A stretch of 64,000 nt of DNA from the IMG/VR virus record IMGVR_UViG_3300024239_000011, positions 248,001-312,000 of that record. The stretch is one strand, 5' to 3'. How positions within the stretch are numbered: the stretch's first letter is position 1; each line of letters opens with the position of its first letter. The notes below the pieces were generated by a model. It was not told the DNA's origin and searched no databases. It worked only from the letters and a program-made list of their open reading frames with translations. Shown here in pieces: positions 1 to 64,000 of the stretch. The translations under genes and the position numbers were made by a program.

Positions 1-1498
1 CTTCGCCTATGCGACGTTCAAGGTCCATCTGGGTGGAGATCGTTTCTCCCTTCAGTTTGCTAACAACTGCCTTGGTGTCGGACTGGATTTGCTTGATTTC
101 GCGATCCCGATCCATTTCAAGTTTGGTAATGTCGTTCCCGGATCGTGCGATTTCATTGATCAATTGGGTATGGTGTTTTTCCATTTCCGTCTTGATCGTG
201 GTAATGCGGGTTTCGATGCGTTCTATTACGTCATGAATATGCGCTTCGTCTTTCAACGCCTGTCCACAAGCTTTACAATTCTTACTGTCCGGGTCGGACA
301 GTTCTGCTTCTGCTTTCGTAAGCTCTTCCTGTAATGCGGCGGTACGAGTTGCTGTGCTGACTTTGGTGGCTTCTAGAGTCGCACCAACACGCCCGATGGC
401 AGTTTCAGTCTGGGTATTGATGCGGGCAATAGCTTCTTCGCATTGGCGTTCAGTGCGCTCAACCTGGGCAGCAACGGTAGTATCCAGTTGGTCAAGATCA
501 CGTTGATAGCGGTCTAGTTCGTTCTGAAGTCGCGTGACTTGCTGTTCATCGACGCCAGAACTCGTTTCAAGTTCCTTGATCTCAGCAAGCAAACGAGTGG
601 CTTCGGTTTCGATCTGACGGATTTCTTGGGTAATAACATCCCGATCCGCTTTCAACGCTTGTATGGCACGGTCATAGATGTCTTGATCATCAAAGGCTTT
701 CACTTCGGCATCGAAGTCGATACCGGAAAGGGCACTGAGGTTGCCTTCGATTTCTGCGATGGTGTTATGCTGGGTGGTATCCCAACGTTGCACCTTCAAC
801 ATCAGGTCATCAATGCTGGTTTGGATTTTATCGTTCGCTGCTTTGATAGCCTCTATTTTATTCTCTTCCGACTCAATCTCGCGCTTAGAGTTGCGCATCA
901 ACTCCATGATCGTTTCAGCTTTTTCAGACAGCAACTTGATACCAAGAATTTGCTCGATGATTTCGCGTTGCTCGGTTGGCTTCATCATCAAAAACGGGGC
1001 AGTGTAAGTGTTCATAGCTACGACGTGCTTGAACATCTCAAAGTCGATACCGACCACCGTATCAATGGCTTCCTGTGTATCCTTACCAGTACCCTGTTGG
1101 TCGCCAACCTCTTTGACGATTTCCTCGGAATTATCGGACGCACGAACAACGCCGTCCACAATCCACCGAAAGATTTTGGGTTTCTGCCCCCGTTCAACCC
1201 GGTACGTGTGACCTTTCTTCTGGAATTCCAAGGTCACTAAACTCTGTTTATTGTTGATGTTGTTTACAAAGTTGCCCACACGCCGAATCGGTGAAATGGC
1301 ATGTCCGTACAGAGCATAAGAAATGCCATTTACGATGGTGGTTTTTCCAACCCCATTTCTCGCAGAATTGTCGCCCTGTGGCTGGTCTAGGTTCTCGCCC
1401 AGGATGAGGGTCAGTCCCTTACGATCTAGAGATACTACCTGCTCGACGTTACCCACCGAGAGAAAGTTTTTCATCGTGATCTTGGTGAATTCCAACAT
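1..1498 (-). CDS. gp46: T4 gp46-like (Rad50/SbcC) recombination ATPase, 3' end beyond window
   Basis: Manual translation from ATG at 1498: MLEFTKITMKNFLSVGNVEQ; Walker A SARNGVGKTTIVN; long coiled coil; CKAC zinc hook near 266-277. Absent from the ORF track because it runs off the window. Confidence 0.93.
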   Translation of the reverse strand, partial: MLEFTKITMKNFLSVGNVEQVVSLDRKGLTLILGENLDQPQGDNSARNGVGKTTIVNGISYALYGHAISPIRRVGNFVNNINNKQSLVTLEFQKKGHTYRVERGQKPKIFRWIVDGVVRASDNSEEIVKEVGDQQGTGKDTQEAIDTVVGIDFEMFKHVVAMNTYTAPFLMMKPTEQREIIEQILGIKLLSEKAETIMELMRNSKREIESEENKIEAIKAANDKIQTSIDDLMLKVQRWDTTQHNTIAEIEGNLSALSGIDFDAEVKAFDDQDIYDRAIQALKADRDVITQEIRQIETEATRLLAEIKELETSSGVDEQQVTRLQNELDRYQRDLDQLDTTVAAQVERTERQCEEAIARINTQTETAIGRVGATLEATKVSTATRTAALQEELTKAEAELSDPDSKNCKACGQALKDEAHIHDVIERIETRITTIKTEMEKHHTQLINEIARSGNDITKLEMDRDREIKQIQSDTKAVVSKLKGETISTQMDLERRIGE

Positions 1499-1514
1499 AG
1501 TTCGCCTTTTGTTC

Positions 1515-2468
1515 TCATACTGGGAATATTAATAGCTCAGTTTTCTCGGTGGCTGCAATTTTCTTCCCGTTGTCGGTTTCCACCTTGGTCTGCTGGATCG
1601 TGTATTTGGCATCAAACGCTTCAATACGCGCCCACGAGTAAAGGTCACGGATTTCTGGGCAGTCGTCATATGACAGCACCCACGGGTGTGGACATACCCG
1701 CAGAAGGTCTGCCATGCGGCGGTGATCGTCCTCGGTGAAGGCATGCTGGTACAGATCACCGCCCTTCATGTAATACGGCGGGTCCAAATAGATGAAAGCT
1801 GGTCGGCTGGTGTCGGTGATCATTGCAGCAAAATCGCTGTTGGTGACCCTCGCATCGACCGAAATAAACTGCTTGTGGATCAGGTCGATTTTCTTGCAGA
1901 TGTTGGATGGACTCCAACGGCAATCAATTGGGTACTTGGTATTGGCATCTTGGTTGCGCCCACCTAATGGACCGCCGGATTTGACGCCGAGACCTGAGTA
2001 GGAGATTTGGTGGATCGCCAGCTTCCGGAACCCACATTCAACTATTTCGCTGATAGTGGTTGGGGTTGGATTGTCCAAGAAGAACTGCTTGTAGTCGTCA
2101 AACGCCTGGATGGACGGCTTAAAGCTATTGACCAGTTCCTTTAGCTCTTCTGGATTGTTGATGACTGCGTTCCATAGTGAGAAAATTCCTACATCCTTGT
2201 CGTTGATCCAGAAGGATCGATAGCCAAATGTCTTCTCTTTTGCGTTCTTTCCCTTGGTTGGTGTATCAAAGGAGAACAACAAATCAAACGGGTCTTGTGA
2301 TACCTGCTTGGTGTGGTCGTTGTCTTCAAGCACCATCAGTCCCACGCTACCGCCGCCGAAGAATGGCTCACGATATTCCATCGCATCGTTGCTGGTAGCA
2401 GCAATGGCGGTTAGAATTTCATCGCGGAACTTGGACTTTCCGCCCGGATACCGAAAGAATGAAGCCAT
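1515..2468 (-). CDS. Dam/D12-class DNA adenine methyltransferase
   Basis: FRYPGGKSK, EPFFGGGS (motif I), YLDPPYY (motif IV), WVLSYDD, terminal ELLI. Confidence 0.92.
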   Translation of the reverse strand: MASFFRYPGGKSKFRDEILTAIAATSNDAMEYREPFFGGGSVGLMVLEDNDHTKQVSQDPFDLLFSFDTPTKGKNAKEKTFGYRSFWINDKDVGIFSLWNAVINNPEELKELVNSFKPSIQAFDDYKQFFLDNPTPTTISEIVECGFRKLAIHQISYSGLGVKSGGPLGGRNQDANTKYPIDCRWSPSNICKKIDLIHKQFISVDARVTNSDFAAMITDTSRPAFIYLDPPYYMKGGDLYQHAFTEDDHRRMADLLRVCPHPWVLSYDDCPEIRDLYSWARIEAFDAKYTIQQTKVETDNGKKIAATEKTELLIFPV

Positions 2469-2477
2469 TTCAACTCC

Positions 2478-3443
2478 TTAACCAAATAAGTCTTTGTTTA
2501 TCGCAGATAGGCTGGCTTCTGGACAATTTTTATCTTTGATGGTTAACGTTTTGGCGAAATGGTCCGGTATGGATATTTCTATTGAGAATTTTAAGTCATC
2601 CTCGACTTTACTACTTGCGTTATGTAATCGGAAATTAACTTTCCAATACTCGGTTGTAATCATATAGATGCGGGCAGCTTCGTCCATTTCGGGTGTTAGA
2701 CCGGAAAATAGGGATGAATTGTCGGGGATATTCGTGTAGAGGTGTTTTATTTTTCCGAAGTTGGTTTTAGGGTATGGAAGTGACCCGTTTACATTGATTG
2801 GGTATACTGTAATGTAATCTGATTTTCTTGGGTCGGTGCGTAGAACTGCTTTATAGTAGTCGTGCGTTCCCAGGATGGTTTGGACAATCCCATTTACTAG
2901 TACGTCGCTGGGGGTACGTTGAAAGATCGAGAAAATTATGTTGGTAAGTTGTTGACACAATTTGAGCGGCTTCACATCCAGCCGGTGCCAAAGCGACCCT
3001 ATGTGAGGGGTTAAAACGCTGAGTGTGTCTTTAATCGCGGTGCGCTCGGCGTCGGTTAACTCACATCCACAAATGGTTGTAGTTCTTTCTGAAATACGGA
3101 GCGATTTCTGTTCATCGCTGTTGTGTTTAAGGGATATTCCGCGTCGAATTGACGGGTTGTGTAAAAGAACATCACTTACGTCACCTCCAACAGCTAGGTG
3201 ATCCGATAGGCAAATAGCATTAAGGTTTGAACAATCGTTCAAACCTTCCGTTGCTAAAATATAATCGAGTAGAGTGTTACCAGCAGCCAACATCAGCCGA
3301 TATTCATAGGACGTGCCATTGTATTGAAGGTCGGCAAGTTCTGCCTTTTTCAAATAGTAGGATTTGTCCAGTCGGAGTGTTGCCCCTCGCATGGCAGCGG
3401 CGTCCATAACACTTGCTTCGAACGCATCACCTTTATTAGTCAT
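2478..3443 (-). CDS. HaeIII-family type II restriction endonuclease-like protein
   Basis: NKGDAFE, GDVSDVL, GISLKHN, LGTHDYYK and FRLHNASSKVEDDLKF resemble HaeIII-family blocks (GDVRD, SIKHNH, FRIHNASTKVE.SLKF). Confidence 0.8.
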   Translation of the reverse strand: MTNKGDAFEASVMDAAAMRGATLRLDKSYYLKKAELADLQYNGTSYEYRLMLAAGNTLLDYILATEGLNDCSNLNAICLSDHLAVGGDVSDVLLHNPSIRRGISLKHNSDEQKSLRISERTTTICGCELTDAERTAIKDTLSVLTPHIGSLWHRLDVKPLKLCQQLTNIIFSIFQRTPSDVLVNGIVQTILGTHDYYKAVLRTDPRKSDYITVYPINVNGSLPYPKTNFGKIKHLYTNIPDNSSLFSGLTPEMDEAARIYMITTEYWKVNFRLHNASSKVEDDLKFSIEISIPDHFAKTLTIKDKNCPEASLSAINKDLFG

Positions 3444-4077
3444 TGTATGGGACGTAGGTATGCGTTTCTACGTTGATAAGCGGACGCAGCATATGAGCAT
3501 ACACATCATAATTCTGGTGTGAGCAATCTTTGACCGGTGAGGGGGTGATCGGTAGATTTTCAATGAAAGTTTTGCTCTGCCACCCGGTCAGAACCACCCG
3601 CGCCCATTTCTCGTCACGAGATTCGGCTTCGCAATAACCGAACACGTAGATATCGCATTTTGGTGGCGTAGCAAACCCGCGGTCAGTAATTGCCTGAATA
3701 CGGTTGATCAAGCTGACGGTGGTTGCCAGCTTTACATCAACCGTCTTACCATTTTCAGTGAAATCGGTGTCATCGTATGCCCGGAAAGTGAGGTCCACCG
3801 GGAGGTTCTTAATTTTGGCATAGGCAAACTCCCCTAGCATTCCCATGCGGGTAACGATAAATGGATCATCGTCAGTGTTCTTGATGCCGCGTCCATAGCT
3901 TCCGGGTTTTGTATTACACCCTCGGTGTTTAGACGCGGCATCACACAATTCCCATTCAACGCCTTCAATTTTGATCACCAATGCCGGGTTTGCACGTGGA
4001 CGTTCCAGTGGTCCCAATTTGATGGTGGTGCTGATTTCAGGGGTGATTTGATTAGGCGTGTAGGAAATTTCATTCAT
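3436..4077 (-). CDS. Putative PD-(D/E)XK nuclease-fold protein
   Basis: GMLGEFAYAK...DTDF...TVDVK...DIYVF pattern; overlaps neighbours in an operon. Confidence 0.5.
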   Translation of the reverse strand: MNEISYTPNQITPEISTTIKLGPLERPRANPALVIKIEGVEWELCDAASKHRGCNTKPGSYGRGIKNTDDDPFIVTRMGMLGEFAYAKIKNLPVDLTFRAYDDTDFTENGKTVDVKLATTVSLINRIQAITDRGFATPPKCDIYVFGYCEAESRDEKWARVVLTGWQSKTFIENLPITPSPVKDCSHQNYDVYAHMLRPLINVETHTYVPYND

Positions 4078-4667
4078 GCAGCAAGCCCTTCGACCACAGT
4101 GTAGTCGCGATGCTCGAACCCGATAATCAGGCTGATTGATTCGTCCCAGATGACGGGGAATTCGCGACCACCAACCCCGTATACCAGAAACAGCTTGTGG
4201 TCAGCGGTTTCTTTATCCCAATACAAGTGGGTGTATTCACCGCGCATGATTTTCTTGTTGAGATCGATCCATTGCGGGTAGGATAAATGCTCAAACCCGC
4301 ACTTTTCATCTGCGTCTTTCTTGGAATCGGACAATGCTTTGCGGGCATATGTCGTCATGAAGATCAGTGTATCGAAGAAATGTTCGAGTAAGTATTCACG
4401 GGGTAGAACACCCGTAATGTGCTTCGATCCGTTGTCGCGGGTGCGGGTAACTGCGACGAAGAAATCGTCTCCGTTATACTGCCAACGGACGGCATACACG
4501 GAGACAGCCGAATCTTGTTCCAATAATTTACAGTTCCATGGATTGCTCAAATCAAGAACCATGCTGCACATCTGACAATAATCCTCATGGGACACTTCCA
4601 GATCATAAAACTCTGCCATCTGACGCTTGAAATTACGGAAGGCATTGCCGGTAGCGGACGGAAACAT
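4074..4667 (-). CDS. Hypothetical protein
   Basis: ORF in operon; start at MFPSATG with GGAG upstream. Confidence 0.6.
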   Translation of the reverse strand: MFPSATGNAFRNFKRQMAEFYDLEVSHEDYCQMCSMVLDLSNPWNCKLLEQDSAVSVYAVRWQYNGDDFFVAVTRTRDNGSKHITGVLPREYLLEHFFDTLIFMTTYARKALSDSKKDADEKCGFEHLSYPQWIDLNKKIMRGEYTHLYWDKETADHKLFLVYGVGGREFPVIWDESISLIIGFEHRDYTVVEGLAA

Positions 4668-4947
4668 GCGACAACTCCGAAACAAGAGGAACGGACAACA
4701 AATATGCCGCTGAAGGCGGCTCAGCGGCAATATATTTGTCCACAAGATGAATGGATGTTTTACTTACAGTCACGCATGATTAAGTAATCCCATGCTTGAT
4801 TTCCAGTTGGTAAATGTCCGCATTCTTCTTGGAACAGCATAGTGGGAAGCAAGACGCTGACCAGAATGAGAATGGTGAGAACGATGGGTGCTACGAGGGT
4901 GATGAACGCAATCGGTTTCATGATCCGTCCTGTGTGGGGGAAATCCC

Positions 4948-5304
4948 CTACCGTATACACTCTGCATACAAAGGGAGCAAATCGTTATATAGAGCCATCA
5001 CATCACCTCCGTTCTTTTGCACATAGAAGCTATGTGGTGGTTGGGTACCTTTCATTTTGTTGCACTCTTGACAAGCGGCAACAATGTTGATCCAGCTATG
5101 GGCGCCACCCTTCGAACGCGGGATTATATGGTCCCGCGTTGGATGATCCATGATCTTTCCGCAGTAGGCGCAACGATGGTTCTGAGCTTCTGACAGCCGG
5201 GAAAGCGACACCCCGATCCCATCTGGGTCGTAGCTGCATTCCCGGCGCAAATCTGACCAGATCAACTGGACGCCCATATCATCGCGCATCAAACGCTTCT
5301 CCAA
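4948..5304 (-). CDS. HNH endonuclease
   Basis: CAYCG...TRDHIIPRSKGG...NIVAACQECNKMKG. Confidence 0.9.
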   Translation of the reverse strand: MEKRLMRDDMGVQLIWSDLRRECSYDPDGIGVSLSRLSEAQNHRCAYCGKIMDHPTRDHIIPRSKGGAHSWINIVAACQECNKMKGTQPPHSFYVQKNGGDVMALYNDLLPLYAECIR

Positions 5305-6302
5305 ATCTCAACCAGAATAGCGTTGTCGATGGTAGCCGAATCGACAGCCAACAAACCTTCTTCAATGATCTGGTCGATAGTTTGAAAATTCACTTCTAGT
5401 GCGGTGTTGCTCATTTCATCCACAAGGTTTTTGGGGCGAAGTTCCATTTCACGGACTTGGAACATCCGTTCCAGTTCGTCGCGGATGGTCGCCATTTCCT
5501 CGTAGGACAAATCAACATCAATGGTAACGCGGGCGTACACGTCTGGGGTCAAATACTTCGACGGGTCTGCGATAATATCTGAAAGATTGGTCGTGATGTA
5601 TTTCGGGCAGTTTTCCCAATCGCGATAGATGGGCTTGCCGCCGTGTTCGATCAGCATGCAACCGCGTTCGAAGTCCCATGCGTCGGCGTAGTTGTGAGGG
5701 AACGCATTACCGATATAGTGAATGTTGCCCGACCGCTGGCGTTTATGGAAGTGTCCGGTGAATACGTACTCCTGATTAGTGAACAGGTTCTTGTTGACCG
5801 TCCCGTGGTCCTGGCATTCGATCATCGCGTTAAGCAGAAAACCGGGGATTTCAAAGTGTCCAAAGACGTATTTTTCTTGCCACTCGGGAATACTCTTCCA
5901 TTCGTCTCCAATCATCCAGGGCTGGAAGCGCGTGTCACCAATGACCAATGGATGCTGAACGACCGTCACTTTTTCAAGCAATTGACCAAACCGCGCGGAT
6001 GTCACGTCACGTTTGTCCTTGAAAAACATATCGTGATTTCCCACGACAAAGTAAACGTTCGTGAAATATTCTGCCAGCCGTGTCAACCCTTCAATACCGT
6101 AATTTAGTGTATTCACGTTGATAGTGCTGCGATTATGGAAGAAGTCACCCAAGAAAATACAAGTTTCAGCACCAAATTCATCGGCTTCCTTTATAAACCA
6201 ATCAATAAAATCCAAACAGTCGTTGTTATGGGTGTCTGAATTACTTCGGCACCCAAAATGTATATCTGTGAAGACTGCTGCTTTCTGGAATGCCATCGTC
6301 AT
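5289..6302 (-). CDS. gp47: T4 gp47-like (Mre11/SbcD) recombination nuclease
   Basis: Metallophosphoesterase motifs DIHFG, GDFFH, GNHD, GHFE, GHFH; typical gp55-gp47-gp46 order. Confidence 0.95.
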   Translation of the reverse strand: MTMAFQKAAVFTDIHFGCRSNSDTHNNDCLDFIDWFIKEADEFGAETCIFLGDFFHNRSTINVNTLNYGIEGLTRLAEYFTNVYFVVGNHDMFFKDKRDVTSARFGQLLEKVTVVQHPLVIGDTRFQPWMIGDEWKSIPEWQEKYVFGHFEIPGFLLNAMIECQDHGTVNKNLFTNQEYVFTGHFHKRQRSGNIHYIGNAFPHNYADAWDFERGCMLIEHGGKPIYRDWENCPKYITTNLSDIIADPSKYLTPDVYARVTIDVDLSYEEMATIRDELERMFQVREMELRPKNLVDEMSNTALEVNFQTIDQIIEEGLLAVDSATIDNAILVEIWRSV

Positions 6303-6344
6303 TGTTCACCTTTTGTTCTTAGTGGATTGTCGGTATTCTCGGTA

Positions 6345-6566
6345 TTATTTCAGTCGCTCGACATACCGACGCACGTAATCGCCCCAATCACCAACTACCG
6401 CATTATCAGAACCGTTGATTTCAACGCCGTAGCTCGCGATACTAACCCTAATCCCTGGTGGAATAGGCATACGCACGCTCTTGATTTCAAGATCGGGGTT
6501 CCTGGCAACAAAAATCAAAATACCGTCGTCAATCTTGACTAGATTGATGGGATAATGGATAACCAT
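6345..6566 (-). CDS. Hypothetical protein
   Basis: ORF with AGGA RBS, co-directional. Confidence 0.6.
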   Translation of the reverse strand: MVIHYPINLVKIDDGILIFVARNPDLEIKSVRMPIPPGIRVSIASYGVEINGSDNAVVGDWGDYVRRYVERLK

Positions 6567-6586
6567 GTTCGTTCCTTTTTCCTGTT

Positions 6587-6796
6587 CTAATCATCTTCTA
6601 GCGCATTTTGACGCAGATCGTCAAAAAATGCTTTTACTTGTGGGTCAGATTTTGGTTCATATCCGGGGAGTGTTGTGACATGGGAACCCGGTAATTTTTG
6701 TGCGCTCATTGGTGATAGCTCAATAAAGTCGTCAACGACGACCGTTGGCATAACCCGCCGTATCTCAGTGATTTTGCGTTGCATTTCGTCGTTCAA
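6587..6796 (-). CDS. Small protein containing a major-capsid (gp23) Gol-region-like fragment
   Basis: IRRVMPTVVVDDFIELSPM resembles gp23 IRRVMPTVIA..LVGVQPM; shares DPQVxxFF tail with the upstream ORF. Confidence 0.7.
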   Translation of the reverse strand: MNDEMQRKITEIRRVMPTVVVDDFIELSPMSAQKLPGSHVTTLPGYEPKSDPQVKAFFDDLRQNALEDD

Positions 6797-7014
6797 TCTT
6801 CGACCTCGGTTTTGTTTTGCTCAAAGAAATCCACCACCTGTGGGTCGGGTTCCTTCATAGGTGAAATTTTGGGTGCGCATATACCGGGCATGTCGGTTAG
6901 AACTTCCGGCATTACTCTGCGTATTACGGGAAGGATAACCTTCGTCATACCTACCGGTCCATCCAACAATGCCTGTTTGGTTTCTAGCCAGTGGGACGTG
7001 GTTGGTTTGATCAA
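6793..7014 (-). CDS. Small protein containing gp23 N-terminal and Gol-region-like fragments
   Basis: WLETKQALLDG and KVILPVIRRVMP match jumbo-phage gp23 N-terminal motifs. Confidence 0.75.
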   Translation of the reverse strand: MIKPTTSHWLETKQALLDGPVGMTKVILPVIRRVMPEVLTDMPGICAPKISPMKEPDPQVVDFFEQNKTEVED

Positions 7015-7259
7015 TTCTCTGGCTCCCGACTGTTCGCGAGAAAGAATCCACGCCCGCTCGTTTTCGCGGATTTCTTCTTCGGTTCGATCTCGGCGGTAAT
7101 CTCATGCGACATCGCTGCAATAATTTCAGCCTCAATATCGGGGTGTGCTTCATGATGGCGAAACTGCTGCCCGAATTGCGGCTCGTCTATGATGAATTTA
7201 ATCAAGGGCGTCCATCGCTTCTTGGCGCTGTTGCTCAAAATAGCTGCGAGTGTCGCCAT
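7011..7259 (-). CDS. Small protein containing a gp23 internal helix-like fragment
   Basis: DIEAEIIAAMSHEITAEI resembles gp23 D(I/V)EAEIMAALAQEITAEID; KRWT resembles the preceding ARWT. Confidence 0.7.
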   Translation of the reverse strand: MATLAAILSNSAKKRWTPLIKFIIDEPQFGQQFRHHEAHPDIEAEIIAAMSHEITAEIEPKKKSAKTSGRGFFLANSREPEN

Positions 7260-7554
7260 GGATTTCTTCCATGCGTTCTTTAATTACCGCGAGGACTTTT
7301 TTAGTATGTGGACTGATTTTTTCGGGCGACCTCGCGAATTTGTCCAGTAAACGCCGGATTTTATGAGGATGGGTACGAACCATTTGATCGTAATAGTCTG
7401 GATCGATCTCATCACCATCTTCATCTTCGAGCGCCAGTTCATCGGCGTCTACGTCCTTATAGCAGTCCTCGTCGGGGACTTCCGTATCATCTTCAATGAT
7501 CGACGGACGGTAAAAATTTGCCGTATGACCCTTACCGTAATATCGTCCAGTCAT
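7198..7554 (-). CDS. Hypothetical acidic protein
   Basis: ORF coupled to the upstream gene by TGATG overlap. Confidence 0.6.
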   Translation of the reverse strand: MTGRYYGKGHTANFYRPSIIEDDTEVPDEDCYKDVDADELALEDEDGDEIDPDYYDQMVRTHPHKIRRLLDKFARSPEKISPHTKKVLAVIKERMEEIHGDTRSYFEQQRQEAMDALD

Positions 7555-7865
7555 CAGTCAAAATCCTTCATTGCATCCGCACGCTGCGCTTCCCAGAAAT
7601 TCGTGATTGCTGTGGTATTACTGCGTTGCGCCGCGAGTAGCTGTTCAAATTCGGTAACCCAATCAAGAAACCCATCAACTTCGTGTGGCTCTACGATTTC
7701 TGCGGCATATTCACGCATGTGACCCATGAACTCTGCGCACAATTCCGCTGGGATCATGGTCAGATCGATAACGAATCGGTTAAAGTCGATATCACCGTAT
7801 TGGTCTTGGTGAACCACGATTTGATAAACGTTTTCATCCCCTTCGGGAATTACATTTATGGTCAT
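7554..7865 (-). CDS. Hypothetical protein
   Basis: ORF overlapping the folD stop (ATGA). Confidence 0.65.
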   Translation of the reverse strand: MTINVIPEGDENVYQIVVHQDQYGDIDFNRFVIDLTMIPAELCAEFMGHMREYAAEIVEPHEVDGFLDWVTEFEQLLAAQRSNTTAITNFWEAQRADAMKDFD

Positions 7866-8752
7866 CGGAAAATTCCACTGTCATGGGTTAAAGTAATACC
7901 GCGTTGCCGGGCACACGCCATTACCGTGTTGTGCATCAAGCATGCGATGGTCATTGGTCCTACGCCGCCCGGAACTGGGGTGATCGCCCCCGCGACCTCT
8001 TTCACGGCATCAAAGTCAACGTCGCCGCAGAGTTTACCATCGGGAAGGCGGTTGATACCCACGTCGATAATCACCGCCCCTGGCTTCACCCAATCTTTCT
8101 TGACCAGTTTCGCCACGCCAGTAGCCACCACCAGAATGTCGGCGGTACTGCATTCGGCTTCGATATCCTTGGTATGCTCATGGCACATTGCGATAGAGCA
8201 ATGCTCGTGTAACAGCAACGTAGCTATTGGTTTGCCCACAATGGTCGAACACCCAACTACGACCGCCTTTTTGCCGGTCAGATCGTGCCCCAGATGCTTC
8301 TTGATCAGCATGAGGCATCCCATGGGGGTACAGGGAATGATCCCGCCGCCATTAGTGACCAACAAACCCACGTTGTCGATGTGGAAACCATCTACATCCT
8401 TTTCTGGGGCGATGGCATTGATGACCGCGTGCTTACTGATGTGGGGCGGGAGGGGAAGTTGAACCAGAATGCCGTGAACCTGATCACTCTGGTTGAGCAT
8501 GTCGATATAGCCGAGTAAACTGTCCTGGGTGGTATGGGTGGACAGATTGAACATCAGTGATTGGACGCCAATTTCCTCGGCGGCTTTCGCCTTGTTGCGT
8601 ACATAGATATGGCTTGCCGGATCATCACCGACCATGATCACCGCAAGGCATGGTACGGTACCATGTCCTTTGAGTTCCGTGATTTGGTGGGAGAGGGTTT
8701 GAAGAAGGCGTTTTGATTCGGCTTTGCCGTCTATAATTTGAGCATCTGGCAT
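7862..8752 (-). CDS. folD: Bifunctional methylenetetrahydrofolate dehydrogenase/cyclohydrolase
   Basis: IIDGK, YVRNK, GILVQLPLP, EKDVDGFH, PCTP, DVGINR, ITPVPGGVGPMT; start chosen at MPDAQ. Confidence 0.97.
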   Translation of the reverse strand: MPDAQIIDGKAESKRLLQTLSHQITELKGHGTVPCLAVIMVGDDPASHIYVRNKAKAAEEIGVQSLMFNLSTHTTQDSLLGYIDMLNQSDQVHGILVQLPLPPHISKHAVINAIAPEKDVDGFHIDNVGLLVTNGGGIIPCTPMGCLMLIKKHLGHDLTGKKAVVVGCSTIVGKPIATLLLHEHCSIAMCHEHTKDIEAECSTADILVVATGVAKLVKKDWVKPGAVIIDVGINRLPDGKLCGDVDFDAVKEVAGAITPVPGGVGPMTIACLMHNTVMACARQRGITLTHDSGIFR

Positions 8753-8840
8753 ACTGTGCGACCTTTCGGTTTGATCCGAAAGAGTACCAAACTGGCAAAA
8801 CATGGAGCAATTTTATTCATCATGTTTTGCCAGTTGGTTT

Positions 8841-10580
8841 CTACTTCAATACCAGCGCATATACCGCGTTACCACAATCATATATAAGGTTCCACCCGTT
8901 CTGGCGCATGTTTTCGATTTCGGTTTGTGCAGGATCAAAATGGTCTAACTTTCCCTTCAGTTTGTGCTTTTGAAACCCATTTCGAGATTGTAAATTCATA
9001 TTTCCTTTGAAATAGAAATAGTTGGGTGGGGAGGTGTTGATATATTCAAATCCAAGTGCCTCGTATAATTTCCCCCGTCCCCAACGTAAATCTGCATAGG
9101 AGATGATGGAAGACGGATTATGATGTGTAATGAACGCATTCAGTAATTTACCAGCACCACCAATCACCGTCGTATTAAGTCCGCTTGAATACCGTAAAAT
9201 TTCCCACTCATATTTGTGCGAATACCGGCTTTTGGAAAAACTCATTGCTGCAACAAGATCATTATCAAAAAGTAGACCATATGTGACGGCGGCATGTGCA
9301 TGCCCTTGTAGGTGGGTTTCGGAAAAAAACATCTTGCTTGTTTGATGATCCAATTCGACTACTTCAGTCTTACGGGCATATATGCTATTAGCATTTCCAA
9401 GAATTGCACAAATACGGCTTTCAACGATTTCGCGTTGAAGCAACCATTCATTTTCCCATACATGGATTAATGTTATTCCGCGTTCTGTGCATAGCTTTGT
9501 TTTCATGGAATGGTAGTTCTTTGGTTTCCCGGCATTGATTGAATGCCACCATAACCCATCGTACTCGAACGCAATGTTTTTTGAGGGTACGAAAATGTCC
9601 AATTCGTACCCTTTTAACAAATGCCTGTTATTCGTTGTTACATCATAACCGAACCCGCGAATGAAATCCGTTAATTCGCGTTGTCCACTCGATACGAAGT
9701 GAACTTTTGGGGTAATTCCATGTTGTTTGAACCGGTGACACACCGGGAAAATAGATATCCCCAACTGTTGGGCGATTTCTTTTAATGTATATGTTTGATT
9801 TTGTTCTTTAAGCCAGTCAATATCATCCAGTTTATCTGCGACTCCTGCTGGAAAATGATATTGGTTTGGTTTACGTACCCCTATGGACGTGAATAGCTCT
9901 TGTAGCTTCTCTTTAATGTGAAGAACTTTCATGGGATTGTCACGCCCATACTTTGCGATCCAGTGGTTTTTGGTTTGCTTAATAACCTCTGAATTTTGAG
10001 ATGGGTAATCTGTTCCAAACTTTTGGCGGTTGGTTTCTTTGACTTTTTCGATGATTTTGGTTGATTGAGTTGGCCAAGCAACTCCATGGTTGTGAAGATT
10101 TGATTGCTGAACTTTATCTAGAATTTCAGCATTCATGGTAGGTGACTTCACCCCATATCGATCAATACAAGTTTGAGCGGTTGCGTGTTTGACAGCATCC
10201 GTCATTGATGCGAAATCCGCACCGTATTTTTCTCGGTTAGTCGTTTTCCGCTTGGTAATGATGTTTTGGCGATCTGTTTCCGAGCGATGTTCGCGTGCTT
10301 TTTCAGCGTTTTCTCGGTTACACGCGCATACCGACTGGTTGCCGCAAAATTTTAGATAGCCTTTATTAAAGGAAACAAAGGTAGGGCGCGAACCGTTAAC
10401 GCACATTATCTCGGGGACGGTTTTTCCATTCAAATATAGCCACAGTTTTTCTATATCAGGGACATCGAAGCCTCCAATAAAAGCTTCGATGTCTGCCCAA
10501 AAGTGTTCTTTTGCTATCTTCAGTTTTACTCGTGTATCAGAGTGTGATGATAGCATTTCAAGGTGGTGTTCTCGGTACAT
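8841..10580 (-). CDS. Hef/Vsr-like free-standing homing endonuclease with N-terminal repeats
   Basis: Repeated T..(E/K)KYG...P units; ELDIFVPSKNIAFEYDGLWWH; IHVWENEW; IYARK; SYADLRW; IYDCG; AT-rich. Confidence 0.8.
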   Translation of the reverse strand: MYREHHLEMLSSHSDTRVKLKIAKEHFWADIEAFIGGFDVPDIEKLWLYLNGKTVPEIMCVNGSRPTFVSFNKGYLKFCGNQSVCACNRENAEKAREHRSETDRQNIITKRKTTNREKYGADFASMTDAVKHATAQTCIDRYGVKSPTMNAEILDKVQQSNLHNHGVAWPTQSTKIIEKVKETNRQKFGTDYPSQNSEVIKQTKNHWIAKYGRDNPMKVLHIKEKLQELFTSIGVRKPNQYHFPAGVADKLDDIDWLKEQNQTYTLKEIAQQLGISIFPVCHRFKQHGITPKVHFVSSGQRELTDFIRGFGYDVTTNNRHLLKGYELDIFVPSKNIAFEYDGLWWHSINAGKPKNYHSMKTKLCTERGITLIHVWENEWLLQREIVESRICAILGNANSIYARKTEVVELDHQTSKMFFSETHLQGHAHAAVTYGLLFDNDLVAAMSFSKSRYSHKYEWEILRYSSGLNTTVIGGAGKLLNAFITHHNPSSIISYADLRWGRGKLYEALGFEYINTSPPNYFYFKGNMNLQSRNGFQKHKLKGKLDHFDPAQTEIENMRQNGWNLIYDCGNAVYALVLK

Positions 10581-10616
10581 GTCGGTAAATTAGCAAATTA
10601 CCGCATTATAACCAAT

Positions 10617-11486
10617 TTATTCCTCGCGATAATTCTTCTCCATTTCACGCATTTTATATTCATGTTCAATCTGACGTGTGAACGATGGGTTGTGACCCAT
10701 TGCTTGAAGCATATCATCGCGAATACTTTGGTTTTTCTTTTCGATGTTTAACACTCTAGTAAAAGATGCAGTAATTACTGCTGTGTAATAGGCAAAGGGA
10801 TTTGGTGTAATTGATCGTGACTCGTCAAATTGTAGTCCAACCTGGGAAAGCTGCACTAGGGCTTGGCTTTTCATTTCGTCAATGTATGTGTAACCGCGCC
10901 AATTTCCGCGTTGACTATATTTGTCCACCAATTTCATGAACATAAAAGCGAGCCGGTGGGTAATTTTACCATGGTCGGTGCAGAATTGATCACCTTTCCA
11001 ATGGCTCCGTAACACTTCAACAAACTGCCCGTCTTTGAGAATGTAGTGTTTAAAGGGCGGGAAGTTCATCCGTGCCCGTTCTTCGTCCTCTCCGTCTGCA
11101 TTTTTCTTTTTCTTCTTGTATTCCGGTGGAATGTGTTCATCCGTCATGACGCGGAATACGAGATTTTCAGTTTTGATATCATCAGCCGATGTATTGACTT
11201 GAATTTCTTGGGGGCGAAATCCCATTTCAAGCAATTCTTCTTTTTTCTGCTTGGTGACGCGCTCGGCGTTATTCGCCTTGGCTGTTTGAATCATTTCTTC
11301 GGTGATATCGGACAAACGACCTTGTTTTTTCTGATCACCGCCCTCACCAACGATAATGTCGTAGTATCGAAACCTATCCTGTTGATACTCCGGATCAAGC
11401 AATGAGCAATAGGTTAGCTTTGATTTGTGTATTTCGATAAGGAGTTCCTTGTTAGACAAGTAATTGATGCGTGGCGGTACTGACAT
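10617..11486 (-). CDS. gp55: T4 gp55-like late-transcription sigma factor
   Basis: NYLSNKELL, NWRGYTYIDEMK, QFDESRS..NPFAYYT, EKK.Q.IRD. Confidence 0.92.
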   Translation of the reverse strand: MSVPPRINYLSNKELLIEIHKSKLTYCSLLDPEYQQDRFRYYDIIVGEGGDQKKQGRLSDITEEMIQTAKANNAERVTKQKKEELLEMGFRPQEIQVNTSADDIKTENLVFRVMTDEHIPPEYKKKKKNADGEDEERARMNFPPFKHYILKDGQFVEVLRSHWKGDQFCTDHGKITHRLAFMFMKLVDKYSQRGNWRGYTYIDEMKSQALVQLSQVGLQFDESRSITPNPFAYYTAVITASFTRVLNIEKKNQSIRDDMLQAMGHNPSFTRQIEHEYKMREMEKNYREE

Positions 11487-11583
11487 TGAAATTCCTTAAC
11501 TGTTAATGGAACGCGATTTAATACTAATATCCTATAATATTTGTTGACACAATAAATAATTAACTTTGGTTTTTTAGTTCCAC

Positions 11584-11589
11584 TAAATA
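11584..11589 (+). promoter_or_regulatory. Late promoter TAAATA for the baseplate block
   Basis: cacTAAATAc 24 nt before the ATG at 11614; the same hexamer precedes other structural blocks. Confidence 0.7.
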
Positions 11590-11613
11590 CTCTATATGTG
11601 AAGGAGAGTATTC

Positions 11614-12507
11614 ATGGCAACGGATGATACCCCGACGATTGGGCAGAAAATGTTGAATGATGCAGAAACACTTCAGAGTGACTTTGCGCGTGATACGGCT
11701 TCGCTTGCTGATAAAATTGGTTCCATTATGCCATCGTTTGGATCGCGGGGGGTGGGTACTAATACTGGGGCGTTGTCTAAGGGAGAGCAGTATCTTCGGA
11801 ACACTTATGGGCAGAACCAGAATGCGAATATATCCCAACCTGCCTCTGGACAGACAACCACCAAGTTTGACCACCGGGCACGTCTACGCCCAATGCCAAA
11901 AGCGGAAGAGTTTGTGTATGGTGAGCGGGATCGTAATACCAACATTTTGTTTCCGTTGTATGAGTCTGGTGGACTGATTTGGCCATTTACACCATCCATC
12001 AATATTCAACAAAGCGTTGAATATACGGCGTATCAAGCAGTGCATAGCAATCAGGAATACAAGGCGTATTCTCATACTCCTGCCTTTTCATTTGCCTGTG
12101 CTGGTATATGGACTGCGCAGAATGAGCAAGAAAAAGCCTATTGTCTTGCCGGTTTGCATTTCCTTCGAACTGTGACGAAGATGCATTTTGGCATCAATGA
12201 TAAGGACAATCGCGGAACACCACCCCCTGTGTTGCTGTTTTCTGCATATGGTAATCTGATGTTCAACGATCTCCCGGTGATTATCAATTCATTCACGGTG
12301 GACTTTACTAATGATGTTGACTATGTGCAATTCCAACGAACGGTTGGGCAACAACGCCAAACTGGCACCGCGTGGTTGCCTGCTAAATTTAATGTGTCGG
12401 TACAGATGACGGTGCAAAAAACGCCAAGTCAAATGCGTAATGATTTCAATCTTAATAAGTTCCGTACTGGGGAGTTGTTGCTTTCTGGGAAAGGTGGGTG
12501 GTTCTGA
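11614..12507 (+). CDS. Baseplate/tail-tube initiator-like structural protein
   Basis: HFLRTVTKM.FG, GTPPPVLLFSAYG, DVDY motifs; position ahead of gp53-hub-gp5. Confidence 0.7.
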   Translation: MATDDTPTIGQKMLNDAETLQSDFARDTASLADKIGSIMPSFGSRGVGTNTGALSKGEQYLRNTYGQNQNANISQPASGQTTTKFDHRARLRPMPKAEEFVYGERDRNTNILFPLYESGGLIWPFTPSINIQQSVEYTAYQAVHSNQEYKAYSHTPAFSFACAGIWTAQNEQEKAYCLAGLHFLRTVTKMHFGINDKDNRGTPPPVLLFSAYGNLMFNDLPVIINSFTVDFTNDVDYVQFQRTVGQQRQTGTAWLPAKFNVSVQMTVQKTPSQMRNDFNLNKFRTGELLLSGKGGWF

Positions 12508-12803
12508 TGGCTACATATTCCGGACACTCGCCGTATGTGACGACCCCTCAAAATTCGTGGTATTTGGGCTACTATAATCACCGCAGTATCCTTCCAAACA
12601 TCACTGATGATTTGGTCGTGATAGAGCAGAAGCATCAGCACAGACCTGACCTTCTCAGTTACGACATGTACGGTACTGTGGATTTCTGGTGGGTTTTTGC
12701 GGCGAGAAATATGGATTTGATCAAAGACCCGATCTATGACTTGAACGCCGGGATGCAAATTTACGTTCCGTCGATGGCAAGTATTTCCTCAATGGTGTTC
12801 TAA
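12507..12803 (+). CDS. gp53-like (LysM-like) baseplate wedge protein
   Basis: HRPDLLSYDMYG...WWVFA.RN...DPIYD...G..IYVP. Confidence 0.85.
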   Translation: MATYSGHSPYVTTPQNSWYLGYYNHRSILPNITDDLVVIEQKHQHRPDLLSYDMYGTVDFWWVFAARNMDLIKDPIYDLNAGMQIYVPSMASISSMVF

Positions 12804-15800
12804 TGGCTACTTCGTCACCACCGCCCATGGCGGGGGAAGACCCCTCCAAGGTCAAATCTTCATCTACTGGGACTGACGGGAAAACCGTCCAGACTATGAA
12901 GGTTCCGGTCACATTCAATGAGAACGCGACCAATAGGACTGAGAATGATCGCTTGGCAGGGATTAATCTCAGTCAAATCGAGGAAAACTGCCTTAATCGG
13001 TACCACAATTATACCTACCATTGGCGGATGTTCCTGATCAATGACATGGACGAACGCGAAAAGCTTCTCAGTGGTGATATCGGGAAATACGCTGACACGA
13101 TCAAGAGCCTAGAGAAAGCTGGGCGCCTTCTGACAATTGTCGAAAGTGGTGTTACTGGGTATGGTATTGACGAAGTGCAAATGGTCACCAAGTGTGCGGA
13201 TCGAAATACCACCACAATCGGGTTCAATATTGAGCTAACCGAGCCAATGGGTTCGAGTTTTCTTGATAAGCTTGGTTTGGCGACCGTCCATCTTGGGGTG
13301 CCTACGTTCCGTGAGGCTCCATGGCATTTGGAATTGACCTTCATGGGGTACGAACCGGAAACCGGGTTGCCACGACGGATCACTGATGGGCAAGGGCGTC
13401 CAATCTACAAACTTTGGCCGGTCTACCTGACCGACATCAAGACGACGATGATCCATAGTTTGACCAAGTATAGTATTAAAGCGGTTCCTGCCTGTGAGAA
13501 GGCGAGAGCGAATAACCTTGCCTTGCTGCGTACTGGGGCAAAAATCACTGCCAGTACGCTTGGGGAAGCGTTGACAAAACTTGCGGAAGAAATGCCCGCA
13601 AAGATGTCAGAGAGCGATTACTACATTCAAGACAACAAGTACCGCTTTGAGTTCCACCCGCCGGAAATGGCATCGTGGCGTCTGGTCGAACAGGGCGATG
13701 GTTTCATCAAGCCGAACCGGTCTAGCGGGTGGGATAAGGTCCAAATCGACAAAACGTCGGTTCAATTTGCCGCGAGTTCGAATATCTATGACATCATCGA
13801 TATTCTCTCCATTTGCACCACTGAGTGTCAGCACAATTTGGGGGTCGTGAACCAAGACCTAAAACAACGGCAGGATGGCGACAATGGTGAGCGTGCTGCG
13901 GGCGGCTCGATCACCGATATCAGCCAGACCAACTTTCAGGCAGTTTCCGTTTATCCGGAGGTTACCAAGCTAACGTTTCGTCCCACGACCGGCGATTATG
14001 ACCGTGAGATTGTGTACCACATTCATCAACGGGATATCTCAACCCCGCTCATCGATCAGCGGCAGACAGAACGCCTCGCAAGAGACAAAGTAGCGGCACA
14101 ACAGCGGTATTTTGAGTTCGGGCGCCGCTTGAATAAACGTTACGACTATATGTACACCGGTCTCAACACCGAAATATTGAGCCTGGATATCAAGCTCGAC
14201 AATTTGTATCGCGCAACCCTTGCTCATATGGGCGGGCTGTACAGCAATCCTTTGATCACCGAAGGGTACTTCCTTGATAAGGAAAAGATCAAGGTGCGTA
14301 TGGATGCTCTAAAAAGCACGTTCGAGAACAATAAGCGCGAGATCAGAAAGATCGATGAAGAATTGAAGTCCAGCAGTGTTACTGCCGGGAAGCGCAAAGA
14401 GCTTGAGTTGCAGCGAAATAAGTTGGAAAGCAACAATAACGCTTACAAAGAACGTATGCGGACGTTGGCGATGGGTACCGCCAAACCGAATGATCCGACT
14501 AATGACGCGGTGTTCGAAGTCGAACAGTCGGCTCTTTCACGGGATGCGGAAATTCATGGCTCGCCATATGCACAGCAGCTTGCCAAGACCCAGAATGATC
14601 GTCTCAAGAAGTTCAAGAAGGATAATGAAAAGGTTGCGTATGCCGAAAATCTTCAGGGTGACCTTCAGGTGACTTTGGATTGGTATGCGTCAACTGGTAA
14701 AGGCACCAGTCTGATTATCTTTGGTGAAGACGACCGTAAGGCAGAAGCCGATTTCTTGATGTCAGTTGAGACCAAGTATGGGCGCGGGCGAGGCATCGCG
14801 GCATCGGTCTTGAATCAGGTTTACACGTCGAACGCATACGGGGATATGGTCACGATTGACCTCGAAGTGCGTGGCGATCCGTATTGGCTCGGGATGGACT
14901 CCTACGAGCTTTTGAAATACCAGCACGATACGATCAGTCGCTCACGTCCTGATACCTCCAAAGGCACGCCAAGCGGTGACGGACCACATCAGGTGAACGG
15001 GTACCCGAACTTCGTTGAAGCGCAGCATTTGTTCCTGCTGACGTTCAATGCGCCTAAAGAATATGACGAAATGGGTCTCACCCGGAATAACGGGAACGAG
15101 CCATCTTTTTTCGAGCGCGTGTATCACGTTCGCGAGGTTACCAGCATTTTCCGCCAAGGGCAGTTTATCCAGCGCCTCAAGGCGAATATGGACCCTCATG
15201 TTGCCCCTGCCTCGCTGATCGAACGAGTCAAGTTGCTTCAGGATATGCGTAAGGGAGAAGTGAGTGTTGTTACACCAAACTCCCCGGCGGCAACCACGAA
15301 GAACAATTCCCCGCTTAAAGCCAAAACGGCAACCGGAACATCTGCGACAAGCGCGGATTATGATTCTAAACGGTACGACTTCATCAAGGGGGTCGAGGGC
15401 GAGAAGTTGAAATCCTATACGGATACTACTGGACACCGCACCGTTGGCGTCGGGTTTAACATGGATGCTCCCGGTGCCAAGGAAAAATTTAATTCGACCT
15501 TGGGTACTGATGACCAGTATTTTCAGGATGTGTATAGCGGGCGTCAGAATATTACCCCTGAACAATCTAAGCAACTATTCAGTACAAGCGTAGTTGATGC
15601 GGAAGGCGTTGTTGATCGAAAACTTAGTGGAACTTCGCTAAGTGAAAACGAACGTATCGCTATGGTGTCGATGGCGTACAACAACCCGTCGTTGATTGGG
15701 TCGGGAATGACATCAGCCGTGCAAAATGGGGACAAGCAAGCGGTGGTCGATGAAATCCTCTATAAGTCAAATGGCGGCAACAGCAAGGGTATTGCTAATC

Positions 15801-15889
15801 GTCGCTATCAGGAAGCCGCCTTGTTTGCTGGTTCTGAGAGCATTGCCAGTGTGCCTGAATATAAGAAATATGCATCGAGGTATGCCTAA
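12803..15889 (+). CDS. Baseplate hub protein with C-terminal T4-type (GH24) lysozyme
   Basis: K.YDY.YTG.N and LEVRGDPYWL hub motifs; EGEKLKSYTDTTGHRTVGVGFN with intact E/D/T triad. Confidence 0.85.
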   Translation: MATSSPPPMAGEDPSKVKSSSTGTDGKTVQTMKVPVTFNENATNRTENDRLAGINLSQIEENCLNRYHNYTYHWRMFLINDMDEREKLLSGDIGKYADTIKSLEKAGRLLTIVESGVTGYGIDEVQMVTKCADRNTTTIGFNIELTEPMGSSFLDKLGLATVHLGVPTFREAPWHLELTFMGYEPETGLPRRITDGQGRPIYKLWPVYLTDIKTTMIHSLTKYSIKAVPACEKARANNLALLRTGAKITASTLGEALTKLAEEMPAKMSESDYYIQDNKYRFEFHPPEMASWRLVEQGDGFIKPNRSSGWDKVQIDKTSVQFAASSNIYDIIDILSICTTECQHNLGVVNQDLKQRQDGDNGERAAGGSITDISQTNFQAVSVYPEVTKLTFRPTTGDYDREIVYHIHQRDISTPLIDQRQTERLARDKVAAQQRYFEFGRRLNKRYDYMYTGLNTEILSLDIKLDNLYRATLAHMGGLYSNPLITEGYFLDKEKIKVRMDALKSTFENNKREIRKIDEELKSSSVTAGKRKELELQRNKLESNNNAYKERMRTLAMGTAKPNDPTNDAVFEVEQSALSRDAEIHGSPYAQQLAKTQNDRLKKFKKDNEKVAYAENLQGDLQVTLDWYASTGKGTSLIIFGEDDRKAEADFLMSVETKYGRGRGIAASVLNQVYTSNAYGDMVTIDLEVRGDPYWLGMDSYELLKYQHDTISRSRPDTSKGTPSGDGPHQVNGYPNFVEAQHLFLLTFNAPKEYDEMGLTRNNGNEPSFFERVYHVREVTSIFRQGQFIQRLKANMDPHVAPASLIERVKLLQDMRKGEVSVVTPNSPAATTKNNSPLKAKTATGTSATSADYDSKRYDFIKGVEGEKLKSYTDTTGHRTVGVGFNMDAPGAKEKFNSTLGTDDQYFQDVYSGRQNITPEQSKQLFSTSVVDAEGVVDRKLSGTSLSENERIAMVSMAYNNPSLIGSGMTSAVQNGDKQAVVDEILYKSNGGNSKGIANRRYQEAALFAGSESIASVPEYKKYASRYA

Positions 15890-18564
15890 TGTCGTTGGAT
15901 TTGTGGTCTCGTAAAGTAAAGAAGTCGCACCTTCTGCAATCGTCTAACGCGATGCCGCGTTACGACAAAATCTATGTCGGCTTGGTCATGGCGAACGACG
16001 ATCCCGATGGGATGGGGCGTCTCATGGTGTACATTCCGGAATTGTGCGGCGGGCGAATGACCGATTCTGAGGCATGGTTTCTTGTGAACTATGCGTCTCC
16101 ATTTGCGGGCGCTACCAATCCTTGGCCCGACCTTAGCACGGGGGATAGCGGAAACAAACGTGACGGAACCACTTTTGCTGACACACAGAAATCCTACGGT
16201 TTTTGGGCAACCCCGCCAGATTTGAACAATCAGGTACTTATTGCGTTTGCCTCGGGCGACCCGATGCGTGGGTTCTGGTTTGCGTGTCTGTACCAGCAAA
16301 ATATGAACCATATGGTCCCTGGTATTGGTGCGGGGAAGTCCTATGATGGTGATGAGAACGGAGTGGCGCAGCCTGTTGCTGAATACAACAAGGATGTAAG
16401 CGCGCCGTCTACCGCTGCGATGACCCAACGCGCGTCTCACCCACTTCGGGATGCTCTGAAGAAACAGGGGTTGAGTGTTGATGGGTTGCGCGGCGTATCG
16501 ACCGCATCGGCACGTCGAGAGTCGCCCAGCCGCGTCTTCGGGTTGCTCACACCGGGCGGGTCGCAATTCGTCATGGATGATGGCGACCCCCATAATGAAC
16601 AAAACGCTTACATTCGCCTGCGTACCGTGCAAGGTGCCCAAGTCGTAATTTCAGACACTTATGGGCACATCTATCTCATCAGTCGCGACGGGAATTCCTG
16701 GGTTGAACTGAATAATGATGGGCATATCGACGTTTATTCACGTCTTGCCGTGAACATCCACGGGGAAACCGACGTAAATATTCGTGCAGATCAGGATGTG
16801 AACATCGAAGCTGGTCGCAACATCAATATGAAGGCGGTCGAGGGTGATTTGAAGCTTGAAGTGGATGGAAACATTCACATGACAGCGGCTCGGAATTTCT
16901 CTCTCACGGCGCACGGAAACGGGGATATCAAGATCGATTCCCACCTCAAGATTTCTTCTTTGAATTACGATTTGCGGGTGGATCAGGATCGCACGATCTG
17001 GGTGGGTAAGGACACCCATATCAAGCATCCGGGTGGTGGTACCCGCAACTGGGGTGAGGCAAAGTCTTACGGGTTCCCTGGTCCGTGTATTATCCCACAA
17101 CCAGTAATCATTTCGTGTGGTGATGTGAAAGATGCTGCCTCGGCGGGGTCGGCGGCTGTTCCGGCGGTCAACACGCATGCTTTGAACAAGACGGTAACGG
17201 CATCGGTCACCACCCGTGTCCCCGAACATGAGCCGTGGGCGCCTCACACGGTACCAGCCCAAGGGGCACCGAAGGAATCCTATGAACCCGGCTTCGACCC
17301 GGCCAAGTATCAGGATTTGGAGCAGGAAAGTTCCCCCAATGATGGTTGCGGGGAGCCGAAAGCGGTTGACCGCATGGCAACGTCCGACCGAGGGAAGAAA
17401 TTTATCACAGGGTTGAACGATAACCCGTTCAGTTTGTATGCGGTATCGAGTGATGATCAAACGCTTCGGATTGGTTATGGGACAGTCGGACCTCGCGAAG
17501 AGATCATGACGGACTTCCGCTATGGTATTACTGAAGAGGATGCGTGGACCAATTTCGAACGTCGATTGAACCGAGACGGGGAAATCCCAGTCAAATCCAA
17601 TATCTCAGTCGAGTTGACCCAGGCGCAATATGACGCCTTGGTAAGTCTTGTTTTGGATTTGGGTGTCGGTGCCCTTAGTCGTGAGATCGATGGGGTACGT
17701 CTTCGTGACGTGATCAACGAAGGTAGGCACGATGATGCAGCCAAGATAATTGCGGTTCTGGGTGGGAATTCAAACCGTCGTCGCCAAGAAAGCGTTCTAT
17801 ACGCGACTTGTAACTACGGAAGCCTCGGTGATCGTTGCTCGTGGTTCAAGAAAGGTATGAACGATGCCAAGAACGTCTACAAGGGGCAGAACGACACCAT
17901 TCGCCGCCAAATCCAAGGATCGTGCTGGCGTATGAACCAGCCCGACCTTCCTGGCGGTGATGAGTTTGTTACCGAATTGCGCACAAAGTACCCGAAAGAG
18001 AGTGTACAGAATTACAAGACGCCGTGTATCTCGAAGAAGATCGAGGAACACAGTACCAGTGGTACCATCGTTGAAAACGGCGATATACCAATCGGGAAGT
18101 ATTTCAAGCTCAAGGATTTCTGTCAGAGCGATACTGCTCGGGCGGCAGGCATCCCGAACAATCCAACTGAAGAGGAAGTTGAAAATCTCAAGGCGCTAGT
18201 CACCAATGTCATTGACCCATTCATTGATGGTACCGGATGTCAAATCCGTATTACCAGTGGATACCGTAGTCCTGCACTGAACAATTATATGCGTGGTGGG
18301 CGTGCCGATGTAGCGAAACGTAGTCAGCACAGTCGTGGTCAAGCAGTGGACTTTATTCCACAAGGAATGACAACCAGACAGGCGGCGCTTTGGATTGCAG
18401 ATAACCTTCAATTTGACCAGCTTATTCACGAAGCCCGCAATACACGGTGGGTACATGTGAGTTGGAACCGTGCAGGTAATCGGGTAAATGACGGGCGTAC
18501 AAAAGTGTTTTCATGGAACACCACGTCTGGTCGGAAGTATTACGGTGAAATTGTTGACGTGTAG
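15889..18564 (+). CDS. gp5-like central spike: OB-fold, beta-helix, degenerate lysozyme, peptidase M15A
   Basis: DPDGMGRL.V.IP, SYGFW..PPD, RVPEHEPW; LTQAQYDALVS; ITSGYRS..SQH..GQAVD..WVHVS. Confidence 0.88.
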   Translation: MSLDLWSRKVKKSHLLQSSNAMPRYDKIYVGLVMANDDPDGMGRLMVYIPELCGGRMTDSEAWFLVNYASPFAGATNPWPDLSTGDSGNKRDGTTFADTQKSYGFWATPPDLNNQVLIAFASGDPMRGFWFACLYQQNMNHMVPGIGAGKSYDGDENGVAQPVAEYNKDVSAPSTAAMTQRASHPLRDALKKQGLSVDGLRGVSTASARRESPSRVFGLLTPGGSQFVMDDGDPHNEQNAYIRLRTVQGAQVVISDTYGHIYLISRDGNSWVELNNDGHIDVYSRLAVNIHGETDVNIRADQDVNIEAGRNINMKAVEGDLKLEVDGNIHMTAARNFSLTAHGNGDIKIDSHLKISSLNYDLRVDQDRTIWVGKDTHIKHPGGGTRNWGEAKSYGFPGPCIIPQPVIISCGDVKDAASAGSAAVPAVNTHALNKTVTASVTTRVPEHEPWAPHTVPAQGAPKESYEPGFDPAKYQDLEQESSPNDGCGEPKAVDRMATSDRGKKFITGLNDNPFSLYAVSSDDQTLRIGYGTVGPREEIMTDFRYGITEEDAWTNFERRLNRDGEIPVKSNISVELTQAQYDALVSLVLDLGVGALSREIDGVRLRDVINEGRHDDAAKIIAVLGGNSNRRRQESVLYATCNYGSLGDRCSWFKKGMNDAKNVYKGQNDTIRRQIQGSCWRMNQPDLPGGDEFVTELRTKYPKESVQNYKTPCISKKIEEHSTSGTIVENGDIPIGKYFKLKDFCQSDTARAAGIPNNPTEEEVENLKALVTNVIDPFIDGTGCQIRITSGYRSPALNNYMRGGRADVAKRSQHSRGQAVDFIPQGMTTRQAALWIADNLQFDQLIHEARNTRWVHVSWNRAGNRVNDGRTKVFSWNTTSGRKYYGEIVDV

Positions 18565-18567
18565 GGG

Positions 18568-18596
18568 TTGACAACTACCGGACACCTCGCTAAAGT
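18568..18596 (+). promoter_or_regulatory. Sigma70-type early promoter
   Basis: TTGACA-17 nt-TAAAGT upstream of the small ORF at 18627. Confidence 0.6.
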
Positions 18597-18626
18597 AGTG
18601 CCCATAACAAGCCACGAGGGAGTGCC

Positions 18627-18800
18627 ATGGCTAAGCGTATTGTTCTGACCCGCACGTTGAAGGTCGCGAAGGGCAATCTGGAAATCGGTCGTAAGGTCGC
18701 CGTTTCCGATTTGGACCCGCACGAGGTCAATGACCTGATCGCTCTGACCGGCGCCGTCATCCAGGGTCAGTACCTCGTGCGTCCCAGCGCGGTGGCGTGA
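18627..18800 (+). CDS. Small hypothetical protein (57 aa, MAKRIVLTRTLK...)
   Basis: GAGGGAG RBS, own promoter and terminator; below the ORF-track cutoff. Confidence 0.7.
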   Translation: MAKRIVLTRTLKVAKGNLEIGRKVAVSDLDPHEVNDLIALTGAVIQGQYLVRPSAVA

Positions 18801-18828
18801 TTTCGCGGTCTGAACAACTGGACTACAA

Positions 18829-18858
18829 AGAAACGGCGGCTAATTAGCCGCCGTTTCT
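18829..18858. terminator. Bidirectional intrinsic terminator
   Basis: AGAAACGGCGGC-TAATTA-GCCGCCGTTTCT between convergent genes. Confidence 0.75.
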
Positions 18859-19184
18859 GCTTGCCATTTCTTCCACATCGAACGCATGTTGTCACACATC
18901 AACATGTCTTCGGTGATTGGTACCTCGATTTCAAACATGCTGTCTGATAGAATAACCGTTCCGGTAGGTTCGGTCACTGTTGGGAAAAAATTTAACGCCA
19001 GCCGGGCTGCATCCGTGTGGATTTGTGAATCTAATGGGTTTGCCATGGTTCCCATGTTTACCTTGGTGTGCCCGATGATCGTTCCGTGTTGAACCACGGT
19101 AACCTGATAGATCAGGCTGACCGCCTCAATCAAAGACCAGTTCGGTTGGGGAAATGTAAAAGTATCCGGGTCGGTAGTCTGCAT
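18840..19184 (-). CDS. Hypothetical protein
   Basis: ORF in a minus-strand operon. Confidence 0.55.
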   Translation of the reverse strand: MQTTDPDTFTFPQPNWSLIEAVSLIYQVTVVQHGTIIGHTKVNMGTMANPLDSQIHTDAARLALNFFPTVTEPTGTVILSDSMFEIEVPITEDMLMCDNMRSMWKKWQAETAAN

Positions 19185-19560
19185 AATTCACCGTGTTGAC
19201 TTGTAGGTATACTTTGACATCCGAACCATCCACCGGTTTCATCCAGATGTACTTGACCGTGCGGTTGGGTTCTCCCTTAAATCGATCAATAATTTGATCA
19301 AGCGCCATCTGTTCGTCGGTGAACTCGATGTACGCTCCATAGTCGCCAATCACGACCCGATCATACCCGGTCGCTAGGACAGTCCCCACAGGCGTCCAGA
19401 ACACCTTGCGAGGATCGCCATTTGGGGACAGTTTCAATTGCGAGAGGTAATGGAGCCGCACGATCTGCGATTCGTCGGGCGGAAGGGGCTTGTAGAAACT
19501 TGAAGACCCCTTCTCTGTCCGCGACTGAACCTTATCAAGAATGGCTCGTAGGTTCTTCAT
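19126..19560 (-). CDS. Conserved-looking hypothetical phage protein
   Basis: ATGYDRVVIGDYGAYIEF...V.YADY..G.FYISP; function not recognised. Confidence 0.65.
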   Translation of the reverse strand: MKNLRAILDKVQSRTEKGSSSFYKPLPPDESQIVRLHYLSQLKLSPNGDPRKVFWTPVGTVLATGYDRVVIGDYGAYIEFTDEQMALDQIIDRFKGEPNRTVKYIWMKPVDGSDVKVYLQVNTVNYADYRPGYFYISPTELVFD

Positions 19561-19579
19561 CTTCAGATGCCCGTCTAGA

Positions 19580-20179
19580 TTACCCAAGAACAGTGTGCTT
19601 TTCGATGGGCGGAAGACCACGGTTCTCTCGGATCATGTTGATGGACATGCAGCCCTGCTCGATAGCATCATCCAGGGACACGTGGGTATGGGGTAGTTTG
19701 TCGAACCAACGCTTCGGATATCGGCTTTTCACGCTATGACGGAACTCGCACTTCTGCATCGCCATACCGAAGGACTTCATGCATAGTCCAGCATGTCCCA
19801 TGGGGTCTTGACCGGTGTACCGGATCAAGTACCAATGGACCCACATGTAATCGAACGCCGCAGGGTATCCCACAAAGATGGGGCGCAGACCACGGTTCAC
19901 CGTCACATCGGTGAGCCATGCAAGATACCGCTTCATTGTCTGTTCGCAGTCTTGTTGATTCACCTGGGTCGCATTCCAGGCGTCTGGGAACTTAGCCCAG
20001 AATTTCATCGTCTCGGGGTCTTGGACCGCGCCGGGGTAGGGTAGGACGTTGGTAGTAAAACTACTGGTCACTTCCTTGTCTATGGTCATAGCAACACTTG
20101 CGAAGCTAAGCATCGAGTTGATGGCAGGAATAGGACCGTCGCTTTCAATATCCGTGCTGATGTAGATTTCGCCGCTCAT
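19580..20179 (-). CDS. DEDDh 3'-5' exonuclease (RNase AS/Rv2179c-like)
   Basis: YISTDIESDGPIP, AFDY, H.SLDDAIEQ. Confidence 0.8.
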   Translation of the reverse strand: MSGEIYISTDIESDGPIPAINSMLSFASVAMTIDKEVTSSFTTNVLPYPGAVQDPETMKFWAKFPDAWNATQVNQQDCEQTMKRYLAWLTDVTVNRGLRPIFVGYPAAFDYMWVHWYLIRYTGQDPMGHAGLCMKSFGMAMQKCEFRHSVKSRYPKRWFDKLPHTHVSLDDAIEQGCMSINMIRENRGLPPIEKHTVLG

Positions 20180-20235
20180 AGTTCTTCTCTCAGGTTGACT
20201 GAAGAACCTAACGCGACCAAACTCAGGTGGTCAAT

Positions 20236-20793
20236 TTATTCGGTGCGGTCGAGGAAGCGATCAAATCGCTGATTAACAAGACGAAGAAGTTGGTCATTCT
20301 TGGGTCCGATGGTGTTCCGAACACGACCATTTGCCATGGTCGCAAGATATGCCACCGGTTTGTTGGCGCGGTTGCGCAAGAAATACAAGCGCACTACATC
20401 ATTACCTTCTTGATGGGTAATGTGAGAACCATCCCGAAAACCATGTTCTTCTTTGCCGGGCTTAGTTGGGTCTGTCCATACGGGACCGAGCTTGGTCAAC
20501 CCAATGTTCTGCCCGTCTCCGATCACCACCAGACCAAATTGCTCCACGAAGTGTTTGATGTGGTTGACGAAGTATGGGTGCTTAAATTCCGGCTGGACGT
20601 TGGTTATGTGAGTGACGCAGCCGCGCTTCACCACCATTGTGTTCAATGGCTGATTGTCTGGTGATACCAACACGTAGGTGCGGGCGCCGTTGACGGGGAT
20701 AACCAGTTCAACGATCTCAGCAACATGGTCGTCTCCGGGAAACGACATGATTGTTTTCTTCGGTTGGGTTGGGAATTGTTCAAGTCCAAGCAT
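20236..20793 (-). CDS. Hypothetical late protein
   Basis: TAAATA (20799-20804, minus strand) 5 nt before the ATG. Confidence 0.65.
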   Translation of the reverse strand: MLGLEQFPTQPKKTIMSFPGDDHVAEIVELVIPVNGARTYVLVSPDNQPLNTMVVKRGCVTHITNVQPEFKHPYFVNHIKHFVEQFGLVVIGDGQNIGLTKLGPVWTDPTKPGKEEHGFRDGSHITHQEGNDVVRLYFLRNRANKPVAYLATMANGRVRNTIGPKNDQLLRLVNQRFDRFLDRTE

Positions 20794-20866
20794 ATGGTTA
20801 TTTATTGCGCGGACTTGACTTGGTTGGATGTAGATGATATTTTAAATGATCCAATAAGAGGAATAA

Positions 20867-21241
20867 ATGGATCGTTCTCGTGCAAAAGACAGGTCTTTTC
20901 GCGTATGCTTACTCATGGCGCGACTAATGAAAGACCCTGCATGCTATCCCGATGAACGGGATACCGCAGCAATGCGGATACGAGAAGCCATCGATAAATG
21001 GGGTTTCTGTCCGTCTGATTTTGGGTTGACGTGGGTTGACATTCCTCGGTTTTTACCCGGTGATAAGGAAAAATTTATCCAGGGATACAACGAGGGATAC
21101 CGGGGTATTTCCCATTCGGGGAATAGAGCGATTATTGACTATTATGAATCTGGTATTGATTGGGGTGATCATGACCGTCGCGTAAATTGGGTGCGTGATC
21201 CGAACTATGTTTGGTTGCGCTATACCGAACAAGTCGATTAG
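20867..21241 (+). CDS. Hypothetical protein
   Basis: GAGG RBS; clean ORF. Confidence 0.65.
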   Translation: MDRSRAKDRSFRVCLLMARLMKDPACYPDERDTAAMRIREAIDKWGFCPSDFGLTWVDIPRFLPGDKEKFIQGYNEGYRGISHSGNRAIIDYYESGIDWGDHDRRVNWVRDPNYVWLRYTEQVD

Positions 21242-22434
21242 ATAATCCGCTTGATCGTTTCGATCTGACCCGGTGGAACCAAGAACTCAGACTCGGCATC
21301 CTGATACCGTTCCTTGCCAGTCAACCGCACCTGACATTCGAGAATGCCGACATCCTTGGGGGATCGTCCAACCAGCTTGGTCACCAGGGTTTTGGGACTC
21401 ATGAACACCGGGTTCGGGCGTTTGATCTTGTTCATCCAGAGGTACCAGTTGTACAGGCTGGCGGTATCTTCGATGTCTGGGTTCTTGGGATCGCGAACGC
21501 TTGCGTTGATGTGTAGGATCGCTGATAAGCTGTCCATTCCAGGCGTACCCTTGAACTGGTCGAAGATTTTCTCACGCTGACACCAGTCCAAAATCTGACG
21601 GAATTTCAACTCGCCATTGGCGATCATCACCATTTCGATCAGGCAGCGCCGTAGCTCTTTGGCGATATGGATGTCATGAGTAAAGGAAATTTCGGTGGTG
21701 CTGATGGTCCCCAGACCCAACCGATCATCCGGTTTGCTCTCGTGGAACCCGTCCTTCTCGATCTCGGCGGCGAACGCAGAGGCGTGATAAAGAGTTTCTA
21801 CGTCGCCATGCGCCGGGCGCCGATCTTTCTCGTCGCCATAGAGGTGGGTCTTGCGGAGCCATTCCTTGAGTTTCGGGACAGTTTCGTTGTAGAACTGCTC
21901 CCACAGCTTAATCATTTCAGCCGTTTTCTTGAGAACTTCAACCGCCGCTTTGTGGGCAGCAAGCTCATCCGGTTCCATGTATTCCGGATTGAGGTATCCG
22001 TTCTCAACGTGTTTCTCGATTATTTGATCGACGTATGGGAACACCTTGACGATTTCTGCGCTACGGTATTGCTCGTAATTCCGCTCGACGCTTTCAATGA
22101 AAAGGTTCAGCCATTTGCGCGACTCGCCTTCACTGCGAAGAATCCACTCGGCAACGTTCTGCATGGAAGCAAAAGCATAGGTGTCGGAATTTATGCGTCG
22201 GATGAATGTCTCGATATACCAAAACGCATCACTGGCTTCGGGATCATCCAACATCACACGACTGGCGGAATACTCGAAATCGCGCCAAGCCGAGTCCGCT
22301 TTCTTTATGAGTGCCTGAAGTTCTTTCGCGCGCCGGTCAAAATCGGTAAGCGCCTTGATCCGCAGTTGGATGAAGATGGCGATATTGCGAGGTGCGTTTT
22401 GAATAGCTTCGGTGATGACTTCTCTGATGCGCAT
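21238..22434 (-). CDS. Putative head-packaged protein with ADP-ribosyltransferase-like C-terminal domain
   Basis: MRIREVITE leader; TLYHAS..I..DGF, ISFT, ESEFLV; TAAATA at 22457-22462. Confidence 0.55.
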   Translation of the reverse strand: MRIREVITEAIQNAPRNIAIFIQLRIKALTDFDRRAKELQALIKKADSAWRDFEYSASRVMLDDPEASDAFWYIETFIRRINSDTYAFASMQNVAEWILRSEGESRKWLNLFIESVERNYEQYRSAEIVKVFPYVDQIIEKHVENGYLNPEYMEPDELAAHKAAVEVLKKTAEMIKLWEQFYNETVPKLKEWLRKTHLYGDEKDRRPAHGDVETLYHASAFAAEIEKDGFHESKPDDRLGLGTISTTEISFTHDIHIAKELRRCLIEMVMIANGELKFRQILDWCQREKIFDQFKGTPGMDSLSAILHINASVRDPKNPDIEDTASLYNWYLWMNKIKRPNPVFMSPKTLVTKLVGRSPKDVGILECQVRLTGKERYQDAESEFLVPPGQIETIKRII

Positions 22435-22477
22435 AGTGTGTTCCTTCGTTCGTTCTTATTTACCCGAGTGAACGAAG

Positions 22478-22506
22478 ATTTGGTGCCCATGTGATGGGCA
22501 CCAAAT
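22478..22506. terminator. Hairpin, likely terminator
   Basis: ATTTGGTGCCCAT-GTG-ATGGGCACCAAAT just after the stop at 22510. Confidence 0.6.
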
Positions 22507-22509
22507 GTA

Positions 22510-23043
22510 TTACGATGCTGTATTCAAACTGGTGTACCAGTATGCGCCGTCGAGACCCGGTTCGATGATCGCAGTAATTGGCGTTCCGTCAAAAGCGGTC
22601 AACGGTGTTGCGATCAAGTTGAACTTCGGTTCATTTTTCGGTTTGCGCAGGCGTCGCAACATATCCCAACGTTGTGTTTGTGACATGGCCACCGTGGCTG
22701 GCAACTTACTGATGATTTCCTCGACCGCTATCACCGAGGTTTCGCCCAACCCGGAGAGCAGATCATACATCTGTTTTTCGGCATCGACGCGGTTCGGGGC
22801 GTCCTTGTCCACGGTCACGTCCAGGGTAATCAGACAATGCGGTCGCACACCCACGTTGAGGACCATCGTGGCATAGCGCGGCATGATTTCCGCCACCAAG
22901 ATGCCGTCGATGTAAATGTTTTCGACCTCGCCCTTTTTGTTGACGAGGACTTCAAACCCACGCCTTTCCGCAGCCTCCATCAATTGCCGGATGGCTTTTT
23001 TGGTGGTTTTAAAGCCACTGATGAACGAATTGGGATTTTTCAT
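22510..23043 (-). CDS. Hypothetical protein
   Basis: Start MKNPNSF with GAGG RBS. Confidence 0.65.
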   Translation of the reverse strand: MKNPNSFISGFKTTKKAIRQLMEAAERRGFEVLVNKKGEVENIYIDGILVAEIMPRYATMVLNVGVRPHCLITLDVTVDKDAPNRVDAEKQMYDLLSGLGETSVIAVEEIISKLPATVAMSQTQRWDMLRRLRKPKNEPKFNLIATPLTAFDGTPITAIIEPGLDGAYWYTSLNTAS

Positions 23044-23386
23044 GGTTAACCCTCGGTTTCCTGGCGCATGCGACGATCTTCCTCGCGATGCCATGCTTCG
23101 TCCTGGGCGGCTCGTCCAAGACTTTCTGGTTGTTGATGATCGGCGTACCGGGAATCTTATGGTCCCAGAAGCCGATAGTGACCGTGGTGACGTGCATGAC
23201 GGACGCCGGGTGGGCAATCCTTTCCCGCTTCATCACCTCGGGGTCAAGGTACGGCAGCGCCGACCTGTAGGCATCGGTGGTTCGCAGCCACGCCGTTGAA
23301 CATGTCGGCGGCTTCGGTCAGCCCAGCATTGCGGACTTGTTCGATCAGCGCCGATACCTGCTCGACGCCTTTGCTGTCGATACCAC

Positions 23387-23755
23387 TCATTGGGGAAATT
23401 CCTTCACAAATTCATCCCGCAATGCAGGGGCGGTGAATGCCAGCCACTTGGCGACTTGATCACGACGGACCAACCCAACCAACTTGGTCAAGTCGAGCGC
23501 GAAGGTACCGCGATCTTCGGGATAGAAGTTCAGCAGATCACCGATGATCAGATGAGCAGGGTCGCACAATTGGAAGTCGATGTTCCAATCCTGATGCGCC
23601 TGGAAGAACGCATGTGCGTCCTCACCAATGAACACCCGTCCGACCTCGGTGAATTCGAAGCTGTCGGCATACATCTTACCGTATTTGTTGCGCTGGTCCG
23701 TGAGGTAATACCCCAGGACCACGCCCATGATGGCGACCGGCTTACGCAGCGACAT
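23387..23755 (-). CDS. Hypothetical protein
   Basis: Start MSLRKP overlapping the upstream ORF. Confidence 0.6.
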   Translation of the reverse strand: MSLRKPVAIMGVVLGYYLTDQRNKYGKMYADSFEFTEVGRVFIGEDAHAFFQAHQDWNIDFQLCDPAHLIIGDLLNFYPEDRGTFALDLTKLVGLVRRDQVAKWLAFTAPALRDEFVKEFPQ

Positions 23756-23993
23756 CCCACAGCCCCTTGTCCTTAGCAGCGTCCACAACGCGCTTGTAAT
23801 GCTCGGGCATCTGACTGCCCAGCAACGCCAGGATGGTGCGCGGGACCGACTCGTAGTCGCTCGGCTCGTTGCTGCGACGGCGAATGATGCTGCCGTTGCA
23901 CACGTACATGTCCACCGGGATCGGACCCGTGCGATCCACCCCAACGAAGCGACATCCGCCACCATCATGAATGAATACCGGTTTCTCGGACAT
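23742..23993 (-). CDS. Hypothetical protein
   Basis: Start MSEKPV with AAGGGG RBS. Confidence 0.6.
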   Translation of the reverse strand: MSEKPVFIHDGGGCRFVGVDRTGPIPVDMYVCNGSIIRRRSNEPSDYESVPRTILALLGSQMPEHYKRVVDAAKDKGLWDVAA

Positions 23994-24120
23994 GGCAACC
24001 CCCTTGAAAGCTCCCTGAACTATACCACCCACATTTGTAAAGTCAATAGCAGTAGGGAAATAAAGCCGTTGTTTAACCACGGGCTAAATACACCTGAGTT
24101 AACTCGGGATTGGAATTTGG

Positions 24121-24522
24121 ATGGTCCAGAAGGTTAAGCAATCAAACATCTTCATTGGTTTTAGCTCTGAGGGTGCAACCCCAGACAAGACCAAGTTGTT
24201 TGATATCGAACTGGTGAAGCGCGATCTGCTCAATCACTTGTACACTGCTCGCGGTGAGCGGGTGATGAACCCTGAATACGGGTCGATCATATGGGAATTG
24301 CTTTTTGAACCATTGACCGAAGGCACTGCGGCGATGATTGTGGATGACGTGACGCGGATTGTGAATTCAGAACGGCGCCTTCAGTTGCAAAATTGCGATA
24401 TCGAGCCGTTGGAACATGGCATCCGCATCAAGCTGGACTTGCTGTTCCTGCCATACGACATCGTGGACACAATGTTTGCTGATTTTGACAAAAGAAGTTA
24501 TGAGCGCAGAGGTGGTGTATAA
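24121..24522 (+). CDS. gp25: gp25-like baseplate wedge subunit
   Basis: LVKRDLLNHLYT..GERVM.PEYGS.IWELLFEP; TAAATA at 24085-24090. Confidence 0.92.
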   Translation: MVQKVKQSNIFIGFSSEGATPDKTKLFDIELVKRDLLNHLYTARGERVMNPEYGSIIWELLFEPLTEGTAAMIVDDVTRIVNSERRLQLQNCDIEPLEHGIRIKLDLLFLPYDIVDTMFADFDKRSYERRGGV

Positions 24523-27500
24523 TGAGTCAGGGTATTCGACAAAATAATCTCTTATCCGGTGAAGACTGGAAGAAAATCTATCGTGCATTCACCTCGGTAA
24601 ATTTCTCTGCATACGACTTCGACACCATCCGTCAGGCGATGGTTGATTACGTTCGCATCAACTTTCCCGAAGATTTCAACGACTGGATTGAATCGTCTGA
24701 GTTTGTTGCGCTCATTGATCTTCTTGCGTATCTTGGACAGAGCCTTGCGTTCCGTATGGACCTCAACGCCCGTGAGAACTTCATTGATACCGCCGAACGA
24801 CGTGAAAGCATTTTACGTTTGGCGCGTCTGCTCTCATACAATCCACGTCGCAATTTCCCGGCAACGGGGCTGGTGAAGATTACCCAGGTCATCACCGATG
24901 AAGATATTCTCGACAGTAATGGCGTCAACCTCGCAAACACGCCGATTCTTTGGGACGACGCAAATAACCCCGATTGGTTTGAGCAGTTCATTCTTGTGAT
25001 GAATGCTTCGTTCGTGAAAACCAACCCCTATGGTCGTCCGGTTAATAATGGAATTGTGGGGCAGGTTCGCACGCATCTGTATGAATTTAACAATCAGAAT
25101 ATGGCTCGCACGTCTTACGCATTTTCTGCAAATGCGGGTGGGAACACTTTGCCATTCGAAATTGTTAATCCGAATTTTGAAAATGGTGCCGCGTTTTATG
25201 AACGTAGCCCAAATCCCGAAGAAGCTTTCCATATCGTTTACCGAAACGATGGGAATGGAAATAGTAGTTCGAATACCGGGTTCTTTTTGATGTTTAAACA
25301 GGGACAATTAAAGTATGAGGACTTTGAGCTTACTGTCCCTGTTGAAAATCGTGTTATCGAGATTAATACTGATGGTATTAATGATAATGATGTGTGGGTA
25401 CAAGAAGTTGATGAACAGGGGCGTATCCTAAACGATTGGACCAAAGTACCGACGATTACTGGTAACAACATCATTTACAATAGTATTAACCGCAATGAGC
25501 GCGATATCTTTCAAGTCATAACTCGTGATCGCGATCAGATTAGCTTGCGTTTCGCAGATGGACGTTTTGGTAACGTTCCAACTGGTGTGATCCGGTGCTG
25601 GTACCGCCAGAGCAGCGGTACTGAATATGAATTGCGTCCCCAGGATATCAGCGGATTCATTCTTAATATCCCTTATGTGAATAATCGGGGCGAAGTTCAC
25701 AACCTCGGTCTGCAATACGCACTACAGTACACTGTCACCAATGCTCAACAGCGTGAAACGATTGAGCAAATACGTCTACGTGCGCCACAGGTCAATCAGA
25801 CTTATGGTCGCATGGTCAATGGTGAAGATTACAACGTCTATCCATTGAATACTAATCGCGCGATCAAGCTGAAGGCGGTCAACCGGACTTATGCCGGGCA
25901 CAACCGTTACTTCGATCTTAATGACCCGACCGGTAAGTATCAGAATACCAATGTCTTTGCCGAGGATGGTATCATCTACCGGGAGTTTGAGTACAAATAT
26001 GATGAAGAACCGTTGCCGACTTCCAAGGATGCCAGTGAGATTATCTATGACCGAATTATACCAATGGTACAGGCACCGGAGCTTGCGAATTTCTACTACT
26101 GGTACGTGACAACAAACGACACCATCCACCCGCATGTCGGGGATTTTCGGGTCGAGAACACCACTACGTTGATCTGGCGTCGTGCTGAAAAAGCGTTATA
26201 TTCTTCGACTGGTGTATTTGGTACCAGTTTGACCAATCCGGTACCGGTGGGTGGAACAACAATTGGTGCCAGTCATTACATCACTGCGGGGGCAATCGCG
26301 AAGTTCCGGGATGCTGGTTGGGCCAATATCAAAAGTGTGCGGGGCGATGGTACCTATGTCGGAAATGGTGCAAGTGCTAGTGGACCTGGGGCAATTGAAT
26401 TGGATCAGGCGGTGGCAACGGGTGATCCGTTAGAATTTATTATTCCGACTTTCCGCCGGGTATTCATTGATGCCGAACTTGAAAAAATACGTGAGCAAAT
26501 TCGGGAAACCAATACATTTGGTCTACGCTATGATGTGTATGATCGGGCGTGGAAGGTCATCACTGCACCAAATCTAAACGAAGAGGCGGTATACAGCACT
26601 GAGTTTGCTGGCGATACCAGCCTGACGAATAAAGATGCAAGCTGGATGATTAAAGCGGTTTATACTCCAAGCTCGTGGAAGTTCACGTGCCGTGGTTTGC
26701 AGTATGTTTTTGAGAGCGACAAGGATGTTCGCTTCTTCTACTTCAACGGCTATAAGACGGTGGATATTGCGACCGCTAAGGCGGTTAAGGACTATATCCG
26801 TATTCTTAAGGTTAACAACAAGCCACTCAACACTGAGCAGTTTGGTGAGGATATAAAGTTTGAATTGTATGATTCGTTTATGTACGAAGACGGTCATATT
26901 GAGCCGCGCCGAGTGAAGATTAAGCCGGTTGATAGTGATGATGATGGTAACCCGGACAATCCATTGGCGTTTGATGCCGTGGTATATCCTCACCGGTTTG
27001 AACAGCCATGGGATACGACCCAAATACCATCACCAAATGAAGATTCGGTATGGGACTATCTGGTGTTCTGGCGTCTATACACTGATAATGACGGCTATCA
27101 GTATTATAAGCCTATGGTCAAGGGTTCGGATATTCGTCGGTACGAAGACACCGCAAATGTAGATTGGCAGTATGGTGATGTTGGTTATAGCCCAATTACC
27201 AAAAAGTTCTATGAGTGCTTGGTTGAGGGTCAGAAGCCTACCACCCCGGCTGCCGCTGGTAAATATGTAGCCCATGAGGGTCGTGGTCTTGTGTCCGAGG
27301 CGGAAGATGCTGGATTGCTTTTCCAGTGGCGTCACTTCGCGGCATTCGATCACCGGATTGACCCGGCGCCGTCGAATATCATTGATATGTTCGTGTTGAC
27401 CCAGGAATACTACAACCGCGTCACTACTTGGATCAACAGCAACCGCCGCGCCGCTGAGTTCCCCAAGGCGCCGACCAGCGATGATCTGCGTCAGTTGTTC

Positions 27501-27932
27501 ACCGATTTGAACGCAGTAAAGATGCAGGGCGACGAAGTGATCTACCACCCGGTGACGTTCAAGCCGGTGTTCGGTGAGAGCGCCCGCGAGGAATTGCGGG
27601 TCAAGTTCAAGGCGATCAAACTCCCCACCGCCACGCTGTCGGATGGTGAGATCAAGAGCCAGATCATCCGCTCGATCAATGACTTCTTCGTGATTGAAAA
27701 TTGGGACTTCGGGGAAAGTTTCTACTTTACCGAACTGGCGACCTACATTCACCAGAACCTCATTACCGAAATTGCTTCGGTGGTACCAGTCCCGATGAAT
27801 GAGGACGCAAAATTTGGTAACTTGTTCCAAATCCGTTGCGAGCCTGACGAAGTGTTTATCTCGACTGCTACCGTGGCGGACGTGCAGATTGTCACGACCT
27901 ATACTCAGTCGAATCTTCGGATCGGTAACTGA
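24522..27932 (+). CDS. gp6: gp6-like baseplate wedge subunit
   Basis: YDFDTIRQ.MVDY, ARENFIDTAERRES, FADG.FG..P, RMVNGEDY. Confidence 0.9.
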   Translation: MSQGIRQNNLLSGEDWKKIYRAFTSVNFSAYDFDTIRQAMVDYVRINFPEDFNDWIESSEFVALIDLLAYLGQSLAFRMDLNARENFIDTAERRESILRLARLLSYNPRRNFPATGLVKITQVITDEDILDSNGVNLANTPILWDDANNPDWFEQFILVMNASFVKTNPYGRPVNNGIVGQVRTHLYEFNNQNMARTSYAFSANAGGNTLPFEIVNPNFENGAAFYERSPNPEEAFHIVYRNDGNGNSSSNTGFFLMFKQGQLKYEDFELTVPVENRVIEINTDGINDNDVWVQEVDEQGRILNDWTKVPTITGNNIIYNSINRNERDIFQVITRDRDQISLRFADGRFGNVPTGVIRCWYRQSSGTEYELRPQDISGFILNIPYVNNRGEVHNLGLQYALQYTVTNAQQRETIEQIRLRAPQVNQTYGRMVNGEDYNVYPLNTNRAIKLKAVNRTYAGHNRYFDLNDPTGKYQNTNVFAEDGIIYREFEYKYDEEPLPTSKDASEIIYDRIIPMVQAPELANFYYWYVTTNDTIHPHVGDFRVENTTTLIWRRAEKALYSSTGVFGTSLTNPVPVGGTTIGASHYITAGAIAKFRDAGWANIKSVRGDGTYVGNGASASGPGAIELDQAVATGDPLEFIIPTFRRVFIDAELEKIREQIRETNTFGLRYDVYDRAWKVITAPNLNEEAVYSTEFAGDTSLTNKDASWMIKAVYTPSSWKFTCRGLQYVFESDKDVRFFYFNGYKTVDIATAKAVKDYIRILKVNNKPLNTEQFGEDIKFELYDSFMYEDGHIEPRRVKIKPVDSDDDGNPDNPLAFDAVVYPHRFEQPWDTTQIPSPNEDSVWDYLVFWRLYTDNDGYQYYKPMVKGSDIRRYEDTANVDWQYGDVGYSPITKKFYECLVEGQKPTTPAAAGKYVAHEGRGLVSEAEDAGLLFQWRHFAAFDHRIDPAPSNIIDMFVLTQEYYNRVTTWINSNRRAAEFPKAPTSDDLRQLFTDLNAVKMQGDEVIYHPVTFKPVFGESAREELRVKFKAIKLPTATLSDGEIKSQIIRSINDFFVIENWDFGESFYFTELATYIHQNLITEIASVVPVPMNEDAKFGNLFQIRCEPDEVFISTATVADVQIVTTYTQSNLRIGN

Positions 27933-27960
27933 GGGGTCTAGCACCCCTCAGTTTCTCTTC
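27927..27960 (+). terminator. Intrinsic terminator after gp6
   Basis: AACTGAGGGGT-CTAGC-ACCCCTCAGTT followed by pyrimidines. Confidence 0.65.
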
Positions 27961-28083
27961 TGTCAAGTCAATTTTACTTTTGCACAACGGGTCAAAAAGG
28001 AAATTTGACCTGAGGTCCATGACACTCGTAGTGTCCGTGTATTCGTCGTAAAGACGCTCTGACACTAGACTACGAGGTAACAC

Positions 28084-28479
28084 ATGGCAACCATCACTAA
28101 GACCGCAAAGCAGGCAGAAATCATCCGCACCGCTCTGGTCACCGACAAGCTCCCGACCGCTCTGCGCCCGTCCCTGAACAGCTACGCTACCACCCAGAAC
28201 TTCCCCCACAACGAAGACTTCGTGAAGACCATCGTTGCGCTCCGTCCGGAGTGGCTGCCGACCCGTTCGACCGAGATCAAGGGTTCGTTTGCGACCAACA
28301 AGAAGGCGCTGCTGCTGATGGCTGCTGCCGGTTGGAATAAGCCGCATGCCAAGACCAAGGTCGGCACCGCGCTGATCAACTATTGCTCGACCAAGCACAA
28401 GAACCATGACGCCGTGTTCGCCGCCACCATCAAGGCGCTGCGTCCGGATTGGTTCGGTGGCGAGCGCGTGCTGCCTTAA
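28084..28479 (+). CDS. Hypothetical protein with internal two-fold repeat
   Basis: KTIVALRPEWL and ATIKALRPDWF; GAGG RBS; strongly biased codons. Confidence 0.75.
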   Translation: MATITKTAKQAEIIRTALVTDKLPTALRPSLNSYATTQNFPHNEDFVKTIVALRPEWLPTRSTEIKGSFATNKKALLLMAAAGWNKPHAKTKVGTALINYCSTKHKNHDAVFAATIKALRPDWFGGERVLP

Positions 28480-28757
28480 TCTGTGATCTGGCTTTGGGCA
28501 CTTGTTTTGTGATAAGTGTCCAAAGTCAAGTTTTGGCCCGACGAATCATTTGAGGTATTTGATGCTTAGAGTTGTACTTGTTCGCCAGAAAATGAGTGAC
28601 ATTCGGGCGCGTGATTTCGAAGAGAAGTATATCGACGCCCCGTTGCCGACCACTCGTGCCGACTATGATGCGCTTCGGAAGAAGCTGTCGGAAGCTGGTG
28701 ATCTTCTTGGCAGCAACGCATGCATGATCATCAGCGTCACGGAAGTGGAGGCTGATG

Positions 28758-29162
28758 ATGCCTAAGATGACACGCCGTGGTTTCTTTGCTGGGTTGGTGG
28801 CGCTGGTCGCCAGTACGGCTCTTCCGAAGATTGCCACCGCCAATCCGACAAAGACCGAGGCGCTTGATCGGATACATACTCGCCGCGCGCTCATGACGAT
28901 CCAACAAGACATCGAGAAGGTGATGCGCGAGTTTGTTTTCGAACGAAATGACGCTGCCACGCGCGTCGCAGTTCGGAACAACCTGATCTCGATGCTCGAA
29001 CGCTATATTCCCTACGATTACAGCGTTGTGTGCGACCCGACCAATAATACGGACGCTCGTATTGAGCGCGGTGAATTGTGGGTGGATATCGTGCTGAAAT
29101 TCGATCCCACCGACCGAGATTACATCTATATCCCCGCCCGTCTGGTCGGAATGAAGGTCTGA
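28758..29162 (+). CDS. Twin-arginine signal fused to a tail-sheath (gp18) C-terminal domain
   Basis: MTRRGFFAGLVALVA; ALDRI..RR, FVFE.ND..TR, YDY.VVCD.TNNT..RI.R.EL.VDI, YIYIP. Confidence 0.8.
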   Translation: MPKMTRRGFFAGLVALVASTALPKIATANPTKTEALDRIHTRRALMTIQQDIEKVMREFVFERNDAATRVAVRNNLISMLERYIPYDYSVVCDPTNNTDARIERGELWVDIVLKFDPTDRDYIYIPARLVGMKV

Positions 29163-29163
29163 T

Positions 29164-30123
29164 ATGAGACAGAAAGTCGTCATGATGGTGGGGTTCCCCG
29201 CCGCAGGGAAGGGCACCCTCACCCGTGAATTATCCGACGAAGGCTATGTGGTGTTGAACCGCGATAGCGTCGGTGGATCGATTGCGGGTCTGGTTCCGAA
29301 GCTGGAAGACCTTCTGGCGGCTGGCAAGTCTGTGGTGCTGGACAACACCAACGGGACCGTCGAAACCCGCAAGCAGTTCATCGACGTGTGCAAGAACCGT
29401 GGCGTTGCCATTGAGGCGTTCCACGTCGATACGTCGATTGAAGATGCCCAGATCAACGCTCTGCATCGCATGTGGGACCGTTACCGGATGATCTTCTACA
29501 CCGATGCCGATATCAAGGCGCATCCGGACGCGAAGAAAGACCCCAATATCTTCCCGGTGCATGTGCTGTTCTCGTATCGCAAGCAGTTCGAGAAGCCCAC
29601 TACCGCCGAAGGTTTCACTGCGGTCAAGAAGATCAATTTCGAACGCCGTCCGCTGGGGTCAGAATACCATAATTCTGCGGTGATCTTCGACTACGACGAC
29701 ACCTTGCGCACAGTGGCTCCCGGTGCTGCTTACAAGTACCCGACCAAGCCCGAAGAAGTGACCATTCTCCCTGGTCGTGCTGAGAAACTTCAGGCACTCG
29801 CCAATCAGGGCGTGATCCTGCTTGGGGTGTCCAATCAGTCGGGCATTGCCAAGGGTCATTTGTCGGTTGAAGACGCCGACCGGTGCTTCCGCCACACTAA
29901 TGAGCAGCTTGGGGTGAATGTTGACTATAAGTTTTGTCGTCATGCGGTACCGCCGGTTAGTTGCTATTGTCGCAAGCCAGGGCAAGGTATCGCAATAGAA
30001 CTAATACGCCGTTACTATCTTGATCCAGCGAAGGTGCTGTTTGTTGGTGATCAAACTACTGATAGGACATTTGCGATGCGGGCGGGATTTGCCTATTCGG
30101 ACCAAGCCGATTATTTCGCTTAG
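29164..30123 (+). CDS. Polynucleotide 5'-kinase/3'-phosphatase-like (P-loop plus HAD)
   Basis: GFPAAGKGT, VLDNTN...R; DYDDT, SNQSG, CYCRKP, VGD...D. Confidence 0.85.
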   Translation: MRQKVVMMVGFPAAGKGTLTRELSDEGYVVLNRDSVGGSIAGLVPKLEDLLAAGKSVVLDNTNGTVETRKQFIDVCKNRGVAIEAFHVDTSIEDAQINALHRMWDRYRMIFYTDADIKAHPDAKKDPNIFPVHVLFSYRKQFEKPTTAEGFTAVKKINFERRPLGSEYHNSAVIFDYDDTLRTVAPGAAYKYPTKPEEVTILPGRAEKLQALANQGVILLGVSNQSGIAKGHLSVEDADRCFRHTNEQLGVNVDYKFCRHAVPPVSCYCRKPGQGIAIELIRRYYLDPAKVLFVGDQTTDRTFAMRAGFAYSDQADYFA

Positions 30124-30241
30124 GTAGCCCGTCTGATCTAATTGCCTGTTTTGTTCTCACGATGGTGGGTGACATGACTACTGACAAGACTTGGGCTACC
30201 AAACTTGGTTTCACCTTCGTAGATGTGGATGAGTATTTCAA

Positions 30242-30472
30242 ATGAAAGATTTTGTTGAATTGGTGAGAACCGGACAAACCGAAGCAGCCTACCGACGTTT
30301 ACAATACGTTTTGCGGTCCAAGATTACCGAGCAACTAAAAATGGCACCGGATGAAGCGAATGCTTTCGTCGCGCGGGCGTATACCGTTCCCATGCCTCCG
30401 GAGCGGAGCATGACGCTTGAAGAAGCCTTTAAAGAATGCCGGTTAGCATTTATGCAAATTATGTCGGTATGA
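30242..30472 (+). CDS. Hypothetical protein, paralog A
   Basis: Similar to the next ORF (G...A...LQYV.R......QLKM.P.....FV.R). Confidence 0.65.
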   Translation: MKDFVELVRTGQTEAAYRRLQYVLRSKITEQLKMAPDEANAFVARAYTVPMPPERSMTLEEAFKECRLAFMQIMSV

Positions 30473-30492
30473 CCGAACACTTGAGGTGAACG

Positions 30493-30729
30493 ATGAGAAC
30501 ATACCTTCATTTAATGGGTCAGGGAAAAGCTCGTGAAGCATTTTTGCATTTGCAATATGTCACCCGGTACGAGCTTGCAACACAACTAAAGATGTCACCA
30601 ACATCACGTGATGACTTTGTTCAACGAAGCGATCCATATAAAGTATTGTCAGTGAATAATGCTCTGCAATATTATCATATGGCAACCGAGGCATTGAAAA
30701 ATGGAATCGAAGGAGATTGCTCCCTATGA
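30493..30729 (+). CDS. Hypothetical protein, paralog B
   Basis: GAGG RBS; similar to the previous ORF. Confidence 0.65.
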   Translation: MRTYLHLMGQGKAREAFLHLQYVTRYELATQLKMSPTSRDDFVQRSDPYKVLSVNNALQYYHMATEALKNGIEGDCSL

Positions 30730-31040
30730 ATAGTTATCAAATCATTAAATTGTGGTCTGTCCACACTACGGTTAATGAGTGGGGTGCTGTCGGTTCATTG
30801 GTTGGTTATTTCACCAGCGAAGACAAAGCCAAAGTCGCTGCTGAAGGGCGCGGCTGGTGGGGTGGCGAAGGGGCGATCCGTGAGACGGCGGGGATTACCG
30901 TCCATCCCGGTTTGACCTTCCCGTTGGCGGACATCACGCCGTTGAAACTCGATGTGGATTTGATCACCGATGCCGCAAAGGTGCGGCAGGATGCTTTGAA
31001 GAAGTTGACACCGCGTGAACGAGAAATCCTGGGGGTGTAA
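30726..31040 (+). CDS. Hypothetical protein
   Basis: C-terminal ALKKLTPREREILGV tail common in small phage proteins. Confidence 0.7.
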   Translation: MNSYQIIKLWSVHTTVNEWGAVGSLVGYFTSEDKAKVAAEGRGWWGGEGAIRETAGITVHPGLTFPLADITPLKLDVDLITDAAKVRQDALKKLTPREREILGV

Positions 31041-31354
31041 TGTTTAGTTTCTATGTTCTCAGCATCCTTGCCTGTATTTTTGGGGCAATGGCATCCGTGT
31101 TGATTTCTCATCTCATCTACGATTTATTTGGATTGATTACGAACGCTTGGATACGGCGCCCGATCCGGTTAGCGGTGGTAATTGTAGCGGTGCCGTTTAT
31201 TATGCTTTGTACCTATTCTGGTCGCATCATCCATGCATTCACCGGGCAGGTAAAACAGATCGAGCTTGCTCAGATTGACGGTAAGCCGGTTTATGCAAAA
31301 GCGTGGCGCTACAAGGAATTGTGGCAAGACGAATGGACAGATTGGGAGTTGTAG
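31040..31354 (+). CDS. Hypothetical membrane protein
   Basis: Two hydrophobic segments. Confidence 0.6.
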   Translation: MFSFYVLSILACIFGAMASVLISHLIYDLFGLITNAWIRRPIRLAVVIVAVPFIMLCTYSGRIIHAFTGQVKQIELAQIDGKPVYAKAWRYKELWQDEWTDWEL

Positions 31355-31357
31355 CAA

Positions 31358-31627
31358 ATGGTTGCCTATAATAGTGGACCCATGTCGATGGGACAACTGA
31401 TCAAGCAAGCACATAGTATTGGAAATTTCGCAGATGACGCACCTCTGTTCTTGGATTTTACGGGTGGTTATTGGTGTTGTGGTCGGGTTGAATTTATTAC
31501 CAACGATGCTGTGCTGATGCACATGCTTGAGGATGATGACGGGAAGTATACCGGTGAGAATGTCACTGTTGTCCCGCTTGAGGGTTTAGAACTTGCGTGG
31601 TGGAACCATGCCGAGAAAGAAGACTAA
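31358..31627 (+). CDS. Hypothetical protein
   Basis: Tightly packed operon ORF. Confidence 0.55.
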   Translation: MVAYNSGPMSMGQLIKQAHSIGNFADDAPLFLDFTGGYWCCGRVEFITNDAVLMHMLEDDDGKYTGENVTVVPLEGLELAWWNHAEKED

Positions 31628-31961
31628 GGAACAGAAGGCATCCAAGCCGACAAATACGGCTATCAATGTCTTACAGAAAACGCTTGAAAAATCCATCACA
31701 ACAGCCGAACAGCAGTTTGAAAAACTGCGTGGTAGGGTTGCCTTGGAGATATTGGTTTTTTCAGAGCATGGGTTTAAAAACGTACCCGTGCGCATGGAAG
31801 AAGATGTTCTTCTGCTCGCAACTGCATACGACAAATTCCTAAAAGGAGATGTCTTTGCGAAGTTTAGTGCGTGGTGCAAAAACGAGGGATACCGGTTCAA
31901 ACTCTGGCAGACCGACGATGGTGCGTCAAAGATTGTTCGTGGTGTGTTGATGGAGTGGTAA
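31608..31961 (+). CDS. Hypothetical protein
   Basis: Tightly packed operon ORF. Confidence 0.55.
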   Translation: MPRKKTKEQKASKPTNTAINVLQKTLEKSITTAEQQFEKLRGRVALEILVFSEHGFKNVPVRMEEDVLLLATAYDKFLKGDVFAKFSAWCKNEGYRFKLWQTDDGASKIVRGVLMEW

Positions 31962-32198
31962 GTGAATATTTTTCAATTCATGTCGGATAGTCCGGTGTTG
32001 ACGTTTTTTCTGGCTGTCATCGCATCGAACCTGATTTTTCAGTGTTGGAATAGATTCTGGCGTCATTGGACATTGCGCAAAAATGGTTATCCCCCGGCGC
32101 ATTGCAATGCCGATGGTGATTTTCAAACAGAAGTAAACATTGAGGATGAGATCGAGGATGACGATTATGAAAAAGTTCGTAGAACCCGTACAGCTTGA
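31962..32198 (+). CDS. Small membrane protein
   Basis: One TM segment then GYPPAHCNADGDF. Confidence 0.65.
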   Translation: MNIFQFMSDSPVLTFFLAVIASNLIFQCWNRFWRHWTLRKNGYPPAHCNADGDFQTEVNIEDEIEDDDYEKVRRTRTA

Positions 32199-32676
32199 AC
32201 TTCCATATGTTCCGCCCAAACCTCGTCCTCGGCGTTTTAGCGACGACATGTGGCGATTGGCCACTGAGCAATCAATGCCAGATATCATCGCGTGGCTGGG
32301 TAACAGCTACAAACCGTCACAGTATGAGGAAGTATTCGAAGACATCCTTGACGTAGTGATGCACGAAGATAGTGGGTATGACCGTCTAAAGCGTCTGGAT
32401 ACCAAACATGGTTGGTATGGGTCTGACGACGATCTTCATGAGATCATCGCTTGTATTGACACCTTCAACGTTCACCAACAAGCAATGCGTTATTGGGTAC
32501 AGGCATACAACGTAAAACCTCAATACCACATGGGCACCTTGGTACATACTAAGTATGGTCTTGGTGAAATTACCCGTATCATTGAAGAAACGGCTGAATA
32601 TGTCGTGCGGTGTGATGGTCAATCGGCGGGGAGTGGCTACGTTCTTGCGTATGAAGATATCAATGTTTCCCGCTGA
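32167..32676 (+). CDS. Hypothetical protein
   Basis: GAGG RBS; clean ORF. Confidence 0.65.
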   Translation: MKKFVEPVQLELPYVPPKPRPRRFSDDMWRLATEQSMPDIIAWLGNSYKPSQYEEVFEDILDVVMHEDSGYDRLKRLDTKHGWYGSDDDLHEIIACIDTFNVHQQAMRYWVQAYNVKPQYHMGTLVHTKYGLGEITRIIEETAEYVVRCDGQSAGSGYVLAYEDINVSR

Positions 32677-33085
32677 AATTGTTAAACAGCAGACCGATTC
32701 GGATTGCTTCTTGTGTTGCGTGGCAATGGCTCTCGCAGTTCCATATGAAACCCTCTGTAAGCGTATTGGTGATCTGGTCAAGCCAATACAGGTGCGCGGT
32801 TCATATGATGCTGACGAGGTTGTTGTGCTGACACGGATGGGGTTGACCGAACATGTCCATTACATACGCCTAATTATGATGCCGCAATACGCCCAGACGC
32901 CGTTCCTGCGCAACGTATTATGGGGTAGGAGAGCAATTATCGCGGTGGCGAGCAAGAACAACCGAGATGGTAAACATGCCATCTACTGGGATGGAAACGA
33001 GCTTCACGACCCATCCAACCGCGAGATTTACTCGTGGGGCGAAGTCCACCCGATTTCCATGATCATTTTTCAAGAGGTTAGTTGA
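32663..33085 (+). CDS. Putative C39-like cysteine peptidase
   Basis: QQTDSDC...AM, HAIYWDG, HDP (Q/C/H/D pattern). Confidence 0.6.
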   Translation: MFPAEIVKQQTDSDCFLCCVAMALAVPYETLCKRIGDLVKPIQVRGSYDADEVVVLTRMGLTEHVHYIRLIMMPQYAQTPFLRNVLWGRRAIIAVASKNNRDGKHAIYWDGNELHDPSNREIYSWGEVHPISMIIFQEVS

Positions 33086-33387
33086 TGAAACTTATGGAGA
33101 AAGTCACGGTCACTCGTGAAATTGATGTAGCGCCCTGTGTGAAGTGCGGTGGTGATGACATCGACATTTATGACTGTGGATATTCAACCTTCAATGTCGG
33201 TGGTGGTGAGTGTCGCACATGTGGTCATAAGGTGACGAATAACCACCTGGGTTGCTTTCCAACAAAGACGGAATTGGCAGCCATCTGGAATGCCGGGAAT
33301 GACCTTGAGGGGTTGATAAAAGCCGAGAAAGACAAAATTGAAATTGCCCAGGCTCGGATTGCCGAACTGGAAAAGCACCGGAAATGA
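33085..33387 (+). CDS. Lar-like zinc-ribbon protein
   Basis: PCVKCGG...CRTCG...AAIWN. Confidence 0.55.
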   Translation: MKLMEKVTVTREIDVAPCVKCGGDDIDIYDCGYSTFNVGGGECRTCGHKVTNNHLGCFPTKTELAAIWNAGNDLEGLIKAEKDKIEIAQARIAELEKHRK

Positions 33388-33417
33388 AAATGGGGTCCGA
33401 TGGACCCCATTTTCTTT
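33386..33417. terminator. Bidirectional terminator
   Basis: GAAAATGGGGTCC-GAT-GGACCCCATTTTC between convergent genes. Confidence 0.7.
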
Positions 33418-33835
33418 AGATCGGACGGAAGCGCGGCGTGCGATCTTCCTGTGTGGTGCGCGCCGCCAGGAATTCCCGCACTTTCGGATTGGAGTGCGGA
33501 CGGAACACATGCTCGTGGTGCTTCCAGAACGCCTTGCGATCATCCGGGGACGTACCCCGATAGTCGCCGCTGCCTTCCATGCCGTTGTGCATCGTCTTGA
33601 AGCACAGCATGTTCTCCCCGAACCGGCGAATGCGGTAGTGAACGATGTCCAGCGTGCCGATCACGGTGAAGCACTCGAACCCGCCGATGGCGCCGCTTAC
33701 CACGAGGTCGATGCCGTGTTCGAAGTTCTCGATGGGCGTGTTCATGTTCTCGATGGCAGTGACACCGAACGGCGCCACCGGCTTATCCAGCACGACCACT
33801 TCCGCTTCATCGATGTATTCAAGACCGGTTTTCAT
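33416..33835 (-). CDS. Hypothetical protein
   Basis: ORF ending at the terminator. Confidence 0.55.
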   Translation of the reverse strand: MKTGLEYIDEAEVVVLDKPVAPFGVTAIENMNTPIENFEHGIDLVVSGAIGGFECFTVIGTLDIVHYRIRRFGENMLCFKTMHNGMEGSGDYRGTSPDDRKAFWKHHEHVFRPHSNPKVREFLAARTTQEDRTPRFRPI

Positions 33836-34079
33836 GCGCAACCCCTTTAAATGTTGGGCAGACAATAACAACCCCCAATCATAAAGTCAATCGGATGGGG
33901 GTTGACAATTATGGGTTGCCATGTATTATTACCCGAGATTTGATGAGGCAACGACAATGGCTGCGTTCGGTAGGGGTCACCCAGAACCCGCGAAGCGATG
34001 CCATATACCCGTACTTCCAATTGCTGGGTCCGCAGGATGTGTCCAACGTCCTTGCTTTCCGTTTGGGGCTGATGTTGCG

Positions 34080-34442
34080 ATGACTGATCTTTACACCTCC
34101 CTGGTATCCATCGGCTTTGGTCTGGGTGCCAGTCTGAGCATCGGGCTTGGCTTCCTGACCATGGTCGAAACCAAGGTCGAACAGTGTCGGCGTGAGCGCC
34201 TGTACGAAGCCATGGTCAAGTATGCGTTCAAGGGTCGTCAGGGCATGTTTTCATCCGTGCTGCGGGAGACATGGGAACTCGGGCTGCCTCTGAAGCCCTT
34301 GGTCGCGTACCTCGACTGGTTCCGCTTCCAGAAGCTTCAGTACCCGTGGTATGCTGAGCAGTTGGATCGCATCTTCCTCTATAGTCTGCGCCGGGTCGTA
34401 ATCGAGGGCGAAACCCCCGAGAACCTTCGGTACTATAGATAA
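34080..34442 (+). CDS. Hypothetical protein with N-terminal TM segment
   Basis: Start MTDLY coupled to a small upstream ORF. Confidence 0.6.
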   Translation: MTDLYTSLVSIGFGLGASLSIGLGFLTMVETKVEQCRRERLYEAMVKYAFKGRQGMFSSVLRETWELGLPLKPLVAYLDWFRFQKLQYPWYAEQLDRIFLYSLRRVVIEGETPENLRYYR

Positions 34443-34487
34443 AACCCGGTTTTTACCCTCGCTAAATAACCAAAACGCGGGGGTAAA

Positions 34488-35432
34488 ATGACCGACGATC
34501 TGATTGTTTTTCCTGAAGAGAACAAAACAAGAACATCAACTGAACTTGTCATTGGTGACTGTCTCGAAGTCGTGAAGAGATTGCGGGATGACGGAGTGCG
34601 TTTCGATGCCATCGTCACTGATCCGCCCTACGAGATCAACTACATGAATAAGGCATGGGATTCCACTGGCGTGGCATTCTCGGTCAATACCTGGGCATTG
34701 TTTCGTGAAGTATTAAAGCCGGGTGGGTTCTTGTTGGCGTTCTCAGCCACCCGTCTCTATCATCGAATGGCAGTTGCGATTGAAGACGCTGGGTATGAGG
34801 TCTACCCAATGCTCGCGTGGCAATTCCCCGGTGGACTTCCCAAGCCAATGAACGTCGCGAATCTTTTCGACCGCGACAATCAGGTTGAACGAAAGGTCGT
34901 TGGTACCAAAAAAGCTTCTGGATATACCAAGGCACTGGTTCAGCACGGGGTCCAGAATTACAATTCCTTTGAGTTCGCGCAGTATGAAACTGCGGTGTCC
35001 GACGAAGCAAAGGAATGGAACGGCTACTACTACGGTGTGAATACACTGAAGCCTGCGATGGAGCCGATCTTCATGGGCCGGAACCCGATCTCGGAACCGC
35101 GCGTCATTGACAATTTGCGGGTCCATCGTACCGGGGCGATCAATATTGGGGAACTAAAAGAACGCCGGGGTGGGAATTATCCGACCAACGTCATTGAATG
35201 TCGGAAGTCAAACAAGAACGAACACCAGTCGGACCATCCGACTGTCAAGCCGACATTGTTGATGGAGGACTTGGTTACTTTGGTTTGTCCGAAGGGAGGC
35301 CGTGTTCTTGATCCGTTCGCCGGAACCGGTACAACCGGTATCGCGTGTCAAAATGTCGGTCGGGATTGTACTCTCATCGAACACAATCCCGACATGGAAC
35401 CAGTAATTCGGCGCCGTCTCAACCAGGGATGA
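34488..35432 (+). CDS. Beta-class N4-C/N6-A DNA methyltransferase
   Basis: GDCL, VTDPPY, HPTVKP, VLDPFAGTGTT; TAAATA at 34463-34468. Confidence 0.92.
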   Translation: MTDDLIVFPEENKTRTSTELVIGDCLEVVKRLRDDGVRFDAIVTDPPYEINYMNKAWDSTGVAFSVNTWALFREVLKPGGFLLAFSATRLYHRMAVAIEDAGYEVYPMLAWQFPGGLPKPMNVANLFDRDNQVERKVVGTKKASGYTKALVQHGVQNYNSFEFAQYETAVSDEAKEWNGYYYGVNTLKPAMEPIFMGRNPISEPRVIDNLRVHRTGAINIGELKERRGGNYPTNVIECRKSNKNEHQSDHPTVKPTLLMEDLVTLVCPKGGRVLDPFAGTGTTGIACQNVGRDCTLIEHNPDMEPVIRRRLNQG

Positions 35433-36603
35433 AGTCCTCTTCTTCCTCGTGGATGACCAGACTAAAACCCAGCGTGTCCGGAATACTCGGGTCTTTCCCA
35501 ATGAGAGCGACCAGTTCTTGGAGAAGATCGGCGGCACGTGTCAAGTCGTTTCCGACTCGTTCTTCTTTGACCTTCCGAGTTCCATCTTCATGGAAGTTGT
35601 TGTAGACGCCCTTGATGCCGCCATTCCCCTTCAGAAACGCCAGTGCCTTTTCTTCATCCGTAATCCCCATGTTGCGCAAGCGAGTTACCACACCTGCCAT
35701 TTCAGAAATTCTGCTGCGCGCCCACCGTGTACAAGCATCCTTTACCGGTGTTACATAATGCGCCACGCAGACGCTCGTGATAGGAACCTTTGTATTCTCT
35801 GCGGGTTTGAGTCCGCTTTCCGCGATCAGATGGGCGAACACCGAAGGGTTCGCCTCGACGTGCGCTACCATGGCGGGCATACGCGCAAGCTGACGTAATC
35901 TAATTTCATCCGAACATCCCGCTTGCATGAGAAGGGTCCGGTCGGCGTCGCAGTCGGCGGAACGGTCATCCATCGGGATGAAGTTAAAGTTCAAGCCCCA
36001 CAGGAAGGAGAACTGCTCCTTCAAGAACTCACGCGGGGCGCCAAGCTTGGTCTGGAAAGCCACAAAGGCACTGCGCGCCCTCTCGTGGTCCAGGCAGTCC
36101 GCCAGTTCGTAGCGCGACTCCTTACCGTCACACACCGCTTTCCACATGGGGCAACCGAGGTATTCCGCCCACAGCAGAAAGAGGTGCTTCATGTCCTTCC
36201 GACTGACTTTGCACGGAAGGCGGTGTTTGCCGTAACGAAGCGCGCTTACTTCCCACGGGTACGGAATGCGCATTTTCCATACGGAGCGCGCGGGGGAACC
36301 CTGGCGCGGCACCTCCTTGAACCAGCCGAGGCTAAAATCCGATGCCCAATAAAGGGTCTTCGGAATGCCCAGGCGTTCGGACAAGGCCGCTTGCCAGGAC
36401 TTGTCCCGCCAGCGCATTACGCCTTCCGCCACACCCTTGGATTGGGTGGAGGTACCATGCTCGAACCTGAAACAAATGACCGGCGCCATCGTCTCATAGA
36501 CGATATAATCCGGGCGGTTCCCCACGCCCCAGCCGTCGCCATAGAAAAAATCGGGTCCACTGATCGCCGGGGCGCTGTGACCGGCACGGGCAGATTTGAG
36601 CAT
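35419..36603 (-). CDS. Hypothetical protein (394 aa)
   Basis: Long ORF with GGAGG RBS. Confidence 0.7.
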   Translation of the reverse strand: MLKSARAGHSAPAISGPDFFYGDGWGVGNRPDYIVYETMAPVICFRFEHGTSTQSKGVAEGVMRWRDKSWQAALSERLGIPKTLYWASDFSLGWFKEVPRQGSPARSVWKMRIPYPWEVSALRYGKHRLPCKVSRKDMKHLFLLWAEYLGCPMWKAVCDGKESRYELADCLDHERARSAFVAFQTKLGAPREFLKEQFSFLWGLNFNFIPMDDRSADCDADRTLLMQAGCSDEIRLRQLARMPAMVAHVEANPSVFAHLIAESGLKPAENTKVPITSVCVAHYVTPVKDACTRWARSRISEMAGVVTRLRNMGITDEEKALAFLKGNGGIKGVYNNFHEDGTRKVKEERVGNDLTRAADLLQELVALIGKDPSIPDTLGFSLVIHEEEEDFIPG

Positions 36604-36826
36604 TTTCGCCTCCCTCTATCTCTTTCATCCTATCTTCTCGCGAAAAAATGTCAAGCCGCCCTGGATCATTCAAAGCGATTTTCGCTCTAACTCCGTGAAA
36701 ACAATCACCTTTTCCTCATTCAGTTTGTCGCCTTGCCAAAATCGGTCAAAGTGTGTACAAATAGATCATCGAATTGCCACACGGCGTAATAACGAAATGC
36801 CACCCGGCTCAAACGGAGTAACTGCC

Positions 36827-37468
36827 ATGAACTTCAGCCCCGCCCTGTCGAACAGCATGCCCACCGAAGAGCGCATCCAGCAGATGCGCGAAAACATCCT
36901 GAACAACTCGCCGCGTGGCACGGACGACGCCATGACCGCCATCGGGGTCACCGAAGAGTTCCAGCGCCGCATTCTGCGCCGTGCCTTCAACTCCACCCTG
37001 AAGCCCGGCGGCTCCAACCATGATCTGGTCACCACCGGCAAGTGGATGCGCCACCGCGAAAAGACCGCCGGGCTGGAAGGCGCCCCCAAGGGCAAGCCGG
37101 TGATGGCTTACCAGCCCACCGTGTCCACGGTGGTCGAAATGCAGCGGATTATTGGGTCGCATGCCGACGCTCTTCCTCCCGCTGTCATTGAAAATATGGC
37201 GGTGGTCGCGGACATCTTTACTCAGCGATCCGGCAAATCGCTGCGCGAAATGGACCTCTACACCATCGGTGAAGCGATCTCCAAATCGCACGAAGCCAGC
37301 GCGACCCAGTTGATCATCGAGCGCAAGGATCGCGAAACGGCTGAAAAGCTTCTGGAAGCCGAGCGCCGTGTTTCCGAAACTGAGCGGAAGGCTAAGGAAC
37401 AGCTTGCCGATATCGTCAATCGTCTGCTGCCCGCCGGGTCCGCCAATCTTCCTGCCGCTGCTGGCTAA
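36827..37468 (+). CDS. Hypothetical protein with C-terminal coiled coil
   Basis: GGAG RBS before MNFSP; biased codons. Confidence 0.7.
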   Translation: MNFSPALSNSMPTEERIQQMRENILNNSPRGTDDAMTAIGVTEEFQRRILRRAFNSTLKPGGSNHDLVTTGKWMRHREKTAGLEGAPKGKPVMAYQPTVSTVVEMQRIIGSHADALPPAVIENMAVVADIFTQRSGKSLREMDLYTIGEAISKSHEASATQLIIERKDRETAEKLLEAERRVSETERKAKEQLADIVNRLLPAGSANLPAAAG

Positions 37469-37540
37469 AACTTCGCCGCAGGCTCTTTACATTAAGTCCC
37501 CGCCACGTTATACTGGCGGGGACTTCGTTTGGAGGTAGTC

Positions 37541-38632
37541 ATGGACCCGCTTCTTCTTTCCGACAAGCTTACGAAGGCGTTCCAGCGTGTGGTTGACACA
37601 CCGGACGCAGTGGCGGGCGCCATTGTCCGAATGCTCACCGCCGAGGGCAAAACCCTCCACGACGTGAGGCTGATCGTTGACGATACGTTGATCGATCTGG
37701 TCCGCCGCCAAGCCGCTGAACTGGAAACTCTCCGTCAGTACGCGCCCCGTACCTGGGCTGACTTCGAACAACTGGCTGCGTCCAAGATCAGCATGAAGGG
37801 TGCCAAGGGTACGTGGATTGGCAATTTGGCGAAGCGTATCAAGTTCGATCCCAATATGCTGAAACAGTGCAAGGACACTGGTTATGTACCCAGGTCCGTC
37901 GTGCAAATGGTGATGCAGCTTCCTGATCTGGACACGACCGGCGTTGACCTGACCAAGGAAATCGAAGACTTCCTGATCCAGTGTGACAACAACGGCATCA
38001 GTCAGTACACTCTTGCTAAGGTTCTGTCGGCTATTGCCGGGAAGGACATTACCGAAGGGCAGATACAGCGAGCCTATCAGAAAGCGCCCAAGGGCGAGAT
38101 TCTGCCCGCCGACAGCGACGTGTCCCTGAAATCCGCCGAACTCAAGCGCATTGGCGAAAGCCTGTTCGGTATGTCGAACAAGCGGAAGCTGTATCGCTTC
38201 ATGGATACCTGGGGGGTCCACAACGGTGTCGAATATGTGAGAGGCGGGGCGGATAAGGTTCTCAAACTTTCTCAAACGAAGAAACTTCGGGAGGCGTACT
38301 ACCGCGAACTGAAGCTTCGTGCTGCCAACCCGAAGTATGCTGCGCTGAGCCTTCAATATGCTCTGGTTCCGCGCTGCAAGAAGGGTTCCAAGGATCGTGG
38401 CAACATGTCGTCTGAGGCGTTCGTTGCTCTGGCGAAGGGCTGGTTCGGGGATGATTTCGTCCCGTACATCGCCGCCTTCATCGGTTTCGATGAACGCAGC
38501 ATTCGCGACATCGTTAGCGGCTCTCGCCCGGTCACCGTTGAGTTGGAACAGTGGTTGCAGCAAGTTGTGAGCAACCCGGCCCCGGTCAACGATGATGGCG
38601 GCGCCGACGAGGAAGAACGCGAAGCGGTGTAA
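37541..38632 (+). CDS. Hypothetical protein, possible C-terminal HTH
   Basis: GGAGG RBS; IAAFIGFDERSIRDIVSG.RPV resembles an XRE-type HTH. Confidence 0.7.
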   Translation: MDPLLLSDKLTKAFQRVVDTPDAVAGAIVRMLTAEGKTLHDVRLIVDDTLIDLVRRQAAELETLRQYAPRTWADFEQLAASKISMKGAKGTWIGNLAKRIKFDPNMLKQCKDTGYVPRSVVQMVMQLPDLDTTGVDLTKEIEDFLIQCDNNGISQYTLAKVLSAIAGKDITEGQIQRAYQKAPKGEILPADSDVSLKSAELKRIGESLFGMSNKRKLYRFMDTWGVHNGVEYVRGGADKVLKLSQTKKLREAYYRELKLRAANPKYAALSLQYALVPRCKKGSKDRGNMSSEAFVALAKGWFGDDFVPYIAAFIGFDERSIRDIVSGSRPVTVELEQWLQQVVSNPAPVNDDGGADEEEREAV

Positions 38633-38634
38633 AG

Positions 38635-38665
38635 GAAAAGGCGGGGATCACTCCCCGCCTTTCTC
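38635..38665. terminator. Bidirectional terminator
   Basis: AAAGGCGGGGA-TCAC-TCCCCGCCTTT between convergent genes. Confidence 0.75.
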
Positions 38666-41600
38666 TTAGTTACCCCAGTAATGGGTGGCTGGTTTTTCCC
38701 GTAGGAATTGTGCCATCGCACTGTTGGAGTATTGCAGCCCGCGATACGAGCGGAGGTGCAGAATAATGTTGTTCTGCCCGTTCGTCGGCGCCGGGATGTT
38801 CCGGCGGAACTTCAGGATGGTTCCGTCGATGAACCAATCCTGATACCGTATCAACTGTTCTTCAATCGTTCGCGTTTCACCGGTTTCAGGATCAACAAAT
38901 CCTTCGTGTTCGATAATAACGCGAATATCTAGAAGCTCAGCATCATATGCGCGTGACAATTGATACCAACGCCCAGCATCAGCCTGGGTCACGCCTTTCG
39001 TCCCAACTGGGATGGCATCTAGCTGTCCTTGGAAGCCCTTATCCAACAATCCTTCCCAGCGATACCCACCGGGAATATATTGCGGTGCCCCACCATCGAC
39101 AACAATTGTTCCAGCCGGGTAAGACGCACCGGAAATTTCCCAGTTCGAGACGGTGGCAGAGAAGGTCAGTACCCATCCTTCAGTTGGGGCATATGGGAAT
39201 TTCACTACAACTTCATCCGTGTCATTGCGAGTAACGGTGTAGCTTTCCTTCCGATACTCTTTCACCATCACCTTGCCGTGATCAACATACTCTGCCTTGA
39301 TCATTACGGCATCGTCATTCATGGGGTCGAACCAACCAGGGAGAATAAATTCTTCCTTTAGCCCATCAGATACTTCCATATGATTTCGATAAATGTTGCG
39401 AATACCAGATGATGTTCCGCCAGTACCACGACGAATATTCAACAGACGGTTATTCACCACGTCGATGCCCATGTATTCGATTCGTTCACCATCTACAAAT
39501 ACGGCTTCTGGGGTCAGTAGCGGACGTACCGACGAAACAACGTTATTCCCAAAGAATGCAGTTGCTAATGCATCAGATGCACTGTCACTGATTGAGAAAT
39601 CTTGTCCGTCTACCCGACGTATGATCAAATGCCCATGTTCGGTAATCGCTGCTGAAATCGTAACTGCACGAAGATCGGCGTTCGAGTTGATTGCCATTGC
39701 GATGTCCGCGTGAGTGATGATCCCATCCGCAGCACCACCAGCGGCATTGTCGCTGACAACCACGTGTACTGGTGGAACTGGTGTTGATGACAGTAGATCA
39801 ATGTTGACCACCAACGTTGCAGTGGTTGCATACATTGTCACGTCTTTTCGTGACAGAATAGCAGCTTCATTATTAGTCACGAACACTTTTGCATCAACAA
39901 CCTGCATATGACGATCATCAAAATCCAATGCAGTATTCAGCTTGGTCTTGTGGGCATCAGCAATGCGTAGGTATTCCCATTCGTCCTGGCTGTTCTTGAA
40001 TAATCGGAAACCAACCGGCTGTTGCGCGGAGCGATTGGTAAACGTCGTTACAACCACACGCCAATCCCCACTATGCCGATTGTTGAAGCTCACGAGCGGG
40101 CGGCTTCGGTTATCATCCCATCCAAAATACGCATCCCAACTGAGATTATCCCAGCCGATGGTGCTGTTTTGAATGGTGTAATCCATGCCGTAGATATTAC
40201 GGCGCCCGTTTGTGTTGACCCACAACGAATTTGCATCGCTGGGGACACGGGTCAGTGGATATTTTCCATTTACAGTCGCGGTGAAGACCTCAGTCCGAAT
40301 ACCCATCGCTTCATCGTCACTAAATGTGGTGACAGTAATCCAGTCACCATCTTCCAACGTCAGCCCTGCAAACGTTGGACCATAGAGATGCAATTCGTTT
40401 CCGTTCTTGATGTCGTAGTCATACTTGCCATGTTCATACCAAACAAAGCAAATATCGGCATTCTTGCTGGGTGCATCAAAGAAGTGAATCTCGCGGGTAG
40501 CTTCTTCAACCGCACGAGCCAATGATGCTGCGTAGTTTCCGGTATTACGCATTCCGGCGCTGGTAATCATACGACTCCAACGACCGCGCCCCAAATAGAG
40601 GATCATATCCCCATCTTCGAACCCGAACTCGTTCTGATTGGTTTGATTTGGGTTAGGACGATTCATCCCTTTCGTTGCCCACGTACCAGCAAACGCCACT
40701 CCCAGCCAATTACGAACATTGGTGCCTTCTGGTTTTGGGGTGTTATCAAATGGCACGCCATCATAACCACCATCGTCAAACCCGAAATACCCTTCTATAA
40801 CAAAGTAATCACCCGCTTTTAGATCGTCATCACCATCACATGGTAACGCATCATTAGCATCGATTGGCCCTCGGAAACGCTGCGGAATGGTAAAACTGCC
40901 CACATCCACCGTTCCCGTCGCATCACCACCGACTGTTCCTGCGGGATACACGGGGACAAGTGGAGTCGTATTCTGCCCAATCCAGATTTGGGTGTCAGCA
41001 ACCGAGGTAATTGGACGTTCGAAGCGGTATGCAAAGCAACCGCCGTCACCCAGGAAGTACCGAGTTGTTGGTGGCATCAGACGAATACCACGACCAACGT
41101 CATCCGCTACCAACGGATCGCCAATTGACGTTCCGGCTGGTTGACCGTTCTCACAGATCAAATCAGCTTCGGTGATCTTTTTATAAACCAATACAGCCCC
41201 ATGGTGCGGTACCGTTGGGGACGGGACATCAGTCAGAATAATCGGCTCACCGGCAGTATATTGATACTGATGAGTACGAACTTTGACAATGTTCGGGGTG
41301 TTGAATGCGACGATAGCAACCTCTCCCGGTTCACCATCAGTCAGAACAACTTCATGAGTACCGGTATCATGTTTGATCACGGAATAATCACCGAGGGACA
41401 ACACTTCGCCGTCACGAACAACCGATATATGTGACTGAGAATAGGTAATCCCTTCTGGATTTTTCAGCATCAATGGCGGCATGATGCCATTAGTCGGGCT
41501 AAACCGAGCGATTTCCACAATGCGCTGGTTCTGATTGTTTTGGAAGTCATTCGATGCCGCATCCTCGATCTCGTATGTCACCGTCACGAGGGTTCCTTCA

Positions 41601-44600
41601 GTGGGGGCAACCCCAAGGAACAATTGCTGTTCGATAACATTAAATTCGGTGATCTCAGTGACCGGTTGAGTGCCAGCTTGTGTCCAAACGCGAATATTTG
41701 GAGTTGCTGCCGGAAGTTTGGTCAATGTAAATTCACCCACGCCAACCGACACAAACGTATCGATGTTTTCCACATTGGTACCACCAGTAGAGAATGATGT
41801 GATCTTGATGACCGCACCCTTCGGCGGGGCAATACCCAATTCAACTACACCAGTGTCCCAGTGCAAGTAATACTGATCAGCACGTACCGCAGTATCGCTG
41901 CTAAACAATGGATCACCGGTCATTGGGTTGCGCGAAACCATTTCAAGCATCATGTTCTCGCCGTCCAGCCCGACCGTGACAAATACCGTTTCGCGGCTTG
42001 ATGGCTTTTGTCGCAGTTCAAAGTGCGTCGTAACATCATCAGCTTCGTAACGCGCCGATACAACAGACGGCGCACCAGCGGTGGCTTCGGTGTATACGGT
42101 GATGCCTAGGCTATCCGCCGTCCGCGTTGCTATCAGTTCTTGTGGACGATTTTCATCCATATAAGGGTTGGTCATGGCAGGTTTGCCCTGTAATTCGATG
42201 CGGACTTCCGTACCTTGCACAACACTTTCATCGAAAATGACATGCCATGTGCCAGCTATATTTTCGAGATGATAACCATCTAGTCTACGGCGTCCGTTGA
42301 CATACACACGTGCATGCCAATTTAGGTCATCCGCACTACCGATAACGCCTACAACAGGCGCCCCATCAAGTTGGAAATCTTGTTGCCCGTCGAGGGCTTC
42401 AAAGGTTTTGGACGGACCCGCCAGGAAGAAACCACCATCAACAATTACATCATCAAACCCGCTGGTAGAAGCCGGGGCAGTAAACGTGCCTCCCATTATG
42501 TTCATATCGTAGTAACGAGTTGATTTCTTCTCGCTCATGGTTGTTTCTACACCATCTACAATATCATTGGTGACAACCGCAACCGTGATTAGATCACCGT
42601 GATTAGGAAGTGCGTTGAACCTTACTTTCCACAGGTCTTCTGTTGTATTGTAATAGAAATCATATGCATCGGAAAGTTGAACTATGCCGTTGTATTCAAC
42701 AACCACTACATCGCCGTCCATCTTGTCGCGAATGCTATCGAAGATATGGTCGCCCCATCCAAGGGAGTTGTCCATTCCATCCTGCCAATATGTGACAGGG
42801 ACTTCATCTTGACCGTTGTACACGAAATTCATCACTGGAACATGGTTGCCCACATCTTCAGAGAACTTGGTGTCCAACAGATCGCCACCATCCATGCGGG
42901 TACCCTTGAAGTTGATATCCAAGAGTTCTCGCATATCTTTCGCAGGCATACCAGGGGTTGGGCGATAGTAAAGCATGATGCGCTCAGCCTGGGTCAACAA
43001 ATTCGGGTCCATGGTATTGTCGTATGGAACCGTAATATTGTCTCCTTTCTCATTAACCAGGGTCAACACATCATCCCGGTACGTGAGTAGGTTCATCGGT
43101 ATGTTGTCACTACCAAAGATAATGTCACTTGGAAGTGACGCTTTGATTTCGATAGTGTTGGCATCAACATACTTCATAACCTTATATGCGCCCACCATGG
43201 TCGTTTGCGAACGACGACGAATGTAAATGGTCTGTCCATCCTTAGGCGTTTCATTAATACGCAGACGTACCCCTGGATCGGTCTTATAGGTGATCATTAG
43301 TTGATCACCGGATTTTGGTGTTGGACTGATCATCACAATTTGCCCATTACCATACATAAACGTGTACAAAGGATCGGCATTTGTTACACGCGGCGTTCCG
43401 TTGCGCGGAATAATCGCGTCAGGTGTAATCAACTCCCAATTAGATTGATCGGTTGCAAAATCCACGCTGGTATGCGAGGTGGTACACACAAAAACTGATC
43501 CGCTGTGTTTAGCCAAATCATTGACCACATACACCTTTTCCGCTGCCCATGCCTTAACTCCACGTAAATTGCGCTTTACTTTTACGCTAATAGTGGATTC
43601 GTGATATGGTATGTTTTTAAGTGCAATTGTACCGGTGCTTGTCCCACGAATAACGATATCTTCGCGTTGTTCCATCGAGACAATTTCATAGTCAGGTGTG
43701 TAGGTTTTTGCATCATTATCTCGTGAGATTTCTAACGCATCACCATCGGTGTAATAATTTGCCGTTGTTGCCCAATCAAGTAGACGACCATCCACGTAGA
43801 CTTCGAGATCATGTTCATCTACCCGGAACGGCAATTCAAACAGCTTCGTGTGTCCATCACCAGTCAGCACTACTTCTGGAATTGGCTGGGGGATAACCAC
43901 ATAAGCGGCAATCTGGGGGATTGCATCGCTCCAATGTTTTAGTTTTTCGCCGTCAAAATCACCAGTGGAAACATACGATTTGATGCACAAGTAGTTCTTT
44001 GTGCGCCAACGGATAATATCCCCAACCACATACGAAATATTAGCGTCATATGCAGACGGATTCATATCATAATGCGGTGCCACCACATTGTGGTTGGCTG
44101 GGGTTTTAACAATGACTCGGTTGGATGCCCCAGGTTTTAGGCTGGCAATGCGTGTTGGAATTGGGTGGTTGGGTGAACGCAAATACACAACTTTCCAATG
44201 ATCTTGGTTTAGACCATCGTAGTTATGGAACCACACACGATCACCAAGACGATGCGCACGCTTGGTGGTCGATTCCTCACGTTGACCATAGTGTTCACGG
44301 TACAACTTCAACAGAGCTTGCTCACCATCCACGTACCAATCAATCCATTTTACACGGTCAAAGTGAATCGTAGTCTTCATCGAGCGTACCGGATAATGGT
44401 CGTCCGCGATTTTCTGGAAGTTTTCGTACCAATCCTTGTGATGTCGGCTGTTACGAAAATCCGTGGCCGTATATGGATCAGCAATAGTGTACGTACCATC
44501 CCCATTCCATACCACGTCGATTACTGCGTGATCCTTAATGGTACGATCCAATGGGAATACTGGCTTATCAAAGTCGGTAACACGGGCATGACCGGTTTCC

Positions 44601-47600
44601 ATCGGGAGAATCTTCGACAATGTAAAATCGCGGATTTTCGAGTGGTACGGCTTGACTTCGTTGATGTATCCAATAATTGAGTCGGTCTTGTCTTTACGCA
44701 ACACCGGTTCTTGAATCAACGGCTCGTTGATACCCTTGATGAACAGAAACGATGTTTTGAATGCCCAATCGACCATCCGGTGTTCGGTATGAGCGTAATG
44801 TACCATAGCAAAGAACAGGGCATTGATTTCACCCTTGGACAGTAACCCTGGTATATCAGCATCACCCATCAATGCTTTCAGCATAGCCTTGAACTCAAGG
44901 CTACCATCACGGAGGCGGACAGTCTCCCAATATGCGTTCAAATCAGTTGGATGATTGTCCTTAATGATTTGGCGCCGACTTTCGTCGTAGAACCGATCAC
45001 TCAGCTTAATAGTACCATTCTTGTAGGCTACCATTTTCCAACGACCGAAGGCTTCACCATCAACCTTGCCCTGGTATTCCTGCCAGTACCAGAGGTCAAT
45101 GTCCTTTTTGTCAATCCGGATCAGATCGCCTGCTGAGAAACCAACCTCACGGTCGTGGATATCGCGTTCAACTTCACTTGGGAATACATAACGCGGGATG
45201 TTCAGCTTCGAATAACCAGTATCATACCAGTCAACGGTAGACCAGAAATCAATAGTTTTATAATGCTGAACTGCATCGCAAGACCAACGACCGGCAACGG
45301 TCGGATCGTAACTCCACAGAGACCAGAAGCCATAGGTTGAAGTATTACCACGAACCAGAACTCGGGTACCACGTTCTAGAACGAAGTCAGGGTCGATTTC
45401 CTTGGCATTGCGTTCGTCAAATGAGTCAACTTCCATGTGGTAGTCTAAATCACCAACTACCTCAAACCAATTGTTGTTGTCCACGCCAACCACTGCGTTC
45501 GAAACACACTGTATCCACTTGGTGCCACGATTGTCATTACCACGACGAACATAGATATTAGCCCCTTCCGGTAGGTGGCTACCGGCGGCACAATCAGTGG
45601 CGCGAACGAATACCTTGTCGTTTTCGTGGTAAACGTAGATGCCGTTCTCCGTGGCATCTATCTGGTTCTTCACCAGTACGCGGTTGCCCTCCCGGACAAA
45701 CACACGGTCGATGGTACCAGGGAATGTACCGCCAGTTAAATCAACGTTGCCGTCAATCGTCGCGGTGGCCAAATCGACATCAATCTTCGCAAGCAGACCT
45801 ATACTTGAACCAACATGCTTCTGCGCTACTAATGCCCGTGGAGATTTTTCAGTGAACGTCAGCAAACCTTCATCGGACGATTGAAGATACGTAAGATCAC
45901 CTTGCATGACCGGGCGCTTGGTCAGCATGGTATTCACTCGCTCTACAATGATGCGACGTGCCATGTAGCGGTCATTGAACCATGACTGGCGCGGACGGAA
46001 GAGGTTGCCATAACGTTCCACCGTGGACAGGCTCAGGTCGGGAACGTCCATGTATTCGACGTTGAAGCCAACCAACGAGTCGGTCATCTTTCGCCACAAT
46101 AATGGATCGGGGTATGACCGGTCATCACCTTCGCGCATCAACACCCATTCACGGTGAACGTTGTCTTCGCGGTCGGTACGACGATAGTTAACCTGAACAA
46201 TACTGTTCTCATCGTTGAGCAGATAATCAACACCTGAAATGATTGTCGCATCTGGTGAGATTGGTGCGAACCATGGCATATCAAATGTCGATGGGTTCTC
46301 AATGAACTTAGCAACCTGAGTGGTCGTCAATTTGCGCCATTCAACCGGGGGAACTGTTGCCTTGTTTTTGACCCAGAAATAGTATACGGTTTTATAATCA
46401 CCGGTAGCCGGATCATATTCGGTGCGCTCACACCATGCCGGGTTGTTGGCATCCTTTACTGATCCAGTTGGTTTGGCGTCAAATGCTTCGATTGCCTTAC
46501 CCTTGTTGATTTCGACTTGACGTGCCCATTCGGTGGGAGGAACCGTTGAACGGGTCCACTCGTACACATCAATCGTGGCACGGGGCGCCAAACGACCCCA
46601 CACGTACTTGCGATACTTGTTATCACTAATCTCGTAGTCGAGGAACTTGACGGTACTCAAATCCCACCACAGGCGATGTTCTTCTCCACCACCCCAGGCA
46701 ATTTCCGGATTCATACGATGGTATTTGGGGTCGCCATTATTGTATACTGCCGGATCAATTTCCAGTTTGTACCAAATTTCTGCATCAGCCGTGCCCGGTA
46801 TGATGCCCTTGGCAGGATCATACAGGTGAACGTACTGCTGTACCTCAGTGGTTTTCTTGTCATAGATTACCGCATTGAAAATACGATTGTTATCTACTTT
46901 TGCTGGTTGGATACGAACCGGTATGGTATCGAAATTATTACCGTTGTATTGATATACTGCATACTTACCATTACCCGCATCATCTACATAGGCAAGGTCA
47001 CCTGACAACCACTGCCCGGTATTCAGCGTTGCATTGCGTGCAGATATGGTTGCAAAACGGCGTGGGAAGAATTTCATCACGGCAGGACCAGTGGTTCCGC
47101 CCTGCGAAGTCCAATCAAACATGTCGTCAATTACCACCGGAATGATGAATTCCGTAGTAGATGGTACTGACTTCACATAATGAATACCACGTACATCCGG
47201 TATCGACTTGGTATCTGTAGTGATTACGATCAAGTCGTCAATAGCAAGATTATGGGTGTCCGAAACTGTGATTTTAGTTTCAGTATCCGACACATATTCG
47301 ACCTTGGTAACATTAACAACAGCCGTACCGAGGTTCTGAACAGAGAACATCTGCCATTCGTCATTGATGTCGTATACCCAAATTTTTTCACCCGTCACAA
47401 AGTTCTTACCCTTCTGAAGGATTTCGTAGTGAACACTGGACAAGTCGGTAAGATCAAGGGCATAATGATCAGATTCATCCACACGGGCATAACCAGCAAC
47501 CGGAAGATCACCCTCACGGGTTTCATTGATTGCGCGTAGCGGGAAAATGGTTTCCATTTCCCGGTTTGGTTTCACCACCCACCGGTTCTCGGTTTCTACC

Positions 47601-50600
47601 AACCGTCCAGCGTCAATGTCTTCCACGATAGTTGAAGCACTGGTGTGTGCGGACAACACCGAGTAATACCGGTTGTCGAATTTAACCTCTTCATATTTTG
47701 AATAGAAGGTATTCGGTGCCCATGACTGAACTTCAAGTGGAATATTGACTACATCATCGTTCGGCAGATCAGCAATGGTACTGTTGTTGGCGAAAAACTC
47801 AACCAACTGCGGACGTGACCGTACTTCTCGTTGACGCAACAAGAATTCAAAGGTCAATTTATTGGTAACGCCACCATAGTTTCCGACGCGGAATGCCCAT
47901 TCATCAAAGAATTTAACTTCTTCCGCGTCCAGCACAAAGAAACTACGCAAGAGTTTTTGCATAGCATCAGAGGTGCCTTTCTGACGCATGGCACCCTGGA
48001 AGAACTGGAACTCGGTCTTAGGATCAAGCAACAGATCATTCATATAAGCGCGACCCTGGTAGCCCACTAAGTGCAGCGAGTAATTACGCAGGGTTGGATT
48101 ATCTACCCCATCTTCAATACCAAAGAAATGACGGAAGTCATCCACGGTCTTTTCGAAGTTTGGGATCAAAACATTGTCGGTCACAATAAAACCGGGGGCA
48201 TCCATGCGCCCAACCCAATCCATTGACCGCGTTGCCGACAGACGGAGACGTGGCTGACGCAGGTTGAATACCGGATCATAGATCAGATCATTGAAAATTG
48301 TCACGTTGTCGAAAATGATAACGTGTTCAACTTCACTGACAAACAAACGGGTCAGATAAATCAATTGGTCGTTACGTGACGTGACCACCAATTCATTACC
48401 GACGCGCGAGACATCGGTTTCGCGCGGTTGTATCATAAAGCCATCGCGATTAAGCATCGAATATGCACCACGCACAATGCGTTCGATATTCTGTACTTCG
48501 CCATGGTCGGTGACGAATTTGACATATTTTGATGCCGGTGACAGTGCAATAGTATTACCCGGTGCCCAACGTCCGAGAGACCAGAACAAAAAGTCCTTGC
48601 CAACCGAGACCCAATCAATCGTCTCTTCGTTGGCAAAATCCATTTGTTCGAAAACCCATCCGTCTTTCTTCAGCCAGCGTCCATAATCCACAAGGAAGTC
48701 AAAAACATCTTGTGGATTGTAAAATTCAGTACCATACGGTACATTAAGAATGTTTCCGGCACGGTTTGCATCAAGATAATGAATTACCGTGATGCCTTTA
48801 TTATTCGGACCAAGATCAAGTGGTTTCCAGAAGGAATCCCCAAACTCTTCACCGGAACGATGGTTGTCAATGCACTTGTATTCAACTCCCTGATTAACAA
48901 CGATATCCCCTGCCGTGTACACAACATGAGCTTGCCATGGACGACCAGTTTTTTCGGTCTTACCAACGGCAACCTTGGTCTTGCGACCATTGATATCACT
49001 TGGAATGGTGCGGAATACTGGATCAACCACATCGTAACCAAACACCTTCCATCCTCGACCGGTCCACTGCACGATTACGCCGCTATAGGTGTGATCGGCA
49101 ATGCTCGGGCTGCGATATAGGAAGACGTTGATGTTTTCGCTCGGGACCAAACCGAAGTTATCGGCACGAGCCTGTAAGGTGTTCTGATCCACAAACCCCG
49201 CCATTTTGTGACCAAGACGCACGTCAATACCACGAATGACCTTACCGAACGCCTCGGTAATATCCTGACCACGGCTTTTGATGTAATCACAAACCCATTG
49301 TTGTACCCCGGTCACGCGATAACGCTGCGGAAGATCAACCTCAGAGGATTCTTCGCCATGCAAGGTCAAATAGCTGTGCGGACGACGGGCACGAATATCA
49401 TCGTACACCCACTGACGGGTTTGCTTCTGGTTGCGATAAATTTCCTTCAGGCGGACGGTATCCCAACAGTATTCGATCAGTCGCACCGGCTTGATCAAAT
49501 ATCCGCTCATGGTAGCAGCGAACGGGAAGTTCGGGCTGCGGCGCCATGCGGTTTCTGTCGGTCCATGATCCCCGAATTTCCATTCCTGCTGTGCTTCAAA
49601 CGCAGTCGGAAGGCGCGAACAAATACCAGCAGATACCGGATCAATCAAATTACCAAGATCATCTACCGGAATGTACTGCGACATTCCGGGACGCTGGTAC
49701 TCTGAATAGGTACCAGCGGTCGGTCCACGAGCGATAATGCCGTTTTCAAGATCGCCCCACAACTTGGTATTGCCGCGCGTATATGGAGCCACGCCGTAAT
49801 GGGCATCCCACCAATCCGGCTTTTGTGACATACCAAGCATTTCCCATGGGTGTGTATGGGGGCGGTCGGTATCAAAATAGTACAAATAGATGCCACGCCA
49901 ATGCCCTGGCAACGGCTGCCCGTCACGATCAGGAACCGCTCCGTAATTCCATGTGAATGGATTGTCGGCAATCCACGTCTGGTTTTCACGATAATTGACG
50001 CGAGACATCGTTGCCCACCGTTCAAAGGCAGGACGGATAATGCTGTTCCATTCAGCCCATGAATAATCGGTCAAATAGCCTGCACCACCCTCACTCGCGG
50101 GGCGCCGGAATTTACCAGATACGTACCGACGATGGTCGAAAATCCGTTCAGCCCCTCGTTGGGCAAAACGCAGCGACGAATTGTTGTAAACGCGCTTCTC
50201 AAATTCGAGTACAACGCTGTTCAGGAACTCATATTCCCCGGTGAAGCTTTCGATATACGAACCATCATGTGCCTGAATAAACTGACGTGGGTTCAGCAGC
50301 GTCTCATCCACTACCATCCCAGGACGGAAAATAGCATAGATGCCCATTTGAGAGGGCGACGGTGGCACGTAGGTGAAATACCCATCATACCGGATCAGAC
50401 GAATTTTATCGGTTTCATTGAGGCTGAAATCGCCAAGCAGACGTATTTCGTCTACGTCAGTCTCGTAGTCCCACCCACGATCCAATAATTTCGGAAATTC
50501 GCCGTTCTTTTCCAAATAGACGAATGATTTTTCGATGTTCTCGCGGGTGCCTGGAATCAGATATTCGTTGACACCGGTAAAGCAGTCCACCGAAACTTCG

Positions 50601-53600
50601 AAAACCTTGAAGTTATCACCCGCCGGGCACATTGTGGAGTATGCAAAGGGGAAATCAACAGTCTTACCAACATTGATTTCTTCCAATGCCCGATTGACGA
50701 AATCTTCAGGGGAAATCAGTCGATCAATACCCTGCTCATAGATATCCACAATCTTACGGATAAATTTGTTACGGAAACGGCTGAACTCATGTTCCGCATA
50801 CTGTATCGACAACATGAAGTCAATGTTTTGATCTGATGCCATAATCATAGTCTTCAACATCGGCGCTCGATGTTGAAGAATTACGCGACCAAACGAACGA
50901 TCCTTTGGGGTGTCACGGTAGTTGTTTACCCCGTACACGTTCCCGTTAAAATTCTTCTGACTCTTCAATATCGTCGTGAAGTGATCAAAGAATTCATTAT
51001 AACTGATTTCACTTACTTCACGAGAATCCGGGTTGCCCTGAAGATTGAACGGAACCTCATAGACGCCAACCAGATTATCTGGCGCTCGCCGCACATAGGT
51101 GTAAATGGTCACAAGGTTATTCTTCGCAACACCGTTACGCAAACTGACAACACCATCAGATACCGAATAATCAGTGTACAAATTGAGTTCTTCGGCATTA
51201 ACCATTACAGAAATGGCATCCGGATCGATCAATTCATCAACGGTTAAGTTGTGCGAAATTGCGAAATCAGTTTGACCTTCGGTAGAGATGTAGGTGTGTT
51301 TGATGCGCTGACGGCTTGGCATATCCACCAAGTACCAGTCGTTTGAATAATCAAAACTGCCATCAATTTTCTGGGTACGATGGAAGTAATACCCCGTAAT
51401 CTCATCCTTATCCAGGGCATAATTGAACCGTTCGGTGGTTAAGTAATTCTTGTAAATGGGATGACCACTTGCGCTGTGTTTGACGCGCATTTCAAGAATT
51501 GTGTCCATTGGAACGCCCGCCGATGCTTCATCGGTGAATCCAAAAACGCGGCTACCGGCGAACGTGGATTCTGGGTAACGCCCCGGATCATCCAAGGCAA
51601 CGCCGTCGATGTCGTAGAGTGCAAATAATGGGGGCTGGTTCGAGTGGGTCTTGCGCTGAACTTCAATCCAGTTGTCGCCATCGAAGCGGAAATCACGGTC
51701 AAGGTTTGAGAACCCGTATCGAGAACGAATGGTGTCGCCAACCGAAGGAAGACCACTTTCATTCTCGCCAACAATGACCGGCGATAGTACCACACGTCCA
51801 GTGGATTTGATACCAGATACACGGTAAATGCGATTGTTGTATTCTGGGTTTGGATCATTGGTGATCAAGATGGTCATACCATCGCGGATCAAAATGCCCT
51901 TCTCGGTATCCCAGATAATCGCGGTGATCTTGGTTTGTGCAGTCCCGGTAGGTTTACGAATGCTTAGTGTGTTATTGGCGTTGATACGATAATCGAAACC
52001 AATACGCACTGGACGATCATTGAAATAGAATACCGCACGCAACGCTTCGTCCGGAGTTAACCCAAGACCCATCGTCGGATTGGATAGATCAATGGTGTAC
52101 GATCCCGCATCGACAAACCAAGTCGAAGTCGGATCATTGGCAGTATCTACCCAGTTTTTACCACGTGCTGATACATCAAGCAGCAAGGGTGCAATACCAA
52201 ACTCACGTAACGGGGGCTGATTGTGAATAAAATCAGGATTGGAAGCAGCGAACCCATTGATCTGAGTGAACGTTAATACGTCTTCCTTAACATCCACATC
52301 ACCAACACGACGTTGACCATACTGATACAATTCCAAATTACGCTTGAACTCAATGATTGGACGCTCAGCGCGAATCGCGTCGTCCGTACCACGGTCGGCA
52401 CGAGCAACGACATCCTCGTGGAACCACCGGTTCCCGCGACTCCATGGATTGCCGTCAATACAACCACGCTCCATCACAAGATAATCTGGACGGGCACTGG
52501 TTGTCGCCAAAGCAACACTACCCCAACCAAGACCCTGCTCGGCATCCCACCCAAATGGTTCAATGCGCAGATTGATTTCTTTTCCAACCCCGGCAACTTT
52601 ATACATACAGGTCTTGTAGGTATACTTGGTGACTTGTTCGAAACCATATGTAACAAAGATGATCAGCATGTTGTTGGTCAGCGCAATCGGCTCGGACGGC
52701 GACGCATACGATGCTTCCCATTTGTCGTCATAGGGGTCAGTCACATCCGGTGGGGTCATCGGATCAAATGGACGCCACGGGTTGTCCTGATTTGCTCGCT
52801 TGTAATGACCACTAAAATCAAAATATTTCTTACCGTTAATGGTCGTGATGAAGTTTTGAATATCAGTATTCGGGTCTTCAATGAAAAATACGTAGGGTGT
52901 GACCGTATAACGACCAAGATCATCCCAGCGATGACCACCTTCACCCTCTGGTTCTTCAATCAGGAATGCAGATACACCAACTCCTTCAATAATGAAAGTC
53001 TTGTTGTTGAACTGATCGCTATTCACGTCGCGGCGAATAGTCAAACGCATTCCACTGGTGAGGGTTAGCGGTTCTACCGTTCCGTCGTGCGGCTCAGTGA
53101 TGCTGTCATCAGACGGCAGCCGATATTTTCCCGTGAATATTAATGGATAATCCGTATTCCCGACCAAAGTTCGTTCCACATCAGTCAAACTGAGAATTTC
53201 AATCGGTTTCGGTCCACGCGGCATCCAATAATACCGTTTGAAATTCATAAGCTTATCGATGTCTACCGGCGGACACCATGAATAAAACTCATTGTCGAAA
53301 AGACGGTTATGGTCGTTTATCAAACCGCCATGAAAACGCAGATGGTTCAATAGATCATCGTAGAACAAAGCATGCGTCACCGAAGCAGTTTCCGTGGCGC
53401 GGCTGATTGCTATGGGTTCCATCGAATAATCTTGGCGTGTCTTTGATGGCTCCTGAATGTAGAAATCCTTTTCAGGGTCAGTATACAATGGATAGCGTCC
53501 AATGTATCCACTGACTACTTCCGATGCCTGTGGCTGGAATAGATGATCTACAGTGGCGCCAAAAAACCGCTGAAGGGTCTGGCTTTGAAGAACCGAAGGC

Positions 53601-53632
53601 AAATGCTTGATTACTTGTCTTTTCTCGACCAT
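38666..53632 (-). CDS. Giant (4988 aa) baseplate/virion structural protein
   Basis: Uninterrupted 15 kb ORF; YINEVKPYHSKIR; YFDTDRPH..PWEM; four W/Y-x4-Y-x2-(G/N)D CBM5/12-like repeats; RVLVKNQ...ENGIY fibre motif; TAAATA at 53664-53669. Confidence 0.85.
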   Translation of the reverse strand: MVEKRQVIKHLPSVLQSQTLQRFFGATVDHLFQPQASEVVSGYIGRYPLYTDPEKDFYIQEPSKTRQDYSMEPIAISRATETASVTHALFYDDLLNHLRFHGGLINDHNRLFDNEFYSWCPPVDIDKLMNFKRYYWMPRGPKPIEILSLTDVERTLVGNTDYPLIFTGKYRLPSDDSITEPHDGTVEPLTLTSGMRLTIRRDVNSDQFNNKTFIIEGVGVSAFLIEEPEGEGGHRWDDLGRYTVTPYVFFIEDPNTDIQNFITTINGKKYFDFSGHYKRANQDNPWRPFDPMTPPDVTDPYDDKWEASYASPSEPIALTNNMLIIFVTYGFEQVTKYTYKTCMYKVAGVGKEINLRIEPFGWDAEQGLGWGSVALATTSARPDYLVMERGCIDGNPWSRGNRWFHEDVVARADRGTDDAIRAERPIIEFKRNLELYQYGQRRVGDVDVKEDVLTFTQINGFAASNPDFIHNQPPLREFGIAPLLLDVSARGKNWVDTANDPTSTWFVDAGSYTIDLSNPTMGLGLTPDEALRAVFYFNDRPVRIGFDYRINANNTLSIRKPTGTAQTKITAIIWDTEKGILIRDGMTILITNDPNPEYNNRIYRVSGIKSTGRVVLSPVIVGENESGLPSVGDTIRSRYGFSNLDRDFRFDGDNWIEVQRKTHSNQPPLFALYDIDGVALDDPGRYPESTFAGSRVFGFTDEASAGVPMDTILEMRVKHSASGHPIYKNYLTTERFNYALDKDEITGYYFHRTQKIDGSFDYSNDWYLVDMPSRQRIKHTYISTEGQTDFAISHNLTVDELIDPDAISVMVNAEELNLYTDYSVSDGVVSLRNGVAKNNLVTIYTYVRRAPDNLVGVYEVPFNLQGNPDSREVSEISYNEFFDHFTTILKSQKNFNGNVYGVNNYRDTPKDRSFGRVILQHRAPMLKTMIMASDQNIDFMLSIQYAEHEFSRFRNKFIRKIVDIYEQGIDRLISPEDFVNRALEEINVGKTVDFPFAYSTMCPAGDNFKVFEVSVDCFTGVNEYLIPGTRENIEKSFVYLEKNGEFPKLLDRGWDYETDVDEIRLLGDFSLNETDKIRLIRYDGYFTYVPPSPSQMGIYAIFRPGMVVDETLLNPRQFIQAHDGSYIESFTGEYEFLNSVVLEFEKRVYNNSSLRFAQRGAERIFDHRRYVSGKFRRPASEGGAGYLTDYSWAEWNSIIRPAFERWATMSRVNYRENQTWIADNPFTWNYGAVPDRDGQPLPGHWRGIYLYYFDTDRPHTHPWEMLGMSQKPDWWDAHYGVAPYTRGNTKLWGDLENGIIARGPTAGTYSEYQRPGMSQYIPVDDLGNLIDPVSAGICSRLPTAFEAQQEWKFGDHGPTETAWRRSPNFPFAATMSGYLIKPVRLIEYCWDTVRLKEIYRNQKQTRQWVYDDIRARRPHSYLTLHGEESSEVDLPQRYRVTGVQQWVCDYIKSRGQDITEAFGKVIRGIDVRLGHKMAGFVDQNTLQARADNFGLVPSENINVFLYRSPSIADHTYSGVIVQWTGRGWKVFGYDVVDPVFRTIPSDINGRKTKVAVGKTEKTGRPWQAHVVYTAGDIVVNQGVEYKCIDNHRSGEEFGDSFWKPLDLGPNNKGITVIHYLDANRAGNILNVPYGTEFYNPQDVFDFLVDYGRWLKKDGWVFEQMDFANEETIDWVSVGKDFLFWSLGRWAPGNTIALSPASKYVKFVTDHGEVQNIERIVRGAYSMLNRDGFMIQPRETDVSRVGNELVVTSRNDQLIYLTRLFVSEVEHVIIFDNVTIFNDLIYDPVFNLRQPRLRLSATRSMDWVGRMDAPGFIVTDNVLIPNFEKTVDDFRHFFGIEDGVDNPTLRNYSLHLVGYQGRAYMNDLLLDPKTEFQFFQGAMRQKGTSDAMQKLLRSFFVLDAEEVKFFDEWAFRVGNYGGVTNKLTFEFLLRQREVRSRPQLVEFFANNSTIADLPNDDVVNIPLEVQSWAPNTFYSKYEEVKFDNRYYSVLSAHTSASTIVEDIDAGRLVETENRWVVKPNREMETIFPLRAINETREGDLPVAGYARVDESDHYALDLTDLSSVHYEILQKGKNFVTGEKIWVYDINDEWQMFSVQNLGTAVVNVTKVEYVSDTETKITVSDTHNLAIDDLIVITTDTKSIPDVRGIHYVKSVPSTTEFIIPVVIDDMFDWTSQGGTTGPAVMKFFPRRFATISARNATLNTGQWLSGDLAYVDDAGNGKYAVYQYNGNNFDTIPVRIQPAKVDNNRIFNAVIYDKKTTEVQQYVHLYDPAKGIIPGTADAEIWYKLEIDPAVYNNGDPKYHRMNPEIAWGGGEEHRLWWDLSTVKFLDYEISDNKYRKYVWGRLAPRATIDVYEWTRSTVPPTEWARQVEINKGKAIEAFDAKPTGSVKDANNPAWCERTEYDPATGDYKTVYYFWVKNKATVPPVEWRKLTTTQVAKFIENPSTFDMPWFAPISPDATIISGVDYLLNDENSIVQVNYRRTDREDNVHREWVLMREGDDRSYPDPLLWRKMTDSLVGFNVEYMDVPDLSLSTVERYGNLFRPRQSWFNDRYMARRIIVERVNTMLTKRPVMQGDLTYLQSSDEGLLTFTEKSPRALVAQKHVGSSIGLLAKIDVDLATATIDGNVDLTGGTFPGTIDRVFVREGNRVLVKNQIDATENGIYVYHENDKVFVRATDCAAGSHLPEGANIYVRRGNDNRGTKWIQCVSNAVVGVDNNNWFEVVGDLDYHMEVDSFDERNAKEIDPDFVLERGTRVLVRGNTSTYGFWSLWSYDPTVAGRWSCDAVQHYKTIDFWSTVDWYDTGYSKLNIPRYVFPSEVERDIHDREVGFSAGDLIRIDKKDIDLWYWQEYQGKVDGEAFGRWKMVAYKNGTIKLSDRFYDESRRQIIKDNHPTDLNAYWETVRLRDGSLEFKAMLKALMGDADIPGLLSKGEINALFFAMVHYAHTEHRMVDWAFKTSFLFIKGINEPLIQEPVLRKDKTDSIIGYINEVKPYHSKIRDFTLSKILPMETGHARVTDFDKPVFPLDRTIKDHAVIDVVWNGDGTYTIADPYTATDFRNSRHHKDWYENFQKIADDHYPVRSMKTTIHFDRVKWIDWYVDGEQALLKLYREHYGQREESTTKRAHRLGDRVWFHNYDGLNQDHWKVVYLRSPNHPIPTRIASLKPGASNRVIVKTPANHNVVAPHYDMNPSAYDANISYVVGDIIRWRTKNYLCIKSYVSTGDFDGEKLKHWSDAIPQIAAYVVIPQPIPEVVLTGDGHTKLFELPFRVDEHDLEVYVDGRLLDWATTANYYTDGDALEISRDNDAKTYTPDYEIVSMEQREDIVIRGTSTGTIALKNIPYHESTISVKVKRNLRGVKAWAAEKVYVVNDLAKHSGSVFVCTTSHTSVDFATDQSNWELITPDAIIPRNGTPRVTNADPLYTFMYGNGQIVMISPTPKSGDQLMITYKTDPGVRLRINETPKDGQTIYIRRRSQTTMVGAYKVMKYVDANTIEIKASLPSDIIFGSDNIPMNLLTYRDDVLTLVNEKGDNITVPYDNTMDPNLLTQAERIMLYYRPTPGMPAKDMRELLDINFKGTRMDGGDLLDTKFSEDVGNHVPVMNFVYNGQDEVPVTYWQDGMDNSLGWGDHIFDSIRDKMDGDVVVVEYNGIVQLSDAYDFYYNTTEDLWKVRFNALPNHGDLITVAVVTNDIVDGVETTMSEKKSTRYYDMNIMGGTFTAPASTSGFDDVIVDGGFFLAGPSKTFEALDGQQDFQLDGAPVVGVIGSADDLNWHARVYVNGRRRLDGYHLENIAGTWHVIFDESVVQGTEVRIELQGKPAMTNPYMDENRPQELIATRTADSLGITVYTEATAGAPSVVSARYEADDVTTHFELRQKPSSRETVFVTVGLDGENMMLEMVSRNPMTGDPLFSSDTAVRADQYYLHWDTGVVELGIAPPKGAVIKITSFSTGGTNVENIDTFVSVGVGEFTLTKLPAATPNIRVWTQAGTQPVTEITEFNVIEQQLFLGVAPTEGTLVTVTYEIEDAASNDFQNNQNQRIVEIARFSPTNGIMPPLMLKNPEGITYSQSHISVVRDGEVLSLGDYSVIKHDTGTHEVVLTDGEPGEVAIVAFNTPNIVKVRTHQYQYTAGEPIILTDVPSPTVPHHGAVLVYKKITEADLICENGQPAGTSIGDPLVADDVGRGIRLMPPTTRYFLGDGGCFAYRFERPITSVADTQIWIGQNTTPLVPVYPAGTVGGDATGTVDVGSFTIPQRFRGPIDANDALPCDGDDDLKAGDYFVIEGYFGFDDGGYDGVPFDNTPKPEGTNVRNWLGVAFAGTWATKGMNRPNPNQTNQNEFGFEDGDMILYLGRGRWSRMITSAGMRNTGNYAASLARAVEEATREIHFFDAPSKNADICFVWYEHGKYDYDIKNGNELHLYGPTFAGLTLEDGDWITVTTFSDDEAMGIRTEVFTATVNGKYPLTRVPSDANSLWVNTNGRRNIYGMDYTIQNSTIGWDNLSWDAYFGWDDNRSRPLVSFNNRHSGDWRVVVTTFTNRSAQQPVGFRLFKNSQDEWEYLRIADAHKTKLNTALDFDDRHMQVVDAKVFVTNNEAAILSRKDVTMYATTATLVVNIDLLSSTPVPPVHVVVSDNAAGGAADGIITHADIAMAINSNADLRAVTISAAITEHGHLIIRRVDGQDFSISDSASDALATAFFGNNVVSSVRPLLTPEAVFVDGERIEYMGIDVVNNRLLNIRRGTGGTSSGIRNIYRNHMEVSDGLKEEFILPGWFDPMNDDAVMIKAEYVDHGKVMVKEYRKESYTVTRNDTDEVVVKFPYAPTEGWVLTFSATVSNWEISGASYPAGTIVVDGGAPQYIPGGYRWEGLLDKGFQGQLDAIPVGTKGVTQADAGRWYQLSRAYDAELLDIRVIIEHEGFVDPETGETRTIEEQLIRYQDWFIDGTILKFRRNIPAPTNGQNNIILHLRSYRGLQYSNSAMAQFLREKPATHYWGN

Positions 53633-53744
53633 ATCGACCTTGACTGTTTAATTAATGCATAGGTATTTACGCCGGTATTATCACCGCAGTTATTTATCCC
53701 GACCGAAAATAAAGCCGGGAACAAATAAAGTTTTCTGGACAGTC

Positions 53745-53773
53745 TTGACAGCATCAATCTAGCGTTGTATGGT
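53745..53773 (+). promoter_or_regulatory. Sigma70-type early promoter
   Basis: TTGACA-17 nt-TATGGT. Confidence 0.6.
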
Positions 53774-53800
53774 ATTCACAACACAGCGGGAGTTATCTCG

Positions 53801-53977
53801 ATGTCCTCGAATACTAAGAAGCGTCATCCGGTCGAATACCTCGGTCATGTTGCCGGGTATGCCACCACCAAGCGCGGCGCTCTGCGCATCATGCGCAAGC
53901 TGAACAGCCTCGTGACCAAGATGGCTTTGAGCAAGGGCAAGAAGCCCGTCTGGCAGGCGGTCGAATGGGAGGGCTAA
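53801..53977 (+). CDS. Small basic hypothetical protein
   Basis: GGAG RBS downstream of the promoter. Confidence 0.65.
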   Translation: MSSNTKKRHPVEYLGHVAGYATTKRGALRIMRKLNSLVTKMALSKGKKPVWQAVEWEG

Positions 53978-53980
53978 GAC

Positions 53981-54463
53981 ATGTCCAGAACTGTTCGTAA
54001 GGTTCCCAATTGGGTGTCCAATCGCCACTGCAACAAGCATTTGGATAAGCCGTGTGCGGTTAGCTCTCATGGCTCCCCGCGCAAGTTCGATACCGACCGC
54101 GACATGTTCATCTTCGAATATACGCATGGGCTGTCGAAGCCGATGAACCTGTTCGCGGGTGACGGGGTTTTGGTTGGTCGCAAGGGCGCCAAGGCGGTCA
54201 AGAAGGCGTATTCCAAGAAGGCGCGTCGTCAGAGCATGGCGGTTCTCGAAGCCGAATTGCTGATGGCGATGGAACCCATCGATCCGATCTTCGACCCCGA
54301 GGATGATTACTTCCCGTCGTATGACGACGATCTGGACCTCGATCCGTTCGATGAGCATTATGCGGCGAACGACGATTGGGATTACGTCGATGACGGGATG
54401 GATTTCTGCGATCCCTGGTACGACGATTACCACTCCCACTATTACCCCATGGCTGCGGAGTAA
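53981..54463 (+). CDS. Hypothetical protein, basic N-terminus and Asp/aromatic-rich tail
   Basis: GGAGG RBS; composition. Confidence 0.75.
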   Translation: MSRTVRKVPNWVSNRHCNKHLDKPCAVSSHGSPRKFDTDRDMFIFEYTHGLSKPMNLFAGDGVLVGRKGAKAVKKAYSKKARRQSMAVLEAELLMAMEPIDPIFDPEDDYFPSYDDDLDLDPFDEHYAANDDWDYVDDGMDFCDPWYDDYHSHYYPMAAE

Positions 54464-54468
54464 CCACC

Positions 54469-54648
54469 ATGTACATGATCACCGGCTACGACGACCTGTG
54501 CATGGACATCAACATCAAGGTTGAGTCCTTCATGGAAGCCATCCAGATCATCCGCAAGCTGCGTGATACGTGTATCGTGTGGCTCACTCGCGAGAGTAAG
54601 ACCCCTGGGAAGTATGTCCCCACCAAGTATTCCACCGCGTGGGTCTAA
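54469..54648 (+). CDS. Small hypothetical protein (59 aa, MYMITGYDD...)
   Basis: GGAG RBS; ends at the terminator. Confidence 0.6.
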   Translation: MYMITGYDDLCMDINIKVESFMEAIQIIRKLRDTCIVWLTRESKTPGKYVPTKYSTAWV

Positions 54649-54650
54649 GG

Positions 54651-54683
54651 GAAAGGCGGGAGAAATCCCGCCTTTTCTTTTTC
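54651..54683 (+). terminator. Intrinsic terminator
   Basis: AAAGGCGGGA-GAAA-TCCCGCCTTT followed by a T-tract. Confidence 0.8.
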
Positions 54684-54746
54684 TATCACTTGACTTTTAG
54701 TACGGTGAATGTCAAAAATCCATAAGCGTTCACCGGAGTTTTCGCC

Positions 54747-55358
54747 ATGCCCTACGACCCCAGTGCTTTCATTCACTTCGCGATGCAGAACGGCGTGTTT
54801 CCTGAAGGCGGGAAGTACGGTGATCGTATTACCTTCACCATCCATGCGCCCAATAATCTAATGTTGGTGTTGGACGCCGGGCGGAATACCGGGGTACTGC
54901 CGCCCTCGTTGGAGTTCGACAAGCGCAACGGTAAGATCACCAAGGTCTGCAATGGGTTCGACAAGTACCCCGAAATGCTAAAGTGGATAATCACCTGCTA
55001 CGTGTCCCAGCGCGTCACCCGTATGACTGGTTTGAAGGTAATCAAGATGACCCAACTGGTCGATTACGACGCTGCCACCCAGGAATTCGACAAGATGGGT
55101 CGCGGCGTCCGCTCTGGCATTCGTGACTGGTTCACGCGCCTGGGGCAGGACATGCTTGCGGTACCAGTGATGGAGGCGCTTGCCCTCACCGAACGTGCGA
55201 TGATACTGCTGTCGAAGTTGACGGAAGAACAGGCGGATGTTCTGTATGAGGAAACGGAAACCGTGCGTCGCAAGTCGCAATTGGGTTTAATCGAATATAT
55301 GTCGGAGCAAGAGATTCTGGTTGAATTGCTCGACCAGATTGAGAAGGAAGTTCAGTGA
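54747..55358 (+). CDS. Hypothetical protein abutting the repeat array
   Basis: GGAG RBS; stop codon 6 nt before the first repeat; no Cas motif recognised. Confidence 0.75.
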   Translation: MPYDPSAFIHFAMQNGVFPEGGKYGDRITFTIHAPNNLMLVLDAGRNTGVLPPSLEFDKRNGKITKVCNGFDKYPEMLKWIITCYVSQRVTRMTGLKVIKMTQLVDYDAATQEFDKMGRGVRSGIRDWFTRLGQDMLAVPVMEALALTERAMILLSKLTEEQADVLYEETETVRRKSQLGLIEYMSEQEILVELLDQIEKEVQ

Positions 55359-55364
55359 TCATTT

Positions 55365-56284
55365 CTGTCGCACCACGATCCGTGGTAATTTCTTAGGTAC
55401 GGTTTGTCCACCATGGTACTATCGCACCACGACTGCCGTGGTATTTCTTCGCTTTTACGGCTGGGTCCATGGCCACGCCCGTCTTTCGGACCACGAGCAG
55501 ATTGCCGTGATATTTGCTTCAAAGAAAGCACAAGGAATGGCGCTCTGCGAAACACTTTCGCACCACGATTGCCGTGGTATTACCAACATTCACGGTAATG
55601 GTTCTGAATCTGCGGCTTTCGCACCACGAGCAACCGTGGTATTGCCTTCCAACGACAGGAGGAATGCATGCGCAGTCTTTCACTTTCGCACCACGAGCAG
55701 ATTGCCGTGGTATGTTTCCCTGATCGGGACGACATCTACGCCCTGTTCAGACTTTCGCACCACGAGCAGATTGCCGTTGGTATTGCTTCGCGCGACCTGA
55801 TCAATTTCCTCGAAGAGATTCGCCTTTCGCACCACGGGTGAATTGTCGTGGTATTTGCTTCCGATGAAATGGAACATGCCGCCAAAACCGACGTACTTTC
55901 GCACCACGGGCAAGTTGCCATGGTATTGCTTCACCAGCAAAAACAGACCGCATGTCGCGATGGTCAGCTTTCGCACCACGGGCAAATTGCCGTGATATTG
56001 CTTCCAGCTTGGTCACCACCAGCGTGTCGCCCTCGCGCTTTCGCACCACGGGCGAATTGCCGTGGTATTGCTTCTCTGACTATCGCCAAGCAGCAGGTCG
56101 ATCTCTATCGCACCACGGGTGAATTGCCGTGGTATTGCTTCCCCCGGCAACTACCTTGCCTTCGTCCATGTTGATCCTTCGCACCACGGGCGAATTGCCG
56201 TGGTATTGCTTCCCATAGCTGCTGGATTTGACAGCATGATGTTCGAGCTTTCGCACCACGGGCGAATTGCCGTGGTATTGCTTC
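55365..56284 (-). CRISPR. CRISPR-like array, 14 repeats and 13 unique spacers (about 26-35 nt)
   Basis: Plus-strand consensus CTTTCGCACCACGGGCGAATTGCCGTGGTATTGCTTC (37 nt); starts at 55365, 55419, 55483, 55555, 55616, 55683, 55752, 55824, 55896, 55968, 56038, 56105, 56176, 56248; hairpin ACCACGG/CCGTGGT; decay increases leftward; minus strand ends in GAAAG (orientation inferred). Confidence 0.9.
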
Positions 56285-56344
56285 ACCGCGCGCCCTGAGT
56301 ACACGTAGCCGTCATGTAACGGGCTGTCATGTGCAGTTATCGAT

Positions 56345-56488
56345 GCATACCACGGTTCTCGTGGTGCGAACGACACCCTGTTCAAGGGCGTCGATTTGTA
56401 TTTGGTAATACACCACGCCAATCGTGGTGCGACAGCTACCTACAATCGTTGCCAACAGTCCTATAACAATACCACGACAATCGTGGTC
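56345..56488 (+). CRISPR. Three inverted degenerate repeats with two spacer-sized gaps
   Basis: ATACCACGGTTCTCGTGGTGCGAAC, ACACCACGCCAATCGTGGTGCGACAG and AATACCACGACAATCGTGGTC are reverse complements of the short-loop variants in the main array. Confidence 0.75.
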
Positions 56489-56563
56489 TTTTTATTTGCC
56501 ATACTATACAGACAGGTGTATGCATGTATGCATGAATGATTAACCGAATCATGAGGTGCAAAT

Positions 56564-56974
56564 ATGTCCTACCCTACTCGCGAAGAAATCCAAGCTGCCG
56601 CTCTGCCGCTGATGAAGGCTCAACAGCTTCGTCTTGGCTTCTATGTAACTGACGATATTGTGGCAGAACTGGCGAAGGAATTCGGCGTCGATCTCAACGA
56701 GAAGATCGAAACCGGTCGCAGCAAGTTCGGCAACCTGTTCGACTGGGTGACTGCTCGGATGACTTCCACCGGGCAGCACGTCAAGATCAAGCCGAAGCAT
56801 TATCGGCTGGTGCTTTTCCCGTCTGTGACCGATCAGCGGGATGCCAAGGTGGACCACAAGACGGCTCCATCCAAGAATGATTTGTTGCTCAAACTGGCAC
56901 AGCAAATCGACACAATGGCGCAGAACATGGCGCAGATCAACGAAACATTCCGCCAGCTTCAAAAGGCGGCGTAA
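56564..56974 (+). CDS. Stand-alone Mrr N-terminal-like winged-helix protein with coiled-coil tail
   Basis: PT.EE....LPLM...IVAELAKEFG...TGRSKF.N..DW....M...G resembles Mrr_N; no nuclease domain. Confidence 0.6.
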   Translation: MSYPTREEIQAAALPLMKAQQLRLGFYVTDDIVAELAKEFGVDLNEKIETGRSKFGNLFDWVTARMTSTGQHVKIKPKHYRLVLFPSVTDQRDAKVDHKTAPSKNDLLLKLAQQIDTMAQNMAQINETFRQLQKAA

Positions 56975-56977
56975 ACG

Positions 56978-57009
56978 AAGAAACCCCGCCACTGGCGGGG
57001 TTTCTTTTT
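56978..57009. terminator. Bidirectional terminator
   Basis: AAGAAACCCCGCC-ACT-GGCGGGGTTTCTT followed by T. Confidence 0.8.
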
Positions 57010-57017
57010 CGAGTTAT

Positions 57018-57251
57018 TCACCAACACTCTTCGCATCGCAATTCGAATACCGTGTCTTGATCACAGTTTTCGGGGATCGTCACTTTCAATTTCGCTCGAT
57101 CTATGTGAAGGATGCGTAGGGTGATTTTCACCGTGACATCAGGAAAGATCACAATGTCGTCAACCAAAGGGACGACAGGCATTGTTTTGGTGAATGATCT
57201 GCTCGACATACCATGGCGAAATGTCATATCGAATAAGACGAGGTATTTCAT
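57018..57251 (-). CDS. Hypothetical protein
   Basis: ATGA overlap with the upstream ORF. Confidence 0.55.
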   Translation of the reverse strand: MKYLVLFDMTFRHGMSSRSFTKTMPVVPLVDDIVIFPDVTVKITLRILHIDRAKLKVTIPENCDQDTVFELRCEECW

Positions 57252-57925
57252 TCCGCTTCGTCCCATTCTTTATCAAACGGACGGATGAATTCCCACCGGT
57301 CATTACACCAACGGATATGTTCACATGGCACTTCACTGTATGGGGTTTTACGCCCATCAATCCAGTCGATCTGCACTCTCTTGGTGTCCGTGTCGATAAT
57401 GACCACTGTACCTTCGCGGTCAGCGTCCTGCCACACCGAATCGCCTTCGAATAGGGTGTGTTCGGTTTGTTCCAAACGACGTTCAAGGGTTGCCATGATC
57501 TCTTCGGCTGACATGGCATACCGTGTGACAACGGTATCCGGTCCCAACAGCCCAAGTGCCCGTGATACCAGCCCATCGATGAAACCAAGTTTCACCCCAT
57601 CACTGGCTTCTTCACCCGCCAGTGTGGACATGAGGCGTGCTGCCATGATTGCTTCGAGGTAGATGTCCAGCTTGGCGACCCGGTGATTGTCGAAACCACC
57701 CGCATAAGCATGTAAGGCACGCGCCAATTCGGCATGTCCGATCCCAGCTTCGTCCGACATGGCATTGAGTGCGATGAGCAGCCCGCGCCCGATATCAGTC
57801 ATCACGTCGTCGGGAACATTTTCACCGCCATGGATACCACGCACCATCAGCACGGAGTTGACCAGATCGACTACTTGCTGGGCAATGACCATTGACAACC
57901 GATCACCAATCACATCTTCAGCCAT
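57248..57925 (-). CDS. Hypothetical protein
   Basis: GAGG RBS before MAEDVIG. Confidence 0.65.
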   Translation of the reverse strand: MAEDVIGDRLSMVIAQQVVDLVNSVLMVRGIHGGENVPDDVMTDIGRGLLIALNAMSDEAGIGHAELARALHAYAGGFDNHRVAKLDIYLEAIMAARLMSTLAGEEASDGVKLGFIDGLVSRALGLLGPDTVVTRYAMSAEEIMATLERRLEQTEHTLFEGDSVWQDADREGTVVIIDTDTKRVQIDWIDGRKTPYSEVPCEHIRWCNDRWEFIRPFDKEWDEAE

Positions 57926-58052
57926 TTTGCCCTCAGTCCCTTTGAAAAGGATAGGATAACGATACTCGGTATGCGTGTCAAGCCGGTGAATTAAAGCCAG
58001 AGATAAATATTGGTTAAATACCACAGACGGTATTTCAGGGGATGGTATTACC

Positions 58053-58637
58053 ATGAATAAGAAGCAAACAATTGCAAAATGCGAAGTTGATGATTTCTTT
58101 GATAAGGGCGGTGCTACCGCCATGGGTCACATCTTCATTCATGACCCGGAAACCGGTGAAGTATTTGTGAATAAACGTAATGCGATTCACTACGAATCAT
58201 TTTCTATAGCCATCATCAAGGCATTGGCCCAAAAACAAGACGGGCACATTTACACGATGGCATTTGGTAATGGAGCCTCGGCGGTATCTGGTATTGGAAC
58301 GATCACTTACTTGACCCCAAATGTGGTTGGGTATGGAGCAGAATTGTATAACCAGACTTACGCTAAGAACATTCTCGAAGACAACATGGAAGTTCGTCAT
58401 ACCCCTGGTGAACTTTATACCGATCTTGTTATTCGAGTAACATTGGGGTTTGGTGAACCCTCAGGACAACGTGCTTTTGATGACGCGATTAGTCTTGAAG
58501 ACGCTTATGTTTTTGATGAAATTGCGTTGAAAGCATTTGACGGCACTTTACTTACACATGTGATTTTTCACCCTGTGCAAAAAAGTTTGAATAGACAAAT
58601 CGAATTAGTTTATACCATCCGCGTCGCGATGGTTTGA
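58053..58637 (+). CDS. Baseplate/tail structural protein
   Basis: NAIHYE, MAFGNG, FDEIALK, LLTHVIFHPVQKSLNRQIE..YT; TAAATA at 58004 and 58015. Confidence 0.75.
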   Translation: MNKKQTIAKCEVDDFFDKGGATAMGHIFIHDPETGEVFVNKRNAIHYESFSIAIIKALAQKQDGHIYTMAFGNGASAVSGIGTITYLTPNVVGYGAELYNQTYAKNILEDNMEVRHTPGELYTDLVIRVTLGFGEPSGQRAFDDAISLEDAYVFDEIALKAFDGTLLTHVIFHPVQKSLNRQIELVYTIRVAMV

Positions 58638-58649
58638 TGTGCGGATACT

Positions 58650-58682
58650 AATGAAAAACGGCGGGAACCCGCCGTTTTTCAT
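58650..58682. terminator. Bidirectional terminator
   Basis: ATGAAAAACGGCGG-GAAC-CCGCCGTTTTTCAT between convergent genes. Confidence 0.8.
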
Positions 58683-58723
58683 TACGTACTCATGCTATTC
58701 CTCGAATTTCTTGTTCCGTGGGA

Positions 58724-59740
58724 TTAATACACCAATTCGTCTTGTTCGTGACCTTCGTAAATGATAATCTGCCCGGATACCGCCAGTTCCTTAGCAATAA
58801 CGACGATGAGCGACTGCGCCTGATCCACGTCGCGTAGGCGTACTGGTCCCATTGCGTCCATGTCTTCCTTAAGCATTTTTGCCGCACGTTCGGACATGTT
58901 CTTCATGAACAAGTCTTTGATGCCATCAGAGGCACCCTTGAGCGCCAGGGACAGTCGGTCTTTTTCCACCTGACGCAGTAATGTTTGGATACCAGCGGCA
59001 TCCAAGCGCACCAAATCCTCGAAGGTGAACATCAGCGCCTTGATCTTTTCCGCCGATTCGCGGTTGCGTTCTTCGAGCGAGGACATCAAGCGGTTTTCGG
59101 TGGTGCGGTCGAGGTTGTTGAAAATATCTGCCATCAATTCGTGGGTATCGCGGCGTTGGGTGCGGGCGAGGTTGCCCATAAATTCGGTACGCAAGATATC
59201 TTCAACCTGATCCAACACTTCCTTCTGTACCGCCTCCATACGCAGCATGCGCATCACCACTTCCATGGCGAAATTTTCCGGCAGTAGTGCCAGCACGCGG
59301 GCGGCGTGGTCGGGCTTGATCTTGGCCAGCACGACGGCGACGGTCTGCGGGTATTCGTTCTTCAGGTAATTGGCCAGCACCGCTTCGTTGACGTTGCCCA
59401 GCTTGTCCCACATGGTACGACCAGCGGGACCGCGAATCTCTTCCATGATTCGGCTGGCTTGATCGCTGGGTAATGCCTTAGTGAGAAGTCGTTCCGTGCT
59501 TTCGATGGAACCGACTAGCGTACCAGTGGTCAAAAGGTTGTCTGCAAATTCTGCATACAGAGTTTCGATCAATTCAGGCGTAACGGTGCCTAGGTTCGCC
59601 ATGATCTGCGACACTTCCTTGATTTCGTCATCATCAAGGCGGTGCAGAATTTGCGACCCGTGATCTTCCCCGAGTGCCATGAGGAAGATGGCGGCTTTTT
59701 GTGGACCCGTCAGGCAACGATAGTCGGTCTTTATCGGCAT
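58724..59740 (-). CDS. fliG: Flagellar motor switch protein FliG, alphaproteobacterial type
   Basis: [54 protein letters not shown]; full length; TAAATA at 59769-59774. Confidence 0.97.
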
Positions 59741-59818
59741 TTTTCACCTGTTTGCATCAACGATGCCTTATTTAACCGGACAAAGGTGAAGAAATATCCG
59801 AGGAAAGTCAATAAGAGA

Positions 59819-60082
59819 TCAGCCCAAAATGGCGACTGGAAGCACTCCATGGTATTGCGGATACCGATGCCCCAGCACCGTTTTGGGAATGAATACGGTG
59901 GACACTTCACCGCGATGAGCCGCGATGATCATATTCACCTGAAAGAACTGGTTGGGGTGTGACGTCATCCAGGCAGTTTCCGCTTTCTTATGCGCATCCA
60001 GGGCAGATTCCGCCGTCACGGTGATTGCATTCACTGGGTCGCCGTTGCCGTATGGGGGTGTAATAACGGTGAACTTGGTCAT
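59819..60082 (-). CDS. Hypothetical protein
   Basis: GAGGG RBS; lies between ate and fliG. Confidence 0.6.
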   Translation of the reverse strand: MTKFTVITPPYGNGDPVNAITVTAESALDAHKKAETAWMTSHPNQFFQVNMIIAAHRGEVSTVFIPKTVLGHRYPQYHGVLPVAILG

Positions 60083-60084
60083 GA

Positions 60085-60807
60085 TCAGTCACCCTCGTTT
60101 TCCAATGGTTGCCACCCGTTCGAGCCGCAGACTTCGAGCGGTTTGAAGCGGGTTTTATATTTCATGGTTTGTGCCCCTTTTACCCAAAATCCCAGATAGA
60201 AATACGGAAGGTTTTGGCGTTTGAGTTCTTCAATTACCCAGAGGATCGCAAAAGTACCTAGCGACCGTTTATCCATGGACGGCTCGAAGAACTGGTAGTT
60301 TCCAGAAAACCCGTCATTCAATCGGTCGATCAGGGTCACTCCGATAAGATGCCCATTGGCATCCCGGAATTCGTATAGGAACGTTTCAATCGGGCTGATC
60401 TCAACCATCGACCGATAGTCCTCAAAACTCATCAACGCCATGTCACCGCCAGTGTGTCGCGTTTCCTGATAGCGTGTGAACAATCCGTATTGTTCCTTGG
60501 TCGCAACATTCTTCACGCGAGTAACAATCAAATCGGTATTTGTCTTGATAATTTTGCGCATGGTGCGGTCAGGAGCAAACCCATCAACAACAATACGCAC
60601 AGATTTACACTCCGAGCAGCCCGTGCAGGTTGGAGTATAGATGATGTTATGACTGCGCCGATAGTTTGACGCTGCCATATCACTATAAAATTTCTCGGCA
60701 TTTTTCAGGCTGGAAATTTCAGTCACGGTTTTACGTTCAGCCCGTGCCGGAAGATATGGGCACGGCAGCGGTGACGTTGTGAAGTAATATGGAGATTTTC
60801 TCGTCAT
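60085..60807 (-). CDS. ate: Bacterial ATE/Bpt family aminoacyl-tRNA--protein transferase
   Basis: PCPYLP..ERK, YRRS...Y.P.C..C..C.SVRI, Y...RH..G.M, SLGTF.IL, YLGFWV, M.YK.RF.P.E. Confidence 0.93.
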   Translation of the reverse strand: MTRKSPYYFTTSPLPCPYLPARAERKTVTEISSLKNAEKFYSDMAASNYRRSHNIIYTPTCTGCSECKSVRIVVDGFAPDRTMRKIIKTNTDLIVTRVKNVATKEQYGLFTRYQETRHTGGDMALMSFEDYRSMVEISPIETFLYEFRDANGHLIGVTLIDRLNDGFSGNYQFFEPSMDKRSLGTFAILWVIEELKRQNLPYFYLGFWVKGAQTMKYKTRFKPLEVCGSNGWQPLENEGD

Positions 60808-60881
60808 TGAACACCTGTGATACACCACCCGCCATGTTAGCGTTCTGGTTGTGCATTGTCAATGATCGCCTAAATACGATC

Positions 60882-61073
60882 ATGAGGTATTACCATATTA
60901 CAATTCGCTACGGTGGAACTAAAAAAACGCCTTTTTGGGATGAACCAAGAACGTTTTCGGTATGTGCAGATCGCGAAGATTTGGCACTCGAAGAACTTTT
61001 GCGCCGGTACCCAAGGTATCTTGGATTTGAGGTCGAACATATTGAAGAAAGCCTCATCTCAGAAAACGCATAA
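60882..61073 (+). CDS. Small late hypothetical protein
   Basis: TAAATA (60871-60876) 5 nt before the ATG. Confidence 0.55.
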   Translation: MRYYHITIRYGGTKKTPFWDEPRTFSVCADREDLALEELLRRYPRYLGFEVEHIEESLISENA

Positions 61074-61119
61074 TAAAACTACCGGCTAAATATCATCATT
61101 ACCATTTGGCGTAGGTGGA

Positions 61120-61929
61120 ATGATGGCGATTACGTATACACTTAATAAAACAGATGGAACACAACTTTGCATTGTAAATGAGCTTGTTGAAGATACAACC
61201 ACAATTCCATTGGCGCTTTTTGGTAAAAACCGACTTAATTACGGTAAAAAGCTAAACGAAAATTTTGTTAAGCTACTTGAAAACTTTAATGACGCTGCCG
61301 CGCCATCCAATCCTCTTATCGGGCAATTGTGGTATAATCGTACAACAGGCGATCTCAAGCTATACAATGGTACAACATTTGCTGGTTTGAACGCCGATAC
61401 GTTGGACGGCGTTCATAGTGATGAACTGTTGCTAAAATCTCAAAATTTAGCAGATTTACCAGATAAAGCAACCGCGCGTAGTATTTTGTCCGTGTATGAA
61501 AAAACACAGGTATATACCCGAGCAGAAACGTACTCAAAAACTGAAGCTGAAAGTTTATTTGTCAATGTATCCGGCGACACCATGACCGGGTTCTTGTCTC
61601 TTCATGCTGACCCTACGAATGCACTTCACGCCACCACCAAACAATATGTGGATAACCTCGGTGCCTATGGTCACACCGATAACCCAACCATCGCCGCTGG
61701 TACCTATGTGGACTACAACCTTCAGACTATTTTTGCAGACGCAGGGTATGACGCGAGGGCGGCAGATGTTGGTGTGAAGGTTCTCGACGTAACTAGTGGT
61801 TCGCCAACTGAGAATTGGTATATTGACGCAGGAGCGGTTGCAACTATTGCAGTAAACAATACCACAGTGCGAATAATAAACGAATATACGTCGGCACTTA
61901 CTTTCTACATCACAATTATCAAGGTCTAA
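61120..61929 (+). CDS. Tail-fibre/baseplate-associated protein
   Basis: YTLNKTDG, LFGKN..NYG..LNENFVKLLENF, P..GQLWY, GDTMTG.L, HATTKQYVD; TAAATA at 61087. Confidence 0.8.
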   Translation: MMAITYTLNKTDGTQLCIVNELVEDTTTIPLALFGKNRLNYGKKLNENFVKLLENFNDAAAPSNPLIGQLWYNRTTGDLKLYNGTTFAGLNADTLDGVHSDELLLKSQNLADLPDKATARSILSVYEKTQVYTRAETYSKTEAESLFVNVSGDTMTGFLSLHADPTNALHATTKQYVDNLGAYGHTDNPTIAAGTYVDYNLQTIFADAGYDARAADVGVKVLDVTSGSPTENWYIDAGAVATIAVNNTTVRIINEYTSALTFYITIIKV

Positions 61930-61930
61930 T

Positions 61931-63874
61931 ATGATCACCCGCACATACTACCGCGCAAATGGTAATTTCATATTGGTCCCTGACCGTGGTGTCAAAACCG
62001 CAGCGGACTACTATGGCTATAATACTTTATATGCGTCATCTGCTGCTAGTGGATATCAGGAAAGCTCAAAGGTCACCTTGCACTTGTACGAGGACATGAC
62101 GACTGGAAAATTGAGCTTGCACGTCATAAACGACATGTCCCAGGGATTGGGTGATACCGGTGGTGGTGCTAACTATGTTGTGGTGGATAATCTTCCGACA
62201 GGACATCAAGTAATTGCAGCGGATGATCCTGGCGAGGCATGGTCTAATAGTACGACACAGGCTATTGGTAATTTTGGATGGGGTGATTGCTGCACTGATG
62301 GTATGGTAATCGATAATATTCAAGATATGACTGCAATTATGATTACCTGTTCTGGGTATAGCGGCGTTGATCAATTCAAGCTTGCGAGCTATGATGGACG
62401 CATTCAATATCTCCCTCTGACAACAACACTAACAATCGAGAAGATTGTCGAAGAGATAGACGAAACATTGTTTTTACAAGAAAACCCGGTCGCAGGGCAA
62501 TACACAGGTTCTCAAGTTGTATCTTTTACTAAGGCGGCGAATGTTACTGCTAAAATCGCGCTCAATGCCACCCCATCCAATTCAAAAATTATCGCATATG
62601 ACGCCAATGAAAATCCATTCATTGCGGTCGTTGATGACGGGCGTGGACGTGTAGTCTTTGATGGCGGGTTCCCTAGATACTACAACTCAAATTGGAACGG
62701 GGTTGGGTATTACACTCTGCTCAAAGCAGAGCATATGTTTCTCTATCAATGCATGAACTGGATTGTCAATCCGGTAAAGGTTCGTAATGGTAATAAGTCA
62801 ATACTAATATTCAATGACAGCATCACTGGTGAGAATTACCCACTCAGTTCGTTTAATACAACATTGGATGGGGTTGCCGCGATTGCCGGTTATACTCTTG
62901 TACACAAGGATCGGTCAAGCTTTGGGGCAGGAGATCAAGTAACAATCCCATTTGTTGAACTTGATCAGTATGCAGCGGTTATTGTGTTTTCAACAAGATA
63001 CTGGGGTTCGCCCAGTATTACGGCAGAAACCGGGGCAAATTTCAAGATATACCGGGAAGCCGGAAACGGTATTATGGTGATCACGGACCATTCCGATGGC
63101 ACAACGTCATTTCAGCATACCGCGAACGTTATTGCAAACCAGTTTGGGGCTAATTTTTACGGGTCTGTGGATAGAACCCCCGTCGCAGTTTCGACGTTGA
63201 AGCAAAATTATGGCGTCCATCCTCTTTGGAATAATATCCCTGGAAGTATTGTTGGGGGAGGTAGTGAAGGTAATATATCCGTCACCAATTTCCCTGATTA
63301 TAATGACACGTCGTGGGTAATTGATCCGGCAGACATTTACACCTTTAATGCTCTTGTCCAAGACGAGATTGGGTTCTTCTATCATTTCTCATTTGGATAT
63401 GCAATTGGCGTTGATGAACCGATACAATTGAATTTTTCACCGGAGACATTGAAGGATGTGGTGAACGTTGATTTCTACGTCGCTCAATATGCCGGTACTA
63501 CGAGTGGGTTTGTGATTGATGCCATCGGAAATGTCCTCGGGTCATTTCGTAATGATGGGACGTTCTCAATGACGTGGTACGATCCAGATTTCGCGACCGT
63601 ACAATTGACGAAAGGTGATGCGCCAATTGTAATCAATATTCGTGTTACGCATCCCTTCTCGTATACCAAGAAAGTTTCTCTGATACGCTATGTGAAGGCG
63701 TGCAATCCTTTAAGTTCATCTTCAATTCTTGATGCACTTCATGGTGCTGAGTTGCGGGATCATCTTGGATCACCAGCAAGGATTATTCGTGACTTCCGCG
63801 ATATTACCAATAATGATCCAAACAAGAAACCATCATTTGCGCTGTCATATCTGTACTACTATTTGCTTCCGTGA
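61931..63874 (+). CDS. Putative virion/tail-associated protein
   Basis: Long ORF coupled to the fibre gene; GRVVFDGGFP, VITDH motifs; function not recognised. Confidence 0.6.
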   Translation: MITRTYYRANGNFILVPDRGVKTAADYYGYNTLYASSAASGYQESSKVTLHLYEDMTTGKLSLHVINDMSQGLGDTGGGANYVVVDNLPTGHQVIAADDPGEAWSNSTTQAIGNFGWGDCCTDGMVIDNIQDMTAIMITCSGYSGVDQFKLASYDGRIQYLPLTTTLTIEKIVEEIDETLFLQENPVAGQYTGSQVVSFTKAANVTAKIALNATPSNSKIIAYDANENPFIAVVDDGRGRVVFDGGFPRYYNSNWNGVGYYTLLKAEHMFLYQCMNWIVNPVKVRNGNKSILIFNDSITGENYPLSSFNTTLDGVAAIAGYTLVHKDRSSFGAGDQVTIPFVELDQYAAVIVFSTRYWGSPSITAETGANFKIYREAGNGIMVITDHSDGTTSFQHTANVIANQFGANFYGSVDRTPVAVSTLKQNYGVHPLWNNIPGSIVGGGSEGNISVTNFPDYNDTSWVIDPADIYTFNALVQDEIGFFYHFSFGYAIGVDEPIQLNFSPETLKDVVNVDFYVAQYAGTTSGFVIDAIGNVLGSFRNDGTFSMTWYDPDFATVQLTKGDAPIVINIRVTHPFSYTKKVSLIRYVKACNPLSSSSILDALHGAELRDHLGSPARIIRDFRDITNNDPNKKPSFALSYLYYYLLP

Positions 63875-63949
63875 TTGTGGTTTGTGGGCGCACGCATTCA
63901 CCATACTCGAAGAATAAATACCAGGAATGTTTGAGTAGAGGGGTTGCGG

Positions 63950-64000
63950 ATGGTCTATTTTATTAACAAATACGATGGCACACAGGTAGCGGCAATTGCC
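63950..64000 (+). CDS. Start of a fibre-like paralog (MVYFINKYDGTQ...), truncated by the window
   Basis: Resembles the N-terminus of 61120; TAAATA at 63915-63920 and GAGG RBS. Confidence 0.6.
   Translation, partial: MVYFINKYDGTQVAAIA

What the first reader, a model, noticed from the sequence alone, without database searches (positions are those of the whole stretch)
1515..3443. HaeIII-like endonuclease paired with an adenine MTase in a GGCC-depleted genome
Seen: a HaeIII-family-like gene directly upstream of a Dam-type MTase. By eye I found no GGCC before 10072 and only about 20 in the window, against roughly 250 expected (64000/256), while GATC is abundant. Known: HaeIII cuts GGCC and is normally paired with a C5 MTase; an adenine MTase cannot protect GGCC. 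Inference: either the phage degrades GC-rich host or competitor DNA while avoiding the site, or the nuclease has a new specificity matching the MTase. Host restriction pressure alone could also explain the depletion.
Basis: partly seen in the sequence, partly recalled or inferred. Interest (0 to 1): 0.68.

Follow-up and report, generated by a model that had tools for sequence, protein, structure and literature searches.

The report
Phage GGCC restriction-modification module, site-purged genome
A giant environmental phage carries a HaeIII-type cutting enzyme next to a methylase that looks adenine-specific but belongs to a group with proven GGCC cytosine methylases. The genome's tenfold lack of GGCC is real, but it is part of a much wider purge of restriction sites that also occurs in phages without this enzyme.

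Summary
Window 2478-3443 (-) encodes a HaeIII-family endonuclease (PF09556, 47.7 bits). It lies 9 bp upstream of a D12-fold methyltransferase at 1515-2468 (-). GGCC occurs 20 times in the window and 164 times in the 543-kb phage record, against about 1600-1950 expected (z = -46).

- **The methylase is not a Dam.** Its only clear solved relative is M.CbeI, a D12-fold enzyme with a DPPY motif that makes GGm4CC and partners the HaeIII-like CbeI. The pair is therefore best read as a CbeI-type GGCC restriction-modification module. The specificity is inferred, not shown, because the phage methylase sits in a sister clade and the nuclease is a very long branch.
- **The nuclease does not explain the depletion.** At least 21 palindromic hexamers, plus RGATCY and GRGCYC, are also eliminated. 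A complete 459-kb phage with no HaeIII-family gene is equally depleted. A co-occurring strain lacks the nuclease.
- **The residual sites show an unexplained rule.** Of the 164 remaining GGCC sites, 160 have a T on the 5' side (or A on the 3' side), mostly TT.

Verdict: a new member of a known kind, with an unexplained flank signature.

The parts
2478..3443 (-). HaeIII-family type II restriction endonuclease, 321 aa
   Evidence: Pfam PF09556, 47.7 bits. PADLOC REase_II, E 4.7e-13. It keeps the family-invariant D88, D91, S104, K106, R116, R272 and H274, and 36 of 54 conserved columns. AlphaFold model pLDDT 89.7. Best structural matches are HinP1I (Z 9.4) and MspI (Z 6.3). Its start overlaps the end of orf213 by 8 nt, with no clear ribosome-binding site. 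There is no close relative among 5.8 billion proteins, and the best distant hit is 33% identical.
1515..2468 (-). D12-fold (alpha-class) DNA methyltransferase, 317 aa, with FGGGS and DPPY motifs
   Evidence: PF02086, E 4.9e-24. The Dam model TIGR00571 scores 59.7 bits against a cut-off of 114.85. PDB: M.CbeI (7M6B) E 4.2e-23, DpnM E 0.015. Best PADLOC match is PD-Lambda-5_B, 184 bits. In the tree it sits in a large clade of phage and mobile-element methylases, sister to the HaeIII-linked and M.CbeI/DmtB clades. Between two co-occurring strains, 22 changed codons are synonymous and 8 are not.
2469..2477 (-). 9-bp spacer carrying the methylase's Shine-Dalgarno sequence (AAGGAG, overlapping the nuclease stop codon)
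   Evidence: Sequence read.
3436..4077 (-). orf213, an uncharacterised phage protein (DUF5843-like by language-model and structure look-alikes). It is the usual neighbour of this methylase clade.
   Evidence: No Pfam, PHROG or PADLOC match. ESM Atlas look-alikes are viral DUF5843 clusters. Homologues of 34-40% identity sit beside the methylase in L140, L141, L143 and many IMG/VR loci.
2469..4073 (.). 1605-bp strain-variable module (nuclease plus orf213), absent from a co-occurring strain that keeps the methylase
   Evidence: A contig joint from 2468 to 4074 in run X3 has depth 36, against 33 for the nuclease-bearing form. Runs X2 and X4 have loose ends at the same two positions. The module itself has 0 GGCC (4.2 expected) and 1 of the 21 purged hexamers (6.3 expected).
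4074..4745 (-). orf223, unknown function. Its stop codon overlaps the orf213 start (ATGA).
   Evidence: A 42%-identical homologue sits at the syntenic place in L140.
2..1498 (-). SbcC/gp46-like ATPase (runs off the window edge); flank of the locus
   Evidence: AAA_23/SMC_N assignment comes from the gene table. It is 52% identical to the L140 homologue.
5289..6302 (-). SbcD/gp47-like phosphoesterase; the other flank. An HNH endonuclease gene (4948-5304) overlaps its end.
   Evidence: It is 64% identical to the L140 homologue.
10072..59375 (.). The window's 20 GGCC sites. The genome's only four sites without a T/A flank are at 35076, 35298, 36385 and 38578.
   Evidence: These four lie in a GC-rich stretch (52-58% GC against 47-50% elsewhere) at about 33000-39000.

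Best explanation
The two genes form a phage-borne type II restriction-modification module of the CbeI/M.CbeI kind. A HaeIII-family, HinP1I/MspI-like PD-(D/E)XK nuclease most likely cuts GGCC. A D12-fold methylase, despite its 'adenine' annotation, most likely blocks that cut on the phage's own residual sites, probably as GGm4CC.

Expression looks tuned the way such modules usually are. The methylase has a strong ribosome-binding site. The nuclease has none and appears translationally coupled to the gene upstream.

The module is accessory. It sits between the SbcC-like and SbcD-like genes, and the nuclease, together with orf213, is present in one strain and absent from a co-occurring one.

The genome-wide GGCC shortage was not created by this nuclease. 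It is one item in a long-term purge of at least 25 type II recognition sequences, driven by restriction systems of the (unknown) hosts. A genome already almost free of GGCC can take up a GGCC nuclease at little risk to itself. It can then use the nuclease against unmodified host DNA or co-infecting phage DNA.

Shown: gene identities, arrangement, fold, depletion statistics, strain variability, and depletion in phages without the nuclease. Inferred: GGCC specificity of both enzymes, cytosine-N4 chemistry, order of events and biological role.
For: Nuclease family, catalytic residues and fold.

Methylase affinity: it is closest to M.CbeI and not to Dam.

Published precedent: M.CbeI, DmtB and M.Ssp6803II are pfam02086 enzymes that make GGm4CC and block HaeIII or CbeI (PMC3425538; PMC6105098).

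Recurrence of the pairing: a HaeIII-family nuclease next to a D12-fold methylase occurs in 8 independent loci, namely L008, L012 and L014/15 and L076, L088, L091, L093 and L094. These fall in at least 3 places of the nuclease tree.

Methylase tree: the phage clade is sister to the HaeIII-linked and M.CbeI/DmtB clades, and E. coli Dam is a remote outgroup.

Operon-like layout.

Broad site purge.

Depletion without the nuclease:
- G002 has 55 GGCC vs 869 expected and G004 has 91 vs 430, with no PF09556 in either.
- Many IMG/VR loci have 0-1 GGCC per 20 kb.
- L140, the nearest relative, lacks the nuclease at the syntenic spot. It has GGCC O/E of about 0.4 and hexamer O/E of 0.18.

Strain without the nuclease.

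The module is itself purged of the avoided sites, so it is not a recent import from an unadapted source.
Against: Methylase placement: the phage methylase is not inside the M.CbeI/DmtB clade or the HaeIII-linked clade. Its own clade has thousands of members. None of the 80 viral loci examined has a HaeIII-family neighbour. That clade's specificity is unknown. Many of its carriers are themselves GGCC-poor, which is odd if the enzyme protected every GGCC.

Nuclease divergence: it is the longest branch of its family. It has lost residues conserved in 92-100% of the other family sequences aligned: R90S, H114S, W124I, Y133E and Y163C. Its site may therefore differ.

Gene neighbours: the nearest relative (L140) and other phages pair the methylase with orf213, not with a nuclease. 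The nuclease may thus be a later insertion beside an unrelated orphan methylase.

Unexplained pattern: the extreme T/TT-flank rule of the residual sites is not predicted by plain GGCC methylation.

No direct data: there is no methylation or cleavage evidence.
Confidence: 0.5

Rival explanations
1. Restriction with flank-limited or no modification. The nuclease cuts GGCC unless a T (best TT) flanks one side. This could be intrinsic to a monomeric HinP1I/MspI-like enzyme that must bind in both orientations to make a double-strand break. Alternatively, the neighbouring methylase may only modify flanked sites such as GGCCA(A). The phage has purged every cuttable site, so its self-protection rests mainly on avoidance. 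This is.
For: 160 of 164 residual sites carry a T/A flank, and 126 carry TT/AA (P = 5e-44). VGGCCB occurs 4 times against 988 expected. TTGGCC has O/E 0.40, against 0.11 or less for the other 15 dinucleotide contexts. TTGGCCAA is no better tolerated than a single TT flank, so one protected side is enough. Only 39 sites are unavoidable Trp-Pro codons. The V..B share is significantly lower here (4/164) than in the nuclease-free G002 (11/55; Fisher P = 6e-5). The structural kinship is to REases that act as monomers, which I know from the literature on MspI and HinP1I.
Against: A weaker T-flank bias also appears in GGCC-poor phages with no HaeIII-family gene: G002 has 20% V..B against 46% expected, and L140 has 11 of 12 sites T-flanked. 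The bias is therefore not specific to carrying the nuclease. Four V..B sites exist in the same assembled genome. The nuclease is strain-variable, whereas purging about 1000 sites needs long evolutionary time.
Confidence: 0.15
2. New specificity. The divergent nuclease no longer recognises plain GGCC but an adenine-containing site, for example a flank-extended or unrelated sequence. That site matches a true N6-adenine methylase, and the GGCC depletion is coincidental.
For: The nuclease is a very long branch with substitutions at otherwise near-invariant positions. The methylase lies outside the two GGCC-associated clades. It has a DPPY motif. Its best defence-library match is PD-Lambda-5_B, whose host strain needed deletion of the mrr region. 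Mrr is known, from my own knowledge, mainly for restricting m6A and m5C DNA.
Against: As far as I recall, all characterised PF09556 members cut GGCC. The most conserved family motifs are kept (D-x2-D, S-x-K, FR-x-H-N-A-S). The closest characterised relatives of the methylase are all GGCC m4C enzymes. DPPY does not discriminate, because M.CbeI also has it.
Confidence: 0.15
3. The two genes are not a functional pair. The nuclease gene is a selfish or decaying insertion beside an orphan anti-restriction methylase. It is inactive, or acts on something other than duplex GGCC sites.
For: The nuclease is absent from a co-occurring strain and from the nearest relative. It has no close homologue anywhere. 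An HNH homing-type endonuclease lies in the same inter-sbcCD insertion zone.
Against: The frame is intact at 321 codons. The model is confident and the catalytic residues are kept. The gene is purged of the genome's avoided sites, which implies long residence under the same selection. It is tightly packed, with an 8-nt overlap upstream and a 9-bp spacer downstream.
Confidence: 0.1

Closest known systems
CbeI / M.CbeI of Caldicellulosiruptor bescii (GG^CC; alpha-class N4-cytosine methylase; PDB 7M6B)
   Same: A HaeIII-like nuclease sits next to a pfam02086 'adenine' methylase with FxGxG and DPPY motifs. M.CbeI is the phage methylase's only clear solved relative (E 4e-23).
   Different: The phage methylase is only about 85 bits from M.CbeI, whereas Microcystis DmtB-like enzymes score 348 bits. 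It falls in a sister clade. The phage nuclease is a long orphan branch. The host is a giant phage rather than a bacterial chromosome. CbeI's own sequence could not be fetched for a direct comparison.
DmtB (Anabaena) / M.Ssp6803II (Synechocystis): orphan GGm4CC methylases
   Same: The D12 domain predicts adenine specificity, but the enzymes methylate the first C of GGCC and block HaeIII (PMC6105098). They belong to the same RYPGGK-motif superclade.
   Different: They are solitary regulatory enzymes of cyanobacteria with GGCC-rich genomes. Here the genome is GGCC-poor and a nuclease is attached.
HaeIII / M.HaeIII and other PF09556 systems with C5 methylases
   Same: Same nuclease family. The two other nearest metagenomic nuclease homologues (P0002, P0004) sit beside PF00145 methylases.
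   Different: There is no C5 methylase anywhere in this genome.
Virus-encoded type II R-M systems of chloroviruses (e.g. CviAII), and restriction-site avoidance in phages
   Same: A lytic virus carries a nuclease-methylase pair that could degrade unmodified host DNA. Palindrome avoidance as an anti-restriction strategy is well known. Both statements are from my own knowledge.
   Different: Chloroviruses rely on methylation rather than site loss. Here both occur together, and the purge covers an unusually long list of sites in a genome of at least 543 kb.
PD-lambda-5 (E. coli prophage defence, 'compacted RM+Abi'; PMC9519451)
   Same: The methylase's best PADLOC match is PD-Lambda-5_B (184 bits).
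   Different: No PD-Lambda-5_A-like partner was detected. The nuclease here is HaeIII-family.

Membership tests
HaeIII restriction endonuclease family (PF09556) | Profile match above the curated threshold | tested here: met
   47.7 bits against a cut-off of 25, covering profile positions 79-294 of 298. Found again by the genome search.
HaeIII restriction endonuclease family (PF09556) | Family-invariant acidic and lysine residues (D-x2-D ... S-x-K) and the C-terminal FR-x-H-N-A-S block | tested here: met
   D88, D91, S104, K106, R116, R272 and H274 are invariant across 61 sequences including the phage protein. However, 18 of 54 conserved columns differ.
HaeIII restriction endonuclease family (PF09556) | PD-(D/E)XK restriction-enzyme fold | tested here: met
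   Model pLDDT 89.7. HinP1I Z 9.4 (208 residues aligned), MspI Z 6.3, Hjc resolvases Z about 5.
HaeIII restriction endonuclease family (PF09556) | Cleavage of GG^CC | not testable with these tools
   Needs the purified enzyme.
CbeI-type R-M (HaeIII-like nuclease + alpha-class D12-fold GGCC m4C methylase) | Adjacent nuclease and D12-fold methylase genes | tested here: met
   9-bp spacer, same strand. The same pairing occurs in 8 other loci.
CbeI-type R-M (HaeIII-like nuclease + alpha-class D12-fold GGCC m4C methylase) | Methylase closer to M.CbeI/DmtB than to true Dam enzymes | tested here: met
   7M6B scores 85 bits and DpnM 18 bits. E. coli and T4 Dam are not detected at E<=10.
CbeI-type R-M (HaeIII-like nuclease + alpha-class D12-fold GGCC m4C methylase) | Methylase nested within the M.CbeI/DmtB clade or the HaeIII-linked clade | tested here: not met
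   It sits in a separate, well-supported clade (97% SH-aLRT) that is sister to both.
CbeI-type R-M (HaeIII-like nuclease + alpha-class D12-fold GGCC m4C methylase) | N4-methylation of the first C of GGCC | not testable with these tools
   Needs a methylome or an in vitro assay.
Dam (GATC) methylases | Score above the curated Dam model threshold | tested here: not met
   TIGR00571 scores 59.7 bits against a cut-off of 114.85. In the tree E. coli Dam is joined by a branch of about 7 changes per site.
PD-lambda-5 defence system | Both components (A and B) present | tested here: not met
   Only the B (methylase) model matches. The nuclease, orf213 and orf223 do not match any PD-Lambda-5_A model.

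The most novel reading that the evidence does not exclude
The phage practises restriction with little or no matching modification. Its divergent, monomer-type HaeIII-family nuclease cuts GGCC in any DNA. Sites with a T or TT flank on one side escape, either because they are only nicked or because they are covered by flank-dependent methylation. The phage genome has been purged of every site that could suffer a double-strand cut. Self versus non-self would then be written into genome composition rather than into methylation.
Probability: 0.13. Interest if true: 0.8.

Novelty: new member of a known kind. Interest (0 to 1): 0.45.

Why it matters
**Annotation trap.** The apparent paradox of a GGCC nuclease with an adenine methylase dissolves once the M.CbeI/DmtB precedent is applied. 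D12/'Dam' labels on phage methylases cannot be read as adenine specificity.

**Biology.** This is a giant soil or subsurface phage that combines three anti-restriction or offensive tools:
- elimination of at least 25 restriction sites,
- several methylases,
- a strain-variable restriction nuclease whose probable target is the one tetramer the genome has nearly lost.

Together these suggest that site-poor genomes are pre-adapted to carry the matching nuclease as a weapon.

**Open question.** The strict T/TT-flank rule of the surviving GGCC sites is a clean, testable signature. Its origin is unknown: a flank preference of GGCC enzymes, or a flank preference of the phage methylase.

Tried and rejected
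**Close phage relatives of the locus.** Megablast and tblastn against 50,697 phage records found none. The word-based protein search found only the nuclease itself.

**Searching genomes with the 61-sequence nuclease alignment.** This failed because no block was conserved enough. The one genome scan was therefore spent on the methylase.

**Coding constraint as the cause of the T flank.** Rejected. Only 39 of 164 sites are Trp-Pro codons, and the others could be removed by synonymous changes.

**A thymine or adenine hypermodification protecting T-containing sites.** Rejected. Most of the eliminated hexamers contain T and A.

**Co-location of the few surviving copies of other purged hexamers with the GC-rich island.** They do not co-locate.

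**SbcD-based relatives in IMG/VR (43-49% identity).** They are too distant and too AT-rich to test the depletion. They show none.

**Neighbours of the closest bacterial methylase homologues.** These are mobile-element genes such as ArdC and an integrase. No nuclease was recognised.

**The nuclease tree.** It is unresolved, and the phage branch is too long to place.

**More of the L140 contig.** It could not be fetched because the record is not held.

**Whether the 869-kb contig is a concatemer.** Not resolved.

**CbeI paper.** The 2011 paper (PMC4269323) is not held.

**Not attempted.** Complex prediction was not used, because no claim here rests on a protein-protein contact.
Full report
**1. 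Context**

The window is bases 248,001-312,000 of a 543,035-bp IMG/VR virus record with 48.7% GC. The source is JGI metagenome 3300024239. Four runs of one subsurface/soil study hold the locus.

The nearest cultured kin by the SbcD-like protein are jumbo myoviruses, at 44-47% identity: Pseudomonas PA5oct and E. coli Rak2-like phages.

The genes around the finding are all on the minus strand:

| Window coordinates | Gene |
|---|---|
| 5289-6302 | SbcD-like |
| 4948-5304 | HNH endonuclease |
| 4074-4745 | orf223 |
| 3436-4077 | orf213 |
| 2478-3443 | HaeIII-family nuclease |
| 1515-2468 | D12-fold methylase |
| 2-1498 | SbcC-like |

**2.

The nuclease matches Pfam RE_HaeIII above threshold, and the methylase matches MethyltransfD12.

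- GGCC occurs 20 times in the window, first at 10072, against 182-233 expected.
- GGCC occurs 164 times in the genome, against 1586 (maximal-order Markov) or 1908 (base composition) expected.
- O/E is 0.10 and z is -46, the lowest of all tetramers. The depletion is uniform along the genome.
- GATC as a tetramer is at expectation.
- No C5 methylase (PF00145) exists in the record.

**3. The nuclease**

It has no close relative. Among 5.8 billion clustered proteins it finds only itself. Among 1.84 billion cluster representatives the best hit is 33% identical, with 113 hits at E<=1e-3.

In a 61-sequence alignment it keeps every invariant residue (D88, D91, S104, K106, R116, G192, R272, H274). It keeps 36 of 54 columns conserved at 80% or more. 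It differs at R90S, H114S, W124I, Y133E, Y163C, E173I and S283D.

The AlphaFold model is confident, with pLDDT 89.7 and pTM 0.85. Its best structural matches are HinP1I (Z 9.4, 208 residues aligned) and MspI (Z 6.3), both four-base cutters. Holliday-junction resolvases and EcoRV follow. The fold is therefore PD-(D/E)XK, with a D...S-x-K site analogous to the Q-x-K of HinP1I and the N-x-K of MspI. That motif comparison is from my own knowledge.

In the family tree it is the longest branch and cannot be placed.

**4. The methylase is not a Dam**

The curated Dam model scores 59.7 bits against a cut-off of 114.85.

Against all PDB sequences, the only hit at E<=1e-3 is 7M6B (E 4.2e-23). DpnM scores E 0.015. 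E. coli and T4 Dam are not detected at E<=10.

7M6B is M.CbeI of Caldicellulosiruptor bescii (PMC8616854). Chung et al. (PMC3425538) showed the following about it:
- It was annotated as a D12-class N6-adenine methylase and carries a DPPY motif.
- It protects DNA from CbeI, an isoschizomer of HaeIII encoded next to it.
- It produces N4-methylcytosine in GGCC.
- It is 57% identical to Anabaena DmtB, which makes GGm4CC.

Synechocystis M.Ssp6803II is another pfam02086 protein that makes GGm4CC and blocks HaeIII (PMC6105098).

**5. How general is the pairing?**

A HaeIII-family nuclease lies beside a D12-fold methylase in metagenomic loci L008, L012 and L014/L015. The same is true in five bacterial genomes: L076, L088, L091, L093 and L094. 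Two other near homologues of the nuclease lie beside C5 methylases. The D12-linked nucleases fall in at least three parts of the nuclease tree.

**6. Where the phage methylase sits**

A maximum-likelihood tree of 91 D12-fold methylases separates three groups:
- a HaeIII-linked clade (100% support);
- a clade holding the Microcystis and Spirulina DmtB-like enzymes (348 bits to M.CbeI), with Helicobacter and other sequences;
- a sister clade (97% support) holding the phage enzyme and its many 47-57% identical relatives (3059 hits at E<=1e-10).

E. coli Dam is a remote outgroup.

The phage clade's best defence-library match is PD-Lambda-5_B. That system is described as a compacted prophage 'RM+Abi' system (PMC9519451).

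Membership in the GGCC-specific group is therefore plausible by parsimony. Both labelled sister groups are GGCC-associated, and the one member of the phage clade with a nuclease partner has a HaeIII-family one. It is not demonstrated.

**7. The module is accessory and strain-variable**

Laying the contigs of four runs on 1400-4800 showed a joint in run X3 from 2468 to 4074. It removes exactly 1605 bp: the spacer, the nuclease and orf213. Its depth is about 36, against about 33 for the nuclease-bearing form and about 85 on the shared flanks. Runs X2 and X4 have loose ends at the same two positions.

The nuclease-free strain keeps the methylase as a diverged allele. Of its changed codons, 22 are synonymous and 8 are not, which indicates purifying selection.

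The nearest true relative found is L140. Its identities to this phage are SbcD 64%, SbcC 52%, methylase 57%, orf223 42% and orf213 40%. Its gene order is orf223-orf213-methylase, with no nuclease.

orf213-like genes are the usual neighbours of this methylase clade in other phage contigs, in either order. None of 80 IMG/VR loci carrying this methylase family has a HaeIII-family ORF within 10 kb.

The nuclease-orf213 module has 0 GGCC (4.2 expected) and 1 purged hexamer (6.3 expected). It has therefore lived under the same avoidance regime for a long time.

Expression signals fit a restriction-modification module. AAGGAG sits 5 nt before the methylase start. The nuclease has no clear ribosome-binding site, and an 8-nt overlap with orf213 suggests coupling.

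**8. The depletion is part of a much larger purge**

Twenty-one palindromic hexamers occur 0-2 times against 42-207 expected:

AGATCT, CGATCG, GGATCC, AGCGCT, AGGCCT, CGGCCG, GGGCCC, AGTACT, CGTACG, CAGCTG, GAGCTC, CCCGGG, GCCGGC, ACGCGT, CCGCGG, GCTAGC, CTCGAG, GTCGAC, CTGCAG, GTGCAC, GACGTC.

Degenerate and asymmetric words are also missing or rare:
- all RGATCY, absent;
- all GRGCYC, absent;
- CAGCTC, 1 observed against 148 expected (both strands pooled);
- CTCCAG, 7 against 156;
- CTCCTC, 5 against 146.

GGCC is the only tetramer treated this way.

**9. Depletion without the nuclease**

Five large viral records that carry a homologous methylase have no PF09556 match. The same search does find the gene in this genome.

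| Record | Status | GGCC observed (first 400 kb) | GGCC expected |
|---|---|---|---|
| G002, 459 kb | complete | 55 | 869 |
| G004, 461 kb | terminal repeats | 91 | 430 |

Many 20-kb loci have 0-1 GGCC against 30-60 expected, for example L154, L157, L163, L164 and L177.

G002 and G004 are not close kin of this phage. Only 14-25 of its 425 ORFs of 150 aa or more have hits in them. They therefore show that such depletion arises without the nuclease, not that it is inherited.

L140, the true relative without the nuclease, has GGCC O/E of about 0.4 and hexamer O/E of 0.18 in 14.5 kb.

**10. An unexplained regularity**

Of the 164 surviving GGCC sites, 160 have T immediately 5' or A immediately 3' on at least one side. 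Of these, 126 have TT or AA. The binomial P is 5e-44.

| Context | Observed | Expected | O/E |
|---|---|---|---|
| VGGCCB | 4 | 988 | 0.004 |
| TTGGCC | 132 | 330 | 0.40 |
| [A/C/G]TGGCC | 58 | 789 | 0.05-0.09 |
| TTGGCCAA | 6 | 14 | 0.43 |

Expected values are first-order Markov. One favourable flank therefore suffices. Only 39 sites are unavoidable Trp-Pro codons.

The four V..B sites all lie within 3.5 kb (window 35076-38578), in a GC-rich stretch. That stretch holds a beta-class DPPY methylase and a convergent 394-aa ORF. It looks like a later acquisition.

A weaker form of the same bias appears in nuclease-free, GGCC-poor phages:
- G002: V..B 11 of 55 against 46% expected, P = 5e-5.
- G004: 31 of 91 against 48% expected, P = 0.005.
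- L140: 11 of 12 sites T-flanked.

The bias is significantly more extreme here (Fisher P = 6e-5).

Possible causes are listed below. I could not separate them.
- A flank preference of the GGCC nucleases that select against the sites. A monomeric enzyme that must bind both orientations would only nick a site with one bad flank.
- A flank preference of the shared methylase clade.
- In this phage only, added pressure from its own nuclease.

**11. Other methylases**

Three beta-class (PF01555) genes exist:
- one with the m4C-type TSPPY motif, at genome 210,350-211,327;
- one with DPPY, at window 34488-35432;
- one without a clear motif IV, at genome 514,288-515,280.

Their specificities are unknown.

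**12. Verdict**

The gene pair is most economically a CbeI-type GGCC restriction-modification module carried as an accessory weapon by a giant phage. The genome had already been stripped of GGCC and some 25 other restriction sites by host pressure.

The kind is known: HaeIII-like nuclease plus D12-fold GGCC methylase, virus-borne R-M, and site avoidance. The setting and the flank rule are new.

The specificity of both enzymes, the base that is methylated and the role in infection remain inferences. A methylome and two simple enzyme assays would settle them.

Noticed in passing
whole genome G000 (window included): Twenty-one palindromic hexamers are absent (0-2 copies against 42-207 expected). 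So are all RGATCY and all GRGCYC, with near-absence of CAGCTC, CTCCAG and CTCCTC. No eliminated hexamer begins with T or contains AA/TT.
   Followed up: partly
whole genome; window sites 10072-59372: Residual GGCC sites obey a flank rule. 160 of 164 have a 5' T or 3' A on at least one side, and 126 have TT/AA. VGGCCB occurs 4 times against 988 expected. The cause is unknown.
   Followed up: partly
window 33000-39000: A GC-rich stretch (52-58% GC) holds a beta-class DPPY methylase (34488-35432, +) and a convergent, overlapping 394-aa ORF with no family match (35419-36603, -). This may be a second R-M pair. The stretch contains the genome's only four GGCC sites without a T/A flank, so it looks like a recent acquisition.
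   Followed up: partly
window 38666-53632 (-): A single open reading frame of 4988 codons.
   Followed up: no
L137 (ENA ERZ27245855 k141_178484, 869,618 bp); L271: The identical locus lies at 535-542 kb of an 869,618-bp contig, and proteins from both ends of the 543-kb record fall in two contigs of the 0.2-1 Mb size class. Another contig runs at least 24 kb past the record's right end. The 543-kb record may therefore be a fragment, or the larger contig a concatemer. A preprint gives 841 kb as the largest phage genome to date (10.1101/2025.02.27.640493).
   Followed up: partly
G000 210,350-211,327 (+) (L003 1276-2253): A beta-class methylase with the TSPPY motif typical of N4-cytosine enzymes sits directly upstream of a truncated class-II aminoacyl-tRNA-synthetase-like gene. 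A third beta-class methylase at 514,288-515,280 lacks a recognisable motif IV.
   Followed up: partly
G004 (IMG/VR 3300037247_001786, 461 kb), first 400 kb: This unrelated huge phage has no GCGC at all and lacks ten palindromic hexamers, a different avoidance profile from the present phage.
   Followed up: no
window 3436-4077; L140 9367-9984; L141 10893-11516; L143 10938-11579: orf213-like genes (about 205-213 aa, DUF5843-like) are the recurrent neighbour of this methylase clade in phages, upstream or downstream, often overlapping it. This is an uncharacterised two-gene unit.
   Followed up: partly
window 3677: One of only two CCGCGG sites in the whole genome lies inside orf213, within the strain-variable module.
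   Followed up: no
window 4948-5304 (-): An HNH endonuclease gene overlaps the end of the SbcD-like gene by 16 nt. The 3.8 kb between the SbcC-like and SbcD-like genes looks like an insertion hotspot.
   Followed up: no
window 1861-2430 and 4113-4263: Strain differences are concentrated in the roughly 600 bp and 150 bp flanking the 1605-bp indel, while the outer flanks are identical. This suggests the module is exchanged by homologous recombination through its neighbours.
   Followed up: partly

What the first reader, a model, noticed from the sequence alone, without database searches (positions are those of the whole stretch)
6587..7259. Three tandem mini-genes built from major capsid protein fragments, two covering the Gol region
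Seen: 6793-7014 has WLETKQALLDG then KVILPVIRRVMP; 6587-6796 has IRRVMPTVVVDDFIELSPM; 7011-7259 has DIEAEIIAAMSHEITAEI. They are translationally coupled (overlapping stops and starts), and two share a DPQVxxFF(D/E) plus acidic tail not from capsid, so they look like maintained genes rather than debris. Known: these match conserved T4-type gp23 segments; the RRxxP...QPM segment is the T4 Gol peptide that binds EF-Tu and triggers the Lit protease, and capsid proteins trigger other defences such as CapRel. Inference: non-structurally expressed capsid-epitope decoys against capsid-sensing immunity, EF-Tu modulators, or poisons of competitor capsid assembly.
Basis: partly seen in the sequence, partly recalled or inferred. 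Interest (0 to 1): 0.85.

Follow-up and report, generated by a model that had tools for sequence, protein, structure and literature searches.

The report
Small phage genes displaying capsid-protein segments
Three tiny, intact genes of a 543-kb jumbo phage each carry a short conserved piece of the phage's own major capsid protein, and similar capsid-piece mini-proteins recur in related giant phages, which suggests an undescribed class of capsid mimics whose function still has to be tested.

Summary
Three contiguous minus-strand ORFs hold segments of the phage's own T4-type major capsid protein (MCP), which lies 48 kb away. They are C (7011-7259), B (6793-7014) and A (6587-6796). C has part of the long helix. 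B has the first ~20 propeptide residues, in register with the start codon, joined to the start of the Gol segment. A has the Gol core.

With profiles built from foreign MCPs, A, B and C are the only non-MCP hits among 6,282 genome ORFs (E 3e-6 to 2e-4). Synonymous sites are saturated while the peptides are kept. The frames have positive coding potential.

A, B and C have no orthologues. The design recurs, though. A widespread unnamed family (84 clusters) has a Gol-like N-terminal head on a small folded domain, inside arrays of small genes. One array also has a helix-segment head. The cultured relative Sinorhizobium phage Phosso carries an unannotated Gol-like stretch.

My best reading is that these are flexible mimics of unassembled MCP that compete for its partner. 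EF-Tu-linked, capsid-triggered defence is the leading candidate, and scaffold or capsid targeting is a close rival. Function, expression and start codons are unproven.

The parts
7011..7259 (-). Mini-gene C. 82 aa from ATG 7259, or more likely 64 aa from TTG 7205, which overlaps the stop of the upstream gene by 8 nt.
   Evidence: ORF. Coding potential is 0.28 bits/codon for the full frame and 0.34 from the TTG. One public gene call used the 64-aa form.
7083..7139 (-). MCP-derived segment of C (DIEAEIIAAMSHEITAEIE). It equals own MCP residues 189-207 and the T4 gp23 stretch DADAELSGILATEIMLEIN.
   Evidence: 14/19 identical with only 3 identical codons. Foreign-MCP profile E 2.7e-6 genome-wide. 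T4 alignment. Coordinates checked.
6793..7014 (-). Mini-gene B. 73 aa from TTG 7014, or 51 aa from ATG 6948 as called publicly.
   Evidence: ORF. TTGA overlap with the stop of C, with GGGAG 10 nt upstream. Coding potential 0.12.
6958..6999 (-). B residues 6-19 (TSHWLETKQALLDG). They match MCP propeptide residues 6-19, in the same register from the start codon.
   Evidence: N-terminal MCP profile, E 1.7e-4, model positions 6-19 on B residues 6-19. 10 of 16 identical to the clade consensus. A variant contig shows D18A and P20S here.
6892..6945 (-). B Gol-segment head (TKVILPVIRRVMPEVLTD). The 12-residue block KVILPVIRRVMP is identical to the own MCP.
   Evidence: 12/12 residues identical with 10 nucleotide differences. 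Two further synonymous differences in a variant contig.
6587..6796 (-). Mini-gene A. 69 aa from TTG 6796, or 65 aa from ATG 6785.
   Evidence: ORF. TTGA overlap with the stop of B, with GAGG 6 nt upstream. Coding potential 0.08.
6704..6763 (-). A Gol-segment head (IRRVMPTVVVDDFIELSPMS).
   Evidence: BLASTP E 2e-6. Gol profile E 3.4e-5 genome-wide. Matches the head of the Gol-head family model, E 0.002.
6796..6846 (-). B non-capsid C-terminal tail (DPQVVDFFEQNKTEVED). Its last codons carry the GAGG that serves A.
   Evidence: Shared with A and with the gene at genome 246099-246347. Weak likeness to the tails of neighbouring genes.
6590..6649 (-). A non-capsid C-terminal tail (SDPQVKAFFDDLRQNALEDD).
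7198..7865 (-). Two upstream small genes (118 aa at 7198-7554, 103 aa at 7554-7865). Both end in xFFE/FWExQRxxAMxDxD. They have no capsid segment.
   Evidence: Their tail profile also hits two genes at genome 334883-335497, always at the extreme C-terminus. The link to the A and B tails is only suggestive: B scores E 1.4 when A and B are left out of the seed.
8841..10580 (-). Hef-like homing endonuclease, a paralogue of the one immediately downstream of the MCP gene. A possible vehicle for moving MCP DNA here; circumstantial only.
   Evidence: E 1e-55 to PA5oct EST35_0155, which sits next to that phage's MCP. The paralogue is at genome 204047-205696.
5289..6302 (-). gp47-type metallophosphatase directly downstream in the same-strand gene run. 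It shows the non-structural context.
   Evidence: Pfam Metallophos (weak) and neighbouring gene calls. Relatives at 43-49% identity.

Best explanation
What is shown: C, B and A are real, selected small genes of a 543-kb jumbo phage of the Phosso/Atu_ph07 group. They sit in a same-strand run of replication, recombination and small accessory genes, not in the structural module. Each is a chimera of two parts. The first is a short linear segment derived long ago from the phage's T4-type major capsid protein. B has the propeptide start plus the start of the Gol/N-arm segment, A has the Gol core, and C has part of the long helix. The second part is a short non-capsid, acidic C-terminal tail. They are far too short to be capsid subunits.

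What is inferred: they work as mimics of unassembled capsid protein. They would be flexible peptides that occupy whatever partner normally recognises these segments on nascent MCP. The only experimentally known partner of this segment is EF-Tu, through the T4 Gol interaction. EF-Tu is the substrate in Lit abortive infection and a structural component of Avs7 complexes that sense MCP. I therefore take the most likely role to be a competitive blocker or trap of EF-Tu-linked, capsid-triggered defence, made before or alongside the MCP. Binding, timing and effect are all untested.
For: The segments are real and specific.

The peptides are conserved while synonymous sites are saturated. Only 3 of 13 codons in B and 3 of 14 in C are identical under identical residues. 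dN is 0.12-0.26 with dS undefined. The simulation gives P<5e-5 for B, C and the pooled set.

The frames code and the overlapping frames do not.

The design recurs:
- A 374-kb phage has a 108-aa protein with a Gol head, Pfam Gp23 29 bits, in an array of 28 small genes.
- An exhaustive search finds 84 cluster representatives of that family, 45 of them aligned from the head onward.
- In that family the head is the most conserved part (column identity 0.65, against 0.46 for the body and 0.26 for the linker). Yet the head is modelled without secondary structure (pLDDT 52-58), in front of a confident small domain (pLDDT 94-97). That pattern is typical of a linear binding motif.
- Several members also keep a propeptide remnant in front of the Gol head, the same layout as B.
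- A 371-kb phage has both a Gol-head gene and a strand-plus-helix-head gene in one array, Pfam Gp23 32.3 and 26.3 bits. This mirrors B/A and C here.
- Cultured phage Phosso has a Gol-like stretch, 37.5 bits.

Literature: the Gol region binds EF-Tu domains II-III. It is the most conserved part of gp23, and the first ~100 residues of gp23 bind EF-Tu more stably (PMC3014915). Avs7 senses MCP with EF-Tu built into the complex (bioRxiv 10.64898/2026.01.04.697583).
Against: - No experiment and no co-fold supports binding to EF-Tu or to any sensor.
- A and B have lost the second half of the Gol core, the A-x-D/E-I-V-G-V-Q stretch that both the MCPs and the Gol-head family conserve most. They may be decaying relative to that family.
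- In T4 a Gol peptide activates Lit, so a mimic could harm the phage unless it binds unproductively.
- EF-Tu is too abundant to be titrated.
- The helix segment of C, and of the 116-aa protein in the 371-kb phage, has no known link to EF-Tu.
- A, B and C have no orthologues anywhere, so selection could only be inferred from comparison with the MCP. Part of that signal could predate capture.
- The codon usage of A and B sits at the low end for this genome.
- Start codons and expression are unproven. Pieces found in an RNA library do not show transcription.
Confidence: 0.35

Rival explanations
1. Assembly-linked proteins. The propeptide start, N-arm and long helix line the inner face of HK97-type shells, where scaffold and core proteins bind. 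Small proteins carrying these segments would dock on the scaffold or core. They would either be loaded into the procapsid, as a capsid-targeting tag like the T4 internal-protein signal, or they would time or limit MCP-scaffold assembly.
For: - B keeps MCP residues 6-19 in register with its start codon. Several Gol-head family members keep a propeptide remnant. EF-Tu binding would not obviously need this.
- The two recurrent regions, Gol strand and strand plus helix, are both parts of one MCP face. This rests on textbook knowledge of T4 gp23 and HK97 and was not computed here.
- Only MCP-derived heads are found, and none from other phage proteins.
- T4 internal-protein genes also lie outside the structural module (own knowledge).
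Against: - No protease-site pattern beyond chance.
- The propeptide stretch holding the likely maturation site is deleted in B.
- The genes lie among replication and recombination genes.
- There are no virion proteomics.
- The isolated head is modelled as disordered.
Confidence: 0.27
2. Weapons against co-infecting related phages. These would be dominant-negative capsid fragments that poison a competitor's capsid assembly or folding.
For: The head of the 374-kb phage's protein is only 13/24 identical to that phage's own MCP, and it follows a family-wide consensus of its own. Arrays of small accessory genes are typical of conflict loci (inference).
Against: The head of B is 12/12 identical to its own MCP, so it would hit self first. 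The MCP segment is over 90% conserved across the clade, which leaves little room for discrimination. There is no direct evidence.
Confidence: 0.08
3. Evolutionary debris. These would be chimeric ORFs left by rearrangements that moved pieces of an MCP copy, perhaps with the Hef-like homing endonuclease, and that happen to stay open. They would have no function.
For: - No orthologues.
- Weak codon usage in A and B.
- Uncertain TTG starts.
- Loss of the GVQ motif, invariant in the 24 clade MCPs of A4.
- Hef-like endonuclease paralogues sit next to both the MCP gene and this cluster.
- The phage is clonal in all samples, so ongoing selection cannot be measured.
Against: - Three consecutive open frames with no gaps and with ribosome-binding motifs.
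- Perfectly kept peptide blocks lie next to heavily diverged flanks, with saturated synonymous sites.
- The fragments are not colinear with the MCP. The order is helix piece, then N-terminus, then Gol.
- The same two MCP regions recur as conserved heads in other phages.
Confidence: 0.12

Closest known systems
T4 Gol peptide of gp23 (Gol-Lit-EF-Tu exclusion system)
   Same: A and B carry the stretch that aligns with the T4 gp23 segment around VRRAIPNLIAFDICGVQPM. This lies in the first quarter of the protein, where the Gol region is placed. That region is the most conserved part of gp23 and binds EF-Tu (PMC3014915).
   Different: Gol is part of the capsid protein itself, not a separate gene. 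A and B keep only the first half of the core plus SPM. Binding to EF-Tu and any relation to a Lit-type protease are untested.
Unnamed 'Gol-head' small-protein family of uncultured jumbo phages, defined here (alignment A2)
   Same: An N-terminal MCP Gol-like segment, sometimes preceded by a propeptide remnant as in B. It sits on a protein of about 100 residues encoded among many small overlapping genes.
   Different: That family has a complete Gol core ending in GVQPM and a folded body (WIExQP...MWK...LRWS). A and B match only the head of its model (E 0.002 and 0.0085), and they have a short acidic tail in place of the body. This genome has no full member.
Sinorhizobium phage Phosso PV764938.1, frame upstream of CDS XYS97433.1
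   Same: The closest cultured relative, with 81% MCP identity. It has a Gol-like stretch outside its MCP, Pfam Gp23 37.5 bits, with SPM in place of QPM as in A and B. The stretch lies about 3 kb from its gp47-type phosphatase and HNH genes.
   Different: The open frame is longer (about 206 aa from the first ATG) and has a different C-terminal part. The stretch is unannotated and may lie upstream of the true start.
T4 internal proteins and their capsid targeting sequence
   Same: Small accessory proteins, encoded outside the head-gene cluster, whose short N-terminal signal takes them into the procapsid (own knowledge). B starts with the first residues of the MCP propeptide.
   Different: The T4 signal is not derived from gp23 and is cut at an L/I-x-E site. 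No such site stands out here, and packaging is untested.
Mimicry-type phage anti-defence proteins (for example the DNA mimic Ocr)
   Same: A small, acidic, early-type protein that would act by imitating a molecule the host recognises (inference).
   Different: No described case imitates the phage's own capsid protein. My literature searches for capsid decoys or mimics in phages found none.

Membership tests
Pfam PF07068 Gp23 (T4-type major capsid protein) | A match to the capsid domain model at or above the gathering score of 24.4 bits. | tested here: not met
   hmmscan gives no Gp23 hit for A, B or C even at E<=1. The own MCP scores 270 bits. A, B and C hold only 19-32-residue segments.
T4 Gol peptide (functional element) | Positional homology to the Gol stretch of gp23. 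| tested here: met
   The own MCP segment that A and B match aligns with T4 gp23 ...MVRRAIPNLIAFDICGVQPM..., in the first quarter of gp23 as described in PMC3014915. The exact T4 boundaries were not verified.
T4 Gol peptide (functional element) | An intact ~20-residue core, of which 13 residues matter for activity. | tested here: inconclusive
   A and B keep IRRVMP and PM but lose the A-x-E-I-x-G-V-Q stretch. I could not obtain the list of critical T4 residues.
T4 Gol peptide (functional element) | Binds EF-Tu domains II-III and licenses Lit cleavage. | not testable with these tools
   No complex prediction or assay was available.
Gol-head small-protein family (alignment A2) | An N-terminal Gol-like head. 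| tested here: met
   Family model against all genome ORFs: A scores E 0.002 (model positions 10-38) and B scores E 0.0085 (positions 6-24).
Gol-head small-protein family (alignment A2) | A conserved folded body, WIExQP...MWK...YxISEELxTxLxLRWS. | tested here: not met
   Neither A nor B aligns to the body. Two headless body-type genes exist elsewhere in the genome, at 464642-465174.
Pseudogene or gene remnant | Broken frame, or neutral substitution pattern. | tested here: not met
   Frames are intact. dN is 0.12-0.26 with saturated dS, and the simulation gives P<5e-5. Coding potential is positive, against negative in the overlapping frames. Caveat: the comparison is with the MCP, not with orthologues.
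T4-type internal proteins (capsid-targeted) | An N-terminal targeting signal removed at an L/I-x-E site, and presence in virions. | not testable with these tools
   L/I-x-E motifs occur at about the chance rate (by eye, on the sequences). No proteomic data exist.

The most novel reading that the evidence does not exclude
Jumbo T4-type phages encode a previously unrecognised class of anti-defence proteins. These would be stand-alone, flexible copies of the most conserved linear segments of their own capsid protein (the Gol/N-arm segment and the long helix), mounted on small carrier domains or tails. They would trap or blind host systems that detect nascent capsid protein, through EF-Tu or directly. 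A, B and C would be one lineage's version of this.
Probability: 0.3. Interest if true: 0.9.

Novelty: new variant of a known kind. Interest (0 to 1): 0.75.

Why it matters
The Gol stretch is the most conserved part of T4-type capsid proteins, and it has never been settled why. Its only known partner, EF-Tu, now appears in several capsid-triggered immune systems.

Finding that stretch conserved as a free, flexible head on dozens of unrelated small phage proteins points to a partner that reads it as a linear motif. It also gives handles to find that partner.

If the proteins block capsid sensing, they would be the first phage decoys built from the phage's own capsid protein. If they target cargo to the procapsid, they reveal how giant phages load accessory proteins. 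Either way, a cultured relative (Sinorhizobium phage Phosso) makes the question testable.

Tried and rejected
1. Direct homologue searches for A, B and C among 5.8 billion proteins found only the phage's own copies. The three other contigs that carry them are 100% identical.

2. Synteny. Relatives found through gp47 in viral and metagenome collections are at most 49% identical. None has MCP fragments nearby.

3. Population variation from public runs. The phage is present in subsurface and wastewater samples, but it is identical there. The pieces in RNA libraries do not prove transcription.

4. One variant contig end gives only five differences.

5. A T4 late-promoter motif is absent from the window. 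Sigma-70-like and terminator scans show nothing decisive inside the cluster.

6. Origin by carry-over with the homing endonuclease. Paralogues flank both loci. But the fragments have the wrong polarity and position for simple co-conversion, so I keep this only as a lead.

7. An apparent inverted copy of the MCP 3' end downstream of the MCP was a chance protein-level hit. The only repeat there is a terminator-like hairpin.

8. The idea that the arrays display segments of many core phage proteins is rejected. Only the MCP head is detectable among 28 members.

9. Fold searches with the carrier domain gave no informative match in the PDB. In the viral library only uncharacterised phage proteins matched.

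10. A common origin of the A and B tails with the tails of neighbouring genes is not significant once A and B are left out of the seed.

Full report
**Setting.** The window is bases 248001-312000 of a single 543,035-base viral record. Its major capsid protein (MCP) is a T4-type Gp23 (Pfam, 270 bits) at genome 205997-207193 on the minus strand. That is 48 kb from the finding. By MCP identity the nearest cultured phages are Sinorhizobium phage Phosso (81%, 469 kb), Agrobacterium phage Atu_ph07 (69%) and Pseudomonas phage PA5oct (69%).

The finding lies in a same-strand run of genes: a Hef-like homing endonuclease, FolD, two small genes of 103 and 118 aa, then C, B and A, a 73-aa gene, a gp47-type phosphatase and an HNH endonuclease. 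Further on come a HaeIII-like restriction enzyme, a D12 methylase and gp46. No strong terminator or promoter consensus interrupts the run. The clearest hairpin is at 4705-4729.

ORFs C (7011-7259), B (6793-7014) and A (6587-6796) are open on the minus strand and abut without gaps. Against the phage's own MCP the BLASTP results are as follows:

| ORF | Identity | E-value |
|---|---|---|
| A | 14/32 | 2e-6 |
| B | 17/38, with a 12/12 block | 8e-7 |
| C | 14/19 | 6e-7 |

A whole-genome tblastn with the MCP finds these three and no other short fragments. The only other hits are two short gp23/24-like paralogues near 337 kb. I also built profiles from 79 foreign MCPs and searched all 6,282 ORFs. 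Behind the MCP itself they return only A, B and C.

B also matches the extreme N-terminus of the MCP, with model positions 6-19 on B residues 6-19. It is therefore in register with the start codon. B thus has the layout MCP(1-22), a deletion, then MCP(62 onward).

The MCP stretch shared by A and B aligns with T4 gp23 around VRRAIPNLIAFDICGVQPM. The stretch in C aligns with T4 DADAELSGILATEIMLEIN. Calling the latter the long spine helix of the HK97 fold rests on textbook knowledge.

**Genes, not debris.**
- Under identical residues only 3 of 13 codons (B) and 3 of 14 codons (C) are identical. dN is 0.12-0.26 while dS is saturated. Random mutation at the observed density never preserved as many residues, in 20,000-50,000 trials for B, C and the pooled set.
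- The kept blocks sit beside flanks that have left the MCP consensus at positions more than 90% conserved across the clade. A uniformly decaying copy would not look like this.
- Coding potential is positive in the three frames (0.08, 0.12 and 0.28 bits per codon). It is negative in every overlapping alternative frame. A and B are at the low end for this genome.
- Both junctions are TTGA overlaps preceded by GGGAG or GAGG. Public gene calls prefer downstream ATGs, and the first 18 codons of C overlap the conserved tail of the upstream gene. The likely products are therefore C from TTG 7205, B from TTG 7014 or ATG 6948, and A from TTG 6796 or ATG 6785.
- One variant contig differs at five positions, all inside B. 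Two are synonymous changes in the kept block and two are codon changes in the N-terminal extension. These numbers are too small to weigh.

**The tails.** A and B share a DPQVxxFF acidic tail. A gene at genome 246099-246347 has the same tail. The two upstream genes and two genes at 334883-335497 share a related C-terminal motif (FFExQRxEAxxDLD), always at the very end of the protein. The link between the two groups is only suggestive. Part of the tail conservation may reflect the ribosome-binding site of the next gene, which lies within these codons.

**No orthologues, but a recurring design.** A, B and C have no relatives in any collection searched. No phage closer than 49% gp47 identity exists in those collections. 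Scanning larger relatives with Pfam Gp23 did turn up a second hit in a complete 374-kb phage: a 108-aa ORF whose N-terminus is a Gol-like stretch, 29 bits and above the Pfam cut-off. It sits in a tandem array of 28 small overlapping genes that all end in F.LRW[SA].

- **Breadth.** An exhaustive search of 1.84 billion representatives found 84 related clusters. In 45 of them the match begins within the first 16 query residues, upstream of or at the start of the head. All are metagenomic and unnamed. GenBank phage records hold no match at E 1e-3.
- **Head conservation.** The head is the best-conserved part of the family (0.65 column identity, against 0.46 for the body and 0.26 for the linker).
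- **Structure.** AlphaFold models the head without secondary structure (pLDDT 52-58), ahead of a confident beta-beta-alpha-beta-beta-alpha domain. The domain has no informative structural neighbour.
- **Layout like B.** Several members carry a propeptide remnant before the head, as B does.
- **A second phage with both head types.** A 371-kb phage has, in one array, both a Gol-head gene and a gene whose head is the MCP strand-plus-helix region. That is the same region as in C. Both pass the Pfam cut-off.
- **Another array.** A further contig shows the same array context.
- **A cultured relative.** Phosso holds an unannotated Gol-like stretch, 37.5 bits, in frame upstream of an annotated small CDS. 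It has SPM in place of QPM, as A and B do.
- **This genome.** It has no full family member. A and B match the head of the family model only.
- **Specificity.** Among the 28 array members of the 374-kb phage, only the MCP-derived head resembles any large protein of that phage.

**Interpretation.** It is shown that stand-alone MCP segments are retained under protein-level constraint. It is also shown that the same two MCP regions recur as N-terminal heads of small accessory proteins in several jumbo phages.

It is inferred that the heads act as linear motifs that engage a partner of unassembled MCP. For the Gol stretch the only known partner is EF-Tu, and the first ~100 residues of gp23 bind it more stably (PMC3014915). 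EF-Tu is the substrate of Lit. It is also a structural part of Avs7 complexes that sense MCP. I therefore rank a blocker or trap of capsid-triggered, EF-Tu-linked defence first, at 0.35.

A close rival, at 0.27, is docking on the scaffold or core. The docking could load cargo or time assembly. This rival explains the propeptide remnant and the helix segment more naturally. Competitor poisoning (0.08) and functionless debris (0.12) remain possible.

The main weaknesses are these:
- A and B have lost half of the Gol core.
- A true Gol mimic might trigger Lit rather than block it.
- Expression and start codons are unproven.
- Selection was inferred against the MCP rather than against orthologues.

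**Novelty.** I found no description of phage small proteins built from the phage's own capsid segments. Neither Pfam nor PHROGs has a family for the carrier domain. I rate it a new variant of known kinds, either mimicry-type accessory proteins or capsid-targeted cargo, because the function is open. The sequence-level phenomenon itself appears undescribed.

Noticed in passing
window 1515-3443 (minus strand): A HaeIII-like restriction endonuclease (2478-3443) and a D12-class adenine methylase (1515-2468) lie side by side between gp46 and the gp47 region. This looks like a phage-borne restriction-modification pair. The assignment rests on precomputed Pfam hits.
   Followed up: no
window 38666-53632 (minus strand): A single open frame of 4,988 residues. 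Not examined.
   Followed up: no
window 8841-10580; genome 204047-205696: Two paralogous Hef-like homing endonucleases. One lies 1.6 kb upstream of the mini-genes. The other lies directly downstream of the MCP gene, the same position as in phage PA5oct. More diverged copies lie at genome 174981-175847 and elsewhere.
   Followed up: partly
genome 336968-338628 (L003:1372-3032) and 334883-335497 (L130): Two tandem short gp23/24-like paralogues (254 and 298 aa). They start near the position of the MCP QPM motif. Next to them are two small genes that carry the FFExQRxEAxxDLD C-terminal motif.
   Followed up: partly
G001 157750-166878 (L165 and L174-L175); genome 464642-465174: A 374-kb relative has 28 tandem small genes that end in F.LRW[SA]. 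Each overlaps the next start. This genome has two such genes. The family is unnamed and appears widespread in uncultured viruses.
   Followed up: partly
L195:3736-4356 (Sinorhizobium phage Phosso PV764938.1, 182235-182855): A Gol-like stretch lies in frame upstream of the annotated start of CDS XYS97433.1, in an unannotated gap. The annotated start may be too far downstream.
   Followed up: partly
window 5200-8900: Four subsurface metagenome runs hold 97-100% of the sampled words of this stretch, and three other JGI contigs are 99.7-100% identical over it. Short contigs with 0-1 differences also lie on it in wastewater runs from other studies. The phage lineage seems unusually clonal and widespread.
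   Followed up: partly
window 6913-6962 (L088:12-61): One 1.9-kb contig from another sample differs at five positions within 50 bases at its very end, all inside gene B. It is identical over the next 1,660 bases. This could be a strain-level mosaic boundary or an assembly-end artefact.
   Followed up: partly
P0009 (1194 aa) and P0020 (2564 aa): Two very long predicted proteins match the small carrier domain 19 and 31 times. They could be arrays read through as one frame, or true polyproteins.
   Followed up: no

What the first reader, a model, noticed from the sequence alone, without database searches (positions are those of the whole stretch)
28758..29162. Tat signal peptide fused to a tail-sheath C-terminal domain
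Seen: TRRGFF followed by a hydrophobic stretch, then ~100 aa matching the gp18 sheath C-terminal domain. It sits in an accessory cluster with no TAAATA nearby. Known: (S/T)RRxFL-type motifs direct Tat export; this sheath domain mediates polymerisation and tube contact. Inference: an exported or membrane-anchored sheath fragment could intercept incoming tail tubes or T6SS/CIS needles (superinfection exclusion) or decoy a sheath sensor. Together with the gp23 mini-genes it suggests a general strategy of repurposing virion fragments.
Basis: partly seen in the sequence, partly recalled or inferred. Interest (0 to 1): 0.78.

Follow-up and report, generated by a model that had tools for sequence, protein, structure and literature searches.

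The report
Tat-exported mini tail-sheath domain protein
A giant T4-like phage carries a small non-structural gene that joins a twin-arginine export signal to the core domain of the tail sheath; the same fusion recurs in at least 13 other uncultured phage sequences, so it is a real, undescribed protein family, probably sent to the host periplasm, whose function is untested.

Summary
Window 28758-29162 (+) encodes 134 aa. Residues 1-28 look like a class-I Tat signal: T-R-R-G-F-F, a 16-residue mildly hydrophobic stretch, then K and A-T-A|N. Residues about 31-134 are a tail-sheath C-terminal domain (Pfam PF17482 above its cut-off; AF2 pLDDT above 93; best fold matches T4 gp18).

It is not chance. 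Fourteen short proteins, 31-59% identical, share the architecture, and the two arginines are invariant. These genes sit among early or replication genes of T4-like contigs, not in tail modules.

Here a terminator-like hairpin separates the gene from the gp25-gp6 baseplate genes. It lacks the TAAATA motif and abuts the stop and start codons of its neighbours, including a polynucleotide kinase.

Between two near-identical strains the flanking genes have dS 0-0.19 and this ORF has dS 1.44, with gene-exact borders. Both alleles co-occur in the same samples, and the signal peptide is the most conserved part.

The most likely role is an exported accessory protein in a phage conflict, perhaps Spackle-like superinfection exclusion. 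That function is inferred only. The sheath's first helix and C-terminal arm are poorly conserved in the family, and the complex prediction gave no answer.

The parts
28758..29162 (+). Mini-sheath gene: 134 codons plus stop. An alternative ATG lies at 28755.
   Evidence: The database protein P0001 starts at 28758, and homologue P0002 starts at the same M-P-K.
28747..28751 (+). Shine-Dalgarno-like GGAGG, 6 nt before the ATG at 28758. It lies inside the 3' end of the upstream ORF.
   Evidence: Read directly from the sequence.
28758..28841 (+). Predicted class-I Tat signal peptide, residues 1-28. It has an n-region with K3, R6-R7 (28773-28778), an h-region at residues 8-23, K24, and A-T-A before the predicted cleavage site at N29.
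   Evidence: feature table; RR invariant in the family; Pfam TAT_signal matches 4 of 13 members, best E 5.7e-4; omega 0.06 in this part. Export and cleavage are predicted, not shown.
28842..29159 (+). Mature part, about 106 aa: a standalone tail-sheath C-terminal ('handshake') domain with two long helices, a short helix and three strands, including the equivalent of the sheath's last strand.
27927..27953 (+). Terminator-like hairpin (11-bp stem, 6 GC pairs, T-rich tail) at the stop of the gp6-like baseplate gene. It separates the late baseplate unit from the cluster holding the mini-sheath gene.
28084..28479 (+). First ORF of the cluster: 131 aa, no family match, GC3 0.80.
   Evidence: It is conserved at 97.7% in the related strain.
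28562..28765 (+). Small upstream ORF of 57-67 aa depending on the start, with no family match. Its stop overlaps the start of the mini-sheath gene.
29164..30123 (+). Polynucleotide kinase / 3'-phosphatase (319 aa). It starts 2 nt after the mini-sheath stop codon, so the two are probably co-transcribed.
   Evidence: PF13671, PF08645, phrog_505.
24121..27932 (+). Context only: gp25-like sheath initiator (24121-24522) and gp6-like baseplate wedge protein (24522-27932), preceded by TAAATA at 24085.

Best explanation
This is a functional accessory (non-virion) gene of a giant T4-like myophage. It belongs to a so far undescribed family in which a cleavable twin-arginine (class I Tat) signal peptide is fused to the standalone C-terminal core domain of the tail sheath.

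Proposed course:
1. The gene is transcribed with early or middle genes (the 131-aa ORF, a small ORF, this gene, then polynucleotide kinase), not with the late baseplate genes.
2. The small domain folds in the cytoplasm.
3. The host TatBC receptor recognises it through T-R-R-G-F-F plus the mildly hydrophobic h-region, and it is moved folded across the inner membrane.
4. Signal peptidase I releases it after A-T-A.
5. In the periplasm the roughly 106-aa sheath-derived module acts as a binding protein in a phage-phage (or phage-host) conflict. The most likely target is a tube-fold or hub component of a contractile tail that has just penetrated, which would make it a Spackle-like superinfection exclusion or sensing function. 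Divergent alleles would give different specificities.

Shown: the gene, the domain, the signal-like architecture and its family-wide conservation, purifying selection, the allele polymorphism, and the setting outside the late genes.

Inferred: Tat-dependent export and cleavage (my estimate about 0.8), periplasmic action in a conflict (about 0.5), and a tail component of superinfecting phages as the target (about 0.3).
For: Gene and domain.

Family:
- Fourteen short proteins (125-178 aa) at 31-59% identity all carry [TSNK]-R-R-x-[FLV]-[FLIM] at residues 3-9, a 15-29-residue uncharged stretch (mean hydropathy 1.3-2.2) and small-x-small sites at about residues 24-31.
- Pfam TAT_signal matches 4 of 13 members, best E 5.7e-4.
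- These features match the published definition of class I Tat signals (PMC13673990).
- By a crude rule of my own, this is the only N-terminal Tat-like protein in the 543-kb genome. The phage has no TatA or TatC of its own.

Not structural:
- A terminator-like hairpin follows gp6 and no TAAATA lies nearby.
- Family members sit beside UvsW, a Metallophos-family protein, NUDIX, terminase, PTPS or thioredoxin genes on the same strand, often with overlapping stop and start codons.
- The phage's own sheath gene is about 100 kb away and only 41% identical.

Conflict-like evolution:
- Against a sister strain the flanking proteins are 92-99% identical (dS 0-0.19). This ORF is 58.5% identical (dS 1.44, omega 0.22), and the divergent block coincides with the ORF.
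- The signal is 22/24 identical despite about 21% DNA change (omega 0.06).
- Both alleles co-occur in the same metagenome runs.
- Domain branches are 5-15 times longer than those of full-length sheaths.

Precedent: T4 Spackle is an early, signal-bearing, periplasmic protein that binds a tail part of superinfecting phage (PMC7677548).

Weak hint of expression: a wastewater metatranscriptome holds an identical 206-nt piece of the gene.
Against: - No export assay exists, and no SignalP or TatP was available.
- The window protein scores below the Pfam TAT_signal cut-off (12.3 against 22.7 bits), and NCBIfam returned no family for it at E up to 10.
- Sequence alone cannot separate Tat from Sec routing (PMC13673990).
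- Of 58 columns at least 80% conserved in full-length sheaths, only 19 are kept in the Tat minis. The first helix and the C-terminal arm are the relaxed parts, so sheath-like contacts with tube or sheath are not conserved as such.
- The complex prediction with four copies of the phage's tube protein gave no answer.
- Signal-less standalone minis also exist and intermix with Tat minis in an unresolved tree. The domain may therefore have a compartment-independent role.
- No conserved neighbour points to a partner.
- The host is unknown.
Confidence: 0.4

Rival explanations
1. The protein is exported, but its target is not an incoming tail. The periplasmic domain may act on a host envelope component. 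Alternatively it may serve as a Tat 'hitchhiker' carrier that takes a signal-less phage partner across the membrane, bound by beta-strand addition to its sheet.
For: The signal evidence is the same as for the best explanation. The sheath domain naturally accepts strands from other proteins such as gp15 and neighbouring sheath arms (PMC12929629, PMC9700779). Tat is the route for pre-folded complexes (hitchhiker example: PMC4273604). The stop of a small upstream ORF overlaps the start of this gene, and that arrangement is kept in the sister strain. The sheath-specific contact residues are relaxed.
Against: No neighbour is conserved across the family. No partner was identified. The allele polymorphism is easier to explain by a variable phage target than by a host housekeeping target.
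Confidence: 0.22
2. The protein acts on the cytoplasmic side. The N-terminus would be only a membrane tether, or would not function. The domain would cap, nucleate or poison sheath polymerisation (of its own phage, a competitor's, or a host tailocin or T6SS), or would decoy a cytoplasmic defence sensor of sheath protein.
For: The domain keeps the fold core and the last strand of the sheath. Many standalone minis lack any signal. The gene lies close to gp25 and gp6 in this phage. gp25 has the same fold and nucleates the sheath.
Against: The RR pair is invariant, n/h/c regions are conserved and AxA-like sites are present in all 14 members. The signal is the most constrained part of the gene. A positive n-region followed by one hydrophobic segment would place the domain outside the cytoplasm. 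The handshake-arm residues are relaxed.
Confidence: 0.15
3. The signal peptide works, but through Sec rather than Tat. The twin arginine would then be just the positive n-region.
For: Most Tat signals can drive Sec export of Sec-compatible passengers (PMC13673990). The window protein scores below the curated Tat HMM cut-off.
Against: Exactly two consecutive arginines are invariant across 14 divergent members, followed by F, L or V and then F, L, I or M. Hydropathy is low (1.3-2.2), and several members have a basic residue in the c-region. The passenger is a compact domain predicted to fold on its own.
Confidence: 0.12
4. It is a minor virion or baseplate protein, or a decaying fragment of a duplicated sheath gene with a fortuitous RR motif.
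For: It lies about 830 bp downstream of gp25-gp6 on the same strand. The homology is to a structural protein.
Against: The intervening terminator-like hairpin, the absence of the TAAATA motif, and family members outside tail modules. Omega is 0.22 and the frame is intact in two alleles that are 35% diverged in DNA. The family-wide signal is conserved. Identity to the phage's own sheath is only 41%.
Confidence: 0.04

Closest known systems
T4 Spackle (gp61.3), periplasmic superinfection-exclusion protein
   Same: A small phage protein from an early gene cluster, made with a cleavable localisation signal. It acts in the periplasm of the infected cell on a tail component (gp5 lysozyme) of superinfecting phages (PMC7677548). 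This is the closest functional analogue to what is proposed here.
   Different: The fold is unrelated: Spackle is a helical bundle with a disulfide. It is not derived from a virion protein, and no twin-arginine motif is reported for it. Its target is known, and its homologues are highly conserved. Here the target is unknown and the alleles are very divergent.
Tail sheath protein (T4 gp18 / PF17482 Phage_sheath_1C), C-terminal domain
   Same: There is sequence homology above the Pfam cut-off. The fold is the same and the invariant core motifs are kept: F-E-x-N-D-x-x-T-R, V-V-C-D-x-x-N-N-T and L-x-x-D.
   Different: Only about 105 of 650-1500 residues are present. The N-terminal arm and the outer domains are missing, and an export signal stands in their place. 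The first helix and the C-terminal arm are relaxed, and evolution is 5-15 times faster. The gene is outside the tail module.
Class I Tat substrates of bacteria (cleavable RR signal peptides)
   Same: A positive n-region, an RR motif at the n/h border followed by F/L residues, a mildly hydrophobic h-region and an AxA-type c-region (PMC13673990).
   Different: The passenger is a cofactor-less fragment of a viral structural protein encoded by a lytic-type phage. I found no report of such a fusion. Tat dependence is untested.
gp25 / TssE sheath initiators, and small DUF7355 proteins of T4-like phages
   Same: These are standalone proteins of about 100-130 aa with the sheath-core-like fold.
   Different: The window protein has no sequence membership in either: it gave no PF04965 or DUF7355 hit. 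gp25 is a baseplate part without a signal, and this phage has its own gp25 at 24121-24522.
Signal-less standalone sheath C-domain proteins in metagenomic phages (for example P0069, P0042, P0089, P0121)
   Same: They have the same domain, similar size, fast evolution, and positions among replication genes.
   Different: They have no signal peptide. Their relationship to the Tat-bearing set is unresolved.

Membership tests
Class I Tat substrate | N-terminal signal with a positively charged n-region and a twin-arginine motif at the n/h border (consensus S/T-R-R-x-F-L-K) | tested here: met
   M-P-K-M-T-R-R-G-F-F, with R6 and R7 invariant in the 13 aligned homologues; P0152 also has T-R-R. Definition taken from PMC13673990.
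Class I Tat substrate | A mildly hydrophobic h-region followed by a c-region with an AxA-type signal peptidase I site | tested here: met
   Residues 8-23 are uncharged with mean hydropathy 1.79, followed by K24 and A-T-A|N at 26-28|29. All 14 members have comparable candidate sites. These are rule-based checks only; no SignalP or TatP was available.
Class I Tat substrate | Score above the curated signal models (Pfam PF10518; the NCBIfam library) | tested here: not met
   The window protein scores 12.3 bits against a cut-off of 22.7. The NCBIfam scan returned no family for it at E up to 10. In the family, 4 of 13 members match PF10518 at E up to 10, best 5.7e-4.
Class I Tat substrate | Export that depends on TatABC and on the RR pair, with cleavage of the signal | not testable with these tools
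   This needs fractionation in tat+ and tat- cells and an RR-to-KK variant.
Tail sheath C-terminal domain (PF17482) | Sequence match above the Pfam gathering score, and the sheath-core fold | tested here: met
   30.3 bits against 26.9; 12 of 13 family members match. The best Foldseek hits are gp18 and other sheaths.
Functional tail sheath subunit | Full-length protein with an N-terminal arm plus C-terminal arm, conserved tube-facing helix, and a gene in the tail module | tested here: not met
   Only the C-domain is present and the N-terminus is a signal peptide. Of 58 sheath-conserved columns 19 are kept. The real sheath is a 1061-aa open frame elsewhere in the genome.
Spackle-type periplasmic superinfection exclusion | Early expression and periplasmic location | tested here: inconclusive
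   The setting is outside the late genes: terminator-like hairpin, no TAAATA, stop and start abutting those of neighbouring non-structural genes. Location is predicted only, and no expression time course exists.
Spackle-type periplasmic superinfection exclusion | Binds and blocks a tail component of superinfecting phage; homology to Spackle | tested here: inconclusive
   The complex prediction with the tube protein gave no answer. The fold is sheath-like, not the helical bundle described for Spackle (PMC7677548), so this is at most an analogue, not a member.
gp25 / TssE sheath initiator | Match to PF04965 and a place in the baseplate gene set | tested here: not met
   There is no PF04965 hit at E up to 10. 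The phage's gp25 is a separate gene at 24121-24522. Only the fold is alike (TM about 0.5).

The most novel reading that the evidence does not exclude
A family of phage 'tail mimics' is exported by Tat. A folded piece of the sheath core is placed in the periplasm of the infected cell, where it captures the bare tube or hub of superinfecting contractile-tailed phages (or tailocins). It would either block genome delivery or report superinfection to the lysis clock. Co-existing, anciently diverged alleles would set which competitors are recognised. This would be the first exclusion system built from a recycled virion part, and the first Tat substrate I know of in a lytic-type phage with such a role.
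Probability: 0.25. Interest if true: 0.85.

Novelty: new variant of a known kind. Interest (0 to 1): 0.68.

Why it matters
If the prediction holds, phages reuse a piece of their own injection machine as a secreted tool. They would also rely on the host's folded-protein export pathway to place it outside the cytoplasm, away from their own assembling tails.

It would add a new class to the few known periplasmic exclusion factors (T4 Spackle and Imm). The pattern of two old alleles in an otherwise nearly identical genome, co-occurring in one community, would become a natural experiment in phage-phage specificity.

It also gives a simple, testable marker for annotating similar genes in T4-like and jumbo phage metagenomes: an RR signal plus PF17482 in a protein of about 130 aa.

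Tried and rejected
- **Close DNA relatives.** Megablast of the region against GenBank phages found nothing.
- **Cultured phages.** tblastn of five family members against 50,697 phage records gave only full-length sheath genes in the listed rows. No cultured phage with the fusion was found. A few records have a second matching place that I could not list.
- **IMG/VR scans.** They failed for the alignment, found no relative for the window protein or P0004, and returned 22 partial matches for P0009 (query residues 34-137, no signal part) that I did not examine further.
- **ESM Atlas.** No usable result.
- **Complex prediction.** Mature domain plus four copies of the tail tube protein: 'no answer'. 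This counts neither for nor against binding.
- **Selection test on the sister-strain contigs.** L005, L006 and L007 are identical across the gene because of a shared mosaic block, so they were uninformative.
- **Diversity-generating retroelement as the cause of the divergence.** Rejected: substitutions are of all types and include synonymous sites along the whole ORF.
- **Recent duplication of the phage's own sheath.** Rejected: identity is 41% and the two are not sisters in the tree.
- **Lipoprotein signal.** Rejected: there is no conserved lipobox cysteine.
- **Single origin of the Tat set.** Neither shown nor rejected. The AU test gives p = 0.29, and the tree with signal-less minis is unresolved.
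- **Conserved neighbouring partner.** None found.
- **Phage-encoded TatA or TatC.** None.

Full report
**What is there**

Window 28758-29162 (+) is an intact ORF of 134 codons; a second ATG lies one codon upstream at 28755. GGAGG sits at 28747-28751.

The stop codon of a small upstream ORF overlaps the start of this gene. The next gene, a polynucleotide kinase/3'-phosphatase (PF13671, PF08645, phrog_505), begins 2 nt after its stop codon.

The N-terminus reads M-P-K-M-T-R-R-G-F-F. A 16-residue uncharged stretch follows (mean Kyte-Doolittle 1.79), then K24 and A-T-A|N.

The rest of the protein matches the tail-sheath C-terminal domain:
- Pfam PF17482 scores 30.3 bits against a cut-off of 26.9.
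- phrog_10581 'tail sheath' gives E 2e-21, aligned to the last 108 positions of that profile.
- T4 gp18 residues 545-625 match at E 5e-6.

An AlphaFold2 model built on 50 aligned sequences leaves residues 1-31 disordered. It folds residues 32-134 into helix-helix-strand-helix-strand-strand, with 10-residue block means of pLDDT 93-98 from residue 41 to 130. Its best PDB matches are T4 gp18, a Klebsiella phage sheath, sheaths of contractile injection systems and the sheath initiator gp25.

**The genome**

The window is bases 248001-312000 of a 543-kb IMG/VR virus record with 48.7% GC.

By its gp6-like baseplate protein, the nearest cultured relatives are Agrobacterium phage Atu_ph07 and Sinorhizobium phage Phosso, at only about 42% identity. 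Next come the PA5oct and Rak2-type jumbo phages, all of Gram-negative hosts.

The phage's real sheath is a 1061-aa open frame about 100 kb away, only 41% identical to the mini-protein over residues 27-131. The tube gene is elsewhere again. The phage has no TatA or TatC, so any Tat export would use the host's machinery. By a crude motif rule of my own, this is the only protein in the genome with an N-terminal Tat-like signal.

**More than chance: a family**

An exhaustive profile-free search of 1.84 billion representative proteins found 1022 matches. Most are C-termini of long sheath proteins.

Among the best 150 are eleven short proteins (125-178 aa) whose alignment reaches the query's N-terminus. 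Each starts with a twin-arginine signal-like sequence. With P0002 (58% identical), P0152 and the window protein, the family has 14 members.

In a 13-sequence alignment at 31-59% identity, R6 and R7 are invariant, together with core sheath residues. All 14 members share these features:
- RR at residues 3-9, followed by F, L or V and then F, L, I or M.
- A 15-29-residue uncharged stretch of low hydropathy (1.3-2.2).
- Small-x-small candidate cleavage sites near residues 24-31.

This is the published architecture of class I Tat signals (PMC13673990).

The curated HMMs are less clear. Pfam TAT_signal gives 12.3 bits here against a cut-off of 22.7, and matches 4 of 13 members (best E 5.7e-4). The NCBIfam scan returned no family for the window protein. 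Sequence cannot by itself separate Tat from Sec routing (PMC13673990).

**Setting**

The gp25-like and gp6-like baseplate genes lie just upstream at 24121-27932. TAAATA at 24085 precedes them, and an 11-bp-stem terminator-like hairpin at 27927-27953 ends them.

TAAATA sits a few to about 40 nt upstream of many ORF starts in the window, so it is a plausible late promoter element. None occurs between 27266 and 34462, which covers the cluster holding this gene.

In other contigs the family members lie beside UvsW and a Metallophos-family gene, or beside NUDIX, terminase, PTPS or thioredoxin genes. They are on the same strand as those neighbours, often with overlapping stop and start codons, and never in a recognisable tail module. 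No neighbour is conserved across the family.

This is the pattern of an accessory early or middle gene. As a weak hint of expression, a wastewater metatranscriptome holds 44% of the gene's sampled words and a 206-nt contig identical to 28913-29118. DNA carry-over cannot be excluded.

**Evolution**

Three metagenome contigs carry a sister strain with the same gene order. Compared with the window, protein identities and synonymous divergence (dS) are:

| Gene | Protein identity | dS |
|---|---|---|
| Flanking genes (131-aa ORF, small ORF, kinase, 76-aa ORF, 78-aa ORF) | 97.7, 92.2, 99.4, 97.4, 98.7% | 0-0.19 |
| Mini-sheath gene | 58.5% | 1.44 |

Mismatches rise from 1-3 per 30 nt to 5-17 per 30 nt from the start codon onward, and fall back right after the stop codon. 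The substitutions are of all kinds: 140 of 402 aligned bases differ, with no adenine bias. This argues against a diversity-generating retroelement.

So two old alleles sit in an otherwise young backbone, which points to an allele swap with gene-exact borders.

Within the gene the signal part is the most constrained. It is 22 of 24 residues identical with omega 0.06, although 15 of the first 72 bases differ. The mature part has omega 0.25.

Reads-as-contigs from two runs of the source study show both alleles in the same samples. The window allele has depth 5 and 16. A second contig at depth 48 in one of the runs carries the sister strain's changes at 28766-28781, and then becomes too divergent to lay across 28814-29147.

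In a tree of the domain, the Tat proteins have end branches of 1.3-4.1 changes per site for most members, against a median of 0.27, and the phage's own sheath is not the window protein's sister. A single origin of the Tat set is not rejected (AU p = 0.29) but also not shown. When signal-less standalone minis are added, the tree is unresolved and the two kinds intermix.

**What the domain keeps and loses**

In T4 this domain (gp18 residues 548-631) forms a shared sheet with the terminator gp15 and touches gp3 through a helix (PMC12929629). In phiKp24 a helix of the domain carries the patch that binds the tube, and the N- and C-terminal extensions plug into neighbouring C-domains (PMC9700779).

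Of 58 alignment columns at least 80% conserved in 27 full-length sheaths, the Tat minis keep 19. All 19 are core motifs: F-E-x-N-D-x-x-T-R, D-x-x-V-V-C-D-x-x-N-N-T, I-x-x-x-x-L-x-x-D and one proline.

The first helix and the C-terminal arm are relaxed. I did not map which of the domain's two helices makes the tube or gp3 contact, so the link between the relaxed helix and that contact is my inference.

The fold is therefore preserved, but the polymer contacts are not conserved as such. This fits a module that has taken on new and variable binding partners. It weakens the simple idea that the protein binds tubes exactly as the sheath does.

A complex prediction of the mature domain with four copies of the phage's tube protein returned 'no answer' and is not evidence either way.

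**Interpretation**

The best-supported reading is a real accessory gene encoding a Tat-type exported (or at least envelope-targeted) sheath-core domain. It acts outside the cytoplasm, away from the phage's own assembling tails, in some phage-phage or phage-host conflict.

The closest functional precedent is T4 Spackle. It is an early, signal-bearing periplasmic protein that binds the tail lysozyme of superinfecting phages (PMC7677548). By analogy, and because of the domain's origin, I favour exclusion or sensing of incoming contractile tails.

My estimates: about 0.8 that the signal is functional, about 0.5 for a periplasmic conflict role, and about 0.3 for a tail component as the target.

Rivals:
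- A different periplasmic target, or a Tat hitchhiker role.
- A role on the cytoplasmic side in sheath assembly or as a sensor decoy. Signal-less minis exist.
- Sec rather than Tat routing.
- A structural protein or a gene remnant. This last reading is contradicted by the setting, the selection pattern and the family.

**Novelty**

Full-text searches found no paper linking a Tat signal to a sheath fragment or to phage exclusion. A 2026 review of Tat substrates does not use the word 'bacteriophage' and cites 'phage-encoded' only in one unrelated reference. In tblastn searches with five family members, the listed rows for GenBank phages were all full-length sheath genes.

Small standalone proteins with this fold do exist in phages: gp25, DUF7355 and the signal-less minis. 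What is new is the conserved export signal and the allele pattern, not the mere existence of a mini-domain.

That search finds matches only outside this window.

Noticed in passing
L042 (ENA contig ERZ27245855:k141_178484, range 508421-514825): The same gene cluster, with an identical protein, lies on an 869,618-bp contig, while the IMG/VR record is 543,035 bp. The genome may be much larger than the record, or the long contig may be a concatemer or misassembly.
   Followed up: no
window 38666-53632 (-): A single open reading frame of 4988 aa, with TAAATA at 53664 and 53691 just upstream of its start.
   Followed up: no
window 24085, 34463, 61087 (+); 20799, 22457, 53664, 59769 (-): TAAATA lies about 6-40 nt upstream of many ORF starts, for example 24085 before gp25 at 24121. 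Yet the motif is not over-represented in the window overall (16 found, 23.5 expected). It is a candidate late-promoter element, and none lies between 27266 and 34462.
   Followed up: partly
window 30242-30472 and 30493-30729 (+): Two adjacent small genes (76 and 78 aa) are paralogues (29% identity, E 4e-9) with very different GC3 (0.48 and 0.32). No family match.
   Followed up: no
L011:3302-3553 (+): Directly upstream of the Tat-mini P0005, and overlapping its start, is an 83-aa ORF that itself contains the sheath motif (V-V-C-D-E-T-N-N... N-E-L-H-V-D-V). This is a second, even smaller sheath fragment in tandem.
   Followed up: no
P0069 (L044:5729-6085), P0042, P0062, P0089, P0095, P0121, P0127, P0142, P0143: Standalone sheath C-domain proteins of 99-128 aa without any signal peptide. 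P0069 lies among clamp-loader, dCMP deaminase and Cpn10-like genes. They evolve fast and intermix with the Tat-bearing set in an unresolved tree.
   Followed up: partly
G000:C1:~54250-54798 (L043:1381-1932) and neighbours: The tail tube gene (phrog_4542, E 2e-60) lies about 120 kb from the sheath gene. It is flanked by a homing-endonuclease-like ORF and by a second, much longer tube-like ORF of more than 474 aa.
   Followed up: no
L005 vs L006 (whole loci): Two variants of the sister strain are a mosaic of identical blocks and blocks with more than 10% divergence (for example 69 and 68 mismatches per 100 nt near the end of the kinase gene). This shows frequent recombination in the region.
   Followed up: partly
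window 28084-28479 (+): The 131-aa ORF that opens the cluster has GC 0.60 and GC3 0.80 against a genome GC of 0.487. The whole block from this ORF to the kinase gene is GC-rich, which suggests foreign origin.
   Followed up: no
whole genome G000, Pfam PF07068: Gp23-family matches lie at C1:206039-207019 (the major capsid protein) and, weakly, at C1:337097-337366.
   Followed up: partly
BFVD hits to model m15a11cfc9fa2: Several small viral proteins of 73-148 aa share the fold. They include DUF7355 proteins of Yersinia phage fHe-Yen9-01 and Erwinia phage Cronus, and an unnamed 148-aa entry (A0A7S5RC61, TM 0.71). I could not check whether any has a signal peptide.
   Followed up: no
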